64,000 bases of DNA, taken from the NCBI GenBank assembly GCA_016929255.1, contig JAFGJH010000041.1, positions 4,313 through 68,312 on the forward strand, written 5' to 3'. The position numbers and the translations under genes were made by a program. Every line of letters starts with the position of its first letter. Positions within the stretch are counted from its first letter, which is position 1. The stretch is from Candidatus Woesearchaeota archaeon. GTDB lineage: Archaea; Nanobdellota; Nanobdellia; Woesearchaeales; UBA11576. The notes below the pieces were generated by a model. The model made no database searches. It was not told the origin of the DNA and was given only the letters and a program-made list of their open reading frames with translations. Positions 1 to 64,000 of the stretch are shown piece after piece.

Positions 1-110
1 TTGATATCCATGAAGCGGAAGGAAAGAGAACGCCTTTAAAAAGATTGTTGTCAGCAGGGCTTAAGCCAGGTCGCGTTTAAAAACAAAAGAATAAGAGAAA
101 AATAATGAAA

Positions 111-932
111 TCACTTGCCTTTAACCATTTCCTTCGCAGGCTTCATGCTTTTCCAGGCGATATCGAAAAGGTTGTCCAATGCACTTGAGAAAAAAGGCGT
201 GTTGACCCAGACACCGACATCATAAGTGGGATGCACTTCAGCGTCATCCATGACCATGAAGATGACTTCTGACTTGTCAACTATGGTGAATCTCGCCTTT
301 GTATTGACATGCCTTATCTCTGCAATCTCACCAAGGTCCTTTATCGCACCAGCGCACTCCTTTGTCAAAGGAGCAGCAATCCTTATCTTGACACCGCGTT
401 TCTTGATCTTCTCAAATGTCGGCTTGAGGCCCTCAATCTTCCTAAGAAGACCCTGGGTCGTAGTCATTATCGAGACAGAATTCTCAGCGTTCCTTATCGT
501 CAGCTCAAGATGATTGTAAAGGTTGTGCCTTCCCTTGAGGCTGCCTGACAGGTCAGACGGCTCAATAAGATCGATACCCTGAGTGTGCAATGCAGATAGC
601 TCATCAATCACCTCTGTGCCCTTCAGTTCCTCGAGGCGCTTCACCTTATCATTCGCTTCATCTGCCATGTTCTTCTTGACCCTCTCAAGGACCTCCTCAG
701 GAGGTACAGCGATGTACTTGATGGGCTTGCCAAGCTTTGTCACTGCAAAGCCCTTCTTCTCAAGGCTTTCAAGAACATCATAGCTTCTCGACCTCGGGAC
801 ATTCGCAATGTCAGAAAGCTCACCAGCAGTGGAGACACCCCTTGAAAGAAGAGCAGTCCAGATTTTCACTTCGTAAAGATTCAGAGAGAAATAACGTCGC
901 AACTTGCTCAGGAATTCTTCTTTTACAATCAT
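111..932 (-). CDS. TrmB-family transcriptional regulator
   Basis: 273-aa ORF. The N-terminal winged-helix segment (YEVKIWTALLSRGVSTAGELSDIANVPRSRSYDVLESLEKKGF) is typical of archaeal TrmB regulators, followed by a longer C-terminal effector-type domain. The N-terminus is paralogous to ORF 44382-45101. Confidence 0.75.
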   Translation of the reverse strand: MIVKEEFLSKLRRYFSLNLYEVKIWTALLSRGVSTAGELSDIANVPRSRSYDVLESLEKKGFAVTKLGKPIKYIAVPPEEVLERVKKNMADEANDKVKRLEELKGTEVIDELSALHTQGIDLIEPSDLSGSLKGRHNLYNHLELTIRNAENSVSIMTTTQGLLRKIEGLKPTFEKIKKRGVKIRIAAPLTKECAGAIKDLGEIAEIRHVNTKARFTIVDKSEVIFMVMDDAEVHPTYDVGVWVNTPFFSSALDNLFDIAWKSMKPAKEMVKGK

Positions 933-1142
933 GTTTAAACCCTCCCCCTTTTTTCTTTTTTTAACAGATTTTTGTTACTGAGATGAATTAACTAACTACT
1001 ACTACTTAATATATGTTACGATTTTTCACTCCCCCATTATAAGCACAAAATCAGCTTAAAAAGATGATTAACCACGCGCCAGTGAAATGTTTAAGGTATA
1101 TTTAATAAATAGTGTATGACGCGAGGGTGACACCAGAAATAA

Positions 1143-3152
1143 TCACGCCGCGGCTTTCTCTTTTCGCTCGAACTTCTTGGCCTTTGCAAGCTGGGCCTGC
1201 GCTGCTTCTGACGCACTCTTCAGCTGGGTGAACTGCTTTCTCCTTATCTTGGTCAACTCTGTCATCGCAGTGTTGAGAGCATCAATAGTCTCTTTCTCTG
1301 CGGCTTCTGTTGATGACAGCTCTTTTTCCAGAAACGAGATCTGGGTCCGCACCGACTTGACAGCTTCGCCCAAATCCCAGTACGACTTCTTCACCTCCGC
1401 CTTGATCTTGTTGGTCTTCCTGTCAGCATACCTTGATATCTGTTCCTGCATCTCGTCAATCTCTATCAGTTTCTTCGCCTGCTTAACCTCCTTCTGGTTA
1501 CCTATCGCAGCAGCCATCTTCGCAAGCTGTTCCAGAGCGCCTGCGACAAACCTCGAAACCTTATTGCCGAAGTCAGCAGCCTTCTCAATGTGCCAGGTCC
1601 TCTGAACAAGCTCGCCATTCTTTATGATGAAAGGGAGTATCTCGTTCTTGTTGAAATCAATGGTGCTGGTGATGAATGTCTTGTCCTGCTCAAAGATGTT
1701 GGCAGCATGCTTGGTCGCCTCAACAACAACCTGTTCAGGCAGATCAGTCTCAAGCTTTTCCATCGCTTTCCTGAACTCTTCGCATGCGAGATGTATCTTT
1801 TCGACATTCTCCCCGAGGTGCCCCTCAAGCTTCTCCATGTTCTCGGCAAAACCCGCGACTTCCTTCTCAGCTGCAATCATCTTTTTCGCTTCTCCCCGCA
1901 TCGCCTTCAGCACACGGCGGCCTTTAGCAAGGACCGTGTTTATCTTGTTCCTAATGTCCTCAACCTCAGAAACAGACTTCTTCAGCATGTCCCTCTGCTC
2001 CTCTATCTGACCCAACTGCTTATCGAGCTGCTTTCTTGCTTCGCCTCTTGCAGAGTTCCTCTGAGCAAAAAGCGCATCGATATTCTTCTCTTTGTCCGCA
2101 ACTTTCTTACGGAGGCAATCTATCTCTTTATTAGCCCTGGAGCGAACAGCTTTCTCGACGCGTATCTCAGAATTTATTATCACACCGGCGTGTTTCGCAG
2201 CCTCGGTCATGACTTCTGTTGTGTGCTCGATCGCCTTGAATGAATGCTCCTTGGCCTTGTGCACGAACTCAGCGTCAGTAGCTATGTTCATGAGGATATC
2301 AACGAGCTTCTTGGCATAAGCAGTCAGCTCGGCGGCCTTCTGCGAGTCCTCAACGTCATCCATCGCGTGCTGCTTGATGTGCCTGTCAACCGCAGATGCC
2401 ATTTCAAGCACCTTCATGTCTCTCTGTTCTGCGCTTATCTCTGCATTGTCAAGCTCGGTCATTGTCCTGCTTATCTTCTCAACCCCTGCAGCAAGCGCAG
2501 CAGCGTGCCCTTCAAGCTCAACATTGCGCTCCTCAACCTCTGCCTCAGCTTCAGTGACCTCGCCGAGCATACCTTCCTTGTCGGCAAGACGCTCTGCCTT
2601 AAGCTCGCGCCTGCGGATCTTCCTTTCGATGGAAGGGTCAAAACCCGCTTCTTTCTCGAGGCGCTTCTCTTCGCCGCTGCCAAGCTCTGTCTTCTTAATC
2701 GCTGCTTTTATACCCCATAATGCCAAGGCACCAATACCGCCGAAAATAGGCAGCGCAAGGATGTTCCCGAACAGCAGGAAAGAGATACCTGCAATGAGAG
2801 CAATCATGCCCAAGTAGCCGCCCTGCGAAAGGCTCTTACCACGCCAGAATATGAATACACAAAGTATCACAACAGAAAAGTAAGTGAGGAACATTGAAAA
2901 CGGAGAATTGAAGATAAAATTGAGCGTGAACAGTATGAGTCCTACAGGAAGGCCGACACCCTTGAAGCCCTCTTCCCTGACATCCCTGACCAGCAGGTAG
3001 ACGCCAAAAATGAATCCGAGCCAGATTATCTGGTTGAGGGGAGAGTACTCTTTCAGGAAGGTCATAATCCTGCCGTCACCACCAAGGTAATTACCGTAAT
3101 TGCTGAAGAAATCCGCGGCGATAACCCTTCCTGAAATGTCCAATAGCGCCAT
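1143..3152 (-). CDS. membrane-anchored long coiled-coil protein, function unknown
   Basis: ORF 1143-3170. The N-terminal ~160 aa are strongly hydrophobic (several TM helices). The remaining ~500 aa are heptad-like and K/E/A-rich. The ATG at 3152 lies ~29 nt from TTTAAATATA (3177-3186), so I prefer it over the TTG at 3170. Confidence 0.7.
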   Translation of the reverse strand: MALLDISGRVIAADFFSNYGNYLGGDGRIMTFLKEYSPLNQIIWLGFIFGVYLLVRDVREEGFKGVGLPVGLILFTLNFIFNSPFSMFLTYFSVVILCVFIFWRGKSLSQGGYLGMIALIAGISFLLFGNILALPIFGGIGALALWGIKAAIKKTELGSGEEKRLEKEAGFDPSIERKIRRRELKAERLADKEGMLGEVTEAEAEVEERNVELEGHAAALAAGVEKISRTMTELDNAEISAEQRDMKVLEMASAVDRHIKQHAMDDVEDSQKAAELTAYAKKLVDILMNIATDAEFVHKAKEHSFKAIEHTTEVMTEAAKHAGVIINSEIRVEKAVRSRANKEIDCLRKKVADKEKNIDALFAQRNSARGEARKQLDKQLGQIEEQRDMLKKSVSEVEDIRNKINTVLAKGRRVLKAMRGEAKKMIAAEKEVAGFAENMEKLEGHLGENVEKIHLACEEFRKAMEKLETDLPEQVVVEATKHAANIFEQDKTFITSTIDFNKNEILPFIIKNGELVQRTWHIEKAADFGNKVSRFVAGALEQLAKMAAAIGNQKEVKQAKKLIEIDEMQEQISRYADRKTNKIKAEVKKSYWDLGEAVKSVRTQISFLEKELSSTEAAEKETIDALNTAMTELTKIRRKQFTQLKSASEAAQAQLAKAKKFERKEKAAA

Positions 3153-3176
3153 GGCCACATCTAAAAACAACAGGAT

Positions 3177-3186
3177 TTAAATATAT
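3177..3186. promoter_or_regulatory. TATA-like box in divergent intergenic region
   Basis: TTTAAATATA is centred ~29 nt upstream of ATG 3152 (minus strand) and ~47 nt upstream of pta ATG 3228. The pta start is preceded by a GAAGGTGA Shine-Dalgarno-like element. Confidence 0.4.
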
Positions 3187-3227
3187 TACGTCTTTTATTC
3201 CGCATATCCTGAAAAGAAGGTGAACTG

Positions 3228-4247
3228 ATGAAAGACTTTATCGCCAAGATAAAAAAACAGGCAAGGAAAGACCCCAAGCGCATCGTCTTCCCAGAATCGA
3301 CAGAGGAAAGGACACTCAAGGCGATACAGCAGATAATCAAAGAAAAGACAGCCATACCATTACTTCTAGGAAACGAAAAAGATATCCGCAAGAGGATGAC
3401 CCAGCTCAAGCTCAGCCTAAAGAAAGTCACCATAATAGACCATCTTTCAGACAAGAACAAGAATAAGTTCGAGAGGTTCTCACAGAAACTGTTCGAGCTT
3501 CGCAAGGAAAAAGGCATGACCGTCGAGCAGGCCAGAGAAAAGATGAAAGAAGAGATATACTACGGTATAATGATGGTCCATCTCGGAGAGGCAGACGGGC
3601 TCATATCAGGCGCGGTACACTCAACAGGCCACACGGTCCTCCCTGCCTTGCAGATAATAAAGTCGCGGGAGAAATTCCACAAGGTATCGGGAGTGTTTTT
3701 CCTGAATTTCAAAGACGAAGTGATGGTATTCGCAGATGCTGCAGTAACTATAGAGCCGGATGCCAAAGACCTCGCAGGCATAGCGATCGACTCAGCAAGG
3801 ACAGCGATAAGGTTCGGCATAGAACCGCGAGTCGCGCTGCTGTCATTCTCGACAAAGGGCAGCGCAGACCACCCGCTCGTCAAGAAGATGCAGGAAGCGA
3901 CAGCCATCGCAAAGGAAAAGGCCAAGAAGATGCTTCCAGAAGCAATCATAGACGGAGAGATGCAGCTAGATGCAGCAGTAGAGCCGTGGGTGGCAAAGAT
4001 AAAATGCCCTGATGCAACAATAAAAGGAGACGCGAACGTGCTCATATTCCCTGATCTGCAGGCAGCGAACATCGGCTACAAGCTTGCGACATTCTTCGGC
4101 CATGCAGAGGCCATCGGACCCATACTCCAGGGACTCAGGAAGCCAGTAAACGACCTCTCAAGAGGGTGCACTGTCCAGGACATAGTGGACATAACAGCGA
4201 TGACTGTCATAGAGGCCCACCACATAGAGAAAGGGGCAAAGGAATAA
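3228..4247 (+). CDS. pta: phosphate acetyltransferase (short Pta type)
   Basis: 339-aa ORF with RIVFPESTEERTLKA near the N-terminus and the Pta signature DGLISGAVHSTGHTVLPALQIIK. The length fits stand-alone PTA_PTB enzymes. Confidence 0.9.
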   Translation: MKDFIAKIKKQARKDPKRIVFPESTEERTLKAIQQIIKEKTAIPLLLGNEKDIRKRMTQLKLSLKKVTIIDHLSDKNKNKFERFSQKLFELRKEKGMTVEQAREKMKEEIYYGIMMVHLGEADGLISGAVHSTGHTVLPALQIIKSREKFHKVSGVFFLNFKDEVMVFADAAVTIEPDAKDLAGIAIDSARTAIRFGIEPRVALLSFSTKGSADHPLVKKMQEATAIAKEKAKKMLPEAIIDGEMQLDAAVEPWVAKIKCPDATIKGDANVLIFPDLQAANIGYKLATFFGHAEAIGPILQGLRKPVNDLSRGCTVQDIVDITAMTVIEAHHIEKGAKE

Positions 4248-4277
4248 TATCAAAGAAAAGAATTTTTTTTCAAACCT

Positions 4278-6017
4278 TCAATCTTCCATCGTTGACAAGT
4301 CTCCTATAGGCAGACCAAGTTCCTGCGCCTTGAGCACGCGCCTCATGATCTTGCCAGAGCGGGTCTTGGGAAGCGTGTCACGGAACTCAATCTCTTTCGG
4401 GTATGCGTGGCCTGCAAGCTTTGTCTTGATAAAATTCTTGATATCTGCCTTCAGATCATCAGACGGCTTATGCCCTTTCTTCAATGAGATGAACGCCTTG
4501 ATTATCTCGCCATACATATCGTCAGGCTTGCCGATGACACCCGCCTCTGCCACAGCAGGATGCTCTACCAAGGCAGACTCAACCTCGAAAGGGCCGACCC
4601 TGTGGCCTGCAGTCTTTATCACGTCATCAGCCCTGCCGACAAACCAGAAATAACCGTCCTCATCCATCCAGGCACGGTCACCGCTGATGTACCAGCCGCC
4701 CTTGAAATAGGAATCATACTTCTCCTTGTTGTTCCAGATCTCCACCATCATGCTCGGCCAGCCGGGTCTTATAGCAAGATTACCTTCTGTCTTGACGGGA
4801 ACTTCATTTCCTCTGTCATCAACGATGCCCGCGGTGATGCCCGGGAAAGGCTTGCCCATGCTGCCAACCTTCACATCCATGCAGGGATAGTTCGCGATAA
4901 GTATGCCTCCTGTCTCTGTCTGCCACCAGTTGTCATGGAACGCAAGACCGATATGCTCAAGTCCCCACCAGATGGCCTCGGGGTTCAGAGGCTCGCCGAC
5001 AGAGGCAAGATGGCGCAGGCTCGAAAGGTCATATTTCCTAGCGATGTCTGCACCCTCCTTCATCATCATGCGGATAGCAGTCGGAGCAGTGTACCACACA
5101 GTCACCTTGTAGTCATTGATGACCTTGTACCATTTCTCAGCGCTGAACCTCCTGGCATCGACAATGCTCGTGATTCCGTTCGAGAAAGGCCCGAGTATGC
5201 CATAAGCGATGCCGGTCACCCAGCCCGGGTCAGCAGTGCACCAGTAAATATCGTCAGGCTGCAGGTCAAGGATCCACTTGGTCGTAAGATGCTGATGGAT
5301 TATGTCATAATGCGTATGGACAACACCTTTAGGCCTGCCCGTGGTGCCTGAGGTGTAGAGCATGTAGGCGCGGTCCTCAGGTTCCATGTGAACAATTTCA
5401 AAATCCTTGGATGCTGACCACATCTCCTGGTTGTAGCTCAGCTCACCTTCTTCAGGCACGTAATCCCCTGTGACGATGACTTTCTGAAGCTCAGGAAGCC
5501 TGCCGCGTACCTTGTCGACACGCTCCTTCAGAGTAAGATCAGTCACGACAATCTTCGCCCCGCTGTCATTCAGCCGGTCGAACAGGGCATCAGGACCAAA
5601 AGCGGCAAACAGCGTAGAGGCGATGGCACCTGTCTTCAGGATGCCGAGGAAACTCACGTAAAGCTCCTCGATCCTCGGAAGGAAAATGAACACGCGATCG
5701 CCTTTCTTGACACCTTGTTTTGCCAGTACGTTGGCAAACCTGTTCGAAAGCATCGCGATATCCTCAAATGTGGGGTGCTTTGTGCTGCCCTCATCGATGA
5801 TGTGCAGAGCCACCCTTTTCTTCAGCGGAGTCTTGAGGTGGCGGTCGACAGCGACATAAGCAGCATTCATCTTTCCATCAACAAAGAACTCAATCTCATC
5901 CTTGTGAACATCATAAGAGAATTCCTTCCGCGCGAACTTGTAATCCTTAAGGTTAGGCATCTTCTTGAGCCTGCCAACCTCTTTCTTTATGACCTTAGGA
6001 TGCTGTTCCGCCATCAT
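4278..6017 (-). CDS. acs: AMP-forming acetyl-CoA synthetase (bacterial AcsA-like, ~570-aa class)
   Basis: 579-aa ORF with the AMP-binding motif YTSGTTGRPKGVVHTH, plus WWQTETGG and the C-terminal LPKTRSGKIMRRVLKA...GDLSTMED. From memory, the overall pattern closely resembles Bacillus-type AcsA. Confidence 0.88.
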   Translation of the reverse strand: MMAEQHPKVIKKEVGRLKKMPNLKDYKFARKEFSYDVHKDEIEFFVDGKMNAAYVAVDRHLKTPLKKRVALHIIDEGSTKHPTFEDIAMLSNRFANVLAKQGVKKGDRVFIFLPRIEELYVSFLGILKTGAIASTLFAAFGPDALFDRLNDSGAKIVVTDLTLKERVDKVRGRLPELQKVIVTGDYVPEEGELSYNQEMWSASKDFEIVHMEPEDRAYMLYTSGTTGRPKGVVHTHYDIIHQHLTTKWILDLQPDDIYWCTADPGWVTGIAYGILGPFSNGITSIVDARRFSAEKWYKVINDYKVTVWYTAPTAIRMMMKEGADIARKYDLSSLRHLASVGEPLNPEAIWWGLEHIGLAFHDNWWQTETGGILIANYPCMDVKVGSMGKPFPGITAGIVDDRGNEVPVKTEGNLAIRPGWPSMMVEIWNNKEKYDSYFKGGWYISGDRAWMDEDGYFWFVGRADDVIKTAGHRVGPFEVESALVEHPAVAEAGVIGKPDDMYGEIIKAFISLKKGHKPSDDLKADIKNFIKTKLAGHAYPKEIEFRDTLPKTRSGKIMRRVLKAQELGLPIGDLSTMED

Positions 6018-6099
6018 AACACCTCTTTAAGCCCCAAAAGGGGGAAATTATTTAAATAGTTTTCCTGTATCACCCATCCTATCAAAAAAGAGGCTGATA

Positions 6100-7191
6100 A
6101 TGGAGCACATACTGATACTGAACATCGGATCTTCTTCAATAAAGTATAACCTGTTCAAAGGAGAGCAGACAGCGCTCAAAGGATACCTCGAAAGGGTCAC
6201 TGATTACGGAAAAGGAATAAAGCAGATCATTGCCGAGATAAACAAGAAAGGGCTCAGCGTGGATGCAATAGGCCACAGGGTAGTGCACGGAGGGACACAC
6301 CAGGAATCTGCGCCGCTTGACACAAAAAAGGTCAAGGAGCTGGAGAACATATCAGAGCTCGCTCCGCTGCACAACATACCAGAGGTAAAAGGGATAAAAA
6401 TCTGCATGAAGCTGTTCAAAGTCCCCCAGGTGGCCGTGTTCGACACAGCTTTCCACCAGACAATGCCTGAGAAGGCATACACTTACGCAATACCTGCAGC
6501 ACTCGCCGCTAAGTACAAGATAAAACGTTATGGCTTCCATGGCACGAGCCACAACTATGTGGCGCATGAGGCCGCAAGGCTTACGGGCAAGCCGCTGGAA
6601 AAAGCGAAGATAATAACCTGTCACCTAGGAAACGGCTGCAGCATAACGGCAATAAATCACGGCCATTCAATAGACACCTCGATGGGATTCACGCCGCTTG
6701 AAGGGCTCGTTATGGGCACGCGAAGCGGCGACATAGACCCCGCAATCATACCGTTCATCCAGCAGAAAGAAAAGCTCAGCCACAAACAGGCAGAGGAAAT
6801 GCTCAACAAGAAGTCAGGGTTGCTCGGGCTGTGCGGAAAGAAAGACATGCGGGACATACATGCCGCGAGAGCGACAGATAGCAAGGCAAAACTCGCGCAC
6901 GACGTGTTCTGTTACAGGCTCACTAAGTACATAGGAGCATACATCGCAGCGATGAACGGAGTCGACGCGATAGTGTTCACAGGAGGCATCGGAGAGAACG
7001 CCTGGTGGGTCCGCGAGGACGTGCTCGAGAACTTCAGCCACATCGGGCTGAGGCTCAACAAGAAAGCGAACAGGAACAACGAGACAAAAATATCCTCATT
7101 TGCGTCAAGGGTGCGGCTCTTCGTGATACCTACGAACGAGGAGCTGATGATGGCGAGGGAAGTGAGGAAGACTCTCAGAGACAGGGTATGA
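6100..7191 (+). CDS. ackA: acetate kinase
   Basis: 363-aa ORF with ILILNIGSSSIKYNLF, HRVVHGG, YGFHGTSHNYV, CHLGNGCSI, GTRSGDIDP and FTGGIGENA, which are the acetate/propionate kinase signatures. Confidence 0.9.
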   Translation: MEHILILNIGSSSIKYNLFKGEQTALKGYLERVTDYGKGIKQIIAEINKKGLSVDAIGHRVVHGGTHQESAPLDTKKVKELENISELAPLHNIPEVKGIKICMKLFKVPQVAVFDTAFHQTMPEKAYTYAIPAALAAKYKIKRYGFHGTSHNYVAHEAARLTGKPLEKAKIITCHLGNGCSITAINHGHSIDTSMGFTPLEGLVMGTRSGDIDPAIIPFIQQKEKLSHKQAEEMLNKKSGLLGLCGKKDMRDIHAARATDSKAKLAHDVFCYRLTKYIGAYIAAMNGVDAIVFTGGIGENAWWVREDVLENFSHIGLRLNKKANRNNETKISSFASRVRLFVIPTNEELMMAREVRKTLRDRV

Positions 7192-7198
7192 ACCGCAA

Positions 7199-7513
7199 TC
7201 AGGTGACTCTCTCATATACCCTTGCGACAGGTTCTGTCCCTCTGGTATATATCGCATCAGCCTTGCTTTTAGGGGCGTTGTGAAAGAATATCTTCTTGCC
7301 TCTCGAATTCCTGATTTCACCCTCAGAAGGGCATTTCTGTTCAATCAGCCCGACTTCGGGCTTGTCCCCCACATTCGTTATCAAACCAATAGGCCTCCCA
7401 GCCTCATCAGAAATTTCAGCGACATTCTTTCCGAAAAAATGGTGCTTCTTGAAATCTACAAAGTAAATCTTTCCGCCGACATCCTGCAACATCAACTTCT
7501 TTTCAACACCCAT
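7199..7513 (-). CDS. hypothetical protein, tightly linked downstream of pelota
   Basis: ORF 7199-7522 (GTG); the first ATG is at 7513. It begins 1-10 nt after the pelota stop (7524). I recognise no motif. Confidence 0.5.
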   Translation of the reverse strand: MGVEKKLMLQDVGGKIYFVDFKKHHFFGKNVAEISDEAGRPIGLITNVGDKPEVGLIEQKCPSEGEIRNSRGKKIFFHNAPKSKADAIYTRGTEPVARVYERVT

Positions 7514-7523
7514 AATTACCACC

Positions 7524-8582
7524 TCAAAATACCATCTTGTACCTCAATACGGCAGCGATTCCGCCTAGTCCATCAAGCTTTCTGCCTCCATCGTGCTCAG
7601 AAGAGACTATGCAGATATCAGCGCCGCTGCGGTCAGCAGACCTCATGATATCATTTATCCTATTAAACTTTTCCTCCTGACGCATCTTCTGGATGATTCC
7701 ATCCGTGATCAGAAGAGTCCTGACTGCACCGGCATTCGCCGCATTCTCAGTCTCATCGACACCGTAAGCAGCAGCACCCCGCTTCGATATCTCTGAAAGC
7801 AGCTCTTCGACCAGGTTTATCTCAGATGCTATGCGATCCTGCTGGAGGACAGACTGCACCTCAGGCCTCTTCAGAACCTCATTGATAGCCCCCTTGTCGC
7901 AGGACGAGCAAGTGGCGAGCACAACCATCCTTTTCAGCTCCTGGTTCTTGAGGCTCTTCAGCAGATCCTCTTTCCAGAAAGCAGGGCTTGCAATAATCAC
8001 GTGCTTTATGCCGTGACGCTTCACATACTCCTGCAAAGAGCTGATTATCTCATCATAGAAATTTCCTGCAGACTGCCTGACATCCGCCTTTTTCGCCACC
8101 TCACCCTTGAGCTCAGCGACAACCTCAAAACCATATTTCTTCATCAAGGCTATGTATGCCTCCTCTCGGTCAAAGACGCAGATCATTGTGTCGGGCCGCC
8201 TTTCCTTCGCAGCCTCTTCCAGGCGCTGGCGCTGGTACTTCAGCCACTCTGGCTTGGTTATCGTGAGGGCCGTTCCCTCCTCGACATTGAAGGTGTGGTA
8301 GGAGCCCTTTGGGATGTCTTCCTTGCCCTCTGCGACCTTTCCGGATATGCGCAGTACATCAGAGTAACGGTGGAATTCCACCTTCTCAACATCAAGCTTC
8401 AGGAAAACGGGCTTCTTAATGATCTTCTGCGAGCGCTCATCCTCCCCGCCCATCTTGATCTTGCGGAAAGTCCTGCCCTCAACAGCATCACCTACATCAA
8501 TCATGTTGGACAGGTACCAGAGGTCGTCCAGGTTCTCAACGAGCAGTTTTGCCTCGTTCTTATGAAAGTGCAAAATTTTCAT
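7524..8582 (-). CDS. pelA: mRNA surveillance protein Pelota
   Basis: ORF 7524-8651. The conserved N-terminus MKILHFHKNEAKLLVENLDDLWYLSNMI starts at ATG 8582. It has the eRF1-like three-domain length (352 aa). Confidence 0.9.
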   Translation of the reverse strand: MKILHFHKNEAKLLVENLDDLWYLSNMIDVGDAVEGRTFRKIKMGGEDERSQKIIKKPVFLKLDVEKVEFHRYSDVLRISGKVAEGKEDIPKGSYHTFNVEEGTALTITKPEWLKYQRQRLEEAAKERRPDTMICVFDREEAYIALMKKYGFEVVAELKGEVAKKADVRQSAGNFYDEIISSLQEYVKRHGIKHVIIASPAFWKEDLLKSLKNQELKRMVVLATCSSCDKGAINEVLKRPEVQSVLQQDRIASEINLVEELLSEISKRGAAAYGVDETENAANAGAVRTLLITDGIIQKMRQEEKFNRINDIMRSADRSGADICIVSSEHDGGRKLDGLGGIAAVLRYKMVF

Positions 8583-8697
8583 CTTGTAAGCCCTAAAACC
8601 GGCTTTTTCGCCTGCGCAAATAGAAAAACATAAATATATAAAGATATTCATTTTGGGTTATAACCACCATAAGCGCTTATAAAAAGGTGAATACCTG

Positions 8698-9909
8698 ATG
8701 TATGGCCAAAACCCCCCCAAAAGAATAGTCATTTCTAGGAAGGCGCAGGATGCCGGTAACGCGGCAACCCTGATAGCTGTCATCGCATTGCTCATCATCT
8801 TCTACCTGCTATTCATCCCGCCAAGCTTTAGGGACCAGATACTGGAAGGCAACGAATCCACAACATCAACAACAGGCACAACAGGGACGGTCAACGAGAC
8901 GATCCTCAAGGCAAGTCCGGGAACGCTCTCACGCATATCATCAGAAGAGATAGAGCACAGCATACCATCCATAGTCCTCTATTCAAAGAAGGAGTCAAAA
9001 GTCATCAGCTCGGTAGCTTCATTATCAGTCAAATCATCAGTTTTCAGCTCAAAGACAGCGGCAATGCAGTTCACGATAGAAGACCTCGAGAACACAGACA
9101 ACCTGCTCCTGACCTTCATCGACAAAAAGTACAAGGGAGCGCTTATAGTGACGGTCAACGGCAACGAGGTATTCAACGGCGAGGTCACGCAGGAGAATCC
9201 GGCTCCGGTCACGCTGAACAAGCAGTTTCTGGTCAGAGGGAGCAACAAGATAGACTTCACAGCAGAGAGCGCCGGATGGAGATTCTGGAAAGTAAACAGG
9301 CATGACCTGCAGAACATCCAGGTGACAGGCGAGATAAAGGACATCTCGCGGCAGATGAGCAGGAACATATTCATAGTCTCAGCGACAGAGAAGTCCAATG
9401 TCAAGCGGGACATACTCAGGTTCACTCCGGACTGCATGACAGGCAAGACAGGCAAGCTAAATGTCATGATAAACCAGCACTCAGTATACTACTCAGTGCC
9501 CGACTGCGGCGGAAGGATAGCGATTGAGTTCACGCCAGACGTGCTCAGGGAAGGGGAGAACACAATAGTGTTCGACAGCGAGGAAGGAAGCTACCTAATA
9601 GACCTGATAAGGATAACGTCAGAGCTCAAGGAAGTGCTGCAGCCCGCGTACTACTTCGAGATCACGAAAGAGACAATGGAAGACGTGAGGGACGGAGACT
9701 ACGATGTCACGCTGAAGATAACATTCACAGAGGACAACGACCAGAAGGCAGGAGTCCTCAACATAAACGGAAGGGAGACAAGCATATTCCAGCGTGAGAG
9801 GACATACACCAAGAACATCAACGACTACATCATCGAAGGCAACAATGCAATCAAGATAGTGCCTGAGACCATGCTTGAGATAGTTTCCCTAGAAGTCATC
9901 AAAGAATAA
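8698..9909 (+). CDS. secreted/membrane-anchored protein with three internal beta-rich repeats, function unknown
   Basis: 403-aa ORF. Basic N-terminus then one hydrophobic helix (ATLIAVIALLIIFYLLF), a Thr-rich linker, and three similar segments (..VTVNGNEVFNG..GSNKIDF.. / ..VMINQHSVYY..GENTIVF.. / ..LNINGRETSI..GNNAIKI..). AAGGTGA Shine-Dalgarno-like element 7 nt upstream. Confidence 0.75.
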   Translation: MYGQNPPKRIVISRKAQDAGNAATLIAVIALLIIFYLLFIPPSFRDQILEGNESTTSTTGTTGTVNETILKASPGTLSRISSEEIEHSIPSIVLYSKKESKVISSVASLSVKSSVFSSKTAAMQFTIEDLENTDNLLLTFIDKKYKGALIVTVNGNEVFNGEVTQENPAPVTLNKQFLVRGSNKIDFTAESAGWRFWKVNRHDLQNIQVTGEIKDISRQMSRNIFIVSATEKSNVKRDILRFTPDCMTGKTGKLNVMINQHSVYYSVPDCGGRIAIEFTPDVLREGENTIVFDSEEGSYLIDLIRITSELKEVLQPAYYFEITKETMEDVRDGDYDVTLKITFTEDNDQKAGVLNINGRETSIFQRERTYTKNINDYIIEGNNAIKIVPETMLEIVSLEVIKE

Positions 9910-9961
9910 TCTTGAGAATTAATCATTTCATCGTTTTTATACGCGCGCATGAAAAAAAGAG

Positions 9962-12394
9962 GTGACAGTAGTTCTTATGCCTTTGACAAACACAGTACGA
10001 ATTCTGCAAGAGATGATTAAAGGCAAGAGAGCGATGTCGCCGATGCCTATGCCGAAACCAATGCCGAAACCTGCAGGTGGTGGTGGCGTTGGCGCAGGAA
10101 ATCCTGCAGGCGGCGGCGGAGGTGGCGCTGGCGGAGGTGCTGGTGGCAGCGGCAACCCTCTAGAGTCGCTCATGGGCGGCGGAGGCATGCCAGGGATGCC
10201 GGGCGGAAATCCTCTAGACCAGATTAAGGGCATGGCAAGCACAGGGTCAGGCGGGCTCATCAAACAGCATGAGGAAAAGATATCACAGCTGAAGCAGGAG
10301 ATAGCACAGCAGAAGGAGAATCTGAAGCAGGTCGATGCACAGATAGGCGGACCAGGGGGAGTCAAATCAAAGATTGACGCAGATAATACCTCGATAAGCG
10401 ATGCAAAAAAACAAGGTGCGGGAGTAGCACAGATACAGCAGATTGAGGCACATAAGGCACAGCTCGAGCAGCAGCTTCAGAAGCTGAATGAGCAGAAGGC
10501 AGCGATACAGGAAGTCATAAGGAAAAAAGAGGCAGAGATAGCTGTCGAGGAAGAAGCAATATCCAAGCTGAAAGGTGACCGCTGGACAGAACTTAAACTC
10601 AAAGCAGTCGGCTTCATCCCGGGCTACGGAACCGCGGCGGAGATAGCTGGCGAACAGGCCATGCAAATGAAGCATGGGGTCACAGAAGGAATGGCTGCGA
10701 AAAAAGAAGGAAAGATAGAAAGCGGCGCAGGCGAAGCTGAGAAAAAAGCAGCAGCTGCAGGCGAAGCCGCAAAAAGCGCAGGCGCATCAGCAGGACCAGC
10801 ACCAACCCCCACCCCCGCACCGTCAGGAGGAACCTCAGGCGGTGGCGGCGGAGGCGGACACATAGGAGGAGGCCTCCCTAATCTCGGAGCTCTCGGAGGA
10901 GGTGGCGGCGGAAGCGGCGGAATTGGCGGCGGAGAAAAGCCGCCAATAGTAACAGGACTGCTTGTAGGACTCAGCGTGCTCGGAGGAGGCATGGTGGTGA
11001 AATCATCAGGAAGCTTGGACATAGCGACGCTCCTTCCAGTGGTGATCCCAATAGCACTATTTATCACAGCACTGATATGCATCAGGCTCAGGTCAAAACA
11101 CTGGCTATTCCTTGTAGTTGGAATAATACTCCTAACAGGTTCGCTATACGGCGTAGCAACAAGGACAGCACCGCACGCTATTGCAGCATACCAGGCAGGA
11201 GCGATAGGTGAGTCAGGAGAACAGACACAAATCGCAGCGAAGAAAGGAGTTTCAGGAGTGATAGAGGATTTTTCAGTATCCTGGCAGAGACAGATGGCCA
11301 TCGCCAAAGGAGAGAATATAGACGGAGATGTAGACCAGCAAGTGAAAGAGGATGTAGGGCTCGAGATACTGCCGCCATACCTGCCGAACCCGACAAAGCT
11401 TAATCTCGATGAGGCAGGCACGCTCGAGATAGGGGCAAGGGTGAAAGGCTTCGATCCCAAGACACCAATAACCGCCACGACAGTGTGCCACATGCAGACA
11501 AGGGACGAGGCTGTCAGCTGGACAGGAAGCACAAGGACAGTCAAGCTCAACCCAGGCATCCAACAGAAGATCAGGCCGGTAACAGTCCAAGGCCACGCAT
11601 TCGACAGCGACATCATATGCTATCCAAGCATAACAAGATGCGGGCACTACGTGGTCACGATATCATCACAGGCAGACAACATAAGGACAGATGCGCAGAT
11701 GCAGAACTACATAATCGACAAGGAGATACTCAAGCAGAGGCTCAGGAGCTACGCAGAATCCAAAGACACGGAGTTGAGGTCAGAAAGCCAGGTCAACTCG
11801 GCGATAAACGAGATATACAAGGGGCAGGTCGGCAACTTCAAGTCAGTCTCGCAGAAAGGTGCGATAAAGGTGGTGATGGCAACGCAGCCTCTGGCACTGA
11901 TAGGCGTGGACCAGGAAACAGAACTCACGTTCAGGATGGGCATAGAGAACATGATGAACGGGTGGATAAGGACGCTCAACAGGGTGGAGGTAACCATACC
12001 CGGCTACTTCAGGCCATTGCCCGAGTACTGCACTAGCTGGCAGCTCGAAGGCAACAAGCTCATACTAAAACAGGAATACCTCAGGACAGTCAACCTTTAC
12101 GAAACAATAAGAGGAACACAGAAGATATTCCCCTCATGCCACCTCGTGCCGTCAGGAGATTACGCTCTGACAGAGCCCACAGAAGCCACGTTCCTTGCGC
12201 TCGTAGACTACAACTACATCGTCCAGTCAGAGTACAATGTAGAGATAAGGACAGCAGACGGCCAGATATGCAGAGAAGAAGCGAGCTCTGGCGGAAGCGG
12301 CGGAGGCGGTGCTGCCACCGGAGGATTACCGCATAACACAACAACAAATACCAGCAATAATCTAACAACATCTTTGAGCACGAACTCATCATAA
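9962..12394 (+). CDS. large membrane protein: Gly-rich/coiled-coil N-terminal part, TM segments, Cys-containing C-terminal ectodomain
   Basis: 810-aa ORF (GTG 9962; alternative ATGs at 9977 and 10013). It has poly-Gly tracts, a Q/K/E heptad region, hydrophobic helices (IVTGLLVGLSVLGGGMVV, LLPVVIPIALFITALICI, WLFLVVGIILLTGSLYGV) and a ~380-aa C-terminal domain ending in a G/N/T/S-rich tail. A TATA-like TTTTATAC lies ~25 nt upstream. Confidence 0.75.
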   Translation: MTVVLMPLTNTVRILQEMIKGKRAMSPMPMPKPMPKPAGGGGVGAGNPAGGGGGGAGGGAGGSGNPLESLMGGGGMPGMPGGNPLDQIKGMASTGSGGLIKQHEEKISQLKQEIAQQKENLKQVDAQIGGPGGVKSKIDADNTSISDAKKQGAGVAQIQQIEAHKAQLEQQLQKLNEQKAAIQEVIRKKEAEIAVEEEAISKLKGDRWTELKLKAVGFIPGYGTAAEIAGEQAMQMKHGVTEGMAAKKEGKIESGAGEAEKKAAAAGEAAKSAGASAGPAPTPTPAPSGGTSGGGGGGGHIGGGLPNLGALGGGGGGSGGIGGGEKPPIVTGLLVGLSVLGGGMVVKSSGSLDIATLLPVVIPIALFITALICIRLRSKHWLFLVVGIILLTGSLYGVATRTAPHAIAAYQAGAIGESGEQTQIAAKKGVSGVIEDFSVSWQRQMAIAKGENIDGDVDQQVKEDVGLEILPPYLPNPTKLNLDEAGTLEIGARVKGFDPKTPITATTVCHMQTRDEAVSWTGSTRTVKLNPGIQQKIRPVTVQGHAFDSDIICYPSITRCGHYVVTISSQADNIRTDAQMQNYIIDKEILKQRLRSYAESKDTELRSESQVNSAINEIYKGQVGNFKSVSQKGAIKVVMATQPLALIGVDQETELTFRMGIENMMNGWIRTLNRVEVTIPGYFRPLPEYCTSWQLEGNKLILKQEYLRTVNLYETIRGTQKIFPSCHLVPSGDYALTEPTEATFLALVDYNYIVQSEYNVEIRTADGQICREEASSGGSGGGGAATGGLPHNTTTNTSNNLTTSLSTNSS

Positions 12395-12411
12395 TCCGAA
12401 AAGGTGCAAAC

Positions 12412-13428
12412 ATGAACCGAAAACACACACCAACAACACAGTTTCTATCACGAATGCTGATTCTCTTAATCCTCCTAATGCTGTCCGGCTGCAGCGGTGC
12501 AGGCGGGTTCTTCAAGGGCAACACCAAAACAATAGAGACATACAACTTCAGGCAGGGAACTGACGCCCTCTCGATGCAGTTCATCGAGGGCATGCCCCCT
12601 AGCCAGGTATTCATCGGGACAGACTTCAGCACAGGGCTCAAAATCAAGAATATGGGAGCCTATGACATAGACGGCAACGCAGAGCTTTCCATAAGCGTCC
12701 CTGACGCTTCCGCATTCAGCTTCAAGCAGGGAAACAAGGAACAGTTCATCATGAAAGGCAAATCATTGTACATCAAAGAAGGAGAAGAGAACGTCATAAT
12801 ATTCCCGATGAAAGCGCTGTGCTTCCCGGGATATGCCGAACAGATAGTCAGGAACTACACAAGGAAGATAAAGGCCACAGCATGCTACTACTACGAGACC
12901 ACCGCCAATGCTGACCTCTGCATAGACACCAGGAAGTTCCTCAGGGCAGAGAAGGAGAAACCAGAATGCCAGATGCGAGACATGACTCTCTCAGGAGGAC
13001 AGGGAGGGCCTGTAGGAGTCTCGAGGATATCACCGACAGTGATACCCCAATCGACAGAAGAGGTCACAGTGCAGCTGGCAATATCAATAGACAAGCTAAA
13101 AGGAGCAGACCACAACATATTCCACCCGGACTCAGGATGCACTGACCCACAGCAGCTGAACAGGGTGCAGGTAAGCGTGGAGATGGGCGGAGAGCCGCTC
13201 CAGTGCAGGCCGTCAGAGATACAGCTCAAGGAAAGGCAGTCAGTAAGCATGATATGCGAGAAGAAAGTCAACCCTTCCCTCGGAGCGTTCCTGTCACCGG
13301 TCACAGTCAACATGAGATACTATGTCCAGCAGACACAGCTGAAGGACATAACAGTAGAGCCGCCTCCGCTGGAGTACGGCAATACAGTAAACTGCGCAGC
13401 CCTGAGCGGCGCTCAACCTGCCTCTTAG
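12412..13428 (+). CDS. predicted lipoprotein, paralog 1 of a three-member family
   Basis: 338-aa ORF with a signal peptide and lipobox (LLILLMLSGC). Shares GT[ED]xLxMxF, hxhxhxNxG beta-sandwich motifs, ACYYYETTANADLCID, GGPVGV and six aligned Cys with ORFs 13655 and 14638. Confidence 0.8.
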   Translation: MNRKHTPTTQFLSRMLILLILLMLSGCSGAGGFFKGNTKTIETYNFRQGTDALSMQFIEGMPPSQVFIGTDFSTGLKIKNMGAYDIDGNAELSISVPDASAFSFKQGNKEQFIMKGKSLYIKEGEENVIIFPMKALCFPGYAEQIVRNYTRKIKATACYYYETTANADLCIDTRKFLRAEKEKPECQMRDMTLSGGQGGPVGVSRISPTVIPQSTEEVTVQLAISIDKLKGADHNIFHPDSGCTDPQQLNRVQVSVEMGGEPLQCRPSEIQLKERQSVSMICEKKVNPSLGAFLSPVTVNMRYYVQQTQLKDITVEPPPLEYGNTVNCAALSGAQPAS

Positions 13429-13580
13429 AATCACCTGGAAGCAGCGGCATCAAGCAAACAAGGCTGAACAGCACCAGCTTAAAGACAGAACAGCAGAAGC
13501 AGGGTATACGTTAAATAATCAGGTATAAAGCCCGTATCACCGAAAAATATAAATACTCAAAAACCGCGATTTAGCACACA

Positions 13581-13600
13581 CAAAGCCCCTCTGGGCTTTG
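13581..13600 (+). other. perfect 8-bp stem / 4-nt loop hairpin between lipoprotein paralogs 1 and 2
   Basis: CAAAGCCC-CTCT-GGGCTTTG. It lies ~27 nt downstream of the TATA-like ATATAAAT (13547-13554) and 55 nt upstream of ATG 13655. Confidence 0.5.
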
Positions 13601-13654
13601 GTGTCCTAAAATTATTGGTTTTCAATAATTTTATGACAAAAGAGGCCTAAAAAG

Positions 13655-14596
13655 ATGGTAAACAAAAAAACAAGCATTACTTTCGGGTTGATTTTCGCAC
13701 TGCTGCTGATAACAGGCTGCAGCAGCTTCGGAGGAAGTAGGGACGGTCCGCCTGTGTCAGCAGAGTTCGTCGCCTCAGGCACAGAAGGCATAGTCATGAG
13801 CTTCATAGCAGACCAGCCTCCGCCCAAAGTATACACGCAGTCACCGCTGACATTCCTTGTAGAGATAAGGAACAGAGGGACATACACAGTCCCCAGCGCA
13901 GCATTCTACCTCACAGGGTTCGACCCAAACATCATAATTGGACTGCCGCCATCCTACATAATCACGCAGCCTCTGGAAGGCAAGAACCAGTTCAACCCTG
14001 ACGGAGGATACACGACAGCAGAGTTCTCAACATCAACAGTCACGCTGCCGACAAGCATGCCAAACTACAGGCCCACATTCATGCTCACGGCATGCTACCC
14101 ATACCACACAATCGCCACGCCTCTCATCTGCGTAGACCCCAACCCGCTCGACACGACATCAGACAAGGCCTGCAGGGTGCAGAAGGTCTATTCTACAGGA
14201 AGCCAGGGAGCCCCCGTATCTGTGCAGAGCATAGAGACAGAGGCAAGGCCGACAGGCATGTTCTTCAGGATACACATCGCAAACCTGGCAGGAGGCACAG
14301 AACAGGCAAGCGGAACAGTATTCGACCAGACAGCCATGCAGACCTGCCCGGGAGGGCTGCAGTACAAGGACCTTAACCAGATTGACTACATGGTATCAAT
14401 CGCAGGACAGCCGCTCGACTGCGAGCCCAAAGCAAAGATAAGGCTCGTCAACAACGTGGCGACAATATTCTGCAAGTACCTTAACCTGCCGCAGATACCC
14501 GCATACCAGACCCCCATAGAGGTGGAGCTCAGCTACGGATACAAAAGCTCGATATCCAAGATTGTAGAGATAGAGAACCTTAACTTCGCAAGATAA
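13655..14596 (+). CDS. predicted lipoprotein, paralog 2
   Basis: 313-aa ORF with lipobox LLLITGC. Family motifs: SGTEGIVMSF, LVEIRNRGTYTV, ACYPYHTIATPLICVD, GAPVSV. Confidence 0.8.
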   Translation: MVNKKTSITFGLIFALLLITGCSSFGGSRDGPPVSAEFVASGTEGIVMSFIADQPPPKVYTQSPLTFLVEIRNRGTYTVPSAAFYLTGFDPNIIIGLPPSYIITQPLEGKNQFNPDGGYTTAEFSTSTVTLPTSMPNYRPTFMLTACYPYHTIATPLICVDPNPLDTTSDKACRVQKVYSTGSQGAPVSVQSIETEARPTGMFFRIHIANLAGGTEQASGTVFDQTAMQTCPGGLQYKDLNQIDYMVSIAGQPLDCEPKAKIRLVNNVATIFCKYLNLPQIPAYQTPIEVELSYGYKSSISKIVEIENLNFAR

Positions 14597-14637
14597 ATCT
14601 TCATGAAACAACAGAGGTCAGACTAGGAGGTCAAAAA

Positions 14638-15606
14638 ATGAGGAAAGCAATCCTGATAACATTCGTCGCGTTCCTGCTGTTATTCGCAGCAGGATGCAAC
14701 AAGGAAGAGCAGCAGGGCCCAGTGGGCTCAAAGTTCGTAGGAGGCACAGAAGGCCTGTCCATAAGCTTTGCGCCGGGATCCATACCTGACAAGATACTCG
14801 ACAAAGACCAGCCGTTCGGCATAAGCGTGGTACTCACGAACAAAGGAGACCACACCATAGAGAACGGAGCAGATGCGACAGTCAAGATAACAGGGATAGA
14901 CCCGGCAGACTTCGGCGTTGGCGCAGGAGACCTGGTCCAGGACAGCCCAGGAACAATCAGGGGGGCACAGAAAGACGTCCAGGGAGCGGTCATACAGGGA
15001 GAGACAGTAAGCCTTGACTTCCCTGCAAGCGGAGCAAGCTTTGTCCACCAGAAAGAGATAGCAGGAGCAGTGACATACAATGTCAGGGCAGACGTGTGCT
15101 ACAAATACGGCACGGTAGCCAACACAAAGCTCTGCGTCCTTGAAGACATACTCGGCACCCACGGAGCATCAGGCAAGCTCTGCCAGATAAACGAGGACAA
15201 GGTCGTCGACAACTCAGGAGCCCCTGTCCAGATAGTATCATTCAGGGAATCGGTATCCTCGGCGAACAAAGTGGCATTTGTCTTCAAGATAAAGCATGTA
15301 GGCACAGGGACCGTCCATGAGATGGACAGCGAGTGCGCAAAGGAGTTCCAGCAGAAGGACAAAGTGCATGTAATGGTTGACACTGGCATATCAGACGGCC
15401 TGACGTGCTCAGGACTCCAGGACGGAGCAGCTTCAGGATCAGTTTATGAGGGCAATGCGCAGCTCCTCAACGGAGAGAGGGAGATAAGGTGCACACAGAA
15501 CATAAACAGCCCAACAGACCTCGAGAAACTGACCATAATAGAGCTCACATACGACTATGACCAGAACATAGAGAAAAGGCTCGAAGTCCAGCACGTGGGA
15601 GGATAA
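14638..15606 (+). CDS. predicted lipoprotein, paralog 3
   Basis: 322-aa ORF with lipobox LLFAAGC and a strong TAGGAGGT Shine-Dalgarno. Family motifs: GGTEGLSISF, VVLTNKGDHTI, VCYKYGTVANTKLCVLED, GAPVQI. Confidence 0.8.
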   Translation: MRKAILITFVAFLLLFAAGCNKEEQQGPVGSKFVGGTEGLSISFAPGSIPDKILDKDQPFGISVVLTNKGDHTIENGADATVKITGIDPADFGVGAGDLVQDSPGTIRGAQKDVQGAVIQGETVSLDFPASGASFVHQKEIAGAVTYNVRADVCYKYGTVANTKLCVLEDILGTHGASGKLCQINEDKVVDNSGAPVQIVSFRESVSSANKVAFVFKIKHVGTGTVHEMDSECAKEFQQKDKVHVMVDTGISDGLTCSGLQDGAASGSVYEGNAQLLNGEREIRCTQNINSPTDLEKLTIIELTYDYDQNIEKRLEVQHVGG

Positions 15607-15663
15607 GACTTAATATTTTATCATTAATTTTTTTCATATTTCTTTTTCTGCCCAACTACACAT

Positions 15664-15955
15664 TTAAAGCGGTGGCTGCAGCCACGCTGCTACCCTGCTG
15701 TCGGTTGCCATGTGAATTCTGTTTTGCTGGTTGCTGCGCAAACCCTGAAGAACAGACAAAAGCGCAACCATTCTGATTCTTTGGTCTGAGGACACGCAAA
15801 GAGCGGTGGCTGCAGCCACGCTGCTATCGGTCATGTTGGTTGCTATCTTTCTATCCTTTAGCCTGTTGCTGCGCAAACCCTGAAGAACAGACAAAAGTGC
15901 AACCATTCTGATTCTTTGGTCTGAGGACACGCAAAGAGCGGTGGCTGCAGCCACG
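15664..15955. repeat. tandem 134-135 bp repeat array (2 units) bounded by three copies of a palindromic hairpin motif
   Basis: GCGGTGGCTGCAGCCACG occurs at 15669, 15803 and 15938. The segment 15731-15820 matches 15866-15955 at 89 of 90 positions. The array lies between convergent gene ends. Confidence 0.9.
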
Positions 15956-16001
15956 AATTAATATTCATGGCCACTGCCGCTTTTCTGAAAATAATAAACA
16001 A

Positions 16002-17243
16002 TCACTTCCCGACGATGTTGAGGCTGGAAAAAGCATTCTCCACATCAGCCTTCGAGTAACCAGAACTCAAGAGGGAATGCCTTATCTTGTCAATGTCATC
16101 GCCATGGTCCATCGCCAGCTCAATCATAGGCAGTATCTCATCTATCTTAGACGGAAGGCTGCTGCCTCCATCATCAGTGCCGGAATCCATTCCAGTTTCT
16201 CCAGAAGGGGCATCATCATCAGACACACCCATCCTGCCTGCGTAACCTGAACTCTCAGGTTCATCAAAAGACCTGAGATCGTCAGGGCTTATGCTGACCG
16301 TCTCAGACGGCTCGAACCGGGTCATCATCAGCTCCTTCATGCGCTCCCCGAACTCGCTCATCAAGGCGTTCTCCTTGCGCGCCTTCTCCTCAATCACCTT
16401 CTGCTGCTTATCAAGCTTCACCTTCATCGAAGCAAGAGCAGCATTGAAGAGCGAGACCTTCTTCGCATGGTTCTTCATTATTATGAGCCTCTTCTCCTCC
16501 TCTTCCTTCCTCAACTGCTCAAGAGCGTCGGCATACTCAGCCTCCCTGGAGCCTATTACGCGCCCCTTTTCCGCAAGAGCGGCGTCGTTAGACTTAAGGC
16601 GCTCCTTCATCCTCATCATCTCATAAAGAAGCTTCTGGTTCTGTTCATCAGTGGAGAAGACGCGTTTCTCGACAGCGCCGACCTTGTTGTTGAGGGCAAA
16701 GACCTGCTTCCTGTAAGCGTCGATCTGCTGCTCAAGGTCACTGTTCCTGCTGTCCATCCCCTTCAACAGCGATGTCTTCTCGGCTAGCTTGTCCTTCAGC
16801 ACCCGGACCATACCATCCTTCTCAGCCACTTGCTTCCTGAGCTCTGTGTTGAGCCTGTCCAAATCCTGCAGCTGCCTCCTGCTGTCTAGGATGTCCTTTG
16901 AAAGCGACTCTATCCTGGCAGACTGGTCATCAATCTTCTGCTTCATCGAGTTGACGACATCCTCGCGCCTGGAAAGGTCAAGCTCAACAGGCTTAATGTC
17001 ATCAATCATCTCAGAAATCAGCCGGCGCTTATCCTCAAGCTCTCCCTTGAGCCTCTTGAGCTCAGCGCGCACAGCAGGATCAGAACCTGAACCTCCCATC
17101 TCCTGCCTCAGGCTCTCGAACTCCTCCGCGAACCTGGAGATGACCTCCTGATTCTTCCTCAGACGGTCGGCCAGCTCCTCATTGGAACGCATGATCTCCT
17201 GGCTCTTCTTCCCAATATCCTCAAGGATGCTATTTTCCACCAT
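16002..17243 (-). CDS. cytoplasmic coiled-coil protein, function unknown
   Basis: 413-aa ORF, almost entirely heptad-like E/K/R/L-rich, with an acidic Ser/Asp linker and a small C-terminal helical domain (IDEILPMIELAMDHGDDIDKIRHSLLSSGYSKADVENAF). Confidence 0.7.
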   Translation of the reverse strand: MVENSILEDIGKKSQEIMRSNEELADRLRKNQEVISRFAEEFESLRQEMGGSGSDPAVRAELKRLKGELEDKRRLISEMIDDIKPVELDLSRREDVVNSMKQKIDDQSARIESLSKDILDSRRQLQDLDRLNTELRKQVAEKDGMVRVLKDKLAEKTSLLKGMDSRNSDLEQQIDAYRKQVFALNNKVGAVEKRVFSTDEQNQKLLYEMMRMKERLKSNDAALAEKGRVIGSREAEYADALEQLRKEEEEKRLIIMKNHAKKVSLFNAALASMKVKLDKQQKVIEEKARKENALMSEFGERMKELMMTRFEPSETVSISPDDLRSFDEPESSGYAGRMGVSDDDAPSGETGMDSGTDDGGSSLPSKIDEILPMIELAMDHGDDIDKIRHSLLSSGYSKADVENAFSSLNIVGK

Positions 17244-17314
17244 CTTTTTTTTTCAGCTCCCGCCATGGCAGGCAACCAACGACATGCGAATGACCATCGA
17301 AAGTGCACCAATAC

Positions 17315-18277
17315 TCATTTCTCAGAGCCGACCAACGCAACGTGCGCAAGGAAAGCCTCAAGCTGGACGAACTCGTCGCTGCCCTCAGTCATCCTGAACT
17401 CGGCCTCGCCGCATTTCTCGACCAGAGACATCTTCTTCCTGCCGTCGAGCTCAAGGTTGTATATCTCCTTCTGGACCTGCTTTATGACATCAAGGCCCGA
17501 AAGCCCGTAATTGAGCATGACATCGAGCAGCCTTTCCCGCGAATCGATGAACCCGCCCTTCAACGCAATCTCAAGGACATCCTTGACTTCCTTCGGCCTC
17601 GCGACCGACGCCAGAGAGTAGACTATATCATCTGTTATATTCTTGCTGATCGCGGCAGCGCTCTGGAGGATGTTCTCGACCCTCCTACAGTCCCCCTCTG
17701 ATATGTTGAACAGCGCCTCCTCAGCCTTGTCGTCCAGCCTCAGCCCCTCAATCTTGGCAATCTTCTTGACCAGCCTGAACACATCAACTTTCGGAAGCGG
17801 CTTGAAGCGGAATATCGCGCATCTCGACTGGATAGGATCTATTATCTTGCTGCTGTAATTGGCCGCCAGGATGAACCTTGTGGTCTGGGTGTAGTTCTCC
17901 ATGGTCCTTCTCAGGGCCTGCTGCGCCTCTCTCGTGAGAGCATCGCACTCGTCAAGATAGATTATCTTGAAAGGCACGTCCCCTATAGCCCGCGTCCTGG
18001 CAAAATCCTTGACCTTGTTCCTTATCACATCTATACCTCGCTCATCAGAAGCGTTAAGCTCAAGGAAGTTGCTGTGCCAAGACTCGCCGAAAAGCTGCCT
18101 TGCGACGACCAGCGCAAGAGAGGTCTTCCCGACTCCCGCGGGTCCTGAAAACAGAAGATGAGGCATGTTCTTCTCCTTCACAAAAGCCTCCACTCTCTTC
18201 ACAACAGCTTCCTGCCCAAGGACCTCGCTGAAGTCCTTAGGCCTGAATTTCTCTGTCCAGATGGCGTGCTCTGTCAT
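17315..18277 (-). CDS. rfcS: replication factor C small subunit
   Basis: WTEKFRPKDF, Walker A GPAGVGKTS, DECD, the SRC motif QSRCAIFRF. The conserved N-terminus starts at ATG 18277, inside ORF 17315-18346. Confidence 0.92.
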   Translation of the reverse strand: MTEHAIWTEKFRPKDFSEVLGQEAVVKRVEAFVKEKNMPHLLFSGPAGVGKTSLALVVARQLFGESWHSNFLELNASDERGIDVIRNKVKDFARTRAIGDVPFKIIYLDECDALTREAQQALRRTMENYTQTTRFILAANYSSKIIDPIQSRCAIFRFKPLPKVDVFRLVKKIAKIEGLRLDDKAEEALFNISEGDCRRVENILQSAAAISKNITDDIVYSLASVARPKEVKDVLEIALKGGFIDSRERLLDVMLNYGLSGLDVIKQVQKEIYNLELDGRKKMSLVEKCGEAEFRMTEGSDEFVQLEAFLAHVALVGSEK

Positions 18278-18387
18278 GCCTCTGAATAAAGTCCGAGAAA
18301 ATATAAATGTTTCCCTTTTAAAACCACGACAAAAAATCAAAAACAAAGAGAAAACAGCAAAAAATAAACAGAAAAATCAGAAGAGCA

Positions 18388-18651
18388 TCAGATGATGTCT
18401 TCCTCGGCAATGACCATGAAGTCACCGATAGCCATCAGCGCGCTGAAGGGTATAAGGATGTTATTTTCCTTGTCCTTCTCAAGCTCAAGCCTCTCGCTGT
18501 ACGGTGTAGGATTGATCAGGACCATGTGGATGAGTTCACCAGACTTGACCTCAAATATCATGTCACCGACTTCTCCGAACTTCTTGCCCGTCTTGGAGAC
18601 CACTGTCTTGCCAATCAGTTCCCTTGCAAATCGTTTTTCTTCCTCAGCCAT
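18388..18651 (-). CDS. PRC-barrel domain protein
   Basis: The ORF is trimmed to ATG 18651 (MAEEEKRFARELIGKTVVSKTGKKFGEVGDMIF...). The pattern is typical of small archaeal PRC-barrel proteins, and there is a paralog at 45226-45498. Confidence 0.6.
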   Translation of the reverse strand: MAEEEKRFARELIGKTVVSKTGKKFGEVGDMIFEVKSGELIHMVLINPTPYSERLELEKDKENNILIPFSALMAIGDFMVIAEEDII

Positions 18652-18856
18652 GTTAGCACCTCTCTTGGCATTCCTCAAGCATAACAATGAGTAATATAAC
18701 TTACTCTACAGTAAAAATAACATATTCATGGCATATATAAATCTTTTTGTTTTAAAACTCCCGTAATATCCTCCACATTCTTTAAAAACACACCTTACCA
18801 TGTCTTGCTGCCGGGTCCTGCCAGCAAAAAGCTTTAAATATGACGCTTCCAAAGGA

Positions 18857-19942
18857 ATGACCATCATGGATGTCGAAGAAAGACTCAACCTCATCCGCCA
18901 GGTCGGTGAGGAGATAATAGGCGAAGACGAGCTGCTGGAGATGCTCGCATCAGGCAGGAAGCTCATAGCCTATGACGGCTTCGAGCCATCAGGGAAGATA
19001 CACATAGCACAGGGCATACTCAGGGCAATAAATGTCAACAAGATGACCAAGGCAGGCGTGCATTTCAAGTTCTGGGTCGCAGACTGGTTCGCGCTGATGA
19101 ACAACAAGATGGGCGGGGACCTGGACAGGATAAAGACGGTCGGCAAGTACTTCATAGAGGTGTGGAAAGCCTCAGGCATGGACATGAAGGAAGTGGAGTT
19201 CCTCTGGGCAAGCGACGTCATGAACGACACCCAATACTGGCTCAAGGTCATCAACATCGGCCGCATCAACACCGTGACGCGCATAACAAGGTGCGCACAG
19301 ATAATGGGAAGGAGCGAGAAAGACACGCTGTCTGCAGCGCAGATATTCTACCCGTGCATGCAATGCGCAGACATATTCCATCTCGAGGCAGACATCACCC
19401 AGTTAGGCATGGACCAGCGCAAGGTCAACGTGCTCGCACGAGAGGTCGCGCCCAAACTCGGCTTCAAGAAGCCAGTAGTTGTCTCACACCACATGCTCAT
19501 GGGCCTCGGAGAGCCGCCAAAGACAGAGCTGACAGGAGCTGACGCGGCGATAGCAAAGAAGATGTCCAAGTCAAACCCTGACTCAGCCATATTCATGACA
19601 GACACGACAGATGAGATAAACAGGAAGATAAAGAAGGCATACTGCCCTGAGAAGATAACAGAGGACAATCCAATCATGGAATACTGCAGATACATCATAT
19701 TCGAGAGGTTCCCGATAATCGAGATAAAGAGGCCTGAGAAGTTCGGCGGAAACCTTGAGATACACGGCTACGACGAGCTGGTAAAGCTCTACACGTCAGG
19801 GAAACTGCACCCCCTTGACCTCAAGCAGGCGGTCGCGCACTACATCGACGAGATGCTGAATCCTGTGAGAGAACACTTCGCAAAGGACAAGAAGGCCAAA
19901 GAGCTATTCGAGAAGGTGCAGAGCTTCGAAGTGACAAGATAA
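18857..19942 (+). CDS. tyrS: tyrosyl-tRNA synthetase (archaeal/eukaryotic type)
   Basis: YDGFEPSGKIHIAQG (HIGH-like), KMSKS, and YPCMQCADIFHL... resembling M. jannaschii TyrRS. ATG at 18857 or 18866, inside ORF 18800-19942. Confidence 0.85.
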   Translation: MTIMDVEERLNLIRQVGEEIIGEDELLEMLASGRKLIAYDGFEPSGKIHIAQGILRAINVNKMTKAGVHFKFWVADWFALMNNKMGGDLDRIKTVGKYFIEVWKASGMDMKEVEFLWASDVMNDTQYWLKVINIGRINTVTRITRCAQIMGRSEKDTLSAAQIFYPCMQCADIFHLEADITQLGMDQRKVNVLAREVAPKLGFKKPVVVSHHMLMGLGEPPKTELTGADAAIAKKMSKSNPDSAIFMTDTTDEINRKIKKAYCPEKITEDNPIMEYCRYIIFERFPIIEIKRPEKFGGNLEIHGYDELVKLYTSGKLHPLDLKQAVAHYIDEMLNPVREHFAKDKKAKELFEKVQSFEVTR

Positions 19943-19956
19943 CAAGAGTCTATTCT

Positions 19957-21159
19957 TCACTTCCCTATAATCACCATAGTGTAGTTCCTGTGGAGGAACC
20001 TGTCCCTGACCCTCAGGATGTCATCCTTCGTCACTTCCCTTATGTTCTTGATGTACTGGTCAGCAAGCTTAGCATCCCTGATGAACTCCCAGAAAGCCAG
20101 TTCGTTAGCCCTCCTCTGAGAATCCTCATTGTCCACAAGAATCTTCCCGATGATATGCTCCCTTGCCTCGTTCAGCTCCTTCTTTTCTATGTTGTCGAGC
20201 TTCCTGATCTCGTCAAGGATCAGGCTCTTGCACAGCTCCACGTTCTTCTTGTCGCAGTTGAAGTAAGTCGCGAAGAAACCATATGTCTTCTTGCACTCAT
20301 GCGTCGTGCCAACGGAATAAGCCAGGCCGCGCTTAACCCTGACCTCCTCACTGACCCTGCCTGAAAGACCCTTTGAGAATATGGCCGATATGACATCCAG
20401 GACAAAACTGTCCTTGTGCGTTCGGGGGACCGTCTTGTATCCGATGACAGTATAATCCTGCTTGACCTTCCTCCTTTCCTTCCTGATCCTCTGCCGTGTC
20501 TCCTTGGGCTCATCCACCCTCTTGGAAAGAGGAATCTTCCCTGGCTCAAGATCACCGAAAACCGCCTCCACCTTCCTCGACAGCCAGTTCACGTTACCCA
20601 CGACAGACACTATCATGTTGTTAGGGATGTACCACTTCCTGTAATAGTCCACCATCTGCTTATGGGTGATGGACCTCACAGAATCTACACGGCCATACAC
20701 AGGATTCCTTGTCGGGTGCCTCCTAAAGATGCTCTTCTCGAAAAGTATCCACTGATAGAACATCGGCTGGTCATTAACCATCTTGATCTCCTCAAGGATG
20801 ACTTTCCTCTCCTTCTCCATGCTCTGATGGTCGAACTTGGGGTTCTTCATGATGTCCGCAAGTATCTTGAGGCCGAGATCAAACTTCCCACGCGGGACTT
20901 TCACATAGAAGTATGTCCTTTCATTGGATGTGGCTGCGTTTATCTCACCGCCCACATTCTCAATCGTCTCGCTGATCTCCTTGGCGGAACGGGTCTTCGT
21001 CCCCTCAAACACCATGTGCTCAAGAAAATGGGAAATGCCGGCGATGTTCCTCGGCTCATTGTTAGAGCCGGTCCCGACACACACCTCGATGGCGACAGAT
21101 TCGGACCTTCTCGGCTCCCACAGCACAGTCAACCCGTTTTTCAGCTTGAATTTCCGCAT
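19957..21159 (-). CDS. M16-family (pitrilysin/insulinase-like) zinc peptidase
   Basis: 400-aa ORF with the inverted zinc motif HFLEHMVFEGT (HxxEH) near the N-terminus. Confidence 0.85.
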   Translation of the reverse strand: MRKFKLKNGLTVLWEPRRSESVAIEVCVGTGSNNEPRNIAGISHFLEHMVFEGTKTRSAKEISETIENVGGEINAATSNERTYFYVKVPRGKFDLGLKILADIMKNPKFDHQSMEKERKVILEEIKMVNDQPMFYQWILFEKSIFRRHPTRNPVYGRVDSVRSITHKQMVDYYRKWYIPNNMIVSVVGNVNWLSRKVEAVFGDLEPGKIPLSKRVDEPKETRQRIRKERRKVKQDYTVIGYKTVPRTHKDSFVLDVISAIFSKGLSGRVSEEVRVKRGLAYSVGTTHECKKTYGFFATYFNCDKKNVELCKSLILDEIRKLDNIEKKELNEAREHIIGKILVDNEDSQRRANELAFWEFIRDAKLADQYIKNIREVTKDDILRVRDRFLHRNYTMVIIGK

Positions 21160-21171
21160 GGTGAGGGAAAT

Positions 21172-21183
21172 AATTATAAATAG
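21172..21183 (+). promoter_or_regulatory. TATA-like box for the M24 peptidase gene
   Basis: AATTATAAATAG lies ~25-30 nt upstream of the in-frame GTG at 21206, which suggests a leaderless transcript. Confidence 0.45.
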
Positions 21184-21205
21184 TATTAAAACTTATCTAA
21201 AACCA

Positions 21206-22279
21206 GTGAGACTCAAAGAATTCCAAAGACTGCTGGCCAAGAACAAGATAGGCCTTGCGCTGTTCTTCAGCCTCGACGGAGACAACGCAGACCCAAACCT
21301 TGTCTATTTCACCCAGTACACTGGCTTCGGAGCTCTTGCAATCACTCCGAAGAATGCCTTCCTTCTGGTCCCTGCCCTCGAAGCGGCCCGGGCAAGGAAG
21401 TCCCGCATGGTCCGCGTAGTGGTCGCCAAAGGCAGGCTGATAAAATCACTCAAAAAAGAGCTAAAGTCCAGGCCGAAAAAGACAGGCATAGACAAGAACA
21501 GGCTGAGCATCAACTTCTACAAGGCGCTCCACAAAGAGATAAAGTCCAGCTATGTCGACATCTCAGGCATGTGCCTCAGGCTTAGGGCCACAAAGACGCC
21601 CAAAGAGATAAGCATAATCCGCAAAGCATGCCATACAGCAGACGAGATAATGCACAAGACCTTCTGGAAATTCAAGAGCTTCAGGACAGAGACAGACATC
21701 TCAGCATTCATGATCAACGAGGTCAACAAGAGAGGCATCAGGCTCGCGTTCAACCCTATCGTGGCATCGGGCAGGAACGCCTGCGAAGCACACCACGAAC
21801 CCCTGAACAAGAAACTCAACAAGGGATTCTGCGTCATAGACTTCGGGGTCAGGAACCAAGGATACTGCTCAGACATGACGAGGACAGTCTACATCGGGAC
21901 GCCGACAAAGAAAGAGGTCGAGCTGTACTATAAAGTTCTCGATGTCCAGACAAGGCTCATAGACGAGTGCGCGCCAGGCAAAAGCTTCATCGCGATAGAC
22001 AGGAAGGCGCACAAGCTGTTCGGGAAGCACGAAAAGAACTTCACGCACCTAATAGGCCATGGCGTCGGTCTCGAGATACATGAGAACCCGAACCCAAAGG
22101 CCACCAAAAGAAGGCCTGTAACAAAGCTCACAGAGAACAGCGTGATAACCATAGAACCAGGGCTCTACTACCGCAATAAGCTGGGAATAAGGATAGAGGA
22201 TGACATACTCGTGACATCAAAAGGGCCTGAAATCCTGACAAAGACAGGAAAAAACCTTCTGATAATAAGGAAAAAATAA
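21206..22279 (+). CDS. M24-family Xaa-Pro peptidase
   Basis: ORF 20924-22279 overlaps the M16 gene upstream, so it is trimmed to GTG 21206. Motifs DFGVRNQGYCSDMTRT, HGVGLEIHE, EPGLY, IRIEDDILV. Confidence 0.85.
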   Translation: MRLKEFQRLLAKNKIGLALFFSLDGDNADPNLVYFTQYTGFGALAITPKNAFLLVPALEAARARKSRMVRVVVAKGRLIKSLKKELKSRPKKTGIDKNRLSINFYKALHKEIKSSYVDISGMCLRLRATKTPKEISIIRKACHTADEIMHKTFWKFKSFRTETDISAFMINEVNKRGIRLAFNPIVASGRNACEAHHEPLNKKLNKGFCVIDFGVRNQGYCSDMTRTVYIGTPTKKEVELYYKVLDVQTRLIDECAPGKSFIAIDRKAHKLFGKHEKNFTHLIGHGVGLEIHENPNPKATKRRPVTKLTENSVITIEPGLYYRNKLGIRIEDDILVTSKGPEILTKTGKNLLIIRKK

Positions 22280-22304
22280 GGCAGAAATCTATTTGTCCAG
22301 CCCA

Positions 22305-22545
22305 ATCAGGGCAGCACAGCCAGGCTGCCAGTGGCGGCTGCTACGCTGCTATAGGCCATGTTGGTCGCTATCTTAGCAGCTTTCCTTCTGTTGCTGCGCA
22401 GACACCAAATAATAATAAAAAGTGCAAACCATTCCGATTCTTTGGTCTGATGACACGCAAAGAGCGGTAGTTCAGGCTTTGCATGAACATTGCAACCGTA
22501 GGTTGCTTTGGCAGCCACCATACAAGAAGAGGCGGCAGTGCTGCC
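22305..22545. repeat. single diverged copy of the 15664-15955 repeat unit plus extra hairpin motifs
   Basis: 22337-22468 aligns with unit 2 of the array (..ACGCTGCTAT.GG.CATGTTGGT.GCTATCTT.. and ..AAAAGTGCAA.CCATT.CGATTCTTTGGTCTGA.GACACGCAAAGAGCGGT). Inverted repeats GGCAGC..GCTGCC (22310-22329) and GGCAGTGCTGCC (22534-22545). It lies between convergent gene ends. Confidence 0.8.
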
Positions 22546-22580
22546 AATAACGGCCCAACAAGCACGAAAAAATCAAGAAA

Positions 22581-23669
22581 TCATATCAAGAACTTGCCAT
22601 CCTTCTGGATGACCTTGCCGTCCACGATTATCTTCCCGCCGCCTGCCTTCGGCCTGAGGTCCTTGACTATATCCCAATGCAAAGCAGACTTATTGCCCTG
22701 AGAAGGGTTCTTCCTGTAGCATTCAGGGTAGGCCATGCCAAGAGCAAGGTGGATGGTTCCACCTATCTTCTCATCGAAAAGCAGGTTCTTTGTGTACTTT
22801 GTTATGTTATAGTTGACGCCTATTCCAAGCTCCCCCAGGTATGATGCTCCAGGGTCAGTCTTCAGCATTGTCTTCAGGAACTTCTCATTCTTCGTGGCGG
22901 TGGCCTTAACGACCTTTCCCTTCCTGAACTCAAGCCTGATCCCGTCAACCTCATTGCTCCCCCTTATCGCAGGGTAAGAGAACTCGATATGACCGTTGAC
23001 ATTGTATTTTTCAGGAGCTGTGAAGACCTCGCCATCAGGGATATTCTTATCCCCCTGCCGGTCGATAGCGTTCATACCCCTGACACTCAATGTGATGTCC
23101 GTGTTCCTGCCTACAATCCGCACCTCACTGGCCCTGTCTATTATATCCTTTATCTTCGCATACTTCCTCTGAAGCGCATTGTAGTCTATGTTGCAGGCAT
23201 TGAAGAACCAGTCAGTATACTCCTCCAAAGACATCTCAGCCTCCATCGCCAAGGCATTCGTCGGGTAGTCACAGCCGACCCACCTCTTCTTCATCCTGAC
23301 CTTTGAGATGGGATCGACAGTCTTGCTGCGGATGGACATCCTCTTTGGGTCTATGCCGCTCAGCTCCCTTGTGTTGGTCGTCCCCCAGATACCGATGAAG
23401 ACATCAGCGTTCTTCGACTCGAACATCGCGACATCAGGGAACTTCTTCAGCTGCTCAAGAGACGCATTCTTGTAATAGATGTGAGTCAGCCCCGGAAGGC
23501 TCGCGTGAACAGCAGGATATGCTCCCTTCTTCAGGCAAAGCCGGTATACCTCTATGATGAGGGGCTCGGCAACAACATCGCCGCTGATGACGACCTTATC
23601 ACCCTTCTTCACCCTTGTGGAATGCTCCACCAGAATCTTCGCCAGCTTATTTATCCTTTCGTCAACCAT
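22581..23669 (-). CDS. M29-family (PepS/AmpS-like) aminopeptidase
   Basis: The ORF is trimmed to ATG 23669 (MVDERINKLAKILVEHSTRVKKGDKVVI...). The length (~362 aa) and C-terminal GGTIHLALGMAY pattern fit thermophilic metalloprotease M29. Confidence 0.7.
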   Translation of the reverse strand: MVDERINKLAKILVEHSTRVKKGDKVVISGDVVAEPLIIEVYRLCLKKGAYPAVHASLPGLTHIYYKNASLEQLKKFPDVAMFESKNADVFIGIWGTTNTRELSGIDPKRMSIRSKTVDPISKVRMKKRWVGCDYPTNALAMEAEMSLEEYTDWFFNACNIDYNALQRKYAKIKDIIDRASEVRIVGRNTDITLSVRGMNAIDRQGDKNIPDGEVFTAPEKYNVNGHIEFSYPAIRGSNEVDGIRLEFRKGKVVKATATKNEKFLKTMLKTDPGASYLGELGIGVNYNITKYTKNLLFDEKIGGTIHLALGMAYPECYRKNPSQGNKSALHWDIVKDLRPKAGGGKIIVDGKVIQKDGKFLI

Positions 23670-23786
23670 GGCGAAAAAACCATTGAGTCGGAAATATATA
23701 AATGTTGCCATCCGCCAGGCACCGGTGAAGAGCCAATCAGGGAAAGAATCAGAGACAAGACTCCAGCGACAATAAAAAGCAAAATG

Positions 23787-23794
23787 TTTAAATA
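23787..23794 (+). promoter_or_regulatory. TATA-like box for pan
   Basis: TTTAAATA lies 26-33 nt upstream of ATG 23820. Confidence 0.45.
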
Positions 23795-23819
23795 CACCAG
23801 AGGATTTTTTGGAGTCACT

Positions 23820-24998
23820 ATGGCGCCCAAATCCACACCAGGATCAACACAGGTAGAGCAGAGGGAAAAGGAGATACTCAGCAGCATAGTGGCAGGATAC
23901 GCGACAGACATACAGACACTTGAAGACGAGAACAGGCTCCTTAAAGAGACAGTCAACCACCTCAAGAGGGAGATGGAGAAATTCCAGCAGCCGCCGCTAC
24001 TGGTGGCTGAGATCAAGGACCTCATCGATGGGATGGTCCTGCTGAGGCTCAACAACGGAAACGAGTTCTATGTCGGAGTGTCGGATAAAATCAATGATAT
24101 CGCTCCCGGAGACTCGGTCCTTGTGGAGCAGAAGAACCTCACAGTGCTTAGGAAGATACCCCTATCCAAATCCTTCAATGTCGAGAAGTTTGTCATAGTG
24201 GAGAAGCCGCAGATATCCTGGGAACAGGTCGGAGGGCTTGCCAAGCAGGCAGAAGAGATAAAAGAAGTCATAGAGCTGCCTCTCAAGAAGCCGGAGCTAT
24301 TCAAGAGGGTGGGCATACAGCCGCCGAAAGGAATACTCCTGTACGGGCCTCCCGGAACAGGCAAGACACTCCTTGCAAAAGCAGTTGCCTCCGCCACAGA
24401 CAGCTGCTTCATAGAAGTGGTGGGCTCAGAGCTCGTCCAGAAATTCATAGGAGAGGGCGCAAAGCTCATCAAGGAGATATTCCAGCTGGCAAGGGAGAAG
24501 GCGCCGACAATCATATTCATAGACGAGCTTGACGCTCTAGCAGCAAAGAGGATAGACATAGGCACTTCAGGCGAAAGAGAGGTCCAGAGGACATTCATGC
24601 AGCTCCTCGCAGAGATAGACGGGTTCAAGCCCCTCGGCAACGTGAAGATAGTGGGCTGCACAAACAGGAAAGACATACTAGACCCTGCAGTTCTGAGGCC
24701 CGGAAGGCTGGACAGGCTGATAAACATACCGACGCCAGACACCGACGGCATAAAGGAGATATTCAGTATACACACCAAGAGCATGCAGCTGGAAAAGAAG
24801 ACCAACATCGACAGGATATGCAAGGCAATGAACGGGTTCTCAGGAGCGGAGATAAAGGCAGTCTGCACAGAAGCAGGATACTTCGCGATAAGAAAGAACC
24901 GCTACAAGGTCAACGAGAAAGACTTCATGCAGGCTGTCCTGAAGGTCAAGCAGGAAGAGAAGTCAGAGGGAGAAGACTTCATGCGAATGTTCGGCTGA
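23820..24998 (+). CDS. pan: proteasome-activating nucleotidase (AAA+ ATPase)
   Basis: N-terminal coiled coil (LEDENRLLKETVNHLKREMEKF), Walker A GPPGTGKTLLAKAVA, Walker B IIFIDELDA. ATG 23820 lies inside ORF 23481-24998, whose 5' part is antisense to the M29 gene. Confidence 0.9.
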   Translation: MAPKSTPGSTQVEQREKEILSSIVAGYATDIQTLEDENRLLKETVNHLKREMEKFQQPPLLVAEIKDLIDGMVLLRLNNGNEFYVGVSDKINDIAPGDSVLVEQKNLTVLRKIPLSKSFNVEKFVIVEKPQISWEQVGGLAKQAEEIKEVIELPLKKPELFKRVGIQPPKGILLYGPPGTGKTLLAKAVASATDSCFIEVVGSELVQKFIGEGAKLIKEIFQLAREKAPTIIFIDELDALAAKRIDIGTSGEREVQRTFMQLLAEIDGFKPLGNVKIVGCTNRKDILDPAVLRPGRLDRLINIPTPDTDGIKEIFSIHTKSMQLEKKTNIDRICKAMNGFSGAEIKAVCTEAGYFAIRKNRYKVNEKDFMQAVLKVKQEEKSEGEDFMRMFG

Positions 24999-25013
24999 TT
25001 CTGCCGATAATCA

Positions 25014-25190
25014 TCATTCTTTTTTCTGCAGTTCCTTGTTCTTCTTGACAAACTCCTTCATGTGGTTCTCGATGCTCTTCGAGCGTATTATGCCAAGATC
25101 ATCGCATAGCTGGGAGAACTCAGAGTAGACAGACTCTTCTATAAGGAAATTATACCTGCCCTTCTTTCTCTTCTTCCTGCTGTTGTTCAT
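25014..25190 (-). CDS. 58-aa ribbon-helix-helix (CopG/Arc-like) DNA-binding protein, absent from the supplied ORF track
   Basis: My own translation: MNNSRKKRKKGRYNFLIEESVYSEFSQLCDDLGIIRSKSIENHMKEFVKKNKELQKKE. It reads as a basic arm, a beta-strand (YNFLIEESVY) and two helices. Its ATG (25188-25190) overlaps the TGA (25187-25189) of the upstream 625-aa gene in an ATGA arrangement. Confidence 0.7.
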   Translation of the reverse strand: MNNSRKKRKKGRYNFLIEESVYSEFSQLCDDLGIIRSKSIENHMKEFVKKNKELQKKE

Positions 25191-27049
25191 CTCTTAATTC
25201 CCTTGATTTTCTTAACTTTCCTGACTCTTTTGGCTCTCTCGACTTTCCTTACTTTTTTGACATTCCCTGTTTTCTTGACTCTCTTAACTTTCTTCATGCT
25301 CTTGACAGGCACTTCGTGCTCTGCGGGCTTTTCTGGCAACGTCTCCACTGTCCGCAGTTCCTCCGGGTGATATCTGCGATATCTGGATGCAAGCATGGCT
25401 ATTGACGCGAGCACGGCAAGCAAGACCAGGACAACCACCAAGACCTTCAGCCAGCCAGGCTGAGCAGGCCTTTCCGCAACCGGACCGAGCGCCTTCTCCA
25501 TTTCCTCTGCACTGGCATCGGTCTTCCTGCGCAGCTGCTCTTCCATGTCCGCAGCAGTCTCATCACCAACAATGACAGTCACCTTCCTGAAATGCGTGAT
25601 GTCCGGTTTCCGCGTAGGGACCGGCTCTGTGACATTCTCGGGCTCTATCGGAGACCTGACCCTGACAGCGAAGACAGAGAAGCCCGGCGACTCTGCCTCA
25701 TAGAAGAAACTCTCCCTATCCTCACCGGCCAGCTTCGTGTCCAGGTCAGACCAGACACCATCATGGTATCTTGTCACCACAATATCACCTGGAGACGCAT
25801 TCTTGAGATCCATCCATTCCTTGCTGACAGCAACCTCAATGACTGCACGGTCCACAGACAAATCATACAGGTTTGATGTGCTCACCTCAAAATACCAGTA
25901 TACATCGGGCAGATCCTTTCTTATGCTGACAGGCCTCTCTGAAAGAGGCGTAATGCGCACTTCCGCCCCATCAACAAAAGAGTTCAGCATGAGCCTAATT
26001 CCCTTGACGATGCTTTCTGCCATTGTCGGGCGCAGAACATATTCCTTGTGCGGCTCGAAGCTGCTTATAATGAAAGTCACCACGTTGTCGATAGTCCTGG
26101 CGAAGTAAGGCAGACCGCCCCCGCCCCCACCACCCGGAGGGCTGGGAGGGACGACCTTCACCAATCCAGGAAGCATCACGATGATCCTGGCCACTGACCC
26201 CTGACTCGGATTGTAGTCACTGTCAACACCAGCAATCTCGGTGACAGTGATCTTCTCCACAGTATTGTTGTAAGTGTAATCAGGAGGGATGACAAAATCA
26301 AGATAAATCTCTTTCATCTTCGTGCTGCTGCCGAGCTCAATGACATTCCTGAGCCAGCCATTGGTCGACCATCCCGTCGTGCTGGACTGGACATCATCAA
26401 AGAATCCTATCTCAGGAATAGATATGTCATCGACAAGCCATCCGTGCTCGGCATAATAATCATCACTGACATACCAGAACCTAAGCAGGATGACATCACC
26501 TGCGTAATGAGTGAGGTCCATGGTCTCAGGTGTCCAGTCAGAGACAGAGCCAGTGTAAGCAGGCGCGCCGGGCACACCGATGTATGCTCCAGGATCCCTG
26601 TAAGCGGTGGTGGTCGTGCCTGCCAGCTGAGACCAGGTGCTGCCATTGTCCGTCGAGACCTCCACGTACCCGAAATCCCAGCCGTACTCCACACTGTACT
26701 TGGTGTTGAATTTAAGCGTCGCAGAGGAGACACCGGTCAGGTTGAACTCCCGCTGAAGATAGACATCGCTCTTGTCCAACCTTGTCGAGTACCAGTAATT
26801 GTCAAGCCTGAACGCTGCGTAAGGCGCGAGCGTACCGTCGACAGCGAGCGCAACAGAAAGGTCCTCATTCGCCCCGTTGACCAGGAAATACTTGATGCTG
26901 GAAAGCTGACCAGGAGTGTACCTAACCTCCTTCTCAAAAGTGCCCAGGCCAATGGCCGCGACGCAGCTCGCGCCGGCAAAAAGGAGCAACAGCGCTAATG
27001 CGATGCCTCCGAACAGCCTATGGTCCATCTGCTTAATAGTATGTCTCAT
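25187..27049 (-). CDS. surface protein: signal peptide, InhA-like MAM/jelly-roll domain, PGF-pre-PGF-like domain, C-terminal TM anchor and Lys/Arg-rich tail
   Basis: ORF 25187-27064 (TTG); ATGs at 27049 and 27028. ATLKFNTKYSVEYGWDFGYVEVSTDNGSTWSQL...VILLRFWYVSDDYYAEHGWLVDDISI resembles the accessory domain of M6/InhA peptidases. aa ~320-468 resemble archaeal PGF-pre-PGF domains. TM segment WLKVLVVVLVLLAVLASIAMLA. The tail is KKVKRVKKTGNVKKVRKVERAKRVRKVKKIKGIKR. Confidence 0.8.
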   Translation of the reverse strand: MRHTIKQMDHRLFGGIALALLLLFAGASCVAAIGLGTFEKEVRYTPGQLSSIKYFLVNGANEDLSVALAVDGTLAPYAAFRLDNYWYSTRLDKSDVYLQREFNLTGVSSATLKFNTKYSVEYGWDFGYVEVSTDNGSTWSQLAGTTTTAYRDPGAYIGVPGAPAYTGSVSDWTPETMDLTHYAGDVILLRFWYVSDDYYAEHGWLVDDISIPEIGFFDDVQSSTTGWSTNGWLRNVIELGSSTKMKEIYLDFVIPPDYTYNNTVEKITVTEIAGVDSDYNPSQGSVARIIVMLPGLVKVVPPSPPGGGGGGGLPYFARTIDNVVTFIISSFEPHKEYVLRPTMAESIVKGIRLMLNSFVDGAEVRITPLSERPVSIRKDLPDVYWYFEVSTSNLYDLSVDRAVIEVAVSKEWMDLKNASPGDIVVTRYHDGVWSDLDTKLAGEDRESFFYEAESPGFSVFAVRVRSPIEPENVTEPVPTRKPDITHFRKVTVIVGDETAADMEEQLRRKTDASAEEMEKALGPVAERPAQPGWLKVLVVVLVLLAVLASIAMLASRYRRYHPEELRTVETLPEKPAEHEVPVKSMKKVKRVKKTGNVKKVRKVERAKRVRKVKKIKGIKR

Positions 27050-30000
27050 TCTGCTCACACTCAATATATGTTGTAGAGTATTTTATGCCTGGAGTCTCAT
27101 CAGTCGGAGACTCCAGCAGGACATGCAGGTTCGCTGCGTCAGAATCGTTCTGCCACTTGAAGCCATAGAAAGCCTCGAGCGCAGACGGGCTTGTTTTTGT
27201 CATGTAAATCCACGAGGAATCAAGCGCCCAGTCATAAGCCCCCGACTCGTTCACGCCCATCATGTACTGGTAGTACTTGTGCGGCATGGACAGGATGGAT
27301 GAGCTCTCCCAGAGATTTGTCGAGTAGACCCTCCCCTTTGCCTTCAGGTTGCCGTCATTCTCGAACGAGTAGGGCGGCGGATGGTTGTCAAGGGTGTCGT
27401 TTATGTGAGAGCCCCAGCCCTTCTGGTCGCAGATGGTCTGGTTGGGGTTGACGCACATGTTGCCGAAGTCCATCTCATCGCTTGGCTGGGTGCACGACGT
27501 TGTCGGCAGTATGCTAAAATTATAGACAACGCTCCACTCGCTGAGATTATAAGTGTCATCGGCCCTGACACGCCAATAATAAGTCGTGCTGAACTGCAGC
27601 CATGACAAGTCCCAGTAGTAAGTGAACGTGCTGCCTTCAGGGATGTCCATCTCCGCAACCTCAGGAGAGCCGAAATCAGAGTTGTCATCAACCTGAATCT
27701 CGTAAGTCACGCTGTCAGACAAGGTATGCTCAGGATTAAGCCAGCCATACACAGGGTTCCTCGAATCAGTGATTATGTCCTCCGCAGGTGGCTGCAAGAG
27801 TGTCGGCGGCTGTATCCTGTAATCTGTCCTGCTCGTTATCGGGCCCCAGTCAATGACATTTGCGCTGACATCACCTCCATTGACCGCGTTGTACGGGTAC
27901 TGCAGGCCGGCATCGCCGAAGCCGTTGTCCTGGGTGTCGTATATCTTGAGCAACTCAACACCGCCCCAGTAGTTACCGTGGGCGACGCTGCCCGATGTCG
28001 TGTTGAACTGGTTTCCCGCGGTGTCAGCGAAGGCATGGTAATCCGAGCTGTTCCTGAAACTGTTGTAATAAATCACATTGCCTGAAGATCCGCCTGTCAG
28101 ATAGGCACCATAAGTGCTGTTGAAGACCGAGTTGTTCCTTACTGTGGAGCCAGCAGTGCCGTCCAGATAAATGCCGTAAGTGTAATTAGAGGCATTGCAT
28201 GACTTCAATGTTATGTTTGTGAGGCTCCCTGCAGAGAAAGCCCTGCCTGTATCATTTCCAACCAGCAGGGTCCTGTCGCAGGTAAGCGTTATGTCGTTCG
28301 CCTTGAAGTTCACCAGGCCGTTGCCTGCAGCATCATCGACATAGTAAATGCCGCTGCAGAGCCAGGTGTCAGAGGTTAAGTTAAGGTCATCCCTCGGCGG
28401 GAATATGCTCGCGTTTGTGTCATCGCAGTCGTGATACAGATTATAGGTACAGCTGGTGATGTCGCTACCCTCAGCGCCATAGCCGTCGCCGTCCTCATCA
28501 GCGCAGTTCTTTATCGTGATCGGGCCCCAATCTGTCACGTTCACGCTGACCTTTCCGCTGAAAGTGGAGTTGTAGGGATACTCAGAGCCGAAATCACCAT
28601 AGCCGTCAAGATTCGTGTCATATATCTTCAGGCCAGAAACGTCATCCCAGAAGTTGCCCTGCGCAGCATCTCCGACAGTGGTGTTGAAATGGTTCTCGCT
28701 CCTGTCAGAGCAGGCATGATATACTCCGCTGCCCGTGAAGTTGTTATGGTGCAGGACATTGCCTGTCGAGTTGAGCAAGTAAACACCATATGTGCTGTTG
28801 AACAGCGAGTTGTTCAGGAATGTCGAGTCTGAAGTGCTGTTGAGGAAGATTCCTCTTGTGTAATTCTTGACCACGCAGCCTTCGACAGTAATGTTGTCCT
28901 TGCCGTTTGAGTAGAAGCCAAATCCCGAGATGTTCCCTATTATGGTAGTGTCATTGCACGTGGCAGTCACGCTGCCAGCGCCGAACTTTATCAGGCCGTC
29001 ACCAGCAGAGTCATTGAGGTAATATGTCCCGCTGCAGAATGTCACGTCCTGCGTGACCGTATAATCATCGTAAGGCGTCACGCAAGCGCTCTCAACCTCT
29101 GTATCGCAGCAGATCTTGGTCGCGTATGATCCCGCGCCAGTGCAGTTCCCGACCATGAGGTTGGTGTTGAGCCCTGTATCTGCCGACGATATCGAGGCAA
29201 CACATGTATCATAGGCCGAGCAGTCGGTGTTGTATGCGCATGTGATGTTGTAATTTTCAGTGCCGCTGAGGCAGATATCGTGAGGGTATGCGGCTTCGGA
29301 CACCTTCTCGACATGAGAGTTGGTCTCCGACTCCAGACGGAGTATGGGCTCTGCATCGGGGGCCGCGCAGTCCGTGCCGACTTTCTCTCCGTAGACCTCC
29401 CTGCAGCAAGCGATGTAGGGGTAGTTTGACTGCGTGTTCAACTCGGCATGAGCATTGAAAATGCTCGAGAGGCGGAACACTTCAGTGTATGAGCAATCAG
29501 GGGTGATTTCACAGTAGAGCTGGCTCACATAGTTCTCAGCCATAGCGTGCTGGTCGCCGAAAATGAAGAGAAGGTGGTGATGCCCTCCAGAGAGCTCAGT
29601 ATTGGTGAGGAACCCTGTCCCGTCACAGCTGTAGTCCTCGATGAACAGCGAGCTTATCACAATCGAGTCGTTCCCCGCGAGGTCAGAGTAGGTGTATGAA
29701 GCGCCATCATCCCCGATAAGCTTCATGCGGTAATGCGTGTACTCGCTGCCGCACCTGATCTCGATGAACAGCAGGTCATCCTCGGTGCTGTTGTCGTCTC
29801 TGAGGAATTCAGAGAACGTGGTGTTCATGACAGGGGTTATAGTCAGGTTAGCGGTCCCTTTGGTGGTGAAAAGCACAGTCCAATTGGCGCCCAAAGAAGG
29901 ATAGCTGTGCGTGTTTAAGATGCTTATAGCCTCACCGCCGCCAGTGCCTGTTATGCCTTCCACCCTGTACATCCTCACTCCTGCGATATCCACCTCTTCC

Positions 30001-32714
30001 ATCGTCACTGTCAGGGTCTCGGTCACCGTGGAATTACCTTCATCAGCCCTCGTCACATTGACCCTATTGACGCCAGGATATACATAGAACATCCCCCTGC
30101 AGCTTTCATTGACATCCATGATGGACTTTGCGTAAGGGCAGATGTAGGCGAGGCCTTCACCTGTCGACGGGATGTAAAGGGTCTTGGACGCGCTGACGAG
30201 CTCGCTCTGCTCCCTGACATCAACAGCTGATTTCCTCTCTGATGAAGATGACTCGACATTGATGCCGCTCAGGTCAATGTCAGACTCCGCATTGCCGAAA
30301 TATACCTCAAAAGAAGAGACATGGTTGCCTGACGCATCTTTCAGAAGGACAGCTTCAGTGCCGAACTGCCGCACCTCTGTCAGGTCGACAGCCTCATCAC
30401 CCTCAATTACTGCGGATGCATTGGCTTGGAGGGTGCGAACCCGCTTAGGGATGATGAGCATCTTGTCATACGCTGTAGCATAATCATACATCACGACACC
30501 ATCAGACCCGACTACAAAAGCTCCGGCAGAGGAATCTAAGCCCGCAATGGTGAGGTTATACCAGGACCACTCCCCTTCCTTAAGGGTGAGCGTGCTCAGG
30601 ATCCTGCCGGTGTTCTCCTCCATAAGGCGGATGGGCGCTGAATGCTCTGACCATGCATAAACGGATACGGTATCATTGTCTGACAGGCCAGAGCCGAATG
30701 CAAGCCTTAGCCTGTCGCCGCTTATCGTCGTTAAGTTCCCATCCTTTCCGGTCAGCATGGCGGTGACATCCTCCCCTGAAGAGAAGTTCTCTCCCAACAG
30801 CACTGCTGAAGCGAGGTCCACCTGAGGGATATCATAACTCAGGTCAAGCTCGTACTCCCGGCTCGAGAGGTGAGGCACAAGCCACTCTACGCGGTCAACC
30901 AAATAATCATTGTTCGAGTCGATGAACGTCAGGTTATCCACAGCCTCAACAGACGAGTCATTGTGCCTCCACTTCAGCTTCACAAGCCACTCCGGGACCC
31001 AGGCGACATCTGTATATGCGGTGACATTTGAGTAACCTATATCGCCGTAAATCACGACACTCTTGAGGTACTGGCTGTGCTCTGTCTCAGACTTCCAGGG
31101 ACCTGGCGTCTGGTATGATATTTCATATACCCTTGGAGCCGTCATGTTCTCTGTCAGGTTCATCTCGATATAGCTGCCTGAAATTTCAGGCAATGAATAG
31201 AGCACATCCTCTGAGATCAGGTCTAATGTCTCATTCACCACCCCTGTCGCGTTCCGGACAAGCTCCTCGATGGTCTCCGCACTGAAGAAGCTCCACTGCT
31301 GAGAGTACATGATTTCGTGGTTTAGCTCGCAGACAACATTCCAGGTGTGGGTACCGGGATCAAGACCAGTCACCTGGAAGAAGTTCAAGCCTTCAAGAAC
31401 GAGAATGTCGGTCTGGTTGACATTGCCGTCCAGGTGAAGGAGGCACTGGTCAAACTCCCTGTCAGTCTCGTAAAGCAGGTTGAAATTCCTTCCTCCTGTC
31501 TCATTGTCAGAGGGACTCAGAAGCCTGACAGGATGAGAATCAAGGGTGGCAGAGCCACTGACGCCGAAAAGCGAAGACAGCCAGCCAAAGAACTGCTGCA
31601 TAAGCCCTTTGTCTGTCTTGGCAGGGAATGCCGAGTACACACTCATAGGTGTGGGGCTCTCTATCCTTTGGACAGTCACCCTGGAACCCTCGAGGGTGAG
31701 GAAAACCGCTCTGCCGAATGCAATCCTGTCTTCACAGACCTTTTCACGGGAGGGAACCGCCGCCGCAGCCATTGCCTGCCCTTCCTGCCCCCCGCTGACA
31801 AGAGGAGTCTTGTAGACCTCGATGTATGAGGCCTGGTACGGGACAAAAGCCCTGATGACAACCTCTCCTGTCCTGTTAATGAATATCCGCCTTGTCCAAT
31901 TGACAGGGTTTCCCACCCTTGCGGAGCCCTGGACAAGCTCGCTCTGCAGCTCAGTGAAATCGGAAAAGTTGACGCTTATGTTGGTCAAGTTGAGCTCCAC
32001 GCTCATGTTGGCTGTAAAGTTGGAGATGTTGGCGACCGCAGTGAAGCTCTGCACATCGCTGGACCAATCGCCGAAAGCGCCGGAACAGTGTATCTTCCAG
32101 AGATACTCGCCGGGCTGGAGGTCCAGTGCCTCGAAATGGTTGAACCCTATCGGCGGGGTGTGCTTCTCAGCGGCAAGCCAGAACTCCTCCTGCAGGTACC
32201 TGTACAGGAAATAGAGGCCGCAAGTGTCTATTGAGGCGTTGCCACCGAGCTCGTATGAAAGGTTCACGCGCTCAGGGACGACCGATGAATCTTCAGGAGA
32301 GAGAATGGTTATGGTCAGCTCCTGAGAGATTTCCTGCAGCACCTCCGTAGTCATGTTGGTAATGTTGGTCTCGTTGGTTATGTCCGTAATCTCTGTCATG
32401 TTGGTGATGTTCGAAGTCAGGTTCAACGTAAGGTTGAGTGTCTCGTTGACAGCAGCATTCGTGAGATTTGTTTCATTGGTAATGGCTGTGTCGGTAATGT
32501 TGGTCAAGTTTTCAGTCTCATTAATCACTGAAAAACCGGTCATGCCCGCATTGCCTAAGAAATGCAGGAGTGAGAAAACGACCATTATGCTGAACAGAAT
32601 GATCAATATGTCTTTGGATGCCGAGTAACCAGGGGAATCGCCGAGCACATCATCCGCAGAGTTTTCCCTATGACCAGCAATCCCTTCTGATACCGCTTCA
32701 CCAGAGTTTTTCAT
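27033..32714 (-). CDS. giant (1893 aa) N-glycosylation-rich surface protein with two parallel beta-helix (PbH1/NosD-like) modules and Ig/FN3-like domains
   Basis: N-terminal TM/signal anchor (ILIILFSIMVVFSLLHFL). There are 13 N-x-T sequons in 57 aa. Duplicated modules CSGTYYLNDSAGDGLIKF...NNSLFNSTYGVYL...DWGPIT and CSGIYYVDDAAGNGLVNF...NNSVFNSTYGAYL...DWGPIT. The 3' end overlaps or abuts the next gene. Confidence 0.85.
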   Translation of the reverse strand: MKNSGEAVSEGIAGHRENSADDVLGDSPGYSASKDILIILFSIMVVFSLLHFLGNAGMTGFSVINETENLTNITDTAITNETNLTNAAVNETLNLTLNLTSNITNMTEITDITNETNITNMTTEVLQEISQELTITILSPEDSSVVPERVNLSYELGGNASIDTCGLYFLYRYLQEEFWLAAEKHTPPIGFNHFEALDLQPGEYLWKIHCSGAFGDWSSDVQSFTAVANISNFTANMSVELNLTNISVNFSDFTELQSELVQGSARVGNPVNWTRRIFINRTGEVVIRAFVPYQASYIEVYKTPLVSGGQEGQAMAAAAVPSREKVCEDRIAFGRAVFLTLEGSRVTVQRIESPTPMSVYSAFPAKTDKGLMQQFFGWLSSLFGVSGSATLDSHPVRLLSPSDNETGGRNFNLLYETDREFDQCLLHLDGNVNQTDILVLEGLNFFQVTGLDPGTHTWNVVCELNHEIMYSQQWSFFSAETIEELVRNATGVVNETLDLISEDVLYSLPEISGSYIEMNLTENMTAPRVYEISYQTPGPWKSETEHSQYLKSVVIYGDIGYSNVTAYTDVAWVPEWLVKLKWRHNDSSVEAVDNLTFIDSNNDYLVDRVEWLVPHLSSREYELDLSYDIPQVDLASAVLLGENFSSGEDVTAMLTGKDGNLTTISGDRLRLAFGSGLSDNDTVSVYAWSEHSAPIRLMEENTGRILSTLTLKEGEWSWYNLTIAGLDSSAGAFVVGSDGVVMYDYATAYDKMLIIPKRVRTLQANASAVIEGDEAVDLTEVRQFGTEAVLLKDASGNHVSSFEVYFGNAESDIDLSGINVESSSSERKSAVDVREQSELVSASKTLYIPSTGEGLAYICPYAKSIMDVNESCRGMFYVYPGVNRVNVTRADEGNSTVTETLTVTMEEVDIAGVRMYRVEGITGTGGGEAISILNTHSYPSLGANWTVLFTTKGTANLTITPVMNTTFSEFLRDDNSTEDDLLFIEIRCGSEYTHYRMKLIGDDGASYTYSDLAGNDSIVISSLFIEDYSCDGTGFLTNTELSGGHHHLLFIFGDQHAMAENYVSQLYCEITPDCSYTEVFRLSSIFNAHAELNTQSNYPYIACCREVYGEKVGTDCAAPDAEPILRLESETNSHVEKVSEAAYPHDICLSGTENYNITCAYNTDCSAYDTCVASISSADTGLNTNLMVGNCTGAGSYATKICCDTEVESACVTPYDDYTVTQDVTFCSGTYYLNDSAGDGLIKFGAGSVTATCNDTTIIGNISGFGFYSNGKDNITVEGCVVKNYTRGIFLNSTSDSTFLNNSLFNSTYGVYLLNSTGNVLHHNNFTGSGVYHACSDRSENHFNTTVGDAAQGNFWDDVSGLKIYDTNLDGYGDFGSEYPYNSTFSGKVSVNVTDWGPITIKNCADEDGDGYGAEGSDITSCTYNLYHDCDDTNASIFPPRDDLNLTSDTWLCSGIYYVDDAAGNGLVNFKANDITLTCDRTLLVGNDTGRAFSAGSLTNITLKSCNASNYTYGIYLDGTAGSTVRNNSVFNSTYGAYLTGGSSGNVIYYNSFRNSSDYHAFADTAGNQFNTTSGSVAHGNYWGGVELLKIYDTQDNGFGDAGLQYPYNAVNGGDVSANVIDWGPITSRTDYRIQPPTLLQPPAEDIITDSRNPVYGWLNPEHTLSDSVTYEIQVDDNSDFGSPEVAEMDIPEGSTFTYYWDLSWLQFSTTYYWRVRADDTYNLSEWSVVYNFSILPTTSCTQPSDEMDFGNMCVNPNQTICDQKGWGSHINDTLDNHPPPYSFENDGNLKAKGRVYSTNLWESSSILSMPHKYYQYMMGVNESGAYDWALDSSWIYMTKTSPSALEAFYGFKWQNDSDAANLHVLLESPTDETPGIKYSTTYIECEQNETYY

Positions 32715-32717
32715 TTT

Positions 32718-32756
32718 GTGTGTATTAATACATATTTAATATACATTTATACACAC
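32718..32756. promoter_or_regulatory. inverted repeat overlapping the predicted TATA box of the giant surface-protein gene
   Basis: GTGTGTAT (32718-32725) and ATACACAC (32749-32756) are perfect 8-bp inverted arms 23 nt apart. The minus-strand TATAAATG (32744-32751) lies ~33 nt upstream of ATG 32714. Confidence 0.45.
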
Positions 32757-32907
32757 AAGTATTTAAATGCTTTTATGCGCTTAAAACAGCCAGGAAGGCA
32801 GATCAGACCTGCTGCAAAATCCTTTAAAAGCAGGCAGAGCAGGCTCTACCATAACAAATAAATACAAGTAGCAGTTCAATAATAGCATAAAAACAGGGGG
32901 TATAGCA

Positions 32908-33651
32908 ATGAAACTTACTCTAGCAGAACCGAACTACCTAAAAGACAGCGTCTCAATCATCTCAGAGCTCGTAAATGAGGCCTCTTTCAAGATCAAAACC
33001 AATTCCATGGAACTTGTGGCCATGGACCCTGCGAACGTGGCGATGGTCATATTCAAACTCCTGTCCAGCGCATTCACTGAATATAAGGTAGAGAAGGAGA
33101 CAGACCTTGCGATAAACCTCACCAACCTCAAGCAGATACTCAAGAGGGCCAAATCCTCAGATTCACTCACCATGGAGATAGAGGAGGACAAGCTCAAGAT
33201 AACCCTCCAGGGCAACTCAACAAGGACATTCTACCTGCCGATAATAGACATAGAGGAAAAGGAGCAGAGGATACCAGACCTCCACTTCCCTGTCACGATA
33301 AAGACAAAGACAGATGTCCTGAACGACGCGATAGATGACGTGGACGTGGTCGCAGAGTCAGTAAGCTTCATCATAGAGCCAAAGAAGATGACAATACTGG
33401 CCGAAGGGGACCTCAGCAAGGCAAAGATAGAGATACCATCCAAAGGCGATACCATAATAGTCTCAGACACGCCCGACAAGATAAGGGCAAAGTACTCGAT
33501 AGAATACCTCAAGAAGATGATAACAGCATCAAAGCTGGCGAACGAGGTCACGATACAGTTCAACAAGGACTATCCTCTCAAGCTCGAGTACAAGTCAGTT
33601 GACAAGCTCTTCATGAGCTTCATACTCGCGCCGAGAGTGGAGAACGACTGA
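32908..33651 (+). CDS. pcn: DNA polymerase sliding clamp (PCNA)
   Basis: 247-aa ORF with an archaeal PCNA-like N-terminus (LKDSVSIISELVNEASFKIKTNSMELVAMDPANVAMV) and the expected length. Confidence 0.88.
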   Translation: MKLTLAEPNYLKDSVSIISELVNEASFKIKTNSMELVAMDPANVAMVIFKLLSSAFTEYKVEKETDLAINLTNLKQILKRAKSSDSLTMEIEEDKLKITLQGNSTRTFYLPIIDIEEKEQRIPDLHFPVTIKTKTDVLNDAIDDVDVVAESVSFIIEPKKMTILAEGDLSKAKIEIPSKGDTIIVSDTPDKIRAKYSIEYLKKMITASKLANEVTIQFNKDYPLKLEYKSVDKLFMSFILAPRVEND

Positions 33652-33687
33652 AGAGGCGGTCGCCGACTTCAACGGAGTTGTCGTGTG

Positions 33688-34170
33688 ATGAGGCCTGTCA
33701 CGCTCGTATATTGTCTGCGCGAAGATTCTGTTCTATTAGGCCTGAAAAAGCGCGGTTTCGGCGCAGCAAAGCTGAACGGCTACGGCGGAAAGGTCCATGA
33801 GGGAGAGACTGTCGAACAGGCAGCAGTCAGAGAACTGAAAGAGGAAGCAAAAATAGATGCATACCCTTCTGACCTGGAAAAAGTCGCTGAGATAGACTTC
33901 TTTTTTGCCGATGTCCCGAAGGAAAAAGGCTGGGACCAGACAGTGCACGTGTATTTCCTCAGCAGATGGATAGGCGAACCTAAAGAGACAGAGGAGATGA
34001 AACCCGTATGGCATTCCCAGAAAGCACTTCCCACAGACAGGATGTGGGCGGATGACCCTTACTGGCTGCCGGAGGTGTTTGGCGGACGAAAACTACGCGC
34101 CTCTTTCACATTCAGCAAGCAAGGGGAATCTGTCAAGGATTATTCTATCGATTTTGTATATTCCCTGTGA
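33688..34170 (+). CDS. NUDIX hydrolase (MTH1/MutT-like)
   Basis: Nudix box GGKVHEGETVEQAAVRELKEEAKI. The context NGYGGKV resembles 8-oxo-dGTPase-type enzymes. Confidence 0.8.
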   Translation: MRPVTLVYCLREDSVLLGLKKRGFGAAKLNGYGGKVHEGETVEQAAVRELKEEAKIDAYPSDLEKVAEIDFFFADVPKEKGWDQTVHVYFLSRWIGEPKETEEMKPVWHSQKALPTDRMWADDPYWLPEVFGGRKLRASFTFSKQGESVKDYSIDFVYSL

Positions 34171-34176
34171 ATTTTC

Positions 34177-35346
34177 CTATGAACGCAGATTCAGCTCAGC
34201 CACCGCCTCAACATGATTCGTCTGCGGGAACAGGTCGAAGAGCGCGAGGGATTTCAGTTCGTATTCTATGGCAAGGACCTTCAGCTCTTTGGCCATCTGC
34301 TGGGGATTGCATGAGACATAAACGATGACCTCGGGCCTGAGCTGCAGAAGCCTCTTGAGCGTCTTTGGGTGCATGCCGCTCCTCGGAGGATCAGTCACCA
34401 CGAACAGCCGCCTCCCCTTATACCTGTCCGCCAATGACTTCTTGCTTATGCCTGAAGCATCAAGACAGACCGCTTCCGTGTTCTTCAGCCTGTTTCTCTC
34501 GATGTTCATCTTCGCGCACACGATGCTCTCAGGAACAGACTCCCCAATCAGACAGTCCCTGAACATGCCTGCAAGAGAGACTCCGAAAGTGCCCACGCCG
34601 CCATAAAGGTCAAGGAGAGAGGCATCATTGGTGCAGTGCTTCTCCAGAAGAGACCGCAAATACTCCACCATCCTCTGCGCCATCGCAGAGTTGTTCTGGA
34701 AAAAACCCTGGCTATGGAAACAAAGGACTGTGCCTGAAAACTCCTCCTCGAGGAACACATCACCCTTGACTGCAAAGAAATCATCAGAGACGCTGACATC
34801 AGTCCTGCTGTGCACCCTTGCTATGACAACATTCTCTGCAGAAGTGCTCTCTGCAAAGGACTTAATCAGATCGATATGCGCAGACTGCCTCTGCGAGTCA
34901 GAATTCAGCACGAATGAGACTGCCGAGGAGGACGCAAACTCAGAAGCCCTGATGAGCGCATAGCGCAAAGTGCCCTTCTTTGTCCGGATATCAAACGGGT
35001 CAATCGCTTCCCTGTTCCTCCCAAACCAGTCCCAGACCTCGGCAAGAAGAGAATTAAGTTTATTGTTGGATATCTCGCAACGCTTCACGGCGACGATGCG
35101 GTCGAACTGGCCCTTTTTCCTGAAACCAACACCGTCCTGGAAGAAGATGAAATCCATCCTGTTCCTGTAATGATAAGGCTCACCGTGGAATACTTCAGTT
35201 TCGCCGGGCAAAGCTATGCCGCTCTTCCTGAGTGCAGAGAGGACAAGCTCTTTCTTGTTCTTCAGCTGTAGCTCATAAGGCACGTGCTGAGAGACGCAGC
35301 CGCCGCACTCCCCGAAGTAAGGGCATGGAGGTTTTATGGGTTCCAT
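34177..35346 (-). CDS. RumA/TrmA-family RNA (uracil-5-)-methyltransferase
   Basis: N-terminal Cys cluster CPYFGECGGC, SAM-binding region, DPPRSG, and the catalytic VSCNP motif. There is no N-terminal TRAM domain. Confidence 0.8.
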   Translation of the reverse strand: MEPIKPPCPYFGECGGCVSQHVPYELQLKNKKELVLSALRKSGIALPGETEVFHGEPYHYRNRMDFIFFQDGVGFRKKGQFDRIVAVKRCEISNNKLNSLLAEVWDWFGRNREAIDPFDIRTKKGTLRYALIRASEFASSSAVSFVLNSDSQRQSAHIDLIKSFAESTSAENVVIARVHSRTDVSVSDDFFAVKGDVFLEEEFSGTVLCFHSQGFFQNNSAMAQRMVEYLRSLLEKHCTNDASLLDLYGGVGTFGVSLAGMFRDCLIGESVPESIVCAKMNIERNRLKNTEAVCLDASGISKKSLADRYKGRRLFVVTDPPRSGMHPKTLKRLLQLRPEVIVYVSCNPQQMAKELKVLAIEYELKSLALFDLFPQTNHVEAVAELNLRS

Positions 35347-35382
35347 AAACCCAGGATATCTGGAGTGCTTTTTATTGTTTTC

Positions 35383-35832
35383 CTAAACCTTGTCCTTCAC
35401 AGTCTCCCATGTCCGCTGCATCACTCCGATCCAGCCCCTCAAAAAAGAATTCCTGTGGAACGGATGCCTGAACCTCTTCTCAAGAGAACAGCGTTCTATG
35501 TGATCCTCAATCTCCTCAGGAAGGACAAACCTTTTCCTCTCAGAAAACACCATCGAGCCCCAATACCTCAACTGGTCGTAGCTGGACCTTGAAAGAAAAT
35601 CCTGCGCAAGCCTTACACCCAGATTGAAGCTCTCCATGCGCTGGCCCTGGACATCCGACCTAAGGCGCTCGATGAGCTTCCTGGTCTGCTCGACCATCGG
35701 CGGGACATCCGCGATCAGCTCAACCTCCTTCAGCAGTGCGTTCGAGCATACCTTAGATATGTTCAGCCGGTCCTTGTGCTCCCTGACCTTAGCCAGGACC
35801 TCATCAGGGATGTGGATGGAGATCTTTGCCAT
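35383..35832 (-). CDS. protein with N-terminal ribbon-helix-helix-like segment and uncharacterised C-terminal domain
   Basis: 149-aa ORF. AKISIHIPDEVLAKVREHKDRLNISKVCSNALLKEV looks RHH/CopG-like. A GAGGAG Shine-Dalgarno lies ~8 nt upstream, so the mRNA leader must run through repeat 35860-36055. Confidence 0.6.
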   Translation of the reverse strand: MAKISIHIPDEVLAKVREHKDRLNISKVCSNALLKEVELIADVPPMVEQTRKLIERLRSDVQGQRMESFNLGVRLAQDFLSRSSYDQLRYWGSMVFSERKRFVLPEEIEDHIERCSLEKRFRHPFHRNSFLRGWIGVMQRTWETVKDKV

Positions 35833-35859
35833 GTTTAGCTCCTCTATGAAAAACCAATC

Positions 35860-36055
35860 TGCCGCGAGCAGTGCTGCAGCACAGCGACGCTTGTTTTACC
35901 TGCGCCGCCACCAGAGCGCCCGCTCTGCATGATCTGCTGAGTGTATTTCCGAGAGTTTGGTCTGTCGCATATTGTTCCACCAGCTCGCAAGGCGCTGGTG
36001 GCGGCGTTAGTTTAATCTCTCGCAGGCTGGCGTTGCCTGCCTTGCCTGTGGCGAT
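35860..36055. repeat. GC-rich hairpin-bounded intergenic element (subfamily shared with 46350-46467 and 53919-54026)
   Basis: GCAGTGCTGCAGCACAGCGACGCT (35868-) matches 46355- at 23 of 24 positions. CCAGCTCGCAAGG is shared with 53999-. There is an extra inverted repeat GCAGGC..GCCTGC at 36022-36040. Confidence 0.75.
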
Positions 36056-36388
36056 GTTCTTAAAGGTATTACCAGTATATACAAGTAATAATATAAAACC
36101 ACGCCAAATGATTTTTTATCAGAAAGAGAAATGCCATGGGTGTTACCGGTGTGCAGAGCAAAAAAATACTGTGAGGTAATACTTTCCATACAAGTAATAC
36201 TTTGCCGCAAAGACAATCTTCCGCCGAAACATTCATACGGAATTTCAGGAAAGATTTATATCCTCAAAAATCTATATAGCAGAATATAATTACAAAAATT
36301 TCATAAAAGGAGAGATGACGTAAAAAATTCGGTTCCGACGACAGGGGATGGGAGACGACACAGACACCATCGACTTTCACTCCTGATC

Positions 36389-39382
36389 ATGAGGTCCTTA
36401 AAGGGATTTACAAATCAAAGGGAATTCAAAGGGCCTTCACCCCGCCCAAAGGCACCCCCTGAAGATGTTTCTCATATCTTAAGCGCCGGATACTTTCCAT
36501 TCCTCAAGAGATACAGCACAAAAGAGAGCTTCGGTGAGAAGAACCGCTACCAGAAGATAAAGATAACCTCGGTGGACCGCTTCGAGGAGTGCATAACAGG
36601 CATACGCGAAAGAATCACGGCTTCGCGCACCGGAACAGGAAGCAGCACAAAAGGCCTGCTCTTCTGCGGCCCTGTCGACGGAGTGGACGAGGTCCTAAGC
36701 GCATATGCCAGCATATGCTCAAATGAAGACACTGCATACGCCATATTCTTTGACATAAACCCATATAAGATAGACTACTTCACCTTCAGGCTCTTCCTGA
36801 CACGCATATCAGAGACAAGGGAAGAGTACTTCAGGAACCTATTTTTCTACCTGCAGGGGGACAAGGCAATGCCTGCCATGCAAATACTCGAAAAAGCCGC
36901 AAGAAACACGGTGACAAAGGAGCTGCACGCGGACTACCTCATACACCTGACAAAACAAAGGCTACAGGACAGGGCGCAGCTTCTTAGGCCATACATAAAG
37001 AAGGGCATAGAGCTCCTGAACATCGTCAGAGAAGGGAGAACGCACTACAAAAGCCTCGCAAAGAGGCTTGCCCAGAACATCAATCTCAATCCTTCCACGC
37101 ACTGGCTCTCCGACGAGAGACACTACCAGGCAGTGCGCGAGGCAAGCGTGAGCGAGAGGATAAAGGCAGTACAGGCAGATCTTAACAGGGGAGGCAAGAA
37201 AGAGATACTCAGGATAATAAAAGAGACGGGTCTCAGGCCAGCGCTGCTGTACATACCCAAGGGCAAGAAGAAGTTCTCAGGAAGCGGGGAGCTCGTCGAG
37301 ACATTCGAGACATGCGTAGACACTTTACCCCCGCAGAGCAAGAAAGAGAAGCACAGGGTATGGAACATCATGGAGCCAGAACGCTTCTTCTCGACTCCTC
37401 AGTTCCAGCACCAGGGCGAGCTCTCAGGCAAGCAGCTCATGCTCCTCACAGAGGACTACAAGCAGAGGACCAGCATAACAAGGAAATTTGACGAGAGATG
37501 CAGCATAATGCTCCTCGGAGACGTGCCTTTCGGAAGGCTCTACCTTGATGACAGGTCAAGGAAGTTCATCGACAAGATACAGGAATACGCCAACAGGTAC
37601 GATGTGAAGCACATAGCGCTCTGCGGCGACATCATCGACGGCGAGCACACCCGGGAGAAGAGGAAGCTCGCACTGCTCCAGTACCTGTCAGACGAGCCCC
37701 AGCCCTCAATAGAGCAGCAGTGCAGGCTCGCGGCAGATTTCATATCAGGGTTCAAAGGCAATGTCTACTCAGTCACTTCCGACGGCGACTGGGACATAAT
37801 AGAGGAGAAGCAGAGAGAGCTCATAAACCAGAAGGAATTCCAGTACAAGATAGAGAAGAACACAGGCCACATACCTGACGACGTCAGGAAAAGCCTCAGG
37901 GTCGAGGCGATATTCGAGGCGGCAAAGGAATACTATGACTATGTCGAGCGTCAGATAAAGCTGTCCGAGAAGATAGGAGACTCGCTGCACCTGAACTTTG
38001 ACACGGCCAGCGTCAGGCTTTCGCACATGAGCATAGGCCAGTATTTCAGGAGGAGCCTCTCAAAGTCCGTCGGGGTGAAGGAGCAGCAGATAATAAACCA
38101 GCTTCTGGCCCTGCACGACAGCGAAGAGCAGAAAGACATTGAGGTCAAGGTCAGCTCGCACGACAACGTGCTCCAGGCCAGCATGGAGACTGAAAACACG
38201 CTAAACATCAGGGTGCCGTCGCTCGAGTCACCGACACAGTACGATTCCATACCTGTACAGATAAGGAGCGCGGTCCAGGACACTATGCACAAAGCACTTT
38301 CTGTCAGGGGAAAGATGCCCTTCCTATCATCGTGCAAAGTAGAGGTCACGGACGACGCACGAATACTCATAACAGTCATAAACGAGAAGCTGCTCAACAT
38401 GCTGGAGCAGCACAAGAGCCTGCCTGCAGAGGAATATATCATATTCAGCCTCACAGACACGCACGTAGGGTCAATAGCGAACAGGCATGACTACCTCATA
38501 AAATACATGGACTATGCCAAGAGCCTGGCGCAGAAGCTCCAGGAGAAGCAAGGCATAAGGAAGGTTGGCAGGATAGCCATTCTCAACGGCGACCTCGTCG
38601 AAGGAATAAACTACCCTACAGCGATGATGAGGAACGCTCCCACAAGGCTGGTCATACCGCAGACCCAGGTAAGCTGCGCACTGGAGCTCATGAAGCCGTT
38701 CTTCTTCACAGAAAAAGAAGGCCAGCTCAAGATAGACAAAGACATAGAACACATCTTGCTGACGCACGGAAACCACGAGTACAACTCAGGGTTCATACAC
38801 AGCGGCATGATGGCAACCCAGACAGTACTCCAGTACTTCAAGGCGCACATGGAACGCGAGTATGGCCCTGAAGAGGTCAAAAGAAGGCTGATGTACAGCC
38901 TCTACGTCAGCGTAGACCGCAACAAAACACTTTTCACTTCGATAGGCGCGTTCTCAAAGCTCGGCCTGAACGTCCACATGATGCACTCATACGGCGGAAG
39001 GCCGAACATGGCAAACGCCACGCCGCCCCAGGAAAGGTGGGTAACGAAGATGGGAAGCCTCGCAAAGCCATGGGACATACTCATCCAGGGCCACTACCAC
39101 CAGTTCTCGCTCGGCGAAGTGGCAGGAAAGGTCCTTCTTACATTCCCATCTTTCACAGAGGTCTCGGACTTCGAGTATGAACGGGGGCTGGACTCGCCGA
39201 TGTGCGGGGTCCTGCTCCACCTGTCATCGAAATACGGCCTTGTCATAGAGATACTGACAAGGAGATTCCTGGACAGCTACAAGTGCCAGCACCCGATGTT
39301 CAGAAACATAAGCGTCAAGAGATTCTACGAGCAATGCGTCGAGAAGGCGCTCGAGCCGGCGGACCTGACAGGGTTCAGGTAG
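36389..39382 (+). CDS. 997-aa orphan protein: unknown N-terminal region + degenerate metallophosphoesterase-like module + intact calcineurin/Mre11-type metallophosphoesterase module
   Basis: Intact motifs: DTH (aa 690-692), GDLVEG (733-738), GNHE (794-797), HMMH (863-866), GHYH (901-904). The upstream module keeps GDIIDGEH (413-420) but has DVP and DGDWD where DxH and GNHD/E are expected. Confidence 0.75.
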   Translation: MRSLKGFTNQREFKGPSPRPKAPPEDVSHILSAGYFPFLKRYSTKESFGEKNRYQKIKITSVDRFEECITGIRERITASRTGTGSSTKGLLFCGPVDGVDEVLSAYASICSNEDTAYAIFFDINPYKIDYFTFRLFLTRISETREEYFRNLFFYLQGDKAMPAMQILEKAARNTVTKELHADYLIHLTKQRLQDRAQLLRPYIKKGIELLNIVREGRTHYKSLAKRLAQNINLNPSTHWLSDERHYQAVREASVSERIKAVQADLNRGGKKEILRIIKETGLRPALLYIPKGKKKFSGSGELVETFETCVDTLPPQSKKEKHRVWNIMEPERFFSTPQFQHQGELSGKQLMLLTEDYKQRTSITRKFDERCSIMLLGDVPFGRLYLDDRSRKFIDKIQEYANRYDVKHIALCGDIIDGEHTREKRKLALLQYLSDEPQPSIEQQCRLAADFISGFKGNVYSVTSDGDWDIIEEKQRELINQKEFQYKIEKNTGHIPDDVRKSLRVEAIFEAAKEYYDYVERQIKLSEKIGDSLHLNFDTASVRLSHMSIGQYFRRSLSKSVGVKEQQIINQLLALHDSEEQKDIEVKVSSHDNVLQASMETENTLNIRVPSLESPTQYDSIPVQIRSAVQDTMHKALSVRGKMPFLSSCKVEVTDDARILITVINEKLLNMLEQHKSLPAEEYIIFSLTDTHVGSIANRHDYLIKYMDYAKSLAQKLQEKQGIRKVGRIAILNGDLVEGINYPTAMMRNAPTRLVIPQTQVSCALELMKPFFFTEKEGQLKIDKDIEHILLTHGNHEYNSGFIHSGMMATQTVLQYFKAHMEREYGPEEVKRRLMYSLYVSVDRNKTLFTSIGAFSKLGLNVHMMHSYGGRPNMANATPPQERWVTKMGSLAKPWDILIQGHYHQFSLGEVAGKVLLTFPSFTEVSDFEYERGLDSPMCGVLLHLSSKYGLVIEILTRRFLDSYKCQHPMFRNISVKRFYEQCVEKALEPADLTGFR

Positions 39383-39408
39383 GGAACTGTCCGGAATAAA
39401 ATACAAAA

Positions 39409-40269
39409 TCATTCATTGTAGACCGTTATGAAAGTCTCGGCAACAGGAGACTCGCCGACAAAATCATAGGTGTCTGGAGGCACATACCTTGCAGTGACCT
39501 TGTGTGCATAGGACCCTTTCGGCAGGTTGCCCGGAAGATTCATTGTAATAGGTATTATCTTCTCAGGCACGTCTGGAGTCATGTGGACGAGAGAGCCCTG
39601 CCAGCTGAAACTGCTGCTCAGAGGCCCATCCAGGTAGAGAAGGACAGTATAGTCAGCATGCTGCCTGTTGGTCAGCTTCAGCTCGATGACCCTCGCAGGC
39701 TCAGAACTGTAGTCTATAGGCACGACGAGCGGCTCGAGTTCAAAGTCAATGATCCTGCCGTACACGTACTTGATGCCGCTTATGTTGATCCAAGTGTTGT
39801 CAAGCTCAAAGATGAGGGTGTTATCGCCGCCAAGGCCCCCGACATGGCAGGTATCATAGCACATGTCACTGAAAGCAATGCCTTCTGATGCATCACCCTC
39901 AAAATAATATGCAAGATACTTCCTGTCTTTACCTTTGAGGAAGACAGCAGCCTTGCCATCGCCATAGACTGTTCCTGAAAGCATCAACGAATTTATGCTG
40001 TCAAGGTCTGTCTTTATCCTGACCTCTCCGGGCTCAAAGACCGCGAAGCTGCCTGGCTCTGCGCTGACTACAGACTCGCTGAACGTCACAAAACCGGTGG
40101 CGTCCGGCCCAAGATAGAAAAGCGCAGCAACACAAGCCACTGCCATGGCAAAAACAAGGAAATAGCCTGCGAAAGTAGAAACTCCACTGCCGCCCGCAGA
40201 GCCCGAAATAGAATCAATCTTCCTGTTTATCCTCTTCAACTCTTCCAAAGCGGCTTTCTCTTGCTTCAT
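39409..40269 (-). CDS. type-II membrane protein with beta-rich ectodomain, function unknown
   Basis: 286-aa ORF with a short N-terminal helix, one TM segment (FAGYFLVFAMAVACVAALFYL), then a ~220-aa non-hydrophobic domain. Confidence 0.65.
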   Translation of the reverse strand: MKQEKAALEELKRINRKIDSISGSAGGSGVSTFAGYFLVFAMAVACVAALFYLGPDATGFVTFSESVVSAEPGSFAVFEPGEVRIKTDLDSINSLMLSGTVYGDGKAAVFLKGKDRKYLAYYFEGDASEGIAFSDMCYDTCHVGGLGGDNTLIFELDNTWINISGIKYVYGRIIDFELEPLVVPIDYSSEPARVIELKLTNRQHADYTVLLYLDGPLSSSFSWQGSLVHMTPDVPEKIIPITMNLPGNLPKGSYAHKVTARYVPPDTYDFVGESPVAETFITVYNE

Positions 40270-40333
40270 ATTCCCTCTTTTAAGGAGTGGCTATGGTCTC
40301 AAAAGTATATAAAGTTTGTTGTTGGTTGTGTCA

Positions 40334-40482
40334 GCAAAAAGTGTCGCCTGCGGTGGGTGCCGCCAGTTCGCTCTTAATGATATTTGGTGAAACCCTGCCT
40401 CCCCCTGCAAGGGACATCCCCCTTGCCTGTGCGCATCATCACCTAAATGAGCCCGCAGATTGGCGGCACCACCGCTTTTTGC
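40334..40482. repeat. 149-bp element with long terminal inverted repeats (rod-like hairpin)
   Basis: All 22 nt of the right arm TGGCGGCACCACCGCTTTTTGC (40461-40482) pair with the left arm 40334-40365 if bulges of 9 nt and 1 nt are allowed. Inner stem ATTTGGTGA / TCACCTAAAT. TATATAAA (40306-40313) lies ~26 nt upstream of the element start. Confidence 0.8.
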
Positions 40483-40551
40483 CAAGCCTGTTTGTGCAAT
40501 AGACAAAAATTTAAATATGCAGTAAGCAACATGAGTGTAAAGAGGTGCAAC

Positions 40552-41013
40552 ATGGGCCTTCCGAAAACAACAGCATATCTTGTCGAGTGGTTCGTAAGAT
40601 ACACCAAGAACCGCGACCTGCTGTTCAGGAAGATATCAGAGATCAAGGAAGAGGACGACAAGGTCCTTGTCAAGCAGAAGGACGGCAAGACACTTCTTTA
40701 CTATATCCAACCATTCCCCTGCGAGTTCGCAAAGCTGGCAGAGTCAATCCAGCAAGACCAGAAAGGCCTGGTGGTCTACAACTCAAGGGAAAACTTCGAA
40801 AACATGATGAAGGAATGGAAAAGCCTGACAGAAATAAGAGGCCTGACAATATACTTCGTGAACCCGTTCTCAAAGCTCGAAAAGAGATGGATAATAAGCC
40901 CCAACATACACAGCAAGATATCAGACGCACAGTCCCTGAAGGAGGGGCTGAATTCCATGTACCTGATGGTCGACCCGATATCAAAGGAAGAGGTCGAAGA
41001 ACTCACCAAATGA
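40552..41013 (+). CDS. hypothetical cytoplasmic protein
   Basis: ORF 40447-41013 starts inside repeat D. TTTAAATA at 40510-40517 predicts a transcription start near 40540, so the first usable ATG is 40552 (MGLPKTTAYLVEWF...); the alternative is 40531. I recognise no motif. Confidence 0.55.
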   Translation: MGLPKTTAYLVEWFVRYTKNRDLLFRKISEIKEEDDKVLVKQKDGKTLLYYIQPFPCEFAKLAESIQQDQKGLVVYNSRENFENMMKEWKSLTEIRGLTIYFVNPFSKLEKRWIISPNIHSKISDAQSLKEGLNSMYLMVDPISKEEVEELTK

Positions 41014-41026
41014 ATTCTTGATAAGA

Positions 41027-41262
41027 GCGCCCCGCACCAGGTTTAGAGAGGCAGCTGCCACGTTGCTAGTGATGCTTTGCCGGCAAGCAGAAGACTTGCG
41101 CACCACTAGAGGCTACGCCTTTCGCATACTGCTGGACAAGTACCTGTCTCCGCCCAGTCATCCAACCGACGTGTCAGAAACCCAAATGTTTCTGAGCATG
41201 CTCAGAAATGCTGAGCATTTCTGACACAAAGAGCGGCGGCAGCCGCCACGCACGCGCGGCGG
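41027..41262. repeat. GC-rich mosaic element sharing a ~120-bp module with 48543-48663, plus a cluster of alternating TCAGAAA/TTTCTGA inverted repeats
   Basis: Shared strings with element G: GCCACG.TGCTA, TTTGCCGGCAAG, AGAGGCT, GCATAC, ATCCAACCG. Perfect 20-bp palindrome TTTCTGAGCATGCTCAGAAA (41189-41208). Terminal motif AAAGAGCGGCGGCAGCCGCCACGC (41228-41251). Confidence 0.8.
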
Positions 41263-41268
41263 AGCTAA

Positions 41269-41820
41269 TCACCACTTCGACTTGTTAATGCCCAGATAGA
41301 ATCCTATATGGTTGGTCAGGATGTGCAGTATCGGCACGACAACCAGCAGGAAAAGCATGACTTTCCAGGAAGGGATGTACACTAACGCCAGGAACAACAG
41401 CGCACCCACAACAAAATCAAGCTGGTCAAAAGGTATCCAAGGCTTTCCAGGCTTCACACCGACCCTGCGCTTGAAGAAACTCTTGACCAGGTCACCGAAC
41501 AGGGCGCCGAAGCCCAAAAGCATGCCAAGAATCACGAAATTGTGCGCAGAATAGTCGATAAGGCTCGCCTGCCTAAGCCACCCAGATGAAGAGAAAAGCA
41601 CGGACTGCACGTATGCGATGATGATTGCGGCAGTTATTCCGAAGAAAAGTCCCCTGTAAGTCTTGTGAGAACCAAACAGCGGCTTCCCTTTCCACCTGGC
41701 ACCCAAGTCCACAGGATAGCCGAGAAAATTGACCTTCCTGAAGAGCGGCGGGACAAGGTTAGCCAGAAGCGCGGGCAAAAGCATGTACAAAGACTGAAAA
41801 GCTAAAAAAAGGAAGCCCAC
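41269..41820 (-). CDS. carS: CDP-archaeol synthase
   Basis: 183-aa polytopic membrane ORF (GTG 41820; ATG 41784) with LLPALLANL, KTYRG, and GDLVKSFFKRRVGVKPGKPWIPFDQLDF, which fits the CarS (DUF46) signature. Confidence 0.8.
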   Translation of the reverse strand: MGFLFLAFQSLYMLLPALLANLVPPLFRKVNFLGYPVDLGARWKGKPLFGSHKTYRGLFFGITAAIIIAYVQSVLFSSSGWLRQASLIDYSAHNFVILGMLLGFGALFGDLVKSFFKRRVGVKPGKPWIPFDQLDFVVGALLFLALVYIPSWKVMLFLLVVVPILHILTNHIGFYLGINKSKW

Positions 41821-41828
41821 TTTGCCAC

Positions 41829-42356
41829 CTATATGAACTTCTTTATGCGGAACGCGCTTATCATGAGTATGGCTGCGACAAGGAATATGAACGGGTACCA
41901 GCTGGTCAGGCCGAAAAAGTAGAACAGCGGAACAACCACACCATTCAGGGTTATGGGCATGCCCTCAAAATAATGCAGCTCCTTGACATTGAACCTCGCA
42001 AGCCTCAGCGCGCCAGCAGCGAGGAACACCATGTAGATAATGGCCGCGAATATCCAGCCCTCACCGATGTCCTTGGTGGTCTGGAAGGCGAACACCACAG
42101 GCGCGACGCCGAAAGACACGATGTCGCACAACGAGTCCAGCTCCTTTCCGATGACCGTGACCTTATCCATATAGCGGGCAATCCTGCCGTCTATGAAATC
42201 AAAGAAAACAGCCGCCAGCATAAACACCGCGGCAAGCTTCAGTTCGCCGGATATCGCGAACAGCACGCTGATCATGCCACAAAGAATATTCATCAATGTC
42301 AATACATGAGGAAACTCAATCAGACGGAACATGCTAAAATTCTCTTTGATGTTCAT
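41829..42356 (-). CDS. pssA: CDP-alcohol phosphatidyltransferase, archaetidylserine synthase-like
   Basis: Exact CDP-OH_P_transf motif DFIDGRIARYMDKVTVIGKELDSLCDIVSFGVAP. ATG 42356 (TTG 42362 in the ORF track) lies within 3 nt of the psd stop. Confidence 0.8.
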   Translation of the reverse strand: MNIKENFSMFRLIEFPHVLTLMNILCGMISVLFAISGELKLAAVFMLAAVFFDFIDGRIARYMDKVTVIGKELDSLCDIVSFGVAPVVFAFQTTKDIGEGWIFAAIIYMVFLAAGALRLARFNVKELHYFEGMPITLNGVVVPLFYFFGLTSWYPFIFLVAAILMISAFRIKKFI

Positions 42357-42358
42357 AT

Positions 42359-43006
42359 TCAAAACCTCGCAACCGCAGTTTCACCATCAACCACCTTCTG
42401 GCCCTCACTGACCAGCACCTTGACGTCCGGAATCACAAGTATCACCTGAGACCCAAGGCATATGAGACCAAGCTCGCCCCCTTTATGTATTTTTTGCTTG
42501 GGCCTGACAAAACACCTTATCCTGCGGGCCATGAAGCCGGCCACCTGCACCACCTTGAGCTTGCCAACCCTCCTGTGGCGAAGCAATATCTCATTACGCT
42601 CGTTAACCAAAGCCCTCAAAGATGCTGCATCCTTGACCGCGTTCAGGAACCTGCCCCTTGTATAAGAGACCTTTTCAACGACACAGTCGGCAGGAGCTCG
42701 CTGGAAATGGACATCGAAAGGAGTCATCATGATGACAATCACATAACCTCTCTTGATGGTATCCCTGACAAGCAGATCAATCTTCCCCAACAGACCTTTG
42801 CTAATCCCCGCTGATGCTACACCATCACCAATACTTATTATCCTGACCACCTTTCCGGAGGCAGGGGATACAAGCACATCACCTGCAGGGACATCGCGTC
42901 GAGGCTTACGCAGGAAATAGAACCTGTAGAAGACAGAAAGCAGGGCTATCGCTGCCAACACCACGACAAGAGCAATCAAAACCACAACTGATATTTCCGA
43001 AGCCAT
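42359..43006 (-). CDS. psd: phosphatidyl-/archaetidylserine decarboxylase proenzyme-like
   Basis: 215-aa ORF with an N-terminal TM anchor and a C-terminal CLGSQV resembling the LGST self-cleavage site of short Psd/Asd proteins. Confidence 0.7.
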   Translation of the reverse strand: MASEISVVVLIALVVVLAAIALLSVFYRFYFLRKPRRDVPAGDVLVSPASGKVVRIISIGDGVASAGISKGLLGKIDLLVRDTIKRGYVIVIMMTPFDVHFQRAPADCVVEKVSYTRGRFLNAVKDAASLRALVNERNEILLRHRRVGKLKVVQVAGFMARRIRCFVRPKQKIHKGGELGLICLGSQVILVIPDVKVLVSEGQKVVDGETAVARF

Positions 43007-43007
43007 T

Positions 43008-43451
43008 TTAAGGATAGTAAAAAGCGAAGTGCAAAATCACCGTAACGGCGATCCCCACAATGACACCGACAACAGCCTGCACAGGAGTATGTCCTGTTAT
43101 CTTGAGCAGTTCAGCGACCCCCAGCCTCTTTGAGCGGATTATCTCATTCACGCTGCGCGCCAAGGTGTCAACAGCATGCCTGACACCAAACGCATCCCTG
43201 ACGACCACCACAGCAAAACCTGCCGCAAGGAAGAATATGGTCGACAGGAAACCCTCAACAAGACCGACGCTGACCGCAAGGGAGCACACGAAAGTCGAGT
43301 GCGAAGAAGGCATGCCGCCTGTAGCGACCAGCGCATACCAGTCCAGCTTCATCTTCCTGAACGACTTGTCGATGAACTTCCATATCTGGCAGATGACGCT
43401 CGCCACTATCACAGACACAACAATCTGGTTGGTCACAATATCCATAAACAT
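43008..43451 (-). CDS. divergent PAP2-family membrane protein (DUF212-type acid phosphatase-related)
   Basis: 147-aa ORF with GGMPSSHS and the four-TM layout typical of the divergent PAP2 family. Confidence 0.7.
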   Translation of the reverse strand: MFMDIVTNQIVVSVIVASVICQIWKFIDKSFRKMKLDWYALVATGGMPSSHSTFVCSLAVSVGLVEGFLSTIFFLAAGFAVVVVRDAFGVRHAVDTLARSVNEIIRSKRLGVAELLKITGHTPVQAVVGVIVGIAVTVILHFAFYYP

Positions 43452-43497
43452 ACCATCACCTCAAATGCAAACCAATAACATCTAAGCCCTGTGCGCC

Positions 43498-44370
43498 TCA
43501 GCATATTATCCTTATCGCCTTAGGGAAAACATTCACTGTCAAGGGAGTCCTGCCGATAGGCTCGGCATCAGTGTGCGCCAGCACGGGTTTCTTTGACTTT
43601 ATCCTTATACGTTTCACCTTGAAATACTCGATGTTCGCGAACTCAGTTAGGGGGATAAATCCCTTTGAGGCGGCACTCACAAAATACTGAAACATGTTTA
43701 TGAGGTCTGTCCGCTTGAATATGCAAACGTCGAGGTAGCCATCGTCAGGCTCTGCGAACTGAGCTATCTGCAGGTTGTTGCCGTAATACTTGACATTGCC
43801 GATGACAACGAAATAGCCCCAGCGCGGAAGCACCTGGTCATCAAGCCAGACCTCCATCTTGCTGGGAACATGAGTAAGCAGTGTCTGCAGAGCGGTCAGA
43901 GGGTACACTCCCCTGCCGAGAAGCTTCTTCAGCACAGGCTTGATGCTCGCAACAGCCTTGGCGTCCATCCCCACGCCTGCAGTCAGTATGAAAAACCTCT
44001 TCTTGGCCTTGCCAAGGTCGAGTGTCCTGCACTTGCCGCGCACTATCACTCTCGCGGCAGCCAGGTAATCCAGAGGAATGCCGAGGCCCTGCGCAAGGCA
44101 GTTCTCAGTGCCTAACGGTATGATGCCCAGCCTTGTCTTGGATCCCGCAAGGCCATTGATGGTCTCGTTGATGGTACCGTCACCGCCGGCGGCAATCACT
44201 GCCGAGTACTTCCTGACAGCAGCCCTTGCCAGGCGCTTAGCGTCAAGAGGCCTTTGCGTCTTCTTAACATCGAGCCTTATGCCCTGCCCCTCAAAGAATC
44301 CTTTGAGTTCATCCTCTATCCTCCTGGCACGCCCCGCGCGCGGGTTCATGATCAAAAGATATCTCCTCAT
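43498..44370 (-). CDS. diacylglycerol-kinase-family lipid kinase (YegS/BmrU-like)
   Basis: RYLLIMNPRAGRAR at the N-terminus (ATG 44370 inside ORF 43498-44403) and the AAGGDGTINETINGL catalytic motif. Confidence 0.8.
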   Translation of the reverse strand: MRRYLLIMNPRAGRARRIEDELKGFFEGQGIRLDVKKTQRPLDAKRLARAAVRKYSAVIAAGGDGTINETINGLAGSKTRLGIIPLGTENCLAQGLGIPLDYLAAARVIVRGKCRTLDLGKAKKRFFILTAGVGMDAKAVASIKPVLKKLLGRGVYPLTALQTLLTHVPSKMEVWLDDQVLPRWGYFVVIGNVKYYGNNLQIAQFAEPDDGYLDVCIFKRTDLINMFQYFVSAASKGFIPLTEFANIEYFKVKRIRIKSKKPVLAHTDAEPIGRTPLTVNVFPKAIRIIC

Positions 44371-44381
44371 CTCCAGCACAC

Positions 44382-45101
44382 CTACTTCTTGGCGAAGCGC
44401 CACATGAACTCAAAATAGTTCCTGAAACCGTCGGCGATGTTGTCCTCCCTTATGAGTATGCCGACAGGGTCAGGCCTCCAGGCGACGATGCATATGTTCC
44501 GGTCGTAGATGTTGACCGCGGTATTTGAGGTTATACTGTCAGGGACGAACCTCACCTCTGCCAGAGGTATCTTGGAGATGTAAGGGTGGATCCTCTCAGA
44601 CTCGTTGAAGATTATCCTGACCTTAATCCTCTTCTTGACACGCTGCCTATCGAAGTGGGGGAAGTAGAAATCAAGAATCTCAACAGCCTTTGTAGTCGCG
44701 CCCCAGATGCACACCTCCCTGGCCTTGTCGAGCTGGTCATCGAAAGCGCTCTTCAACGCGGCCTTACCCCTGAAGAACAGGGTCTCGTTCTTGCCCTCTG
44801 TCATCTGCTGCAGAGCCTTCAGCTCAGGCAGTATTGCTTTTACATCCTCTTCCCTCTTGCGCAGAATCTCTATGAGCCTCTCAGGGCTGACTGCCTCGAA
44901 ATACTTCCGGTTGTTTGACTTTATGTAAGAAACAAGGCCCTTCTGTATGAGCCTCTCGATGGAATCATAGACAGAACGGCGGTGGATGCCTGTGTTGCGT
45001 GAGATGCTGCCCGCAAGGCTTGCTCCCTGCTCAAGAAGGACAAGATAAATCTTCGCCTCTGATGAGGTCAGGCCCATCTCCTCAAGCACTTCCTGTTTCA
45101 T
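44382..45101 (-). CDS. TrmB-family transcriptional regulator
   Basis: N-terminal LGLTSSEAKIYLVLLEQGASLAGSISRNTGIHRRSVYDSIERLIQKGLV winged helix. Immediately upstream of, and co-directional with, the lipid operon. Confidence 0.75.
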   Translation of the reverse strand: MKQEVLEEMGLTSSEAKIYLVLLEQGASLAGSISRNTGIHRRSVYDSIERLIQKGLVSYIKSNNRKYFEAVSPERLIEILRKREEDVKAILPELKALQQMTEGKNETLFFRGKAALKSAFDDQLDKAREVCIWGATTKAVEILDFYFPHFDRQRVKKRIKVRIIFNESERIHPYISKIPLAEVRFVPDSITSNTAVNIYDRNICIVAWRPDPVGILIREDNIADGFRNYFEFMWRFAKK

Positions 45102-45225
45102 GACAGAACAGACAGCAGAGCAGTATATAAAATTTGTGGGAAACTAACCACCACAATCAGCAGCAGGTAAAATCAGAAGAGACCAAATGCAAAAGAAAAG
45201 GGGAAAAATTCGAAGGATCACGCAA

Positions 45226-45498
45226 TCAAGCGCTCTCTTCTTCCTGAGAGGCGGTCGGGACAGCGGCCTTGCTGATTATCATCACGTCGCCGATGGATTT
45301 GACCAGCTGATGAGGGACTATCACACCCCTCGCAGAGCCGAGGACCTTTGAAAGATAAGAATTCTTGGTGGCCTTCACGCGCCATCCATGGATCTTTGTC
45401 TTTGTGATGATTGCCTCTTCGACATCACCGAAGTACTCACCGTTGTCAGTGAAGACCTTCATATCGTATGTTTCTGAAACGCGCTCAAGTTTCAACAT
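45226..45498 (-). CDS. PRC-barrel domain protein
   Basis: 90-aa ORF (VFTDNGEYFGDVEEAIITKTKIHGWRV...) with a GGAGG Shine-Dalgarno upstream. Paralog-like to 18388-18651. Confidence 0.55.
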   Translation of the reverse strand: MLKLERVSETYDMKVFTDNGEYFGDVEEAIITKTKIHGWRVKATKNSYLSKVLGSARGVIVPHQLVKSIGDVMIISKAAVPTASQEEESA

Positions 45499-45631
45499 GC
45501 TAATCCCTCCTTTATGACAGTAAAGTCTAACCTTGCCATTCCCTATTCCCTCTTGATTTATAAACTTTACTATTGAATAATGGTCTTTTAAATGCTAAAA
45601 TATTTATACGCAGCGCCTCTTGTGCAAATCC

Positions 45632-46345
45632 ATGCAGTACAAGAAACTGACCATAATAGGGACATCCCACATAGCCAAGCAGAGCCTCAAGGAGATAGAG
45701 GAAGCGTTCGGGAGGCACAAGCCAGAGATAGTCGCGGTAGAGCTGGACCGAAGAAGGCTGCACTCGCTCCTGACAGATGAAAAAGCGCACGCAGGCATAG
45801 GTCAGATACCTAAAGTGGGTCTCAAAGGATACCTCTTCGCGCTGATAGGAGGATGGCTGCAGAGAAAGCTGGGCACAGCAGTGGGAGTCATGCCAGGATC
45901 AGAAATGAAGCTTGCTGTGGAGTTCGCACGGAAGACCAAGGCAAAGATAGCGCTCATAGACCAGGACATAGAAGTGACACTCAGGAAGTTCTCTCAGAGG
46001 CTCACCTGGAAAGAGAAATTCAGGTTCGTGGGAGACCTCCTCAAGTCGGTCTTCTTCAAGAAAAGATCGCTGCGCGAGATAGGGATAGACCCTAATAGCT
46101 TTGACCTCTCCAAAGTTCCTGAGAAAGAGCTGGTCAGGAAACTGATACTCCAGCTCAAGGACCGCTACCCAAATGTCTATGACGTGCTGGTCAGGGAAAG
46201 GAATGTGATAATGGCAAACAACCTCGCAAAGCTCATGCACAAATACCCTGACGAGACAGTGCTTGCAGTGGTGGGAGCGGGACACGAAGAAGAGATGATA
46301 GAGATGGTCAGGAAAAGGCTGGAAGGAAAGGCGGATGTGGTGTGA
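45632..46345 (+). CDS. TraB/PrgY-family protein
   Basis: LTIIGTSHIAKQS, IVAVELD and VVGAGHEEEM motifs. ATG 45632 lies ~25-30 nt downstream of the TATA-like ATTTATAC (45602-45609). Confidence 0.7.
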   Translation: MQYKKLTIIGTSHIAKQSLKEIEEAFGRHKPEIVAVELDRRRLHSLLTDEKAHAGIGQIPKVGLKGYLFALIGGWLQRKLGTAVGVMPGSEMKLAVEFARKTKAKIALIDQDIEVTLRKFSQRLTWKEKFRFVGDLLKSVFFKKRSLREIGIDPNSFDLSKVPEKELVRKLILQLKDRYPNVYDVLVRERNVIMANNLAKLMHKYPDETVLAVVGAGHEEEMIEMVRKRLEGKADVV

Positions 46346-46349
46346 GCAC

Positions 46350-46467
46350 TAGCGGCACTGCTGCAGCACAGCGACGCTCGCAGCACTTATTGTAACTATG
46401 ATTCTTCCGCGAGTTGGCCAACAAATTATTGGCCGCCTGGCTCGCAGGTCGTCAGTGCTGCAGCAGC
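46350..46467. repeat. GC-rich hairpin-bounded intergenic element (subfamily with 35860 and 53919)
   Basis: Terminal near-palindromes GCACTGCTGCAGCAC (46355-46369) and CAGTGCTGCAGCAGC (46453-46467). Internal TTCCGCGAGTTGG...CTGGCTCGCAGG. Confidence 0.75.
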
Positions 46468-46521
46468 TTTATGCAAATTCTGAGAAATGTTTATAAACGC
46501 AAAATGCTTCAGTCTTCTATA

Positions 46522-47523
46522 ATGGACCCTTCAAGCAAACATCACATGGGCATAGGCATATGGACAGTTCTCTGTATTGTCCTAATAGTTGGTGTGGTTC
46601 TGTCGGGAAGCATAAACATCAAGATTCTCTTTGCAATACCTGTTGTAGTAGTCATCGCCCTTTTCTTCTCATTCGCGCGCAAGTGGGGCAAAGGAAAATA
46701 CAAAGCAGACGTCAATAAAGCGCAAGGCAGCCTCATGCACCTCCTGCATAAAGATGAAAAGCTGTTCAGGAGACTGGCGATAGAATCCAGAAAAAAATCA
46801 CTGAACGAAAAGACTTTCCACGAATACATGCAGAAAGAACTTGCAGAGCTTGACAGCGCAATAAGCCAGAAATTCGATACTCTTGCCCACAAGAAACTAG
46901 CCATATGCTCAACACTCATACAGATATTCGAGAACATCGATGAGAACTGGCAGACACACTCGCTCAAGGACCACCATATGGGCTGGAGCAAAGCAAAACC
47001 AGACAAAGAACCAGACAACAAGCACGGTGCAACAAGAAGAGAGCAAGTAGAGCAGGCGTTCGGCGCGCTGGAATACCTGAGCTCACTCGAGATACTGAAA
47101 AAATACCTGAAAGTCCTTGATGTCCAGGTAGGATCCATAGCCGAACTGATAAGAGACGAATCAACAAAAGAATCTCTGAAGATCGTAGGAAGCGACCTGC
47201 AGAAATCACCTGATGAGATAAGAGCAGATTTCCACAAAGCACAGCAACTCACAGAGAGCGAAAAAAAGATGGTCGAAGGGCTGGTAAAGCTCCACAAGGA
47301 GCAGGCAGACCTTCTCGCAGAAGCAAACCACAGCTATGTGCGGTTCCATAAGACCAACCATATACTCACATCACCACTCCATGACGCACACGTGTTGGGA
47401 GTGAGAAATACACTCAAAGGATTCTATGCAAAAGCAGTGGACGAGCTGAAGATAACACACGAGCTCTTCTTGAATGAAGACATCAAGAGAAAACTTCTTG
47501 CCAACGCAAAGAAAGTACAGTGA
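46522..47523 (+). CDS. membrane protein with two N-terminal TM helices and a helical cytoplasmic domain, function unknown
   Basis: ORF 46414-47523 begins inside repeat F. TTTATAAA at 46490-46497 predicts a transcription start near 46520, so ATG 46522 (MDPSSKHHMGIGIWTVLCIV...) is preferred. Confidence 0.6.
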   Translation: MDPSSKHHMGIGIWTVLCIVLIVGVVLSGSINIKILFAIPVVVVIALFFSFARKWGKGKYKADVNKAQGSLMHLLHKDEKLFRRLAIESRKKSLNEKTFHEYMQKELAELDSAISQKFDTLAHKKLAICSTLIQIFENIDENWQTHSLKDHHMGWSKAKPDKEPDNKHGATRREQVEQAFGALEYLSSLEILKKYLKVLDVQVGSIAELIRDESTKESLKIVGSDLQKSPDEIRADFHKAQQLTESEKKMVEGLVKLHKEQADLLAEANHSYVRFHKTNHILTSPLHDAHVLGVRNTLKGFYAKAVDELKITHELFLNEDIKRKLLANAKKVQ

Positions 47524-47595
47524 ATGCAGGAATATGTCTCTAGTAACGCAATCCCTAAGAAACCTTTATAAACTAAAATCCTATATAAATGGAAT

Positions 47596-48336
47596 ATGCA
47601 CAGCTGGAGCAACTTTACCGACAAGGTCAGGCGGTACTACCCGCTCGAAAGCTTCGAAAAAAGAGGGCTTGTGATAGCGCTGTTAGTGCTGAGCTTCATA
47701 TTCTCATTCAGGGACTGGGGAGTTGAGAGGTTCGATGTAACGTTGGGCATCAGGAACCTCCTGATAACACTCATCATTGTCGCGATAGCGATGGCAGTGA
47801 GAGAGCTTGCCCACAGGACAATAGCGATCTGGCTCGGATACAAATCACAGTACAAGCTTTGGCTGCTGGGACTCGTCATCGGACTCGTGGTCGCTTTTGT
47901 GTCTAACGGCTATCTTCTCTTCATCGCTCCAGGAGTCATGATAATAACGCACCTAGAGGTGCACAGGCTCGGCAAGGCATACTACGAGCTCAGTTACAAG
48001 CACCTCGGCTGGATAGCGATGGCAGGACCGATAGCAAACATGCTCCTTGCAGTCGTGTTCAAGACACTCTCGGTCGCGACAGCGATGCCTGTCTTCGAGA
48101 AGGCGATGATAATCAGCATCTGGATAGCGCTGTTCGACATGGTGCCCATACCGCCGTTCAACGGCAGCAGGACATTCTTCGGCTCAAGGTACGTGTATGT
48201 TTTCGTCCTCGGCGCGCTCATCGGCTGCGCAGCAATGCTCTTCTACATGGGAGGGATACTCCCGATAATAGGCGCACTGGTATTAGGGGCGCTCGTGCTG
48301 CTCGTGTTCTTCGCATTCGTGGACAAGAAGTGGTGA
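47596..48336 (+). CDS. polytopic membrane protein, degenerate site-2-protease (M50)-like
   Basis: 246-aa ORF with AVRELAHRT where M50 enzymes have HExxH, and a later PIPPFNGSR resembling the M50 PxxPLDGG motif. TTTATAAA (47565-47572) is centred 27 nt upstream of the ATG. Confidence 0.45.
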   Translation: MHSWSNFTDKVRRYYPLESFEKRGLVIALLVLSFIFSFRDWGVERFDVTLGIRNLLITLIIVAIAMAVRELAHRTIAIWLGYKSQYKLWLLGLVIGLVVAFVSNGYLLFIAPGVMIITHLEVHRLGKAYYELSYKHLGWIAMAGPIANMLLAVVFKTLSVATAMPVFEKAMIISIWIALFDMVPIPPFNGSRTFFGSRYVYVFVLGALIGCAAMLFYMGGILPIIGALVLGALVLLVFFAFVDKKW

Positions 48337-48355
48337 ATCTCTTTGATGTGCCTGA

Positions 48356-48678
48356 GGCGCACAAGCGGTGGCACCGTGAATGCGCGAGGCTTAGCAAGTG
48401 AACGGTCGCGGCCGTTGTGGGGGACGCCTCCGAGCGGAAGCGATCGAGGCACCAAAGCGCCTGCCGCTTTGAGCACCCCCTACGGGGAAACAGGCCCTGC
48501 AGAGGATCAATCACTGGCCGAGTTTCACGTGCCACTGCATCAGCAGTGCCACGCTGCTAACGCGTTTTGCCGGCAAGAACCTGCTGGTTTCAGCACAAGA
48601 GGCTGGCGCCTTCCGCATACCGCCGGTGCTTAAGCCGGTTTCTAACAATCTATCCAACCGGCGCACAAGCGGTGGCAC
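48356..48678. repeat. 323-bp GC-rich structured element flanked by perfect 19-bp direct repeats
   Basis: GGCGCACAAGCGGTGGCAC occurs at 48356-48374 and 48660-48678. There is an internal hairpin CACTGC-ATCA-GCAGTG followed by CCACGCTGCTA (the same head as the 15664 array). It contains many local stems and lies between convergent gene ends. Confidence 0.85.
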
Positions 48679-48701
48679 TGCCGAAGATACCGCTCTGCTG
48701 A

Positions 48702-48971
48702 TCAAGCAAGAGAGAAGACAGCCTTCTGGAAAAGGTATACAGCAACCACCCAGCTGACTATCGTCGTGAATCCGAAGAGCATCACGAACATGTAGATGCC
48801 GCAGAGGATGTCCATTATGCTGGTTATGTCCTCCCTGAATAGCCAGCCCTTTATGATAAGATAAACGACAAATATGAGTCCGATGCGCCAGCCTATCAGA
48901 GCATCATAGTGCATCAGGACCACAGCCACAGAAGCAAGAAGATCCCCGACTCCCAACAGTTTCACGACCAT
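48702..48971 (-). CDS. small three-TM membrane protein, function unknown
   Basis: ORF 48702-49007 (GTG). ATG 48971 lies 21-28 nt from the shared TATA element at 48992-48999. Confidence 0.55.
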   Translation of the reverse strand: MVVKLLGVGDLLASVAVVLMHYDALIGWRIGLIFVVYLIIKGWLFREDITSIMDILCGIYMFVMLFGFTTIVSWVVAVYLFQKAVFSLA

Positions 48972-48991
48972 GACAACAGACAGAAAGGAAT

Positions 48992-48999
48992 AATATTTA
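48992..48999. promoter_or_regulatory. single shared TATA-like element for two divergent, apparently leaderless genes
   Basis: TTTAAATA lies between ATG 48971 (minus strand) and ATG 49024 (plus strand), which are only 53 nt apart. It is ~25 nt from each. Confidence 0.45.
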
Positions 49000-49023
49000 A
49001 AGTTCACGTATTTTCAGCATTCC

Positions 49024-49608
49024 ATGGAAAAAGTGTTCGGCAAGGTAGGGGAAAGCATCTGGAAGTTCACAGGACCGTCAGACAAGAGCAATGTCTACTT
49101 CATCGACGGCAAGAGCAAGATAATAATCGACACAGGCAACAGGACTGACCGTGCGCACCTGACAAACTTCATGGGAAAAGCAGCGGATTTTGACAAAGTG
49201 GATGCGGTAATATTCACACACCTGCACCTCGACCACTGCGGAAACTTCGACATGTTCCCCAACGCAAAGTTCTACGCATCATCAGATGAGATACAGGCTT
49301 TCCGAGAGAACCCTGAAGGGACCGTGCTGGATTCAGTGGTCGCTGAAAAGCTTTCACACATACAGATACTGCCCCTGCCAGCAGAGCTTTTCGGGCTCAA
49401 AGTGATAGAGACACCAGGCCATACAATAGGCAGCATATGCCTATGGTACGAGAAAGAGAAAGCGCTATTCACAGGAGACACATTATTCAGGAGCAAGATG
49501 CAGGGAAGGGCAGACCTGCCGACATCAGCGCCGCACCAGATGAAGAGCAGCATAATGAAACTCATAGACGTGCCTTACAAGATACTGTGCCCTGGGCATG
49601 ATTACTGA
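49024..49608 (+). CDS. MBL-fold metallo-hydrolase
   Basis: 194-aa ORF with THLHLDHCGN (HxHxDH) and later TPGHT and PGHD motifs. Confidence 0.8.
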   Translation: MEKVFGKVGESIWKFTGPSDKSNVYFIDGKSKIIIDTGNRTDRAHLTNFMGKAADFDKVDAVIFTHLHLDHCGNFDMFPNAKFYASSDEIQAFRENPEGTVLDSVVAEKLSHIQILPLPAELFGLKVIETPGHTIGSICLWYEKEKALFTGDTLFRSKMQGRADLPTSAPHQMKSSIMKLIDVPYKILCPGHDY

Positions 49609-49732
49609 GGCCCGTCCTGACTCGCTTTTACACCGCCACAAACCGCGCTCGCATCGCTTCTTATAACCATTATTCTTGCCCATTTCAAACCTTTGGTTTG
49701 TAATGTCCCAAGCAGGGCTTGTGCCAACTGCG

Positions 49733-49741
49733 ATTTTTTTT
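49733..49741 (+). terminator. oligo-T tract, candidate archaeal terminator
   Basis: A run of nine T (49733-49741) lies ~125 nt downstream of the MBL hydrolase stop. Confidence 0.35.
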
Positions 49742-49858
49742 GCGTATTCTTCCACTACTCGTTAGGCGGTTGTGGCTGTGTTAACTCTACTTGGGACAGG
49801 GCAACCACCAAGCAAAGCTTTATAAACAGATGATTTCTCAAGCAGGTATTCACTTTTA

Positions 49859-49987
49859 ATGGTGGACAACTTGAAAAAAAGAGAGTACATAACAAAACTG
49901 ATGCTGTTTGCCATCTTCGGACTGGTATTCGGCAATTTCGTGACAAACGCCATACTCATTCTGAACACACTGAACTATAATGTTTAA
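49859..49987 (+). CDS. possible 42-aa hydrophobic micro-protein (below ORF-track cutoff)
   Basis: My own translation: MVDNLKKREYITKLMLFAIFGLVFGNFVTNAILILNTLNYNV. TTTATAAA at 49819-49826 places a transcription start ~10 nt upstream of the ATG. Confidence 0.3.
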   Translation: MVDNLKKREYITKLMLFAIFGLVFGNFVTNAILILNTLNYNV

Positions 49988-50009
49988 GCTCTCTTGCAGA
50001 GCACTTGTT

Positions 50010-50094
50010 CACTCCCCACTGGACATGCTTTCCCCGTAGGCGCTGGCCCGGTGTGTCGTTCGGCGCTTTGCTCCTCACTTCCCACTGGACACGC
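50010..50094. repeat. 19-bp direct repeat pair flanking a GC-rich segment related (inverted) to part of element 48356-48678
   Basis: CACTCCCCACTGGACATGC (50010-50028) and CACTTCCCACTGGACACGC (50076-50094) match at 17 of 19 positions. The reverse complement of the spacer contains CAAAGCGCC and CCTACGGGGAAA, also present at 48454-48490. Confidence 0.65.
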
Positions 50095-50172
50095 CCGGAT
50101 GAGCTATTTAAAGGCAGAACTGCTTATTCTTAGCATTGGCAATAAAAATTAATAATAAAGAGAGGATACGTA

Positions 50173-52488
50173 ATGATAGAATCAACAACAAGGACACTCA
50201 GTGACTGGAGCAATGCAGAAACAAGGCAAAAACCGCGTTCCGAGGTGCCAAGATACAAGATGATGCTCAAGAACATCACGCCAAGGCTGTACCAGGAGAC
50301 AATACTGGGCATGTGCGTAGACAAGAACTGCCTGGTCGTCCTGCCGACAGGCATGGGAAAGACAGTCATAGCGCTCATGCTCGCCTCACAGAGGCTGAAG
50401 TGCTTCCCGAACAGCAAAGTGCTCTTCCTCGCCCCGACAAGGCCTCTTGTAGAGCAGCACCTCCAGACATTCTCAAACCACTTCGACCTTGAGGAAAGCG
50501 AGCTCGCAGTCTTCACAGGATTCGTCAAGCCAGAGAAGAGGGCGCTGCTGTGGAAACAGGCCAAGGTCATCTTCAGCACTCCGCAAGGCCTCGAGAACGA
50601 CATCATAACCAACAAGATAGACCTCTCAGAGGTCAGCCTGATAATATTCGACGAGGCGCACCGCGCCACAGGAGACTACGCATACACATTCGTAGCGAAA
50701 CAGTACAACAAGAAAGCACGCTACCCGAGGATACTGGCGCTGACCGCCTCCCCTGGAAGCGAGGTCGAGAAGATAAACGACGTCTGCAAGAACCTGTACA
50801 TCGAAGGCGTGGAGCTGAGGACAGACGAAGACCCTGACGTAAGACCATACATACAGGAGACAAAAGTCGAATGGGTGCAGGTAGAGCTGCCAAAAGAGTT
50901 CGACAAGATAAAGCAATACCTGAAGGCCTGCTACAACAGCAAGCTGGACGAGATCAAGAGGCACGGCTATGCAGACACATCAAGGATGCTCACCAAGGTG
51001 GACCTCCTGAAGCTGCAGGGGCACCTGCACTCAGAGATAGCCAAGGGCGACAAGTCATTCGAGATAATGAGATCAGTCTCGCTCATAGCAGAGGCCATGA
51101 AGACAGAGCACGCGATAGAGCTGATAGAGACGCAGGGCGTCGCTCCGCTCCACCACTATTTCGAGAGGATATACGAAGAGTCGCGGTCATCGAAGGTGAA
51201 GGCTGTGCAGAACCTCGCCAGCGACCTCAACTTCAAATCAGCGGCCATACTGGCAAGGAACCTGATGCAGGAGGGCGTCGAGCACCCCAAGCTTGCGACA
51301 CTCAAGTCACTCGTCGAGAAAGAGGCAGAGGCCAACAGCAAGGTCAAGATAATCATATTCAACCAGTACAGGGAGAGCGCAAAGAAGATAGAGGAGACTC
51401 TCAACACCATACCAGGAGCAGAGTCGAGGGTGTTCGTAGGCCAGGCAAAGAAGAACGGCACAGGACTCTCGCAGAAGGAGCAGAAGCAGATGCTCGAGGA
51501 CTTCAAGAACGGGAAGTTCAACTGCCTTGTCGCGACATCAGTCGCAGAGGAAGGGATAGACATACCCTGCGTGGACCTTGTCATATTCTACGAGCCCATA
51601 CCGTCAGGCATAAGGACAATCCAGCGGAGGGGAAGGACCGGAAGGCAGGACAGCGGAAGGGTAACGGTGCTGATGACGCGCGGGACGAGGGATGAAGGGT
51701 ACAAATGGAGCGCACACCACAAGGAGAAACGCATGTACCGCGAGCTGGACAGCCTCAAGACAAAGTTCAAAGGCCTTGACCGCAGGGCAGAAGAGAAGCT
51801 CGAGAAGTACATAGCTCCGGAGATCGAGCTCAAAGTGTTCGCAGACTTCAGGGAGAAGGCATCCGGCGTCATAAAAGAACTCATAGACATAGGAATATCC
51901 GTCAACATGCAGACGCTGAATGTCGGGGACTACCTGCTTTCCCAGAGGGTTGGCGTAGAGTACAAGAAAGTCCCTGACTTCGTGGACTCAATCATCGACG
52001 GAAGGCTGCTCGACCAGATAAAGAGCCTCAAGCAGAACTTCGAAAGGCCCATGATAATCATCGAGGGGCAGGAAGACATCTACGCGATGAGGAAGATAGC
52101 TGCAAACGCCATACGCGGCATGCTCGCGACCATAATGGTCAGCTACGGAATACCTGTCATACAGACAAAGACGGTGAAAGAGACAGCATCGCTCATGGCA
52201 GTCATAGCCAAAAGGGAGCAGGACCCTGATTTCAGGGAGTTCAACCCGCACGGAAGCAGGAAACCGATGACCACAAAAGAACTGCAGGAATACATAGTCT
52301 CAGCGCTGCCCGGAATAGGACCTACACTCGCAAAGCCATTGCTTGAGAGGTTCGGTACGGTAAGGGCTGTAGTGAACGCCTCGGAGGCGGAGCTGCAGGA
52401 GATAGAAAAGATAGGCGAGAAAAGGGCGAAAGAGATACAGAGGCTACTGACAGAGAGATACGAGAATGAAAACAACAACAGACATTAA
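50173..52488 (+). CDS. hef: Hef-type helicase-nuclease (SF2 helicase + ERCC4/XPF nuclease + tandem HhH)
   Basis: LYQETI...LPTGMGKT, IFDEAHRATG, helicase C motifs (VATSVAEEGIDIP, QRRGRTGR), ERCC4-like VFADFRE...LNVGDYLL...VEYK, and C-terminal LPGIGPTLAKPLLERFG. An alternative start is at 50260. Confidence 0.88.
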   Translation: MIESTTRTLSDWSNAETRQKPRSEVPRYKMMLKNITPRLYQETILGMCVDKNCLVVLPTGMGKTVIALMLASQRLKCFPNSKVLFLAPTRPLVEQHLQTFSNHFDLEESELAVFTGFVKPEKRALLWKQAKVIFSTPQGLENDIITNKIDLSEVSLIIFDEAHRATGDYAYTFVAKQYNKKARYPRILALTASPGSEVEKINDVCKNLYIEGVELRTDEDPDVRPYIQETKVEWVQVELPKEFDKIKQYLKACYNSKLDEIKRHGYADTSRMLTKVDLLKLQGHLHSEIAKGDKSFEIMRSVSLIAEAMKTEHAIELIETQGVAPLHHYFERIYEESRSSKVKAVQNLASDLNFKSAAILARNLMQEGVEHPKLATLKSLVEKEAEANSKVKIIIFNQYRESAKKIEETLNTIPGAESRVFVGQAKKNGTGLSQKEQKQMLEDFKNGKFNCLVATSVAEEGIDIPCVDLVIFYEPIPSGIRTIQRRGRTGRQDSGRVTVLMTRGTRDEGYKWSAHHKEKRMYRELDSLKTKFKGLDRRAEEKLEKYIAPEIELKVFADFREKASGVIKELIDIGISVNMQTLNVGDYLLSQRVGVEYKKVPDFVDSIIDGRLLDQIKSLKQNFERPMIIIEGQEDIYAMRKIAANAIRGMLATIMVSYGIPVIQTKTVKETASLMAVIAKREQDPDFREFNPHGSRKPMTTKELQEYIVSALPGIGPTLAKPLLERFGTVRAVVNASEAELQEIEKIGEKRAKEIQRLLTERYENENNNRH

Positions 52489-52490
52489 GA

Positions 52491-53351
52491 CTAAGCCCTC
52501 ATCTTCCTGAGCCGCTTGATCCTCTCATCCATGGGTGGGTGAGTGCTGAAAAGGGAAGTCAGACCCTTTGCAGAGAACGGGTTGGTTATGAACAGCGACG
52601 ATGTGGTCGGGTTCCCGAACCTCAACGGGTTGCTGCGCACGCCCCTCTCCAACTTCTCAAGCGCACTGGCCAATGCAAGCGGGTCATGTGTGGTCTTGGC
52701 ACCGGTCTCATCAGCAAGATATTCCCTTGAGCGGGAGATAGCAAGCTGGATTATGAGCGCGATTATCGGAGCGAGTATTGCAAGCACGAGCCAGCCTAGT
52801 ATTCCTCCGCTGTCACTGTCCCTGTTTCCGCCGAAACCGCCGAAGATGGCAGCCCAGCGTGCCATCATAGCGACGTAAGAGATGACACCAGCGATTGTTG
52901 CGGCAATGGTCTGTATGAGGATGTCACGGTTCTTGATGTGCGCCACCTCGTGAGCTATTACGCCCTTCAGCTCATCCTTGTCAAGCAGGCGCATGATCCC
53001 CTCTGTGCAGGCGACAACAGCATTCTTGGGATTCCGCCCTGTAGCAAAAGCGTTCGGGCTGTCGCTGGGGATGATGTAAACCTTAGGCACGGGAATGTTG
53101 GCGAGCTTCGCCACCTCCCGCACGGTCCTGAAAAGATCAGGGTGCTGGGACTCCTTGGCTTCCTTGGCCCGGTACATGAAAAGCACCAGCTTATGAGAGA
53201 AGAAATAGCTCAAGCCATTCATGAGGAGCACTATGATGAAAGCGATGGTAAGCCCCTGCATTCCGCCGACAAGCTGGCCGACCAGCAGCAGCACGACTGT
53301 CAAAGCAAGCAAAAGCACCAAGGTCTTGAACTGGTTTGCAGCAGCAGACAT
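52491..53351 (-). CDS. htpX: HtpX-like M48 membrane zinc protease
   Basis: 286-aa ORF with TM helices and AHEVAHIKNRD (HExxH). A GGAGG Shine-Dalgarno lies ~6 nt upstream. Confidence 0.88.
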   Translation of the reverse strand: MSAAANQFKTLVLLLALTVVLLLVGQLVGGMQGLTIAFIIVLLMNGLSYFFSHKLVLFMYRAKEAKESQHPDLFRTVREVAKLANIPVPKVYIIPSDSPNAFATGRNPKNAVVACTEGIMRLLDKDELKGVIAHEVAHIKNRDILIQTIAATIAGVISYVAMMARWAAIFGGFGGNRDSDSGGILGWLVLAILAPIIALIIQLAISRSREYLADETGAKTTHDPLALASALEKLERGVRSNPLRFGNPTTSSLFITNPFSAKGLTSLFSTHPPMDERIKRLRKMRA

Positions 53352-53393
53352 GATATCCTCCCCAAAATATGTTTCTTATGTTGTACCAGTTTC

Positions 53394-53439
53394 TTTATAA
53401 GCTTTATGAAACACTTTTTATAAGCTTTGTTAAACACTT
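53394..53439. repeat. tandem 23-bp direct repeat, each copy carrying a TATA-like TTTATAAG
   Basis: TTTATAAGCTTTATGAAACACTT (53394-53416) and TTTATAAGCTTTGTTAAACACTT (53417-53439) match at 21 of 23 positions. They lie 43-88 nt upstream of htpX ATG 53351. Confidence 0.8.
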
Positions 53440-53546
53440 ACACCCTTATCGATAAATAAAGAACGCCTGCGGCGAAATAAACGATACGCAAGGGTTGTCA
53501 GCGGCCTGGTTTGCGTCATTAGAGCCTGACATCGTGGTGTTGCTGT

Positions 53547-53906
53547 CTACAGGTGGCTGAAATATGTCGCAATGCCCTCGATATGGCTGAGGTCAGAGTT
53601 CCTGAAAAGAAATTCGCGGAAGAAACTGTCAACCTTGACGCCGTTCCGTGTGAGATTGGTCTTCAGGCTCGCGTATAACTTCTTGCCCTCCTTGTCAAGG
53701 TCAGTAAGGATGATGGTTTCCCTGACACCTTCCTTCGCAAGATCCTCAGCGACAGCAAAAGCAGCCTTATTCAGGCGGCGTATGCGGCTGCGAGGGAGAC
53801 CAAGCCTGACCAACGCATCGATGTCCTTGATGCCTTCTACTATGATGATCTTATCAGAATCCTTCAGCTTCTGAAGCCAGTCGAGCATTTCCTGTCGGTT
53901 GTCCAT
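53547..53906 (-). CDS. small stand-alone TOPRIM-domain protein
   Basis: KIIIVEGIKDIDAL (conserved Glu) and IILTDLDKEGKKL (DxD). ATG 53906 is preferred because the GTG 53933 extension runs into repeat I. Confidence 0.75.
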   Translation of the reverse strand: MDNRQEMLDWLQKLKDSDKIIIVEGIKDIDALVRLGLPRSRIRRLNKAAFAVAEDLAKEGVRETIILTDLDKEGKKLYASLKTNLTRNGVKVDSFFREFLFRNSDLSHIEGIATYFSHL

Positions 53907-53918
53907 TTTTTGAAACTT

Positions 53919-54026
53919 CCGCACCACTGCCACAGCGCTCGCTCCAATCCATCATCCTCTCCGCCATTCCGCGAGTTGGTCAAGCGCGTATATTTCCGCC
54001 AGCTCGCAAGGCGGTGGCAGCGGCGC
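53919..54026. repeat. GC-rich hairpin-bounded intergenic element (subfamily with 35860 and 46350)
   Basis: The left arm ..CCACTGCCAC.. is complementary to the right arm ..GTGGCAG... Internal 9-bp stem GCGAGTTGG (53971-53979) / CCAGCTCGC (53999-54007). TTCCGCGAGTTGG is shared with 46405-. Confidence 0.75.
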
Positions 54027-54081
54027 TTGAGCAAGTGTATTTTAAAGCAGGCTAAATCTTTTAAACACCAAAGCGATATGT

Positions 54082-54089
54082 TTTAAATA
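54082..54089 (+). promoter_or_regulatory. TATA-like box for the primase gene
   Basis: TTTAAATA lies 24-31 nt upstream of ATG 54113. Confidence 0.45.
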
Positions 54090-54112
54090 GGTTTCTCAAT
54101 TATCCCACAGGC

Positions 54113-55789
54113 ATGGCAGAAAGGATGGATCCAATAACGCTGAGCAGGGTGCTCAGGCACTACAAGCGCATAGAAGTGCAGAACGAGATAGTCAAGGCTG
54201 CGCAGAACAAAGAGGCAGTCGGAAGCTTCGGCGGCAAAGGATACGCCAAAAGGCCTGACGTCCTCATCTATCCGAACGATGTGATGGAACAGGTCAAGAA
54301 CGGCGTCACATCATTCCATGTCTCAGAAGAGCTCTGGTCCAACCCGCAGAGGATAAGCACAGAGATGAAGAAACAGGAGTACGAGGACCTCAGGACAGGA
54401 TGGGACCTTGTCCTGGACATCGACTGCCCGCAATGGGAATTTGCGCGAATAGTCAGCTGGCTGTTCATCAAGGCGCTCAGGGAGCATGACATCGACGCGA
54501 TAACAGCAAAGTTCTCAGGAAACAAGGGTTTCCACATAGCAGTGCCATTCGAGGCATTCCCTGAAAGAGTCCATGACGCGCAGACAAAAGACCTGTTTCC
54601 CGACGGGCCGCGGAAGATAGCAGCATACCTCCTCGACTACATAGGCAAGAAACACGTCAAGGTCAAGGAAGACACGGTTGTCTTCGGCGACAGGTTCAGC
54701 TACACACTCAAGGACCTTAAGGATAAGACGGGCAAGACAACAGAGGAGCTGGTGCAGACGTACTGCACGAACTGCGGAAAGAAGAAAAGCGCAGCAGGAG
54801 GCCGACAGGTGCAGTTCATCTGCCCTCAATGCAACATGACAATCGCAGGCAGAGAGGACGAGCAGTACAAGACCTGCCCAAAGTGCAGGATAATAATGGA
54901 GAAGGAAGTGATAGACACATCAAAGAAATGCTGCCTAAAGCCGAGGATGACGAAAGTCTTCAACCCGTTGTCCATCGTCGAGGTGGACACAGTGCTCATA
55001 GCACCAAGACACCTCTACAGGGCGCCTTATTCTTACCACGAGAAGTCAGGACTAGTATCAGTGCCGATACACCCTGACAGGATACTCGGGTTCGAGAAGA
55101 AAGAGGCAGAGCCGGACAGCATAAAGACCGGAAGACACGCTTTCCTCGAAAGGGAAGGCATCGTCGCCGGCCAGGCAAAGAAACTGCTTGTAGAGGCGTT
55201 CGACCTTGCAGCGCGCAAAGAGCAGAAGATGCGGGAGATAGAGGAAGGGACAAAGATAGAGAGGCACTTGCTCAACAAGGAATTCGAGGAAGTGCAGACA
55301 GCGATACCTGAAAAGTTCTTCCCACCATGCATACAGCAGATATCAAAAGGGCTGACAGACGGAAAGAAACGCGCAGTATTCATACTGACCAACTTCCTGA
55401 CAAGCTGCGGCTGGGACTATGGTGCTGCTGAAGAATGGATGAAGGAGTGGAACCAGCGCAACTCAGAGCCATTGCGGGACCAGTACTACCTCGGCCAGAT
55501 AAGGTACGCAAAGCAGCAGAAGAAAAAGGTCCTTCCTCCGAACTGCGACAATTCAGCATACTACAAGAGCTTCGGCGTGTGCAAGCCAGACAACTTCTGC
55601 AAATACATCAAGAACCCAGCAAACTACGCCATCAAGAGGGCAAGGTATGCCCAGAGAGAGGAAGGGAAGGGGAAGAGGAAGGGAAATAAAGTGGAAGAGA
55701 GATCCGGAAAGCAGGCAAAAGAGCAGGTCATCCAACCTGTTCCTGAACCACCCAAATCTGTCCCCAACAAGCAAAGCCAAAGTTTATAA
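54113..55789 (+). CDS. single-chain archaeo-eukaryotic primase: PriS-like catalytic domain with Zn-ribbon insert fused to a PriL C-terminal (Fe-S) -like domain
   Basis: AEP motifs WDLVLDIDC, SGNKGFHIAVP, RAPYSYHEKSG. Cys pairs C218/C221 and C237/C240, plus C255/C258. C-terminal FFPPCIQQI...C478...C490...C496, resembling the PriL-CTD Cys pattern. Lys-rich tail. Confidence 0.8.
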   Translation: MAERMDPITLSRVLRHYKRIEVQNEIVKAAQNKEAVGSFGGKGYAKRPDVLIYPNDVMEQVKNGVTSFHVSEELWSNPQRISTEMKKQEYEDLRTGWDLVLDIDCPQWEFARIVSWLFIKALREHDIDAITAKFSGNKGFHIAVPFEAFPERVHDAQTKDLFPDGPRKIAAYLLDYIGKKHVKVKEDTVVFGDRFSYTLKDLKDKTGKTTEELVQTYCTNCGKKKSAAGGRQVQFICPQCNMTIAGREDEQYKTCPKCRIIMEKEVIDTSKKCCLKPRMTKVFNPLSIVEVDTVLIAPRHLYRAPYSYHEKSGLVSVPIHPDRILGFEKKEAEPDSIKTGRHAFLEREGIVAGQAKKLLVEAFDLAARKEQKMREIEEGTKIERHLLNKEFEEVQTAIPEKFFPPCIQQISKGLTDGKKRAVFILTNFLTSCGWDYGAAEEWMKEWNQRNSEPLRDQYYLGQIRYAKQQKKKVLPPNCDNSAYYKSFGVCKPDNFCKYIKNPANYAIKRARYAQREEGKGKRKGNKVEERSGKQAKEQVIQPVPEPPKSVPNKQSQSL

Positions 55790-56035
55790 GCAAGCGAAAT
55801 TTCGGTGTGATAGTTCGGAATAAGCGTTTAAACGACTTATTTGATGTTTAAATGCGATATAGGAATAAATGAGCCTGAAAAGATGCTTTTTCAGTACGAG
55901 TTTATTACAATTAAGCTCTAATTCTTGAAAAAGCTTCAAAAATAGGCTTTTACTGCCAAAAAAGCCCTGAAAAGGTCTGGATAGGCCTATTCAACTCAAT
56001 CAGGCTAGTCTATCCTATGCTGTTCAAGGTAAAAA

Positions 56036-57022
56036 ATGCCAAAAGCACACAAATCAAGACACGGAAGCATGCAGGTATGGCCTAGAGTGCGGGCTAAACG
56101 CATCTATCCAAGGATAAAGCACTTCCCGGAAGCGAAAGATGCCAAGCTGCAGGGCTTTGCAGGATACAAGGCAGGCATGACACACATTATAATAACAGAC
56201 GGCAGGAAGAACTCCATGACAAAGGGAGAAGACGTAACAATCCCTGTCACGGTCGTCGAATGCCCTCCGATCAGGATTGCGGGAGTCAGGCTGTACAAAA
56301 GAGGGTACAAGACAATGCAGCCGACACTTGACATCCTCGCAAAGGCGGACAAGGAGATAGCGAGGAAGATAACCGCACCCAAAAAAGAGAGCAAGAAGCT
56401 AGATTCTATCAGACCAGAGGATTACGATGAGCTGAGGATCCTCATCCAGACACAGCCGAAGATGACAGGCATAGGCAACAAGAAGCCAGAGCTCTTCGAG
56501 GTCAACCTCGGCGGCAAGAAAGAGGACAAGATCGCATTCGCAAGAGATAACCTCGGGAAAGAGCTGAGCGTCAAGGACGTGTTCAAGGACGGCCAGTTCA
56601 TCGACATACACGCGATAACAAAAGGAAAAGGATTCCAGGGACCTGTCAAGAGGTTCGGAATAAAAGTAAGGCACCACAAGTCAGAGAAGACCAAGAGAGG
56701 GCCGGGCTCGCTCGGCGGATGGTCAAAGCAGGGCCACGTCATGTACAGGGTCGCTCATGCAGGACAGATGGGATTCCATTCAAGGGTGGACTACAACAAG
56801 CAGATAATGATGATAGGCGACGACCCTGAGCAGGTAAACGTCTCAGGAGGATTCGTCAGGTACGGACAGGTCAAGAGCACATACCTGCTCGTCAAGGGAA
56901 GCATACCCGGACCGTCCAAGAGGGTGCTCAGGCTCCAGAACCCAATAAGGCCGAACAAGAAGGTGGAGCAGGTACCGCAGACAATACAATATGTCAGCAC
57001 AAGGTCCAAACAGGGGAAATAA
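56036..57022 (+). CDS. rpl3: 50S ribosomal protein uL3
   Basis: MPKAHKSRHGSMQVWPRVRAKR..., the FAGYKAGMTH motif, and first position in the conserved archaeal operon. Confidence 0.95.
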   Translation: MPKAHKSRHGSMQVWPRVRAKRIYPRIKHFPEAKDAKLQGFAGYKAGMTHIIITDGRKNSMTKGEDVTIPVTVVECPPIRIAGVRLYKRGYKTMQPTLDILAKADKEIARKITAPKKESKKLDSIRPEDYDELRILIQTQPKMTGIGNKKPELFEVNLGGKKEDKIAFARDNLGKELSVKDVFKDGQFIDIHAITKGKGFQGPVKRFGIKVRHHKSEKTKRGPGSLGGWSKQGHVMYRVAHAGQMGFHSRVDYNKQIMMIGDDPEQVNVSGGFVRYGQVKSTYLLVKGSIPGPSKRVLRLQNPIRPNKKVEQVPQTIQYVSTRSKQGK

Positions 57023-57064
57023 AACACAGCACAACAGACCGCACAATAGACCATACTCATAAAA

Positions 57065-58006
57065 ATGAAACTGAAAATACTCGACGCAAACAACACCGAG
57101 AAAGGAAGCAGGGAGCTTCCGCAGGTCTTCAGCGAACCTGTAAGACCAGATGTCATAAAGAGGGCAGTGGAATCGCTGCAGTCACGCGCAAGGCAGAGAT
57201 ACGGATCAGACCTGATGGCGGGAAAAAAGTCCAGCGCAAAGGTCTCAAGAAGGAGAAGGGACTACAGGGGAAGCTACGGCCACGGAATATCGAGAGTGCC
57301 GAGGAAAGTCATGTCCAGGAATGGAGTCAGGTTCAACTGGGTGGGAGCGTTCGCTCCAGGCACAGTCGGCGGAAGAAGGGCACACCACCCGAAAGCAAGC
57401 AAGATATGGGAGAGGAAGATAAACATAAAGGAAAGGAGAAAGGCAATACGGAGCGCAATAGCCGCGACAGCAGCCAAAGAGCTCGTCACAGGAAGAGGCC
57501 ACATCCCGCCGGACAGATACCCCTTCATAATCAACAGCGAGTTCGAATCACTGTCAAAGACAAAGCAGGTCCTTGAGGCCCTGAAAAAGCTCGGCTTCGG
57601 CAAAGAGCTCGAGAGGGCATCAGAAAGGACATACAAGGCAGGCAAGGCAAGGCTCAGGGGAAGGAAATACAGGAAGAGGAAAGGGCCCCTCTTTGTCGTA
57701 GCAAAGGACTGCCCGCTGCTCAAGGCAGCATCGAACATCAGCGGCGTCGACGCAGTGAGCGTGGAATCGCTCAACGCAGAGCTGCTCGCACCAGGAGCAG
57801 TCCCCGGAAGGCTCACGCTATTCACAGAATCAGCGATAGAAAGGCTGGAGAAAGAGAAGCTCTTCTACGACGTGCCGGCGACAGCGGCACCAAAGAAGGC
57901 AGAGAAGAAAGAAGCGACGAAAGAGGCAAAGAAGGAAGACAAGAAGGAAAGCAACAAGGAAATACCAGCCAGAGCGCCTAAGGCAGCAAAGGCGGCCAAT
58001 AACTGA
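57065..58006 (+). CDS. rpl4: 50S ribosomal protein uL4 with Lys/Glu/Ala-rich C-terminal extension
   Basis: Operon position; [18 protein letters not shown] and GGRRAHHPK motifs. Tail [25 protein letters not shown]... Confidence 0.9.
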
Positions 58007-58008
58007 AA

Positions 58009-58269
58009 ATGGAAATAGAGAAAGTCATCAAATACCCGCTGTCGACGGAGAAGTCGATCAGGCTGATGGAGGCCGAGAACAAGCTAGTGTTCGTCGTAGA
58101 CCTCCAGGCAAGGAAGCCTGAGATAAAGAAGGCGATAGAAAAGACATTCAAGGTCAAGGTCCTCAAGGTCACCACGCACATAATGCCATCAGGTCAGAAA
58201 AGGGCGTATGTCAGGCTCTCACCGGAGACGCCGGCCCTTGACGTGGCAACAGACCTCGGACTGATGTAA
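58009..58269 (+). CDS. rpl23: 50S ribosomal protein uL23
   Basis: 86-aa ORF ([25 protein letters not shown]...) at the expected operon position. Confidence 0.9.
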
Positions 58270-58282
58270 CAGGATAACCAAA

Positions 58283-58999
58283 ATGGGAAAGAATCTCATA
58301 CAGCAGGCAAGGGGAAAAGGCGGCCCGACATACAGGGCGCCGAGCTTTAGGTACAAGGGATCAGCCAAGCACAACAGGCTCACTGCGGAAGCGGTCCAGG
58401 GAGAGGTGCTTGACCTCATCCACTGCCAAGGCCACTCAGCGCCCCTCGCACAGGTACGCTACACCAACGGCGAGACCTGTCTGGTACTCGCGCCGGAAGG
58501 CATGAAGGTAGGCCAGGCAGTCCGGAGCGGACCGGAGACAGAGATCACCCCTGGAAACACCGCCGAGCTGGTCAACATACCTGAAGGGACGGTCGTGTTC
58601 AACATAGAAGCGATACCCGGAGACGGCGGAAAGTTCGTCAGGGCATCAGGCACATTCGCAAAGGTCATAGGGAGGTTCAAGGACAGCGTCATAGTCCAGC
58701 TTCCGTCAAAGAAAAGGAAATCATTCAACCCGAGATGCAGGGCATCCATAGGCGTCGTCGCAGGCGGCGGAAGGACAGAGAAACCTTTCCTTAGGGCAGG
58801 CACCAAGCACTTCAAGATGAAGGCAAAGAACAAGCTCTGGCCAAAAATAAGCGGATCAGCGCAGAACGCAGTCGACCACCCGTTCGGAAACAAGAGGACG
58901 CTGAGGAAGTCAAAGGCCAGGCCGATAGCAAGGAACGCACCTCCTGGAAGGAAGGTAGGAATGATCGCAGCCAGAAGGACCGGCAGAAGGAAGAGGTAA
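58283..58999 (+). CDS. rpl2: 50S ribosomal protein uL2
   Basis: MGKNLIQQARGKGGPTYRAPS...NAVDHPFGN... and operon position. Confidence 0.95.
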   Translation: MGKNLIQQARGKGGPTYRAPSFRYKGSAKHNRLTAEAVQGEVLDLIHCQGHSAPLAQVRYTNGETCLVLAPEGMKVGQAVRSGPETEITPGNTAELVNIPEGTVVFNIEAIPGDGGKFVRASGTFAKVIGRFKDSVIVQLPSKKRKSFNPRCRASIGVVAGGGRTEKPFLRAGTKHFKMKAKNKLWPKISGSAQNAVDHPFGNKRTLRKSKARPIARNAPPGRKVGMIAARRTGRRKR

Positions 59000-59030
59000 A
59001 AGACAGGCAAAAACAGGATAAGGAGAAAAA

Positions 59031-59414
59031 ATGGCCAAGAAGGAATTCATCTACATGGGAAAAACTCTTGAAGAGCTCCAGACGATGGGCATCAAAGAGC
59101 TGGCCCAGCTACTGCCCTCAAGGATCAGAAGGAAGCTCAACAGAGGGCTGACAGACGCAGAAAAGACATTCCTGAAGAACCTCAAGACAAGCAAGAAGCC
59201 CGTCAAGACCCACTGCAGGTCCATGATAATACTTCCTGAAATGGTAAACAAGACAATAAAGGTCCACTCAGGCAAATCATTCGACGATGTGCTCATACAG
59301 CCAGAGATGATCGGGCACTACCTCGGCGAATTCGCGCTCACAAGGAAGAAGGTCTCCCACTCAGCACCGGGAGTCGGAGCGACCAAGTCATCATCAAACG
59401 TATCAGTCAAATAA
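59031..59414 (+). CDS. rps19: 30S ribosomal protein uS19
   Basis: VHSGKSFDDVLIQPEMIGHYLGEFALTRK motif and operon position. Confidence 0.92.
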   Translation: MAKKEFIYMGKTLEELQTMGIKELAQLLPSRIRRKLNRGLTDAEKTFLKNLKTSKKPVKTHCRSMIILPEMVNKTIKVHSGKSFDDVLIQPEMIGHYLGEFALTRKKVSHSAPGVGATKSSSNVSVK

Positions 59415-59453
59415 AAAACAACTGAATGAATGCAATAAATATGAAAGGATAAA

Positions 59454-60011
59454 ATGGCAGGCTACAACTACGCATTCCAGAACTTCAACAAGGAACTCAT
59501 GGCAAGAGCTGTAGGCAGAGACCTGGGCATAAGCACAAAACAGTCCATAGAGATATGCAACTACCTGCGCCACAGGAAGCTCGACCAGGCCAAGAGGCTG
59601 CTCGAGGAAGTGATAGTCAAGAAGCGCGCAATACCTTTCAAGAGGTTCACGAACGGGCTTGGCCACAGGTCAGGAAAGATTGCCTCAGGAAGATACCCGA
59701 TAAAATCATGCGCCGCAATCCTTAAGCTGCTAGAGTCCGCAGAGGCAAACGCGCAGACAAAAGGGCTCAACACAGGAGAGCTAGAGATAGTCCACATATG
59801 CTCGCACAGGGCGAGCCAACCCGTGCATTACGGAAGGAACTACGGAAGGGAGTTCAAAAAGACCCACGTAGAGGTCGTCGTGCAGGAGACAGTCGCCAAG
59901 AAGAAAGGCGAGAAGCAAGGCAAAGAAGCAGCGCCGCAGAAGGAGCACGCGCCGAAGGAGAAGCCTGCACAAAAAGCCCAAATCAATGAAGGCAAAGAGG
60001 ACAAAAAATGA
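59454..60011 (+). CDS. rpl22: 50S ribosomal protein uL22 with Lys-rich C-terminal extension
   Basis: Operon position; ISTKQSIEICNYLRHRKLDQAKRLLEEV. Its stop overlaps the uS3 start (ATGA at 60008-60011). Confidence 0.9.
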   Translation: MAGYNYAFQNFNKELMARAVGRDLGISTKQSIEICNYLRHRKLDQAKRLLEEVIVKKRAIPFKRFTNGLGHRSGKIASGRYPIKSCAAILKLLESAEANAQTKGLNTGELEIVHICSHRASQPVHYGRNYGREFKKTHVEVVVQETVAKKKGEKQGKEAAPQKEHAPKEKPAQKAQINEGKEDKK

Positions 60012-60976
60012 TCGAAAGACAGATTGTCGCAGCAAACGTCAAGGAGCTTGAGATACAGGAATACGTGACAACAGTCCTCAAGAACCTCGGCCAGAGCCAC
60101 ATAAAGCTGCAGAAGACCCCTCTCGGGGAGAAGATAATAATCCATGCATCAAGGCCAGGACTTATAGTGGGGAGGAAAGGCCAGAACATCAAGAGGCTCA
60201 CCGAAGACCTGAAGGAGAAATTCAAGCTCGAGAACCCGCAGATAGAGATAAACGAAGTGGAATCACCAGACCTTGACGCGCAGATAGTTGCCGAGAGGGT
60301 GGCCAGCTCACTCGAGAAGTTTGGCACGCAGAGGTTCAAGGGCATAGGCCACAAGATAATGGCAGATGTCATGAACGCAGGCGCGATGGGAGTCGAGATA
60401 CTGATATCAGGGAAGATCCCCAGCTCCAGGGCAAAGAGATGGAGGTTCTACCAGGGATACCTCAAGAAGTGCGGCGACATCGCCATAATAGGCGTAAGGA
60501 AAGCATACTCAGCGGCACAGCTCAAGACAGGGACTGTCGGCATACAGGTCAGGATAATGCCGCCCGACCTCAAACTGCCGGACGATGTAGTGCTGTACCA
60601 AGAAGAGCAGCAAGTGACCAAAGAGATGAAGAGCGAGATCAGGAAGAAGGCAGGCAAGGACGATAAGAAAGAGGCAAGCAAAGGGAAGGATGAAGGGAAG
60701 CCTGAGGCAGAGAGGGCAGCAGGCGCCGAAGGAGAAAAGAAGAAACGCACAAGGAAGACCGCCAAGAAGCAAGAGCCCAAGGCCAAGCCCGCTGAAGAGA
60801 AGAAAAGCGCAGAGAACGAGAAAGCTGCGCCCGCCGCATCCCCCGCAGCAGTACCTGCTGAATCACCTGCCGTATCACCTGCCCTGCAGGCCGCGAAAGA
60901 AGAGCCTGAAGAACCGCAGTCCAGCGAGCCGGAAACCGAAGCGCCAAATGGTGAGGGTGCAGGGAGCACGGAGTGA
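60008..60976 (+). CDS. rps3: 30S ribosomal protein uS3 with ~105-aa low-complexity K/E/A/P C-terminal extension
   Basis: KH-domain GRKGQNIKRLTEDL and operon position. The tail starts near aa 215 (KKAGKDDKKEASKGKDEGKPEAE...). Confidence 0.9.
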   Translation: MIERQIVAANVKELEIQEYVTTVLKNLGQSHIKLQKTPLGEKIIIHASRPGLIVGRKGQNIKRLTEDLKEKFKLENPQIEINEVESPDLDAQIVAERVASSLEKFGTQRFKGIGHKIMADVMNAGAMGVEILISGKIPSSRAKRWRFYQGYLKKCGDIAIIGVRKAYSAAQLKTGTVGIQVRIMPPDLKLPDDVVLYQEEQQVTKEMKSEIRKKAGKDDKKEASKGKDEGKPEAERAAGAEGEKKKRTRKTAKKQEPKAKPAEEKKSAENEKAAPAASPAAVPAESPAVSPALQAAKEEPEEPQSSEPETEAPNGEGAGSTE

Positions 60977-60978
60977 AG

Positions 60979-61167
60979 ATGAAGGACCTAGACCCCACCA
61001 AGATGAGCAAAGAGGAGCTCCGGGCCAAGATACTCGAGCTCAGGAAAGAGCTAATCAAGCTTAACGCTCAAACAGCCACGGGTACAGCACCGAAGAACCC
61101 GCGGCAGATCAGAACAACAAAGAAAAACATAGCCAGGCTGATGACAGCCTTGAAAGCAAAGGAGTAA
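60979..61167 (+). CDS. rpl29: 50S ribosomal protein uL29
   Basis: MKDLDPTKMSKEELRAKILELRKELIKLNAQ. ATG 60979 (GTG 60973 in the ORF track overlaps the uS3 stop). Confidence 0.88.
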   Translation: MKDLDPTKMSKEELRAKILELRKELIKLNAQTATGTAPKNPRQIRTTKKNIARLMTALKAKE

Positions 61168-61172
61168 AACAA

Positions 61173-61481
61173 ATGAGTGAGATTTGCTCCACGTGCGGAC
61201 TACCAAAAGAGCTTTGCGTTTGCGAGACAATCGCAAAGGAGAACCAGCTGATCGAAGTGTATGTCGAAAAAAGGAAGTTCGGCAAGCAATACACCGTCGT
61301 GACAGGCATTGACACCAAGGAGATAGACATCGAAAAGCTCGTCAAGAAGCTGAAGAACAAGCTCGCATGCGGCGGGACGGCCAAGGACGGGAAGATCGAG
61401 CTCCAGGGCAGCCACAAGCAGAAGGTCAGGGAAGCTCTCTTGGAAGTGGGGTTCGCACCTGAAACCATAATCGTAAAATAA
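61173..61481 (+). CDS. translation initiation factor aSUI1 (eIF1 homolog)
   Basis: N-terminal CxxC...CxC knuckle (CSTCGLPKELCVC) and SUI1 core (KRKFGKQYTVVTGI...LKNKLACGGT...IELQGSH). Confidence 0.88.
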   Translation: MSEICSTCGLPKELCVCETIAKENQLIEVYVEKRKFGKQYTVVTGIDTKEIDIEKLVKKLKNKLACGGTAKDGKIELQGSHKQKVREALLEVGFAPETIIVK

Positions 61482-61482
61482 C

Positions 61483-61731
61483 ATGCCAAAACAAAGGAAG
61501 CCCGCGAGAATCGCGCTCATAGGCACGACGCTCGAAGTCGTGAGCGCCAGAAACGCGACGCTCACAGGGCTCAGAGGCAGGGTAACAGACGAGACAAAGA
61601 GCACAATCAAGATACAGACGCAGAACGGAACCAAGACAATAGTCAAGGAACAGGTGACGGTCAAGGTCGGAGACAAGACAATCGACGGCAAAGACCTCCA
61701 AGGGAGAATTGAGGCGAGGATAAAGCAATAA
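61483..61731 (+). CDS. rnp1: RNase P protein component 1 (Rpp29/Pop4-like), short form
   Basis: LIGTTLEVVSARNATLTGLRGRVTDETKSTIKIQT Sm-like barrel pattern, plus the canonical position between uL29/SUI1 and uS17. Confidence 0.7.
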   Translation: MPKQRKPARIALIGTTLEVVSARNATLTGLRGRVTDETKSTIKIQTQNGTKTIVKEQVTVKVGDKTIDGKDLQGRIEARIKQ

Positions 61732-61804
61732 CAGGGAAAACGAACAACAAAATATCATAACAGGATTTCGACAGGATTTCAACAACACAATAATGGTGAA
61801 CTAA

Positions 61805-62227
61805 ATGGCCAGAACAAGGAAAGCGGGTTTTGACATCGAACCGCCAAAGGAGAGCTGCAAAGACAAGAACTGCCCTTTCCACGGGACGCTCAAGGTGAGG
61901 GGCAAGCAGTTCACAGGAAAGGTCGTGTCGGACAGGATGCAGCATTCCGTCATAGTCGAATGGCTGGGCTGGAGATACATCCCGAAATACGAGAGGTACA
62001 GGAAGACCAGGACCCGCATCATAGCGCACAGCCCGCCATGCATAAACCCTGCAGAAGGAGACATAGTCAAGATAGGGGAGTGCAGGCCTCTCAGCAAGAC
62101 AAAGAACTTCGTCGTGCTCAAGATAATCGGAAAGGTAGAGAAGTACAAGCTCGAGAAGGAAGCGCTCGAGGAAGGCAAGCGCAAGGAGAAGCCGAAGGAA
62201 ACATCCAGGGATGGGGTAGATAAGTAA
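61805..62227 (+). CDS. rps17: 30S ribosomal protein uS17
   Basis: CPFHGTLKVRGKQFTGKVVSDRMQHSVIVEW pattern and operon position. Confidence 0.9.
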   Translation: MARTRKAGFDIEPPKESCKDKNCPFHGTLKVRGKQFTGKVVSDRMQHSVIVEWLGWRYIPKYERYRKTRTRIIAHSPPCINPAEGDIVKIGECRPLSKTKNFVVLKIIGKVEKYKLEKEALEEGKRKEKPKETSRDGVDK

Positions 62228-62228
62228 A

Positions 62229-62630
62229 ATGCAGGCAAGAAAAGCAAGAGTGACAAGAGGACTGCTGGCAGGATCAGAGATACAGACCTGCGACAACTCA
62301 GGAGCCACCCTCATCAAGATAGTCTCGATCAAGAACATGAAGACAGCGAAGAAACGGGGCCCGGCATGCGGAGTGGGCGACCTCGTGCTCGCGGCAGTCA
62401 AGAAAGGCAAGCCCGAGATGAGGAAACAGGTGGTCTTCGCGGTCATAGTCAGGCAGAAGAGGGAATACAGGAGGCCTGACGGAATGAGGATATGCTTCGA
62501 GGACAACGCCGCAGTCGTGCTGAAGGACGACAAGGGGAACCCGAAAGGTACTATATTCAAGGGGCCCATAGCAAAGGAAGCGGCAGGCAGGTGGCCTGGC
62601 GTGGCGAAGGTAGCGAGCATAATAATATAA
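62229..62630 (+). CDS. rpl14: 50S ribosomal protein uL14
   Basis: IQTCDNSGA... and KGTIFKGPIAKE patterns, with operon position. Confidence 0.95.
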   Translation: MQARKARVTRGLLAGSEIQTCDNSGATLIKIVSIKNMKTAKKRGPACGVGDLVLAAVKKGKPEMRKQVVFAVIVRQKREYRRPDGMRICFEDNAAVVLKDDKGNPKGTIFKGPIAKEAAGRWPGVAKVASIII

Positions 62631-62676
62631 TCACGACCAATGACAGACCTGGAAAAAAGACCATAAAGGACGCAAA

Positions 62677-63102
62677 ATGAAAAACACGTTTTCAACAAGC
62701 TGGAAATCAAGCAAGAGGCCTGCAAAGCAGCGGAAGTACAGGCACAACGCTCCGCTGCACATCAAGCAGAAGTTACTCTCAGCCCACCTGTCAAAGGATC
62801 TGAGGAAGAGATACGGCAGGAGAAGCCTCCCGGTCGTGAAGGGCGACAAGGTGAAGGTGGCCCGAGGCCAGTTCAAGGGCAGGGAGAACAAGGTGGAGAG
62901 GACGGACCACAAGAAACTCCGCGTCTACATAACAGGCATAGAGAGGGCCAAGAAGGAAGGCTCAAAGTCAATGCAGCCCATAAACCCTTCAAATCTCATA
63001 ATCACCGAGCTCAACCTCGACGACAAGAAGAGGAAGGCATCATTGGAGAAGAGCAAGCCCTCGGCAAAGCCGAAGGCGCAGAAGCCCGAAGAGGGAAAAT
63101 AA
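62677..63102 (+). CDS. rpl24: 50S ribosomal protein uL24
   Basis: KOW motif VVKGDKVKVARGQFKGRENKV and operon position. Confidence 0.88.
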   Translation: MKNTFSTSWKSSKRPAKQRKYRHNAPLHIKQKLLSAHLSKDLRKRYGRRSLPVVKGDKVKVARGQFKGRENKVERTDHKKLRVYITGIERAKKEGSKSMQPINPSNLIITELNLDDKKRKASLEKSKPSAKPKAQKPEEGK

Positions 63103-63103
63103 A

Positions 63104-63817
63104 ATGGTCAAGAACCACATGAAAAGGATAGCAGCACCGCGCACATGGCGCATCAACAGGAAGGAGTCCAAGTACATAACCCGACCAAAGCCAGGCCCGC
63201 ACAAGCTGCAGCACGGCATGCCGCTCTCAGTGGTCATAAGGGAGCTCATCAAGTTCGCAAAGACAGCCAAGGACGCCAAACAGATACTGAACAGGAAGGA
63301 CGTCTTCGTCGACAAGAGGAAAAGGAGCGACGAGAGGTACCCTGTCGGCCTTATGGACATCATAGAGTTCCCGCAGCTCGAGGATTACTACAGGATCCTG
63401 CTAGACAGGAAAGGGAAGATAACTGCGGTCAAGGCCACCGCCAAGGAAGCAGCAACCAAGCTGTCAAGGATAGAGTCAAAGACCAAGGTCAGGGGCGGCA
63501 AGATGCAGCTAAACCTGTTCGACGGAAGGAACATAACCGTAGACAAGGACGACTACAAGGTCGGAGACACTGTCCAGCTGTCGCTGCCGGAACAGAAGAT
63601 ACAGGACCATCTCAAGTTTGAGAAAGGTGCCATGCTCCTGCTCATAGGAGGGAAGCACTCAGGAACCATGGCCAAGATGGAAGACATCAGCAAGGACAGG
63701 ATCACCATCAGGTCATCGAAGAACCAGAAGTTAGAGACGATGAAGAGGCACGCATTCGTCATAGGGAAAGACAAGCCAGCGCTTGACAGCATAAAACAGC
63801 TGACCGCAACAAAATGA
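63104..63817 (+). CDS. rps4e: 30S ribosomal protein eS4
   Basis: MKRIAAPRTWRINRKESKYITRPKPGPH N-terminus and operon position. Confidence 0.92.
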   Translation: MVKNHMKRIAAPRTWRINRKESKYITRPKPGPHKLQHGMPLSVVIRELIKFAKTAKDAKQILNRKDVFVDKRKRSDERYPVGLMDIIEFPQLEDYYRILLDRKGKITAVKATAKEAATKLSRIESKTKVRGGKMQLNLFDGRNITVDKDDYKVGDTVQLSLPEQKIQDHLKFEKGAMLLLIGGKHSGTMAKMEDISKDRITIRSSKNQKLETMKRHAFVIGKDKPALDSIKQLTATK

Positions 63818-63862
63818 TGAAATGATGGAACTATAAAAGGATGAAACAGGACAAATGCTAAT

Positions 63863-64000
63863 ATGAACAGTTCAACAGAGGTAAGGATTGCGAAGGTCAC
63901 CCTGAACATAGGCGCGGGGAAGAACACGGACAGGCTAGACAAAGGAGTGAAGCTGCTCGAGATGCTCACAGGCAAGAAGCCGGTCAAGACGATCACGAAC
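63863..64000 (+). CDS. rpl5: 50S ribosomal protein uL5 (5' partial, runs off window)
   Basis: My own translation from ATG 63863: MNSSTEVRIAKVTLNIGAGKNTDRLDKGVKLLEMLTGKKPVKTIT, with the expected operon position. Confidence 0.8.
   Translation, partial: MNSSTEVRIAKVTLNIGAGKNTDRLDKGVKLLEMLTGKKPVKTITN

What the first reader, a model, noticed from the sequence alone, without database searches (positions are those of the whole stretch)
41269..45101. Compact lipid head-group operon with kinase and phosphatase-like partners: possible archaeol salvage route
Five co-directional, almost contiguous genes encode:
- a DAGK-family lipid kinase
- a divergent PAP2-like protein
- a Psd-like decarboxylase
- a PssA-like CDP-alcohol transferase
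- CarS

A TrmB-family regulator lies immediately upstream.

Established chemistry: CarS activates archaetidic acid to CDP-archaeol. PssA forms archaetidylserine. Psd yields archaetidylethanolamine.

A lipid kinase at the head of the operon could phosphorylate scavenged archaeol (the diether analog of diacylglycerol) to archaetidic acid. The PAP2-like protein could catalyse the reverse step. Together these would let a cell without isoprenoid or ether-lipid core synthesis re-head-group host lipids. No core-lipid genes are visible in this window, but the rest of the genome is unknown.
Basis: inference. Interest (0 to 1): 0.6.

Follow-up and report, generated by a model that had tools for sequence, protein, structure and literature searches.

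The report
DPANN lipid head-group operon with kinase
A tiny symbiotic-type archaeon (Woesearchaeota) keeps the last three enzymes of archaeal phospholipid head-group synthesis in one regulated operon with a bacterial-type lipid kinase and a putative lipid phosphatase. This is a concrete, testable candidate for how such cells re-use lipids they probably cannot make, but the salvage idea itself is not yet shown.

Summary
On the minus strand, 45101 to 41269, lie six tightly spaced genes:
- a TrmB-like regulator
- a DgkB/YegS-type lipid kinase
- DUF212 ('divergent PAP2')
- archaetidylserine decarboxylase
- archaetidylserine synthase
- CarS

The organism is a Woesearchaeota (DPANN) archaeon.

The same order recurs in relatives whose kinases are only 54-67% identical. 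However, the operon is modular:
- About half of the related operons lack the kinase.
- Some lack TrmB.
- One lacks CarS.
- The constant trio is DUF212-Psd-PssA.

The DPANN kinases form one clade nested among bacterial homologues, which suggests a single horizontal acquisition.

I also found a palindrome, TGTGG-N11-CCACA, abutting the TATA box upstream of TrmB. It is present in 8 of 8 TrmB-bearing loci and in 0 of 5 TrmB-less loci, so it is a likely operator.

The salvage reading (archaeol to archaetidic acid to CDP-archaeol to AS to AE) is plausible. A published survey found GGGPS and DGGGPS absent from Woesearchaeota.

Caveats:
- The kinase is dispensable to the operon.
- Characterised CarS prefers unsaturated DGGGP.
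- The catalytic loops of DUF212 appear to face the cytoplasm.

Verdict: a real operon and a new variant of a known pathway module. Interest is moderate.

The parts
45135..45155 (-). Candidate operator: inverted repeat TGTGG-N11-CCACA directly upstream of the TATA box of the TrmB-like gene
   Evidence: It occurs once in the 64-kb window, against 0.23 expected. The same palindrome sits at the same place in 8 of 8 distinct TrmB-bearing loci (window, L001, L086/L169, L089/L171, L091, L172, L098, L173). It is absent from the 5 TrmB-less loci checked.
45124..45132 (-). TATA-box-like element TTTTATATA, 22 nt before the TrmB ATG; probable operon promoter giving a leaderless or short-leader transcript
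   Evidence: Read directly from the sequence. TTTATATA is conserved in the alignment of eight upstream regions.
44382..45101 (-). TrmB-family winged-helix regulator (239 aa) with an unassigned C-terminal domain; first gene of the operon
   Evidence: PF01978 E 4e-17, covering the N-terminal 74 residues only. PDB match to TrmB 3QPH, E 4e-6, over residues 5-140. It is conserved (63-82% identity) in type A and type B operons.
43498..44370 (-). Soluble DgkB/YegS/BmrU-type lipid kinase (290 aa; the ORF is open up to GTG 44403)
   Evidence: - PF00781 + PF19279; TIGR00147 is above its cut-off.
- The best solved relative is S. aureus DgkB 2QV7, E 1e-26.
- GGDGT, DDGYLD and HTDAE motifs are invariant in the DPANN clade.
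- The start at 44370 matches the homologues and an independent gene call.
43008..43451 (-). DUF212 'divergent PAP2' four-helix membrane protein (147 aa), putative histidine phosphatase with cytoplasm-facing catalytic loops
   Evidence: - PF02681, 125 bits.
- Invariant K25, P48-S-S-H51, D86, R91 and G120-H121 in 51 homologues.
- AF2 model with pLDDT 86.5.
- K/R count: 3.4 + 6.7 in loops 1 and 3, against about 0.4 on the other side.
- There is no significant PDB fold or sequence match.
42359..43006 (-). Archaetidylserine (phosphatidylserine) decarboxylase proenzyme, short form (215 aa)
   Evidence: PF02666 E 1.5e-39. TIGR00164 AS_decarb is the best NCBIfam hit, but at 142 bits it is below the 230 cut-off. 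The LGSQ self-cleavage site is conserved in all orthologues.
41829..42356 (-). CDP-alcohol phosphatidyltransferase of the serine type (archaetidylserine synthase, 175 aa)
   Evidence: - PF01066; TIGR00473 pssA scores 120 against a cut-off of 107.
- The motif D-x2-DG-x2-AR-x8-G-x3-D-x3-D is intact.
- The best PDB hit is the M. jannaschii serine transferase 7POW, E 3e-16, against 7e-4 for PgsA 7DRJ.
41269..41820 (-). CDP-archaeol synthase CarS (183 aa), last gene of the operon
   Evidence: PF01864 E 9e-34. NF003114 equivalog scores 151.8 against a cut-off of 148. PDB 5GUF (A. pernix CarS), E 2e-16.
45226..45498 (-). Context, not part of the pathway: a highly conserved small PRC-barrel protein gene, co-directional and upstream. 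With the divergent TraB gene (45620-46345, +) it forms the synteny anchor of the locus
   Evidence: PF05239. It is 74-93% identical across Woesearchaeota. I used it to fetch 80 related loci.

Best explanation
This is the polar head-group operon of a Woesearchaeota (DPANN) archaeon. It is transcribed from one promoter upstream of a TrmB-like regulator, which probably autoregulates it through a TGTGG-N11-CCACA operator.

**Shown**
- The six gene families.
- Their tight spacing.
- Conservation of the order in a clade of Woesearchaeota.
- The conserved promoter and palindrome.
- The bacterial origin of the kinase.

**Inferred from the established functions of the families**
- CarS converts archaetidic acid or DGGGP plus CTP to CDP-archaeol.
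- The serine-type CDP-alcohol transferase makes archaetidylserine.
- The decarboxylase makes archaetidylethanolamine.

**Inferred, less certain**
- The DgkB-like kinase works at the cytoplasmic membrane face. It phosphorylates a diradylglycerol-type lipid alcohol (archaeol, digeranylgeranylglycerol or a similar scavenged core lipid) to the phosphatidate analogue that CarS needs.
- Woesearchaeota are reported to lack GGGP and DGGGP synthases. The kinase would therefore be an entry point for re-head-grouping lipids obtained from other cells, or for recycling the cell's own lipids.
- DUF212 is a cytoplasm-facing lipid-phosphate (or small-molecule phosphate) phosphatase. It is tied to the serine/ethanolamine branch, and its substrate is unknown.
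- The kinase is an accessory module, not an obligatory one. Many related operons work without it at this locus.
For: **Gene identities:**

**Catalytic motifs intact**
- Kinase GGDGT, DDGY and D-A-E.
- CAPT motif and Psd LGS site.
- DUF212 invariant K, PSSH, D, R and GH.

**Operon structure**
- Gaps between the genes from a 4-nt overlap to 46 nt; 11 nt between TrmB and the kinase at its corrected start.
- Shine-Dalgarno-like GGAG/GAGGTGA before the kinase and DUF212, and no TATA box in the internal gaps.
- A single TATA box plus palindrome upstream of TrmB, conserved in 8 of 8 TrmB-bearing loci.

**Conservation and descent**
- The full order is conserved at 54-67% kinase identity.
- In the kinase tree, all kinases checked in that clade are operon-linked, and the clade has 99% SH-aLRT support. 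This indicates long vertical co-inheritance with the lipid genes.
- None of 80 bacterial kinase loci has these neighbours, so the linkage is specific to this archaeal lineage.

**Literature**
- Woesearchaeota lack GGGPS and DGGGPS, and only some have the MEP pathway (PMC8421398).
- DPANN archaea generally depend on host lipids (PMC6349945, PMC11035636).
- Genome-reduced archaea that lack isoprenoid synthesis still keep CarS and PssA (PMC12411855).
Against: - The kinase is absent from the operon in L089, L091, L171, L172 (TrmB-DUF212-Psd-PssA-CarS) and in L090, L170 (DUF212-Psd-PssA-CarS). On the TraB+PRC tree these are interleaved with kinase-bearing loci, so there were at least two loss or regain events.
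- Matching contig lengths between searches gives a rough count among DUF212 clusters on contigs of 5 kb or more. About 13 carry the kinase and up to 16 do not.
- Sister lineages have the kinase next to PRC/TraB without any lipid gene.
- One operon has the kinase but no CarS (L173).
- CarS activity in Methanothermobacter membranes prefers unsaturated DGGGP to saturated archaetidic acid, and AfCarS discriminates against acyl PA (PMC9385802).
- The absence of core-lipid genes in this particular genome was not tested.
- No RNA evidence was found.
- The kinase substrate is unknown. Family members phosphorylate DAG, PG, ceramide or sphingosine (my own knowledge).
Confidence: 0.5

Rival explanations
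1. Ordinary end of a complete pathway. The genome makes its own core lipids elsewhere, for example with MEP-derived isoprenoids. The operon is then the normal CDP-archaeol/AS/AE branch. The kinase and DUF212 form a housekeeping kinase/phosphatase pair that balances archaetidic acid and archaeol, as DgkB recycles diacylglycerol in Firmicutes. No host lipids are involved.
For: A clade of Woesearchaeota carries the bacterial MEP pathway, with a UbiA prenyltransferase and G3P dehydrogenase nearby (PMC8204110). The kinase is dispensable in many operons. The DUF212 active site is predicted on the same (cytoplasmic) face as the kinase. The genome-wide absence of core genes is untested.
Against: A comparative study of Woesearchaeota MAGs reports that both GGGPS and DGGGPS are absent, even from MEP-bearing members (PMC8421398). 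K17104 and K17105 do not occur in the 54 supplementary files of that paper held as text. No core-lipid gene is in this 64-kb window or in the ±10-kb flanks of the related loci whose genes were listed.
Confidence: 0.17
2. The kinase is functionally unrelated to the head-group genes. Both simply occupy the same variable slot downstream of the conserved TraB/PRC pair. The kinase acts on another substrate, such as a bacterial-type diacylglycerol, a polyprenol or a non-lipid.
For: - Kinase-only loci exist next to PRC (L003, L087), and TrmB-kinase occurs without lipid genes (L098).
- DUF212 alone lies next to PRC in L138 and L155.
- Kinase-less operons are common.
- The kinase is of bacterial origin.
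Against: - Where both are present, the kinase is always inserted between the regulator and DUF212, inside the transcription unit. It is translationally close to both neighbours: 11 nt and 32-102 nt.
- This arrangement has been kept while the kinase diverged to 54% identity.
- TrmB and its operator also accompany the kinase in L098.
- The chemical fit between the product of a DgkB-type kinase and the substrate of CarS is exact (inference).
Confidence: 0.2
3. The module acts on bacterial-type ester lipids taken from bacterial hosts. The kinase makes phosphatidic acid from scavenged diacylglycerol. The CarS-family enzyme serves as a general CDP-lipid synthase, giving PS/PE-like lipids.
For: - The kinase is bacterial in origin and closest to DAG kinases.
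- Woesearchaeota have been proposed to be episymbionts of bacteria and to carry bacterial lipid-modifying genes (PMC8204110, PMC11868695).
- Crude-membrane CarS activity did not discriminate ester from ether linkage or glycerol stereochemistry when the chains were geranylgeranyl (PMC9385802).
- Unchecked earlier notes describe CarS-plus-kinase modules in CPR bacteria (e1-1130092, e1-1314806).
Against: Purified AfCarS strongly prefers DGGGP over acyl PA and cannot replace E. coli CdsA (PMC9385802). CarS, PssA and Psd here are all closest to the archaeal subfamilies or structures.
Confidence: 0.1

Closest known systems
Archaeal polar-lipid end pathway: CarS (A. fulgidus, A. pernix 5GUF), archaetidylserine synthase (M. 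jannaschii PSS 7POW/7B1K), archaetidylserine decarboxylase
   Same: The same three enzyme families, with catalytic motifs intact. CarS passes the NCBIfam equivalog cut-off.
   Different: Here the three genes sit in one operon in reverse pathway order. They are joined to a lipid kinase, a DUF212 protein and a dedicated TrmB-like regulator. The lineage is reported to lack the upstream GGGPS/DGGGPS steps (PMC8421398). The ASS and ASD scores are below the archaeal equivalog cut-offs.
DgkB, the soluble diacylglycerol kinase of Staphylococcus aureus and Bacillus subtilis (PDB 2QV7); YegS/BmrU/Rv2252 family
   Same: The same two-domain architecture (DAGK_cat + YegS_C). GGDG, DDGY and D-x-E motifs are present. 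E 1e-26 to 2QV7. By analogy with DgkB, it would recycle a neutral diradylglycerol back to the phosphatidate level.
   Different: It is archaeal, in a single DPANN clade that branches among bacterial sequences. It is embedded in an operon with CarS rather than with bacterial lipid genes: none of 80 bacterial loci has such neighbours. The proposed substrate is an isoprenoid diether, which is untested.
PAP2 lipid phosphate phosphatases (E. coli/B. subtilis PgpB 5JKI, A. aeolicus LpxE 6EBU); Pfam PF02681 DUF212 / B. subtilis YuiD
   Same: It is a clear member of PF02681. It has invariant K, PSSH, R and GH residues that recall the PAP2 motifs KX6RP, PSGH and SRX5HX3D.
   Different: - It has four helices rather than six.
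- The R and H of the third motif are 30 residues apart rather than 5.
- There is no significant fold or sequence match to solved PAP2 enzymes.
- The catalytic loops are predicted cytoplasmic rather than extracytoplasmic.
- No member of DUF212 has a described function in the literature I could search.
TrmB-family sugar-sensing regulators (Thermococcus/Pyrococcus TrmB, 3QPH)
   Same: An N-terminal winged-helix domain and the following helix. A palindromic operator lies at the promoter.
   Different: It is short (239 aa), and the TrmB sugar-binding domain (PF11495) is not detected. It controls, by inference, a lipid operon. Its effector is unknown.

Membership tests
CDP-archaeol synthase (CarS) | Match to the CarS family models above the curated threshold | tested here: met
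   PF01864, 117 bits against a cut-off of 22. NF003114 equivalog, 151.8 against 148. 5GUF, E 2e-16.
CDP-archaeol synthase (CarS) | CTP-dependent activation of DGGGP or archaetidic acid | not testable with these tools
   This needs an enzyme assay. Whether it accepts saturated archaetidic acid is the key unknown (PMC9385802).
Archaetidylserine synthase (serine-type CDP-alcohol phosphatidyltransferase) | CAPT motif D-x2-DG-x2-AR-x8-G-x3-D-x3-D | tested here: met
   DFIDGRIARYMDKVTVIGKELDSLCD starts at residue 55 of the 177-aa ORF. It is conserved in 8 orthologues.
Archaetidylserine synthase (serine-type CDP-alcohol phosphatidyltransferase) | Assignment to the serine-specific subfamily | tested here: inconclusive
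   - TIGR00473 pssA scores 120 against a cut-off of 107: met.
- NF038087 arch_ser_synth scores 124 against a cut-off of 240: not met.
- The best PDB relative is a serine transferase, E 3e-16, against 7e-4 for PgsA.
- The adjacent decarboxylase supports serine (inference).
Phosphatidyl/archaetidylserine decarboxylase | PS_Dcarbxylase domain with a G-S self-cleavage site that gives the pyruvoyl group | tested here: met
   PF02666, 136 bits. LGSQ is conserved in 9 sequences. The equivalog TIGR00164 scores 142, below its cut-off of 230.
DgkB/YegS/BmrU soluble lipid kinases | DAGK_cat domain with a GGDG nucleotide loop, plus the C-terminal YegS_C beta-sandwich | tested here: met
   PF00781 + PF19279. 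TIGR00147 scores 168 against a cut-off of 119. AAGGDGTINE is invariant.
DgkB/YegS/BmrU soluble lipid kinases | Catalytic acid/base D-x-E near the C-terminus and the DDGY site, as in DgkB | tested here: met
   HTDAE aligns with the DgkB D-G-E, and PDDGYLD aligns with the DgkB DDGY. H266, D268 and E270 are invariant or nearly so.
DgkB/YegS/BmrU soluble lipid kinases | Diacylglycerol (or here archaeol) as substrate | not testable with these tools
   None of the specific equivalog models (DgkB, YegS, MamU) reaches its cut-off. The substrate is inferred only from the CarS neighbourhood.
PAP2 superfamily phosphatases | Membership of Pfam PF02681 (DUF212, 'divergent PAP2') | tested here: met
   125 bits against a cut-off of 26.5.
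PAP2 superfamily phosphatases | Canonical PAP2 fold and motifs (KX6RP, PSGH, SRX5HX3D) | tested here: inconclusive
   - PSSH and GH are invariant, as are K25, R91 and D86, but their spacing is non-canonical.
- PF01569 scores only 17 bits, below its cut-off.
- Foldseek gives no significant hit; 5JKI has E 8.5.
- The profile against PDB finds only LpxE, E 0.79.
TrmB-family regulators | N-terminal TrmB winged-helix DNA-binding domain | tested here: met
   PF01978, 62 bits against a cut-off of 25.6.
TrmB-family regulators | C-terminal TrmB effector (sugar)-binding domain | tested here: not met
   PF11495 is not detected in this protein, though it is detected in the other TrmB of the window at 111-932. 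The PDB match to 3QPH covers residues 5-140 only.

The most novel reading that the evidence does not exclude
The DPANN-specific clade of DgkB-like kinases is an 'archaeol kinase', an activity that has not been described. Together with the cytoplasm-facing DUF212 phosphatase and CarS/ASS/ASD, it would form a regulated head-group-exchange (lipid salvage) pathway. This pathway would let Woesearchaeota, which lack GGGPS and DGGGPS, convert core lipids taken from other cells into their own archaetidylserine and archaetidylethanolamine.

In the boldest version, DUF212 removes the foreign phospho-head group or phosphate. All five enzymes then act in one linear route, switched by a lipid- or precursor-sensing TrmB-like regulator.
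Probability: 0.3. Interest if true: 0.75.

Novelty: new variant of a known kind. Interest (0 to 1): 0.5.

Why it matters
How DPANN archaea build membranes without lipid biosynthesis is an open question. Lipidomics shows that a nanohaloarchaeon selectively recruits host lipids (PMC11035636), but no enzymology of remodelling is known.

This operon supplies five clonable candidate enzymes, a candidate regulator and a candidate operator, all amenable to direct assay. If the kinase phosphorylates archaeol, it would be the first enzyme known for re-entry of archaeal core lipids into phospholipid synthesis. That would also bear on proposed lipid recycling by sedimentary archaea.

DUF212 is a widespread family (bacteria, plants, archaea) with no known function. 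Its constant linkage to pssA and psd here is a rare functional clue.

If instead the genome has a full pathway, the finding reduces to a tidy but ordinary operon.

Tried and rejected
1. **Whole-genome search for core-lipid genes.** This was the decisive test and could not be run.
2. **Genome-contig scan with the kinase alignment.** I reused it as a negative control: 80 bacterial loci have no DUF212, Psd, PssA or CarS neighbours. I also used it for the kinase tree.
3. **Transcript evidence.** Three metatranscriptomes from the same study hold nothing from this locus.
4. **Fold-level confirmation of PAP2 for DUF212.** Foldseek against PDB gave no significant hit. The profile against PDB sequences gave only LpxE at E 0.79.
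5. **Supplementary tables of Castelle 2021.** A search for Pfam names found nothing.
6. **Literature search** for 'archaeol kinase' and similar phrases: zero papers. Searches for DUF212 returned only unrelated DUF212x families.
7. **Earlier notes of this scan on this genome.** Nothing turned up on lipid or isoprenoid genes in the other two windows.
8. **Rejected: an extracellular 'dephosphorylate, flip, rephosphorylate' uptake model.** The positive-inside count places the DUF212 catalytic loops in the cytoplasm.
9. **Rejected: DUF212 as the AGP or AIP phosphatase of this operon.** The only CDP-alcohol transferase present is serine-type.
10. **Considered: the AMP-binding gene at 4278-6017 as a fatty-acid ligase.** It is an acetate-CoA ligase.

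Full report
**What is there**

The stretch 41269-45101 holds six co-directional minus-strand ORFs. Pfam and NCBIfam identify them, in order of transcription, as follows:
- A TrmB-family winged-helix regulator (44382-45101).
- A two-domain DAGK_cat + YegS_C lipid kinase (43498-44403). It is above the TIGR00147 YegS/Rv2252/BmrU cut-off.
- A DUF212 'divergent PAP2' membrane protein (43008-43451).
- A phosphatidyl/archaetidylserine decarboxylase (42359-43006).
- A CDP-alcohol phosphatidyltransferase above the pssA cut-off (41829-42362).
- CarS, above its equivalog cut-off (41269-41820).

Homologues and an independent gene call place the kinase start at ATG 44370 (290 aa) and the PssA start at ATG 42356.

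The closest solved relatives are:
- S. aureus DgkB 2QV7 (E 1e-26) for the kinase.
- A. pernix CarS 5GUF (2e-16).
- The M. jannaschii serine transferase 7POW (3e-16, against 7e-4 for a PgsA).
- TrmB 3QPH, N-terminal part only.

Catalytic motifs are intact:
- GGDGT, DDGY and D-A-E in the kinase.
- The full CAPT motif, and the LGS cleavage site of the decarboxylase.

**Organism and window context**

Named homologues of the kinase and of DUF212 come from Woesearchaeota / Nanoarchaeota / DPANN MAGs. Earlier notes of this scan on the same genome say the same.

The rest of the window encodes:
- Informational genes: a ribosomal protein operon, PCNA, RFC, primase, Hef and PAN.
- Peptidases.
- A bacterial-type Pta/Ack pair with an acetate-CoA ligase.

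It holds no core-lipid or isoprenoid gene.

**Operon structure and regulation**

- Gaps are 11 nt (TrmB-kinase, with GGAG before the ATG), 46 nt (kinase-DUF212, with GAGGTGA), 1 nt, a 4-nt overlap and 8 nt.
- The only TATA-like element is TTTTATATA (45124-45132), 22 nt before the TrmB ATG.
- Directly upstream of it lies the inverted repeat TGTGG-N11-CCACA (45135-45155).
- Aligning the upstream regions of eight distinct TrmB-bearing loci shows the same palindrome fused to the same TATA box in all eight. This includes a locus where TrmB is followed only by the kinase.
- Five loci without TrmB have a plain TATA box and no palindrome.
- The motif occurs once in the 64-kb window, against 0.23 expected.

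I read this as the operator of an autoregulated operon. This is an inference, and no binding data exist. No RNA data could be found to test co-transcription.

**Conservation**

I used the kinase, DUF212 and the very conserved neighbouring PRC-barrel gene as probes and collected about 90 Woesearchaeal loci. Downstream of the divergent TraB | PRC pair, the following arrangements occur:
- **A:** TrmB-kinase-DUF212-Psd-PssA-CarS. Window; L086 and L169 (GCA_964406185.1); L001 (868-kb contig). Kinase identity 54-67%.
- **A':** the same without CarS. L173.
- **B:** TrmB-DUF212-Psd-PssA-CarS, without the kinase. L089, L091, L171, L172.
- **C:** DUF212-Psd-PssA-CarS, without TrmB and without the kinase. 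L090, L170.
- **D:** the kinase alone, or TrmB-kinase. L003, L087, L098.
- DUF212 alone. L138, L155.
- Neither, in most of the more distant loci.

Trees:
- On a TraB+PRC tree, all operon-bearing loci form one clade (SH-aLRT 96). Type A (L001) is at its base, types A, B and C are interleaved inside, and kinase-only loci are its sister.
- In the kinase tree, the kinases I checked for context in one clade are all operon-linked. That clade has 99% support and mirrors the TraB+PRC tree.

The simplest history is as follows. The kinase was already at this locus, and the head-group genes were joined to it once. Both were then co-inherited for a long time. The kinase (with or without TrmB) was later lost from the operon at least twice.

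Matching contig lengths between the two protein searches gives a rough count among DUF212 clusters on contigs of 5 kb or more. About 13 have the kinase on the same contig and up to 16 do not. All four of the latter that I inspected were indeed kinase-less. The constant core is therefore DUF212-Psd-PssA, usually with CarS. The kinase and the regulator are frequent but dispensable additions.

**Origin of the kinase**

In a tree of 24 DPANN and 77 bacterial sequences, the DPANN kinases form a single clade (SH-aLRT 97) that branches among bacterial lineages. This is consistent with one ancient acquisition from Bacteria. None of the 80 bacterial kinase loci has DUF212, Psd, PssA or CarS within 10 kb. 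A bacterial DUF212 gene that I inspected lies among xseB and fhs, not among lipid genes. The linkage is thus an innovation of this archaeal lineage.

**DUF212**

- An alignment of 51 homologues has invariant K25, P48-S-S-H51, D86, G89, R91 and G120-H121. This is a full set of PAP2-type catalytic residues, but with non-canonical spacing.
- The AlphaFold model is confident (pLDDT 86.5) and shows four long helices.
- Neither Foldseek nor a profile search finds a significant solved relative. B. subtilis PgpB appears at E 8.5 and LpxE at E 0.79. The PAP2 relationship therefore rests on the Pfam assignment and on motifs.
- Counting K+R over the alignment gives 3.4 and 6.7 in loops 1 and 3, which carry all the invariant residues. 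The opposite side has 0.4, 0 and 0.04.
- By the positive-inside rule the active site faces the cytoplasm, unlike classical PAP2 enzymes. This argues against an outside-dephosphorylation/inside-rephosphorylation uptake model.
- It leaves the substrate open: archaetidic acid, another lipid phosphate, or even a soluble phosphate ester such as phosphoserine (speculation).

**Does the cell lack core-lipid synthesis?**

The literature gives indirect support:
- A comparative analysis of Woesearchaeota MAGs found only the bacterial MEP pathway, confined to two subgroups. It noted the absence of GGGP synthase and DGGGP synthase (PMC8421398). Their KEGG identifiers do not occur in the 54 supplementary files of that paper held as text.
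- Reviews state that most DPANN archaea lack lipid synthesis (PMC6349945; PMC11868695).
- Against a blanket assumption, Castelle et al. report a Woesearchaeal clade with MEP genes next to a UbiA prenyltransferase and G3P dehydrogenase (PMC8204110).

**Mechanism and caveats**

A DgkB-type kinase produces exactly the class of molecule that CarS consumes, a phosphatidate analogue. In an organism without GGGPS and DGGGPS, CarS has no other obvious source of substrate. That is the strength of the salvage/recycling reading.

Its weaknesses are:
- The dispensability of the kinase (above).
- The reported preference of CarS for unsaturated DGGGP over saturated archaetidic acid and over acyl PA. The authors of the review stress that this rests on crude-membrane assays and needs re-testing (PMC9385802).
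- The complete lack of substrate data for this kinase clade.

I put about 0.5 on 'the kinase feeds CarS from a diradylglycerol-type lipid as part of recycling or salvage'. I put about 0.3 on the full host-lipid head-group-exchange pathway. The rivals take the rest: a housekeeping cycle in a cell with a complete pathway; an unrelated kinase that merely shares the locus; and action on bacterial ester lipids.

**Novelty**

The CarS/ASS/ASD chemistry is textbook. The retention of these genes in genome-reduced archaea has been noted, for example for Panguiarchaeum (PMC12411855).

In the searchable literature I found no description of:
- a lipid kinase or DUF212 linked to these genes in DPANN archaea,
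- an archaeol kinase,
- or the TrmB-type operator
.

Unchecked earlier notes of this scan mention similar modules elsewhere:
- A polyprenol-kinase-like gene with carS, DUF212, ASS and PSD in another reduced archaeon.
- CarS plus a lipid kinase plus a CAPT in CPR bacteria.

These are leads that fit the idea of recurrent kinase-CarS coupling. They are not independent evidence.

I classify the finding as a new variant of a known kind, of moderate interest.

Noticed in passing
window 45226-45498 (-) and 45620-46345 (+): A 90-aa PRC-barrel protein is 74-93% identical across very divergent Woesearchaeota, far more conserved than its neighbours. It is almost always paired divergently with a TraB/PrgY/GumN-family gene. 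From memory, small PRC-barrel proteins (CdpB) act in archaeal cell division, so this may be the DPANN counterpart.
   Followed up: partly
window 3228-7191: A bacterial-type phosphotransacetylase (3228-4247) and acetate kinase (6100-7191) flank an acetate-CoA ligase (4278-6017, NF003313, 882 bits). The Pta/Ack pathway in Woesearchaeota was noted by Castelle et al. 2021. The three-gene arrangement with Acs between them may deserve a look.
   Followed up: no
window 41027-41262: Immediately after the CarS stop lies a GC-rich stretch (GCTCCGCCGCGCGTGCGTGGCGGCTGCCGCCGC) followed by a long inverted repeat (CAGAAATGCTCAGCATTTCTGAGCATGCTCAGAAACATTTGGGTTTCTGAC). It belongs to the family of GC-rich intergenic repeats flagged in another note (e1-2852082) and may double as the operon terminator.
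   Followed up: no
L173:9403-10446 (ENA ERZ925376 contig, 15.9 kb): This is a variant operon, TrmB-kinase-DUF212-Psd-PssA, that ends without CarS. PssA is longer here (195 aa) and abuts the conserved 151-aa reverse gene. I could not check where CarS is in that genome.
   Followed up: no
window 39409-41013 and 36389-39382; L086, L169, L170, L172 equivalents: Downstream of CarS, three genes without any Pfam match are conserved in order across the operon-bearing clade, followed by PCNA. They encode proteins of about 153-188 aa, about 285 aa and about 995 aa.
   Followed up: no
L140:1906-2598 (also L126, L129): In another Woesearchaeal lineage, a lone Psd gene (34% identical) sits about 7 kb from the TraB/PRC pair, next to a GNAT acetyltransferase and unannotated genes, without PssA, CarS or DUF212.
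   Followed up: partly

Follow-up and report, generated by a model that had tools for sequence, protein, structure and literature searches.

Stem-closed repeats between convergent genes of a Woesearchaeota genome: a probable mosaic of two mobile units

Among the described systems closest to the locus considered here are several kinds of small repeats. ERIC (or IRU) sequences are imperfect palindromes of 127 bp, whose larger forms arise through insertions at fixed internal sites. The pneumococcal BOX elements are modular (A-B-C), with variable numbers of modules. Propagation through hairpins or single-stranded DNA is well documented for the bacterial REP/REPIN-RAYT elements, but I know of no instance in Archaea, nor of any REP-RAYT system described as such from that domain. 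A survey of GTAG/CGTC repeats lists bacterial phyla only (PMC3733652). As for MITEs, a census counts one Woesearchaeal genome, with 105 copies per Mb, as one of the densest in the archaea (PMC11602168).

I propose that the locus at positions 48356-48678 of the window (the whole 64,000-nt stretch analysed) is, on balance, probably a mosaic insertion pieced together from two mobile foldback repeats, stem-closed and non-autonomous, of the MITE/REP-BIME/ERIC kind, belonging to a new, lineage-specific superfamily of this Woesearchaeota (DPANN) clade. The 323-bp element is most likely selfish mobile DNA rather than a dedicated RNA gene, because the repeats are scattered between genes and their presence changes between close relatives.

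Anatomy of the locus

A sequence-only reading of this DNA had described a highly structured block, bounded by exact 19-bp direct repeats 304 bp apart and placed between the convergent genes 47596-48336 (+) and 48702-48971 (-). All of this is confirmed. A window-wide repeat search finds the 19-mer GGCGCACAAGCGGTGGCAC exactly twice, at 48356-48374 and 48660-48678, both on the + strand, with no third copy in the window at three or fewer mismatches (chance expectation 0.02). The 323-bp region has a G+C content of 60-62%, where the whole window has 51% and the rest of the intergenic DNA 39%. The region folds better than its dinucleotide shuffles (z = -2.7 on the + strand and -2.4 on the - strand), and its C and B units, folded singly, do so at z = -3.5 and -3.6. 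Its parts and the genes beside it are as follows:

47596..48336, + strand: gene on the upstream side, for a 246-aa Zn-protease-like membrane protein ('Zn-dependent protease' in some sources)
48356..48374, + strand: left 19-mer direct repeat, what is left of the 3' end of an A/B-type unit after internal deletion
48365..48538, + strand: C-type unit (seven-copy alignment A3 with RNAalifold and pair counts)
48427..48475, + strand: 49-nt two-hairpin insertion in the loop of the G5:C5 helix (alignment with the relative L099)
48533..48548, + strand: junction palindrome CACTGC-ATCA-GCAGTG, where the C-unit 3' arm abuts the B-unit 5' arm
48543..48681, + strand: B-type unit (inverted-repeat scan; homology to 41051-41171 and to the L099/L002 copies)
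48660..48678, + strand: right 19-mer direct repeat, a true 3' end, that of the B unit
48668..48694, + strand: terminal interrupted palindrome AGCGGTGGCA-C-TGCC[GAAGAT]ACCGCT, closing the array rightward (read from the sequence)
48702..48971, - strand: downstream convergent gene, an 89-aa membrane protein, in conserved synteny with the protease gene

The C unit is closed by a stem, P1, in which 48365-48379 pairs with 48525-48538 and a C bulges at 48374. Inside it are a tandem G·A internal loop (48384-48390 facing 48517-48523), an inner stem, P3 (48410-48418 with 48490-48496), and a core made up of G5 (48419-48423), C5 (48476-48480), UAC (48481-48483) and GGGGA (48484-48488). A covariance model matches the unit at 48408-48498 and nhmmer at 48353-48549. 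The 49-nt insertion, consisting of GCCUC...GAGGC with a GGAA loop and of CAAAGCG-CCUGC-CGCUUUG, is missing from the orthologous copy of the closest relative (L099, 93% identical). In the equivalent loop a second, independent C copy, 17154(-) of the relative L092, bears a nested insertion of like architecture and unlike sequence.

The closing stem of the B unit joins 48543-48555 (GCAGTGCCACGCT) to 48668-48681 (AGCGGTGGCACTGC), with one bulged G, and from the position of this bulge the unit stands in the orientation opposite to that of the C unit. Two interior blocks are conserved, TTGCCGGCAAG (48567-48577) and GCCTTCCGCATA (48608-48619); comparison of copies gave no supported consensus structure for the interior as a whole. 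The homology proposed earlier between 48543-48663 and 41051-41171 is upheld (local alignment z = 15.8).

What, then, are the 19-mers? They are two examples of the family's shared closing-stem arm (…AAGCGGTGGCAC) plus tail and not target DNA, since the 19-mer is the conserved 3' end of a family unit and is present in other units. In the right one the closing-stem arm comes after the conserved tail ...CCGRCGCAC..GCGGTGGCAC. The final 10 nt of the left one (GCGGTGGCAC) also open the 5' side of the stem that closes the C unit, and the left 19-mer aligns, with deletions of 11 and 3 nt, to a mini-unit GCAGCGCCACGCTGTTACACAGTTAGCAGTGGCAC of the 93% relative. The earlier suggestion of a composite mobile insertion with duplicated ends thus came near the mark in its first part and missed in its second, the 19-mer being the family's 3' closing-stem arm.

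The individual stems listed in that reading fared less well. Covariation is strong, though not in most of the stems listed: of these, the GGGGG...CCCCC helix alone is backed by comparison. The AACGG/CCGUU stem has two uncompensated changes in the orthologue, CCGGUU/AACCGG is found in this copy alone, the GCCUC/GAGGC and AAAGCG/CGCUUU hairpins lie inside the insertion that the 93% relative lacks, and CACUGC-AUCA-GCAGUG is merely the meeting of the closing-stem arms of two units. The closing stems themselves, which had gone undescribed, are backed by comparison.

A family of stem-closed units and its relatives

DPANN genomes are small and streamlined, yet the window holds at least nine stem-closed loci (1,754 nt, ~2.7% of its 64 kb and ~140 per Mb), GC-rich foldback repeats that are gained and lost among close relatives. 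Apart from the locus itself these are:

15664..15965, + strand: A-type tandem array, 2.2 units of 135 nt, ~87% identical
22320..22535, + strand: A-type single unit, 76-80% identical to the 15664 units, with a 38-nt insertion that breaks the 3' arm
35850..36050, no strand assigned: E-type stem-closed element, arms CGCCGCCACCAG / CTGGTGGCGGCG, its place in the superfamily assigned from the arm motif and architecture alone
40349..40477, - strand: second C-type unit, in opposite orientation, between two divergent promoters (nhmmer E = 9e-10)
41030..41262, + strand: second B-type unit, carrying a palindromic insertion close to its 3' end, between convergent genes
46355..46470, no strand assigned: E-type stem-closed element, arms CTGCTGCAGCAC / GTGCTGCAGCAG
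50005..50100, - strand: degenerate C/D-core remnant (…GCGCCUACGGGGAAA) upstream of the Hef gene
53915..54035, no strand assigned: E-type stem-closed element, 70% identical to 35902-36006

The array at 15664-15965 is punctuated by the palindrome GTGGCTGCAGCCAC, built from the arms of its closing stems, and has a junction like that at 48533-48548; the likening of our locus to it as a two-unit array is sound, the two being of the same general kind. The inverted recurrence of part of the locus at 50030-50070 is weak when taken alone (only CCTACGGGGAAA, z = 4.8, matched by one shuffle), though it falls on the conserved core motif of the family, reversed. Family copies lie in 3' UTRs, in one 5' UTR, in a terminator-to-promoter gap and between divergent promoters, and no common promoter, terminator or position was found among them. 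Four A/B-type loci of the window, the one at 48356 and three others, sit between convergent genes. Orientation relative to genes carries no information here, most sites being either convergent or divergent.

Units are 104-180 nt long, GC-rich, free of ORFs and bounded by terminal inverted repeats with arms of 10-16 bp, which pair as a stem of 10-15 bp that leaves a single base extrahelical. Types with unrelated interiors (A, B and C/D) have this handle in common, its arms reading GCAG(N)GCCAC…GTGGC(N)CTGC. C-type copies have a closing stem of 14 bp with a 1-nt bulge, and C/D units carry besides the tandem G·A loop, an inner stem of free sequence and the invariant core GGGGG-N3-CCCCC-UAC-GGGGA. 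In antisense this core reads CCCC-GTA(G/A/T)-GGGGG-N3-CCCCC in 10 copies, a degenerate tag whose last base lies in the stem.

The stems are conserved by compensation. In P1 six pairs show double changes and none is broken (six full-length copies, RNAalifold). In P3, whose sequence is unlike in every C-type copy with the pairing kept throughout, double changes occur in eight of eight pairs and 96.5% of cells are paired, a result equalled by none of 500 shuffles of an alignment that was registered by hand to the proposed structure. A copy in a distant genome has its stem changes compensated once more. The pairs of P3 are all Watson-Crick, with no G·U in 70 cells, which fits a complementarity that is set at the DNA level. 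The arms also bear conserved GCGNAGC blocks that are not complementary, and blocks of this sort would make sense only in a folded single strand.

With the protease gene as anchor, orthologous loci could be found in relatives. The spacer between the protease gene and the membrane-protein gene is only 0-35 bp in seven of them (L003, L004, L005, L006, L008, L012 and L102), and these empty sites lack the 19-mer. The same spacer holds differing sets of modules in the window, L002/L099, L092, L089/L009, L007/L103 and L010. Even L099 has another left boundary at the 48356 locus, with the same interior. Presence varies in both directions: the site of 41030-41262 is empty (12 bp) in the 93% relative, and two sites vacant in the window are occupied in that relative, one by a B unit and the other by a C unit. 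Elsewhere, family members occupy intergenic sites that are unlike from genome to genome. A survey with a 43-nt covariance model of the core and with nhmmer counted 12 non-redundant C/D copies by nhmmer in ~109 kb of four genomes, and nhmmer found none in 20 kb from each of two further relatives.

Some sites are shared. At one of them the window, L099 and L092 all have a C-type copy in the same orientation; the window and L103 have a pair of related copies at the site that separates the 286-aa and 153-aa genes; L103 has a related copy at the site orthologous to 40349-40477 and a full C-type copy at that orthologous to 50005-50100. Such sharing of sites could reflect long-term retention under selection. 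Copies of the window and L092 at the same site are just 69% and 49% identical, and two L092 copies at separate sites have ends that are 94% identical (69% overall). The ends of copies are closer within one genome than across genomes at one site. Site polymorphism together with this similarity of ends suggests recent transposition. No full-length pair of copies more than 95% identical was seen. A metagenome scan with the B pattern TGCCGGCA…GGCT…CGCCTTYCRCAT returned 15 loci, 14 of them chance matches in GC-rich bacteria and one a known relative, so the sample of copies is small. Scans of viral contigs with the B pattern, the core and the arm motif gave nothing, or chance matches in coding DNA, and thus no link to viruses.

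How the units may have spread, and other readings

The base-paired ends, the extrahelical base, the G·A loop, the nesting in loops and the lack of target-site duplication point to propagation that depends on hairpins or single-stranded DNA. No duplication was seen at the clean boundaries of 40349-40477, 46355-46470, the single unit of L089 or the L099 copies, a test limited by divergence of the flanks. I infer a mobilising enzyme and a single-stranded intermediate. Units would be copied or moved within a genome by a structure-specific enzyme acting in trans, which would read the folded ends as single-stranded DNA, much as in REP/REPIN-RAYT and IS200/IS605. They would insert without target duplication into intergenic DNA, often into the stems and loops of older copies, and such insertion would give rise to tandem and nested mosaics. 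The present locus may have come about in this way, as three pieces were set side by side: the remnant of a unit's end, seen as the left 19-mer; a C unit with a 49-nt insertion in its loop; and a B unit, whose end is the right 19-mer. The effect on the host would probably be incidental, a stable block of hairpins in both 3' UTRs.

No transposase, integrase or Y1/HUH protein was found in the window (Pfam and NCBIfam, ~45 proteins, only housekeeping), nor any full-length IS there that encodes a transposase and has the family's termini. A tblastn search with an approximate IS200 TnpA query found no match in 576 kb of related loci, a weak test covering a small part of each genome. With no transposase found in the window or in those loci, the mobilising activity is hypothetical.

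A bolder idea, to which I give only a minor share of belief, is that the units form a new hairpin-defined class of element in Archaea: either an archaeal counterpart of REPINs or, in the C/D unit, an undescribed mobile structured RNA. If the first were true, streamlined DPANN genomes would harbour a foldback population that persists vertically, with single-stranded hairpins copied by a putative domesticated enzyme. If the second, the G5-N3-C5-UAC-G4A tip would be a two-state switch and the tandem G·A loop a putative protein-binding site.

It is also conceivable, though unlikely, that the C/D units and perhaps the B units are genuine structured RNAs, working either in cis as UTR elements that affect mRNA stability or translation, or in trans as small RNAs. 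The G5/C5/G4 tip would then be bistable, the G·A loop near the base would be a putative site for a protein, and the patchy multi-copy distribution would come from duplication of a useful module. The strong covariation of P1 and P3 suits this account, as do the folding of units at z ~ -3.5 and the presence of some copies within transcribed UTRs. So does a good deal of strand-specific detail: the tandem G·A loop, which is not Watson-Crick, is kept on one strand in all seven C copies; the G5:C5 helix has G·U pairs in the sense orientation only; both alternative pairings of the C-run are partly supported; and the UACG-type loop is RNA-like. The helix loop accepts a two-hairpin expansion in two copies, as an expansion segment would. 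Against this, the total lack of G·U in P3 is unusual for so variable an RNA helix, the B interior has no supported consensus structure, and the copies have neither a promoter nor a terminator in common, nor a shared placement with respect to genes, some of them standing where transcription is unlikely (between divergent promoters, or in the gap from a terminator to a promoter). The locus is empty in most relatives, and two relatives have no copy in 20 kb. Nor does anything match in Rfam 15, with SRP RNA, RNase P RNA, ribozymes, riboswitches and sRNAs included, when the whole window is searched at gathering thresholds; at E<=10 the segment 48200-48800 gives only a noise match to mir-373, and at E<=1 the whole window gives two weak, unrelated matches elsewhere. 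The stable dedicated ncRNA that had been suggested for this locus is disfavoured on these grounds.

It is improbable that the units are host DNA sites for proteins of nucleoid organisation, topoisomerase action, or replication and repair, with the palindromic arms and the G5/C5/G4 core as putative recognition sites. There is a precedent in the BIMEs of E. coli, which bind IHF and gyrase. The short invariant blocks (the core, the arm motif and TTGCCGGCAAG of the B unit) and the dense, strictly intergenic placement are in keeping with such a role, and the degenerate copy upstream of the Hef gene is flanked by two ORB-like boxes. It is hard to see a fixed architectural role in positions that vary among close relatives and are missing from some, and a sequence-specific binder of double-stranded DNA would not predict the covariation of stems. 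The non-complementary GCGNAGC blocks of the arms, which make sense only in a folded single strand, also speak against it.

A bidirectional terminator or 3'-end stabiliser, selected at the convergent pair, is very improbable, for all that the hairpins are highly stable and that three other A/B-type loci of the window share the convergent setting. No run of five or more T adjoins the stems on either strand, family copies are found between divergent and co-directional genes as well, and 0-35 bp suffices between the two genes in seven relatives, so the terminator proposed earlier is hardly needed here. It is established, moreover, that archaeal termination is independent of hairpins. The weakest candidate, scarcely credible, is a small integrated element whose 19-bp repeats, perfect and direct around 285 bp, would be attL/attR or a target-site duplication: the 19-mer is the family's conserved 3' end and found in other units, the empty orthologous sites lack it, the closest relative has the same interior with an unlike left boundary, and the window has no integrase gene.

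Several identities could be rejected. The Rfam negatives rule out SRP RNA, RNase P RNA and ribozymes; the RNase P protein Rpp29 is encoded in the sample, so the real RNase P RNA must be elsewhere. ARAGORN finds no tRNA or tmRNA in the 64 kb, which disposes of a tRNA or a tRNA-derived SINE. A permuted or circular RNA with a BHB motif does not fit direct repeats and stems with a 1-nt bulge in place of two 3-nt bulges, and the layouts of K-turn, C/D-box and H/ACA motifs do not, by eye, fit the G·A loop. The 95-aa ORF at 48346-48633 is not conserved, being interrupted by a 49-nt indel and stop codons in the closest relative. A CRISPR array is excluded by intervals of 135-304 nt that are homologous between loci, and by the lack of cas genes in the window, and an integron attC by ends of the form GCAG..GCCAC / GTGGC..CTGC and by neighbours that are conserved core genes in conserved synteny.

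For annotation, elements of this kind should not be labelled ncRNA genes, terminators or att sites, and GC-rich islands are unreliable markers of RNA genes in such genomes. Their patterns of presence and absence could serve as strain-level markers for Woesearchaeota MAGs.

Comparison with known systems

Integron attC sites resemble the family in that structure is conserved over sequence, with extrahelical bases and a variable terminal structure, and attC is recognised as a folded single strand, as is proposed here. The family differs in having tandem 135-nt arrays and in lacking R''/R' boxes (RYYYAAC / GTTRRRY) and gene cassettes. With ERIC/IRU and BOX it shares long imperfect palindromes, hairpins in transcripts and forms that are modular or enlarged by insertion. 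There is no kinship of sequence and the host domain is another, and the likeness is descriptive only.

Prokaryotic MITEs (Correia/NEMIS, the SM1-type of Sulfolobus) are likewise small, ORF-less, multi-copy, intergenic and lineage-specific, with terminal inverted repeats, and the ~140 per Mb of the window agrees with the census figure of 105 per Mb (PMC11602168). Unlike them, the family has no visible target-site duplication and no known parent IS with matching termini, and its termini change by compensation rather than presenting one fixed sequence for a transposase to bind.

REP/BIME/REPIN elements share several features with the family: GC-rich imperfect palindromes with a conserved extrahelical base and compensatory variants of the stem, extragenic sites that are often at the 3' ends of genes and between convergent genes, and mosaic clusters without target duplication, whose abundance varies between close relatives. 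REPs differ in being local hairpins of 20-40 nt, whereas the arms of the family close units of 105-180 nt with nested stems. Inverted REP doublets are absent from the family, and no RAYT gene was found in the window or, by the weak tblastn test, in the 576 kb. The family's tag matches GTAG only loosely (GTAG, GTAA or GTAT) and runs into the stem. The antisense core places GTA(G) directly 5' of the G5:C5 hairpin, similar to the GTAG tag of REPs (PMC3733652).

Anatomy of the repeat units

Exactly two copies of the 19-mer GGCGCACAAGCGGTGGCAC are present in the window (48356-48374 and 48660-48678), and no third one at up to 3 mismatches (chance expectation 0.02). The pair lies within a 365-bp spacer separating the convergent genes 47596-48336 (+) and 48702-48971 (-). 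G+C is 60-62% in the spacer, against 51% in the window and 39% in the remaining intergenic DNA, and on either strand the region's fold is more stable than those of dinucleotide shuffles (z = -2.7 and -2.4). The exact repeat and structured interior noticed in a sequence-only reading are borne out. The homology it drew between 48543-48663 and 41051-41171 is genuine (z = 15.8), and its two-unit array or composite mobile insertion is essentially right. The inverted copy it placed at 50030-50070 shrinks to a 12-nt match (z = 4.8), and that 12-mer is the family's core motif.

Nine loci, one a remnant, together span 1,754 nt (2.7% of the window):

48356-48678, the region under study
15664-15965, 22320-22535 and 41030-41262, carrying its signature motifs
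35903-36006, 40356-40470 and 46358-46466, further stem-closed units (inverted-repeat scan)
53921-54025, a relative of the 35903-36006 unit (blastn)
~50005-50100, a remnant unit

The ends of each unit pair with each other and close it, with arms GCAG(N)GCCAC…GTGGC(N)CTGC and one bulged base. Types A, B and C/D are classes of such GC-rich units with unrelated interiors; type E is assigned by architecture and arm motif. The local hairpins first reported are the 3' arm of one unit and the 5' arm of the next, where units adjoin. The region divides into three pieces:

the left 19-mer, a vestigial unit end
C-type unit, closing stem 48365-48379 paired with 48525-48538
B-type unit, closing stem 48543-48555 paired with 48668-48681

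The right 19-mer is the B unit's conserved 3' tail plus closing-stem arm. Since the left copy is a vestigial unit end and the right one tail plus arm, target duplication is rejected as their origin. A complete mini-unit, GCAGCGCCACGCTGTTACACAGTTAGCAGTGGCAC, forms the left boundary in the closest relative, and the window's left 19-mer aligns to it with two deletions; given that alignment, the perfect 19/19 identity is best put down to homologous arms having recombined or undergone gene conversion.

A-type units (15664-15965 and 22320-22535) have a 135-nt period, with 2.2 tandem copies and another single copy 6.5 kb off. Close to their 3' ends are CUGA and UGAUGA-like boxes, which might mark C/D-box-like sRNAs. 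E-type units form a further stem-closed family, about 70% identical, at 35850-36050, 46355-46470 and 53915-54035, and at 14382-14504 of L102 (L numbers are loci from related genomes, anchored on a protease-like gene). Within the window, two of the three E copies separate divergent promoters and precede small genes on the minus strand, one coding for a 149-aa protein and one for a Toprim-domain protein. The one in L102 occupies the site equivalent to 53915-54035, between a primase gene and a 118-aa gene that takes the position of the Toprim gene.

The window comes from a metagenome-derived Woesearchaeota/Nanoarchaeota (DPANN) chromosome and carries housekeeping genes, encoding eRF1, RFC, PCNA, proteasomal ATPase, Hef-type helicase-nuclease, fused primase and ribosomal proteins; no transposase is among its genes. 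The primase is a single 558-aa ORF (54113-55789) matching the small and large subunit families, hence a fused PriS-PriL, and adjoins the small Toprim-domain gene (53547-53906). A known RNA is ruled out as the identity of the region: the Rfam comparison proposed earlier gave no match across the window (1-64000) at gathering thresholds and only noise at permissive ones (E<=10 for the region, E<=1 for the window), and there is no rRNA and, by ARAGORN, no tRNA in the window. RNase P protein Rpp29 is encoded in the same sample (L088 1027-1275), so the RNase P RNA, possibly divergent, must lie elsewhere in the genome.

At 50005-50130, immediately upstream of the Hef promoter, stand two direct minus-strand copies of GTCCAGTGGG(G/A)AGTGA (50009-50024 and 50075-50090). 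The motif TCCAGTGGGRAG is kept at this position in several relatives (L004 2268-2279, L007 4506-4517, L102 10222-10233, L103 12006-12017, L061 4473-4484). It resembles the mini-ORB, TCCAGTGGAAAC, of archaeal origin recognition boxes, and might serve as an Orc1/Cdc6 site or origin, or else as an operator.

Conserved structure of the C/D and B units

In an alignment of seven C-type copies from four genomes, RNAalifold gives a closing stem (P1) of 14 bp with a conserved bulged C, double compensatory changes at six pairs and no broken pair in the six full-length copies. Beside it, both strands carry conserved non-complementary blocks, GC-G(R)A-GC / GC-G(K)A-GC, or GC-GA-GGC / GCC-GA-GY in the window's subfamily. 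The blocks form a tandem G·A internal loop that is confined to one of the two strands.

An invariant core, GGGGG-N3-CCCCC-UAC-GGGGA, is bracketed by the inner stem, P3, whose sequence differs from copy to copy and whose pairing is always kept. In a nine-copy alignment registered by hand, all 8 pairs show double changes and 96.5% of cells are paired, a level reached by none of 500 shuffles (slid controls, 51-60%), with no G·U pair in 70 cells. Run against 508 kb, a covariance model of the P3/core module picks out 11 copies. One of these belongs to a distant Woesearchaeote (31% protease identity); its P3 has a different, again compensated sequence, and its GU bulge is unchanged. In the loop of the core's G5:C5 helix, the copy of the window and one of L092 each bear a two-hairpin insertion of ~49 nt, differing in sequence. 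Alternatively the C-run could pair with the 3' G-run: the pair flanking this alternative covaries (U-A in 3, C-G in 2 and C·A in 4 of nine aligned copies, counted manually), with a further U-A in the L046 copy. Inside the B unit, sequence blocks are conserved but comparison of copies supports no consensus structure; most of the stems first proposed for the region are likewise not conserved among copies.

Mobile DNA or RNA gene

The flanking protease-like gene served as anchor for 71 loci from GTDB species representatives, plus longer neighbourhoods. Gene order, protease(+) / small membrane protein(-) / MBL hydrolase(+), is kept.

Spacer between protease and TM gene, with protease identity to the window
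L003, L004, L005, L006, L008, L012, L102 (65-78%): 0-35 bp, empty
L002/L099 (93%): about 430 bp; mini-unit, C unit without the 49-nt insertion, A-like unit, B unit
L092 (76%): 261 bp; C unit of another subfamily and an unrelated module
L009/L089 (70%): one 157-nt A-type unit, arms GCCGCAGCCAC / GTGGCTGCGGC
L007/L103, L010: other GC-rich inserts

In the rest of the syntenic block, elements sit at different sites from genome to genome. The 41030-41262 site is 12 bp in L099, which has a B unit in its DUF212-DAGK spacer and a C unit in its TrmB-PRC spacer, two sites that the window has empty. Four C/D copies stand at further sites in each of L092 and L103, and none in 20 kb of either L089 or L102.

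At L099 2856-3079 an outer inverted repeat, AT-rich and with T9 runs to either side (GTATTTGTTCAGCT / AGCTAAACAAATAC), surrounds the inserted B unit, which suggests that the unit is nested in a palindromic element of a different kind. At L092 11270-11491, a D-type element lies between the TATA box and start codon of the MBL-fold hydrolase gene, whose near-leaderless mRNA thereby gains a structured 5' UTR of some 190 nt; this offers a natural test of what an element does to expression. Adjoining the region under study, a 325-aa membrane-anchored coiled-coil protein without family match (46546-47523) marks a gene-content difference: L102 also has one, and L099, at 93% identity, does not, its TraB-protease spacer being 44 bp.

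I propose that the units are probably non-autonomous mobile DNA, which would propagate through hairpin or single-stranded intermediates, rather than a functional RNA family. This is favoured because sites are polymorphic; unit ends are far more conserved than interiors; ends resemble each other more within a genome than between genomes at the same site (94% against 69%); units with unrelated interiors have a common handle, their closing-stem arms; units are nested into one another; no target duplication is visible at the boundaries examined; P3 lacks G·U pairs; and the copies have no promoter, terminator or position in common. Their settings are 3' UTRs, a 5' UTR (in reverse orientation), the gap between a T-rich terminator and the next TATA box, and the space between divergent core promoters.

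A functional RNA family is unlikely. In its favour are the G·A loop, which is strand-specific, G·U pairing within the G5:C5 helix, the UACG-type loop and the C units apparently retained at the same site in three genomes. DNA folded as a single strand during transposition would account for the strand-specific features too, and site polymorphism, the lack of G·U in P3 and the varied contexts count against an RNA family. A host DNA-binding site is improbable. The dedicated RNA, the terminator and the insertion with duplicated ends suggested earlier are not supported; a terminator is more improbable still, and an att/TSD insertion scarcely credible.

Comparison with known repeats

The closest analogues are the bacterial REP/BIME/REPIN elements with their RAYT transposases. 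Those are GC-rich imperfect palindromes with an extrahelical base, mosaics, compensatory stem variants, no TSD and strain-variable abundance (PMC3733652), in all of which the window's family is alike. Its antisense core also reads GTA(G) directly 5' of the G5:C5 hairpin, but its tag is degenerate and its units are much longer and nested; a weak tblastn test on 576 kb of related loci found no RAYT. Because the family has some unusual features, archaeal REPIN-like replicators or a mobile structured RNA stand as an unlikely alternative reading. Classical MITEs are alike in terminal inverted repeats, size and distribution, but no TSD like theirs is seen here. ERIC and BOX are analogues in a descriptive sense, since they take up insertions at set positions within the element and are built of modules. 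A census of prokaryotic MITEs records a Woesearchaeal genome with 105 per Mb, so the high repeat density of the group was already known, and it does not describe this family or its anatomy (PMC11602168). The elements are a new, lineage-specific family of small palindromic interspersed repeats with some unusual features.
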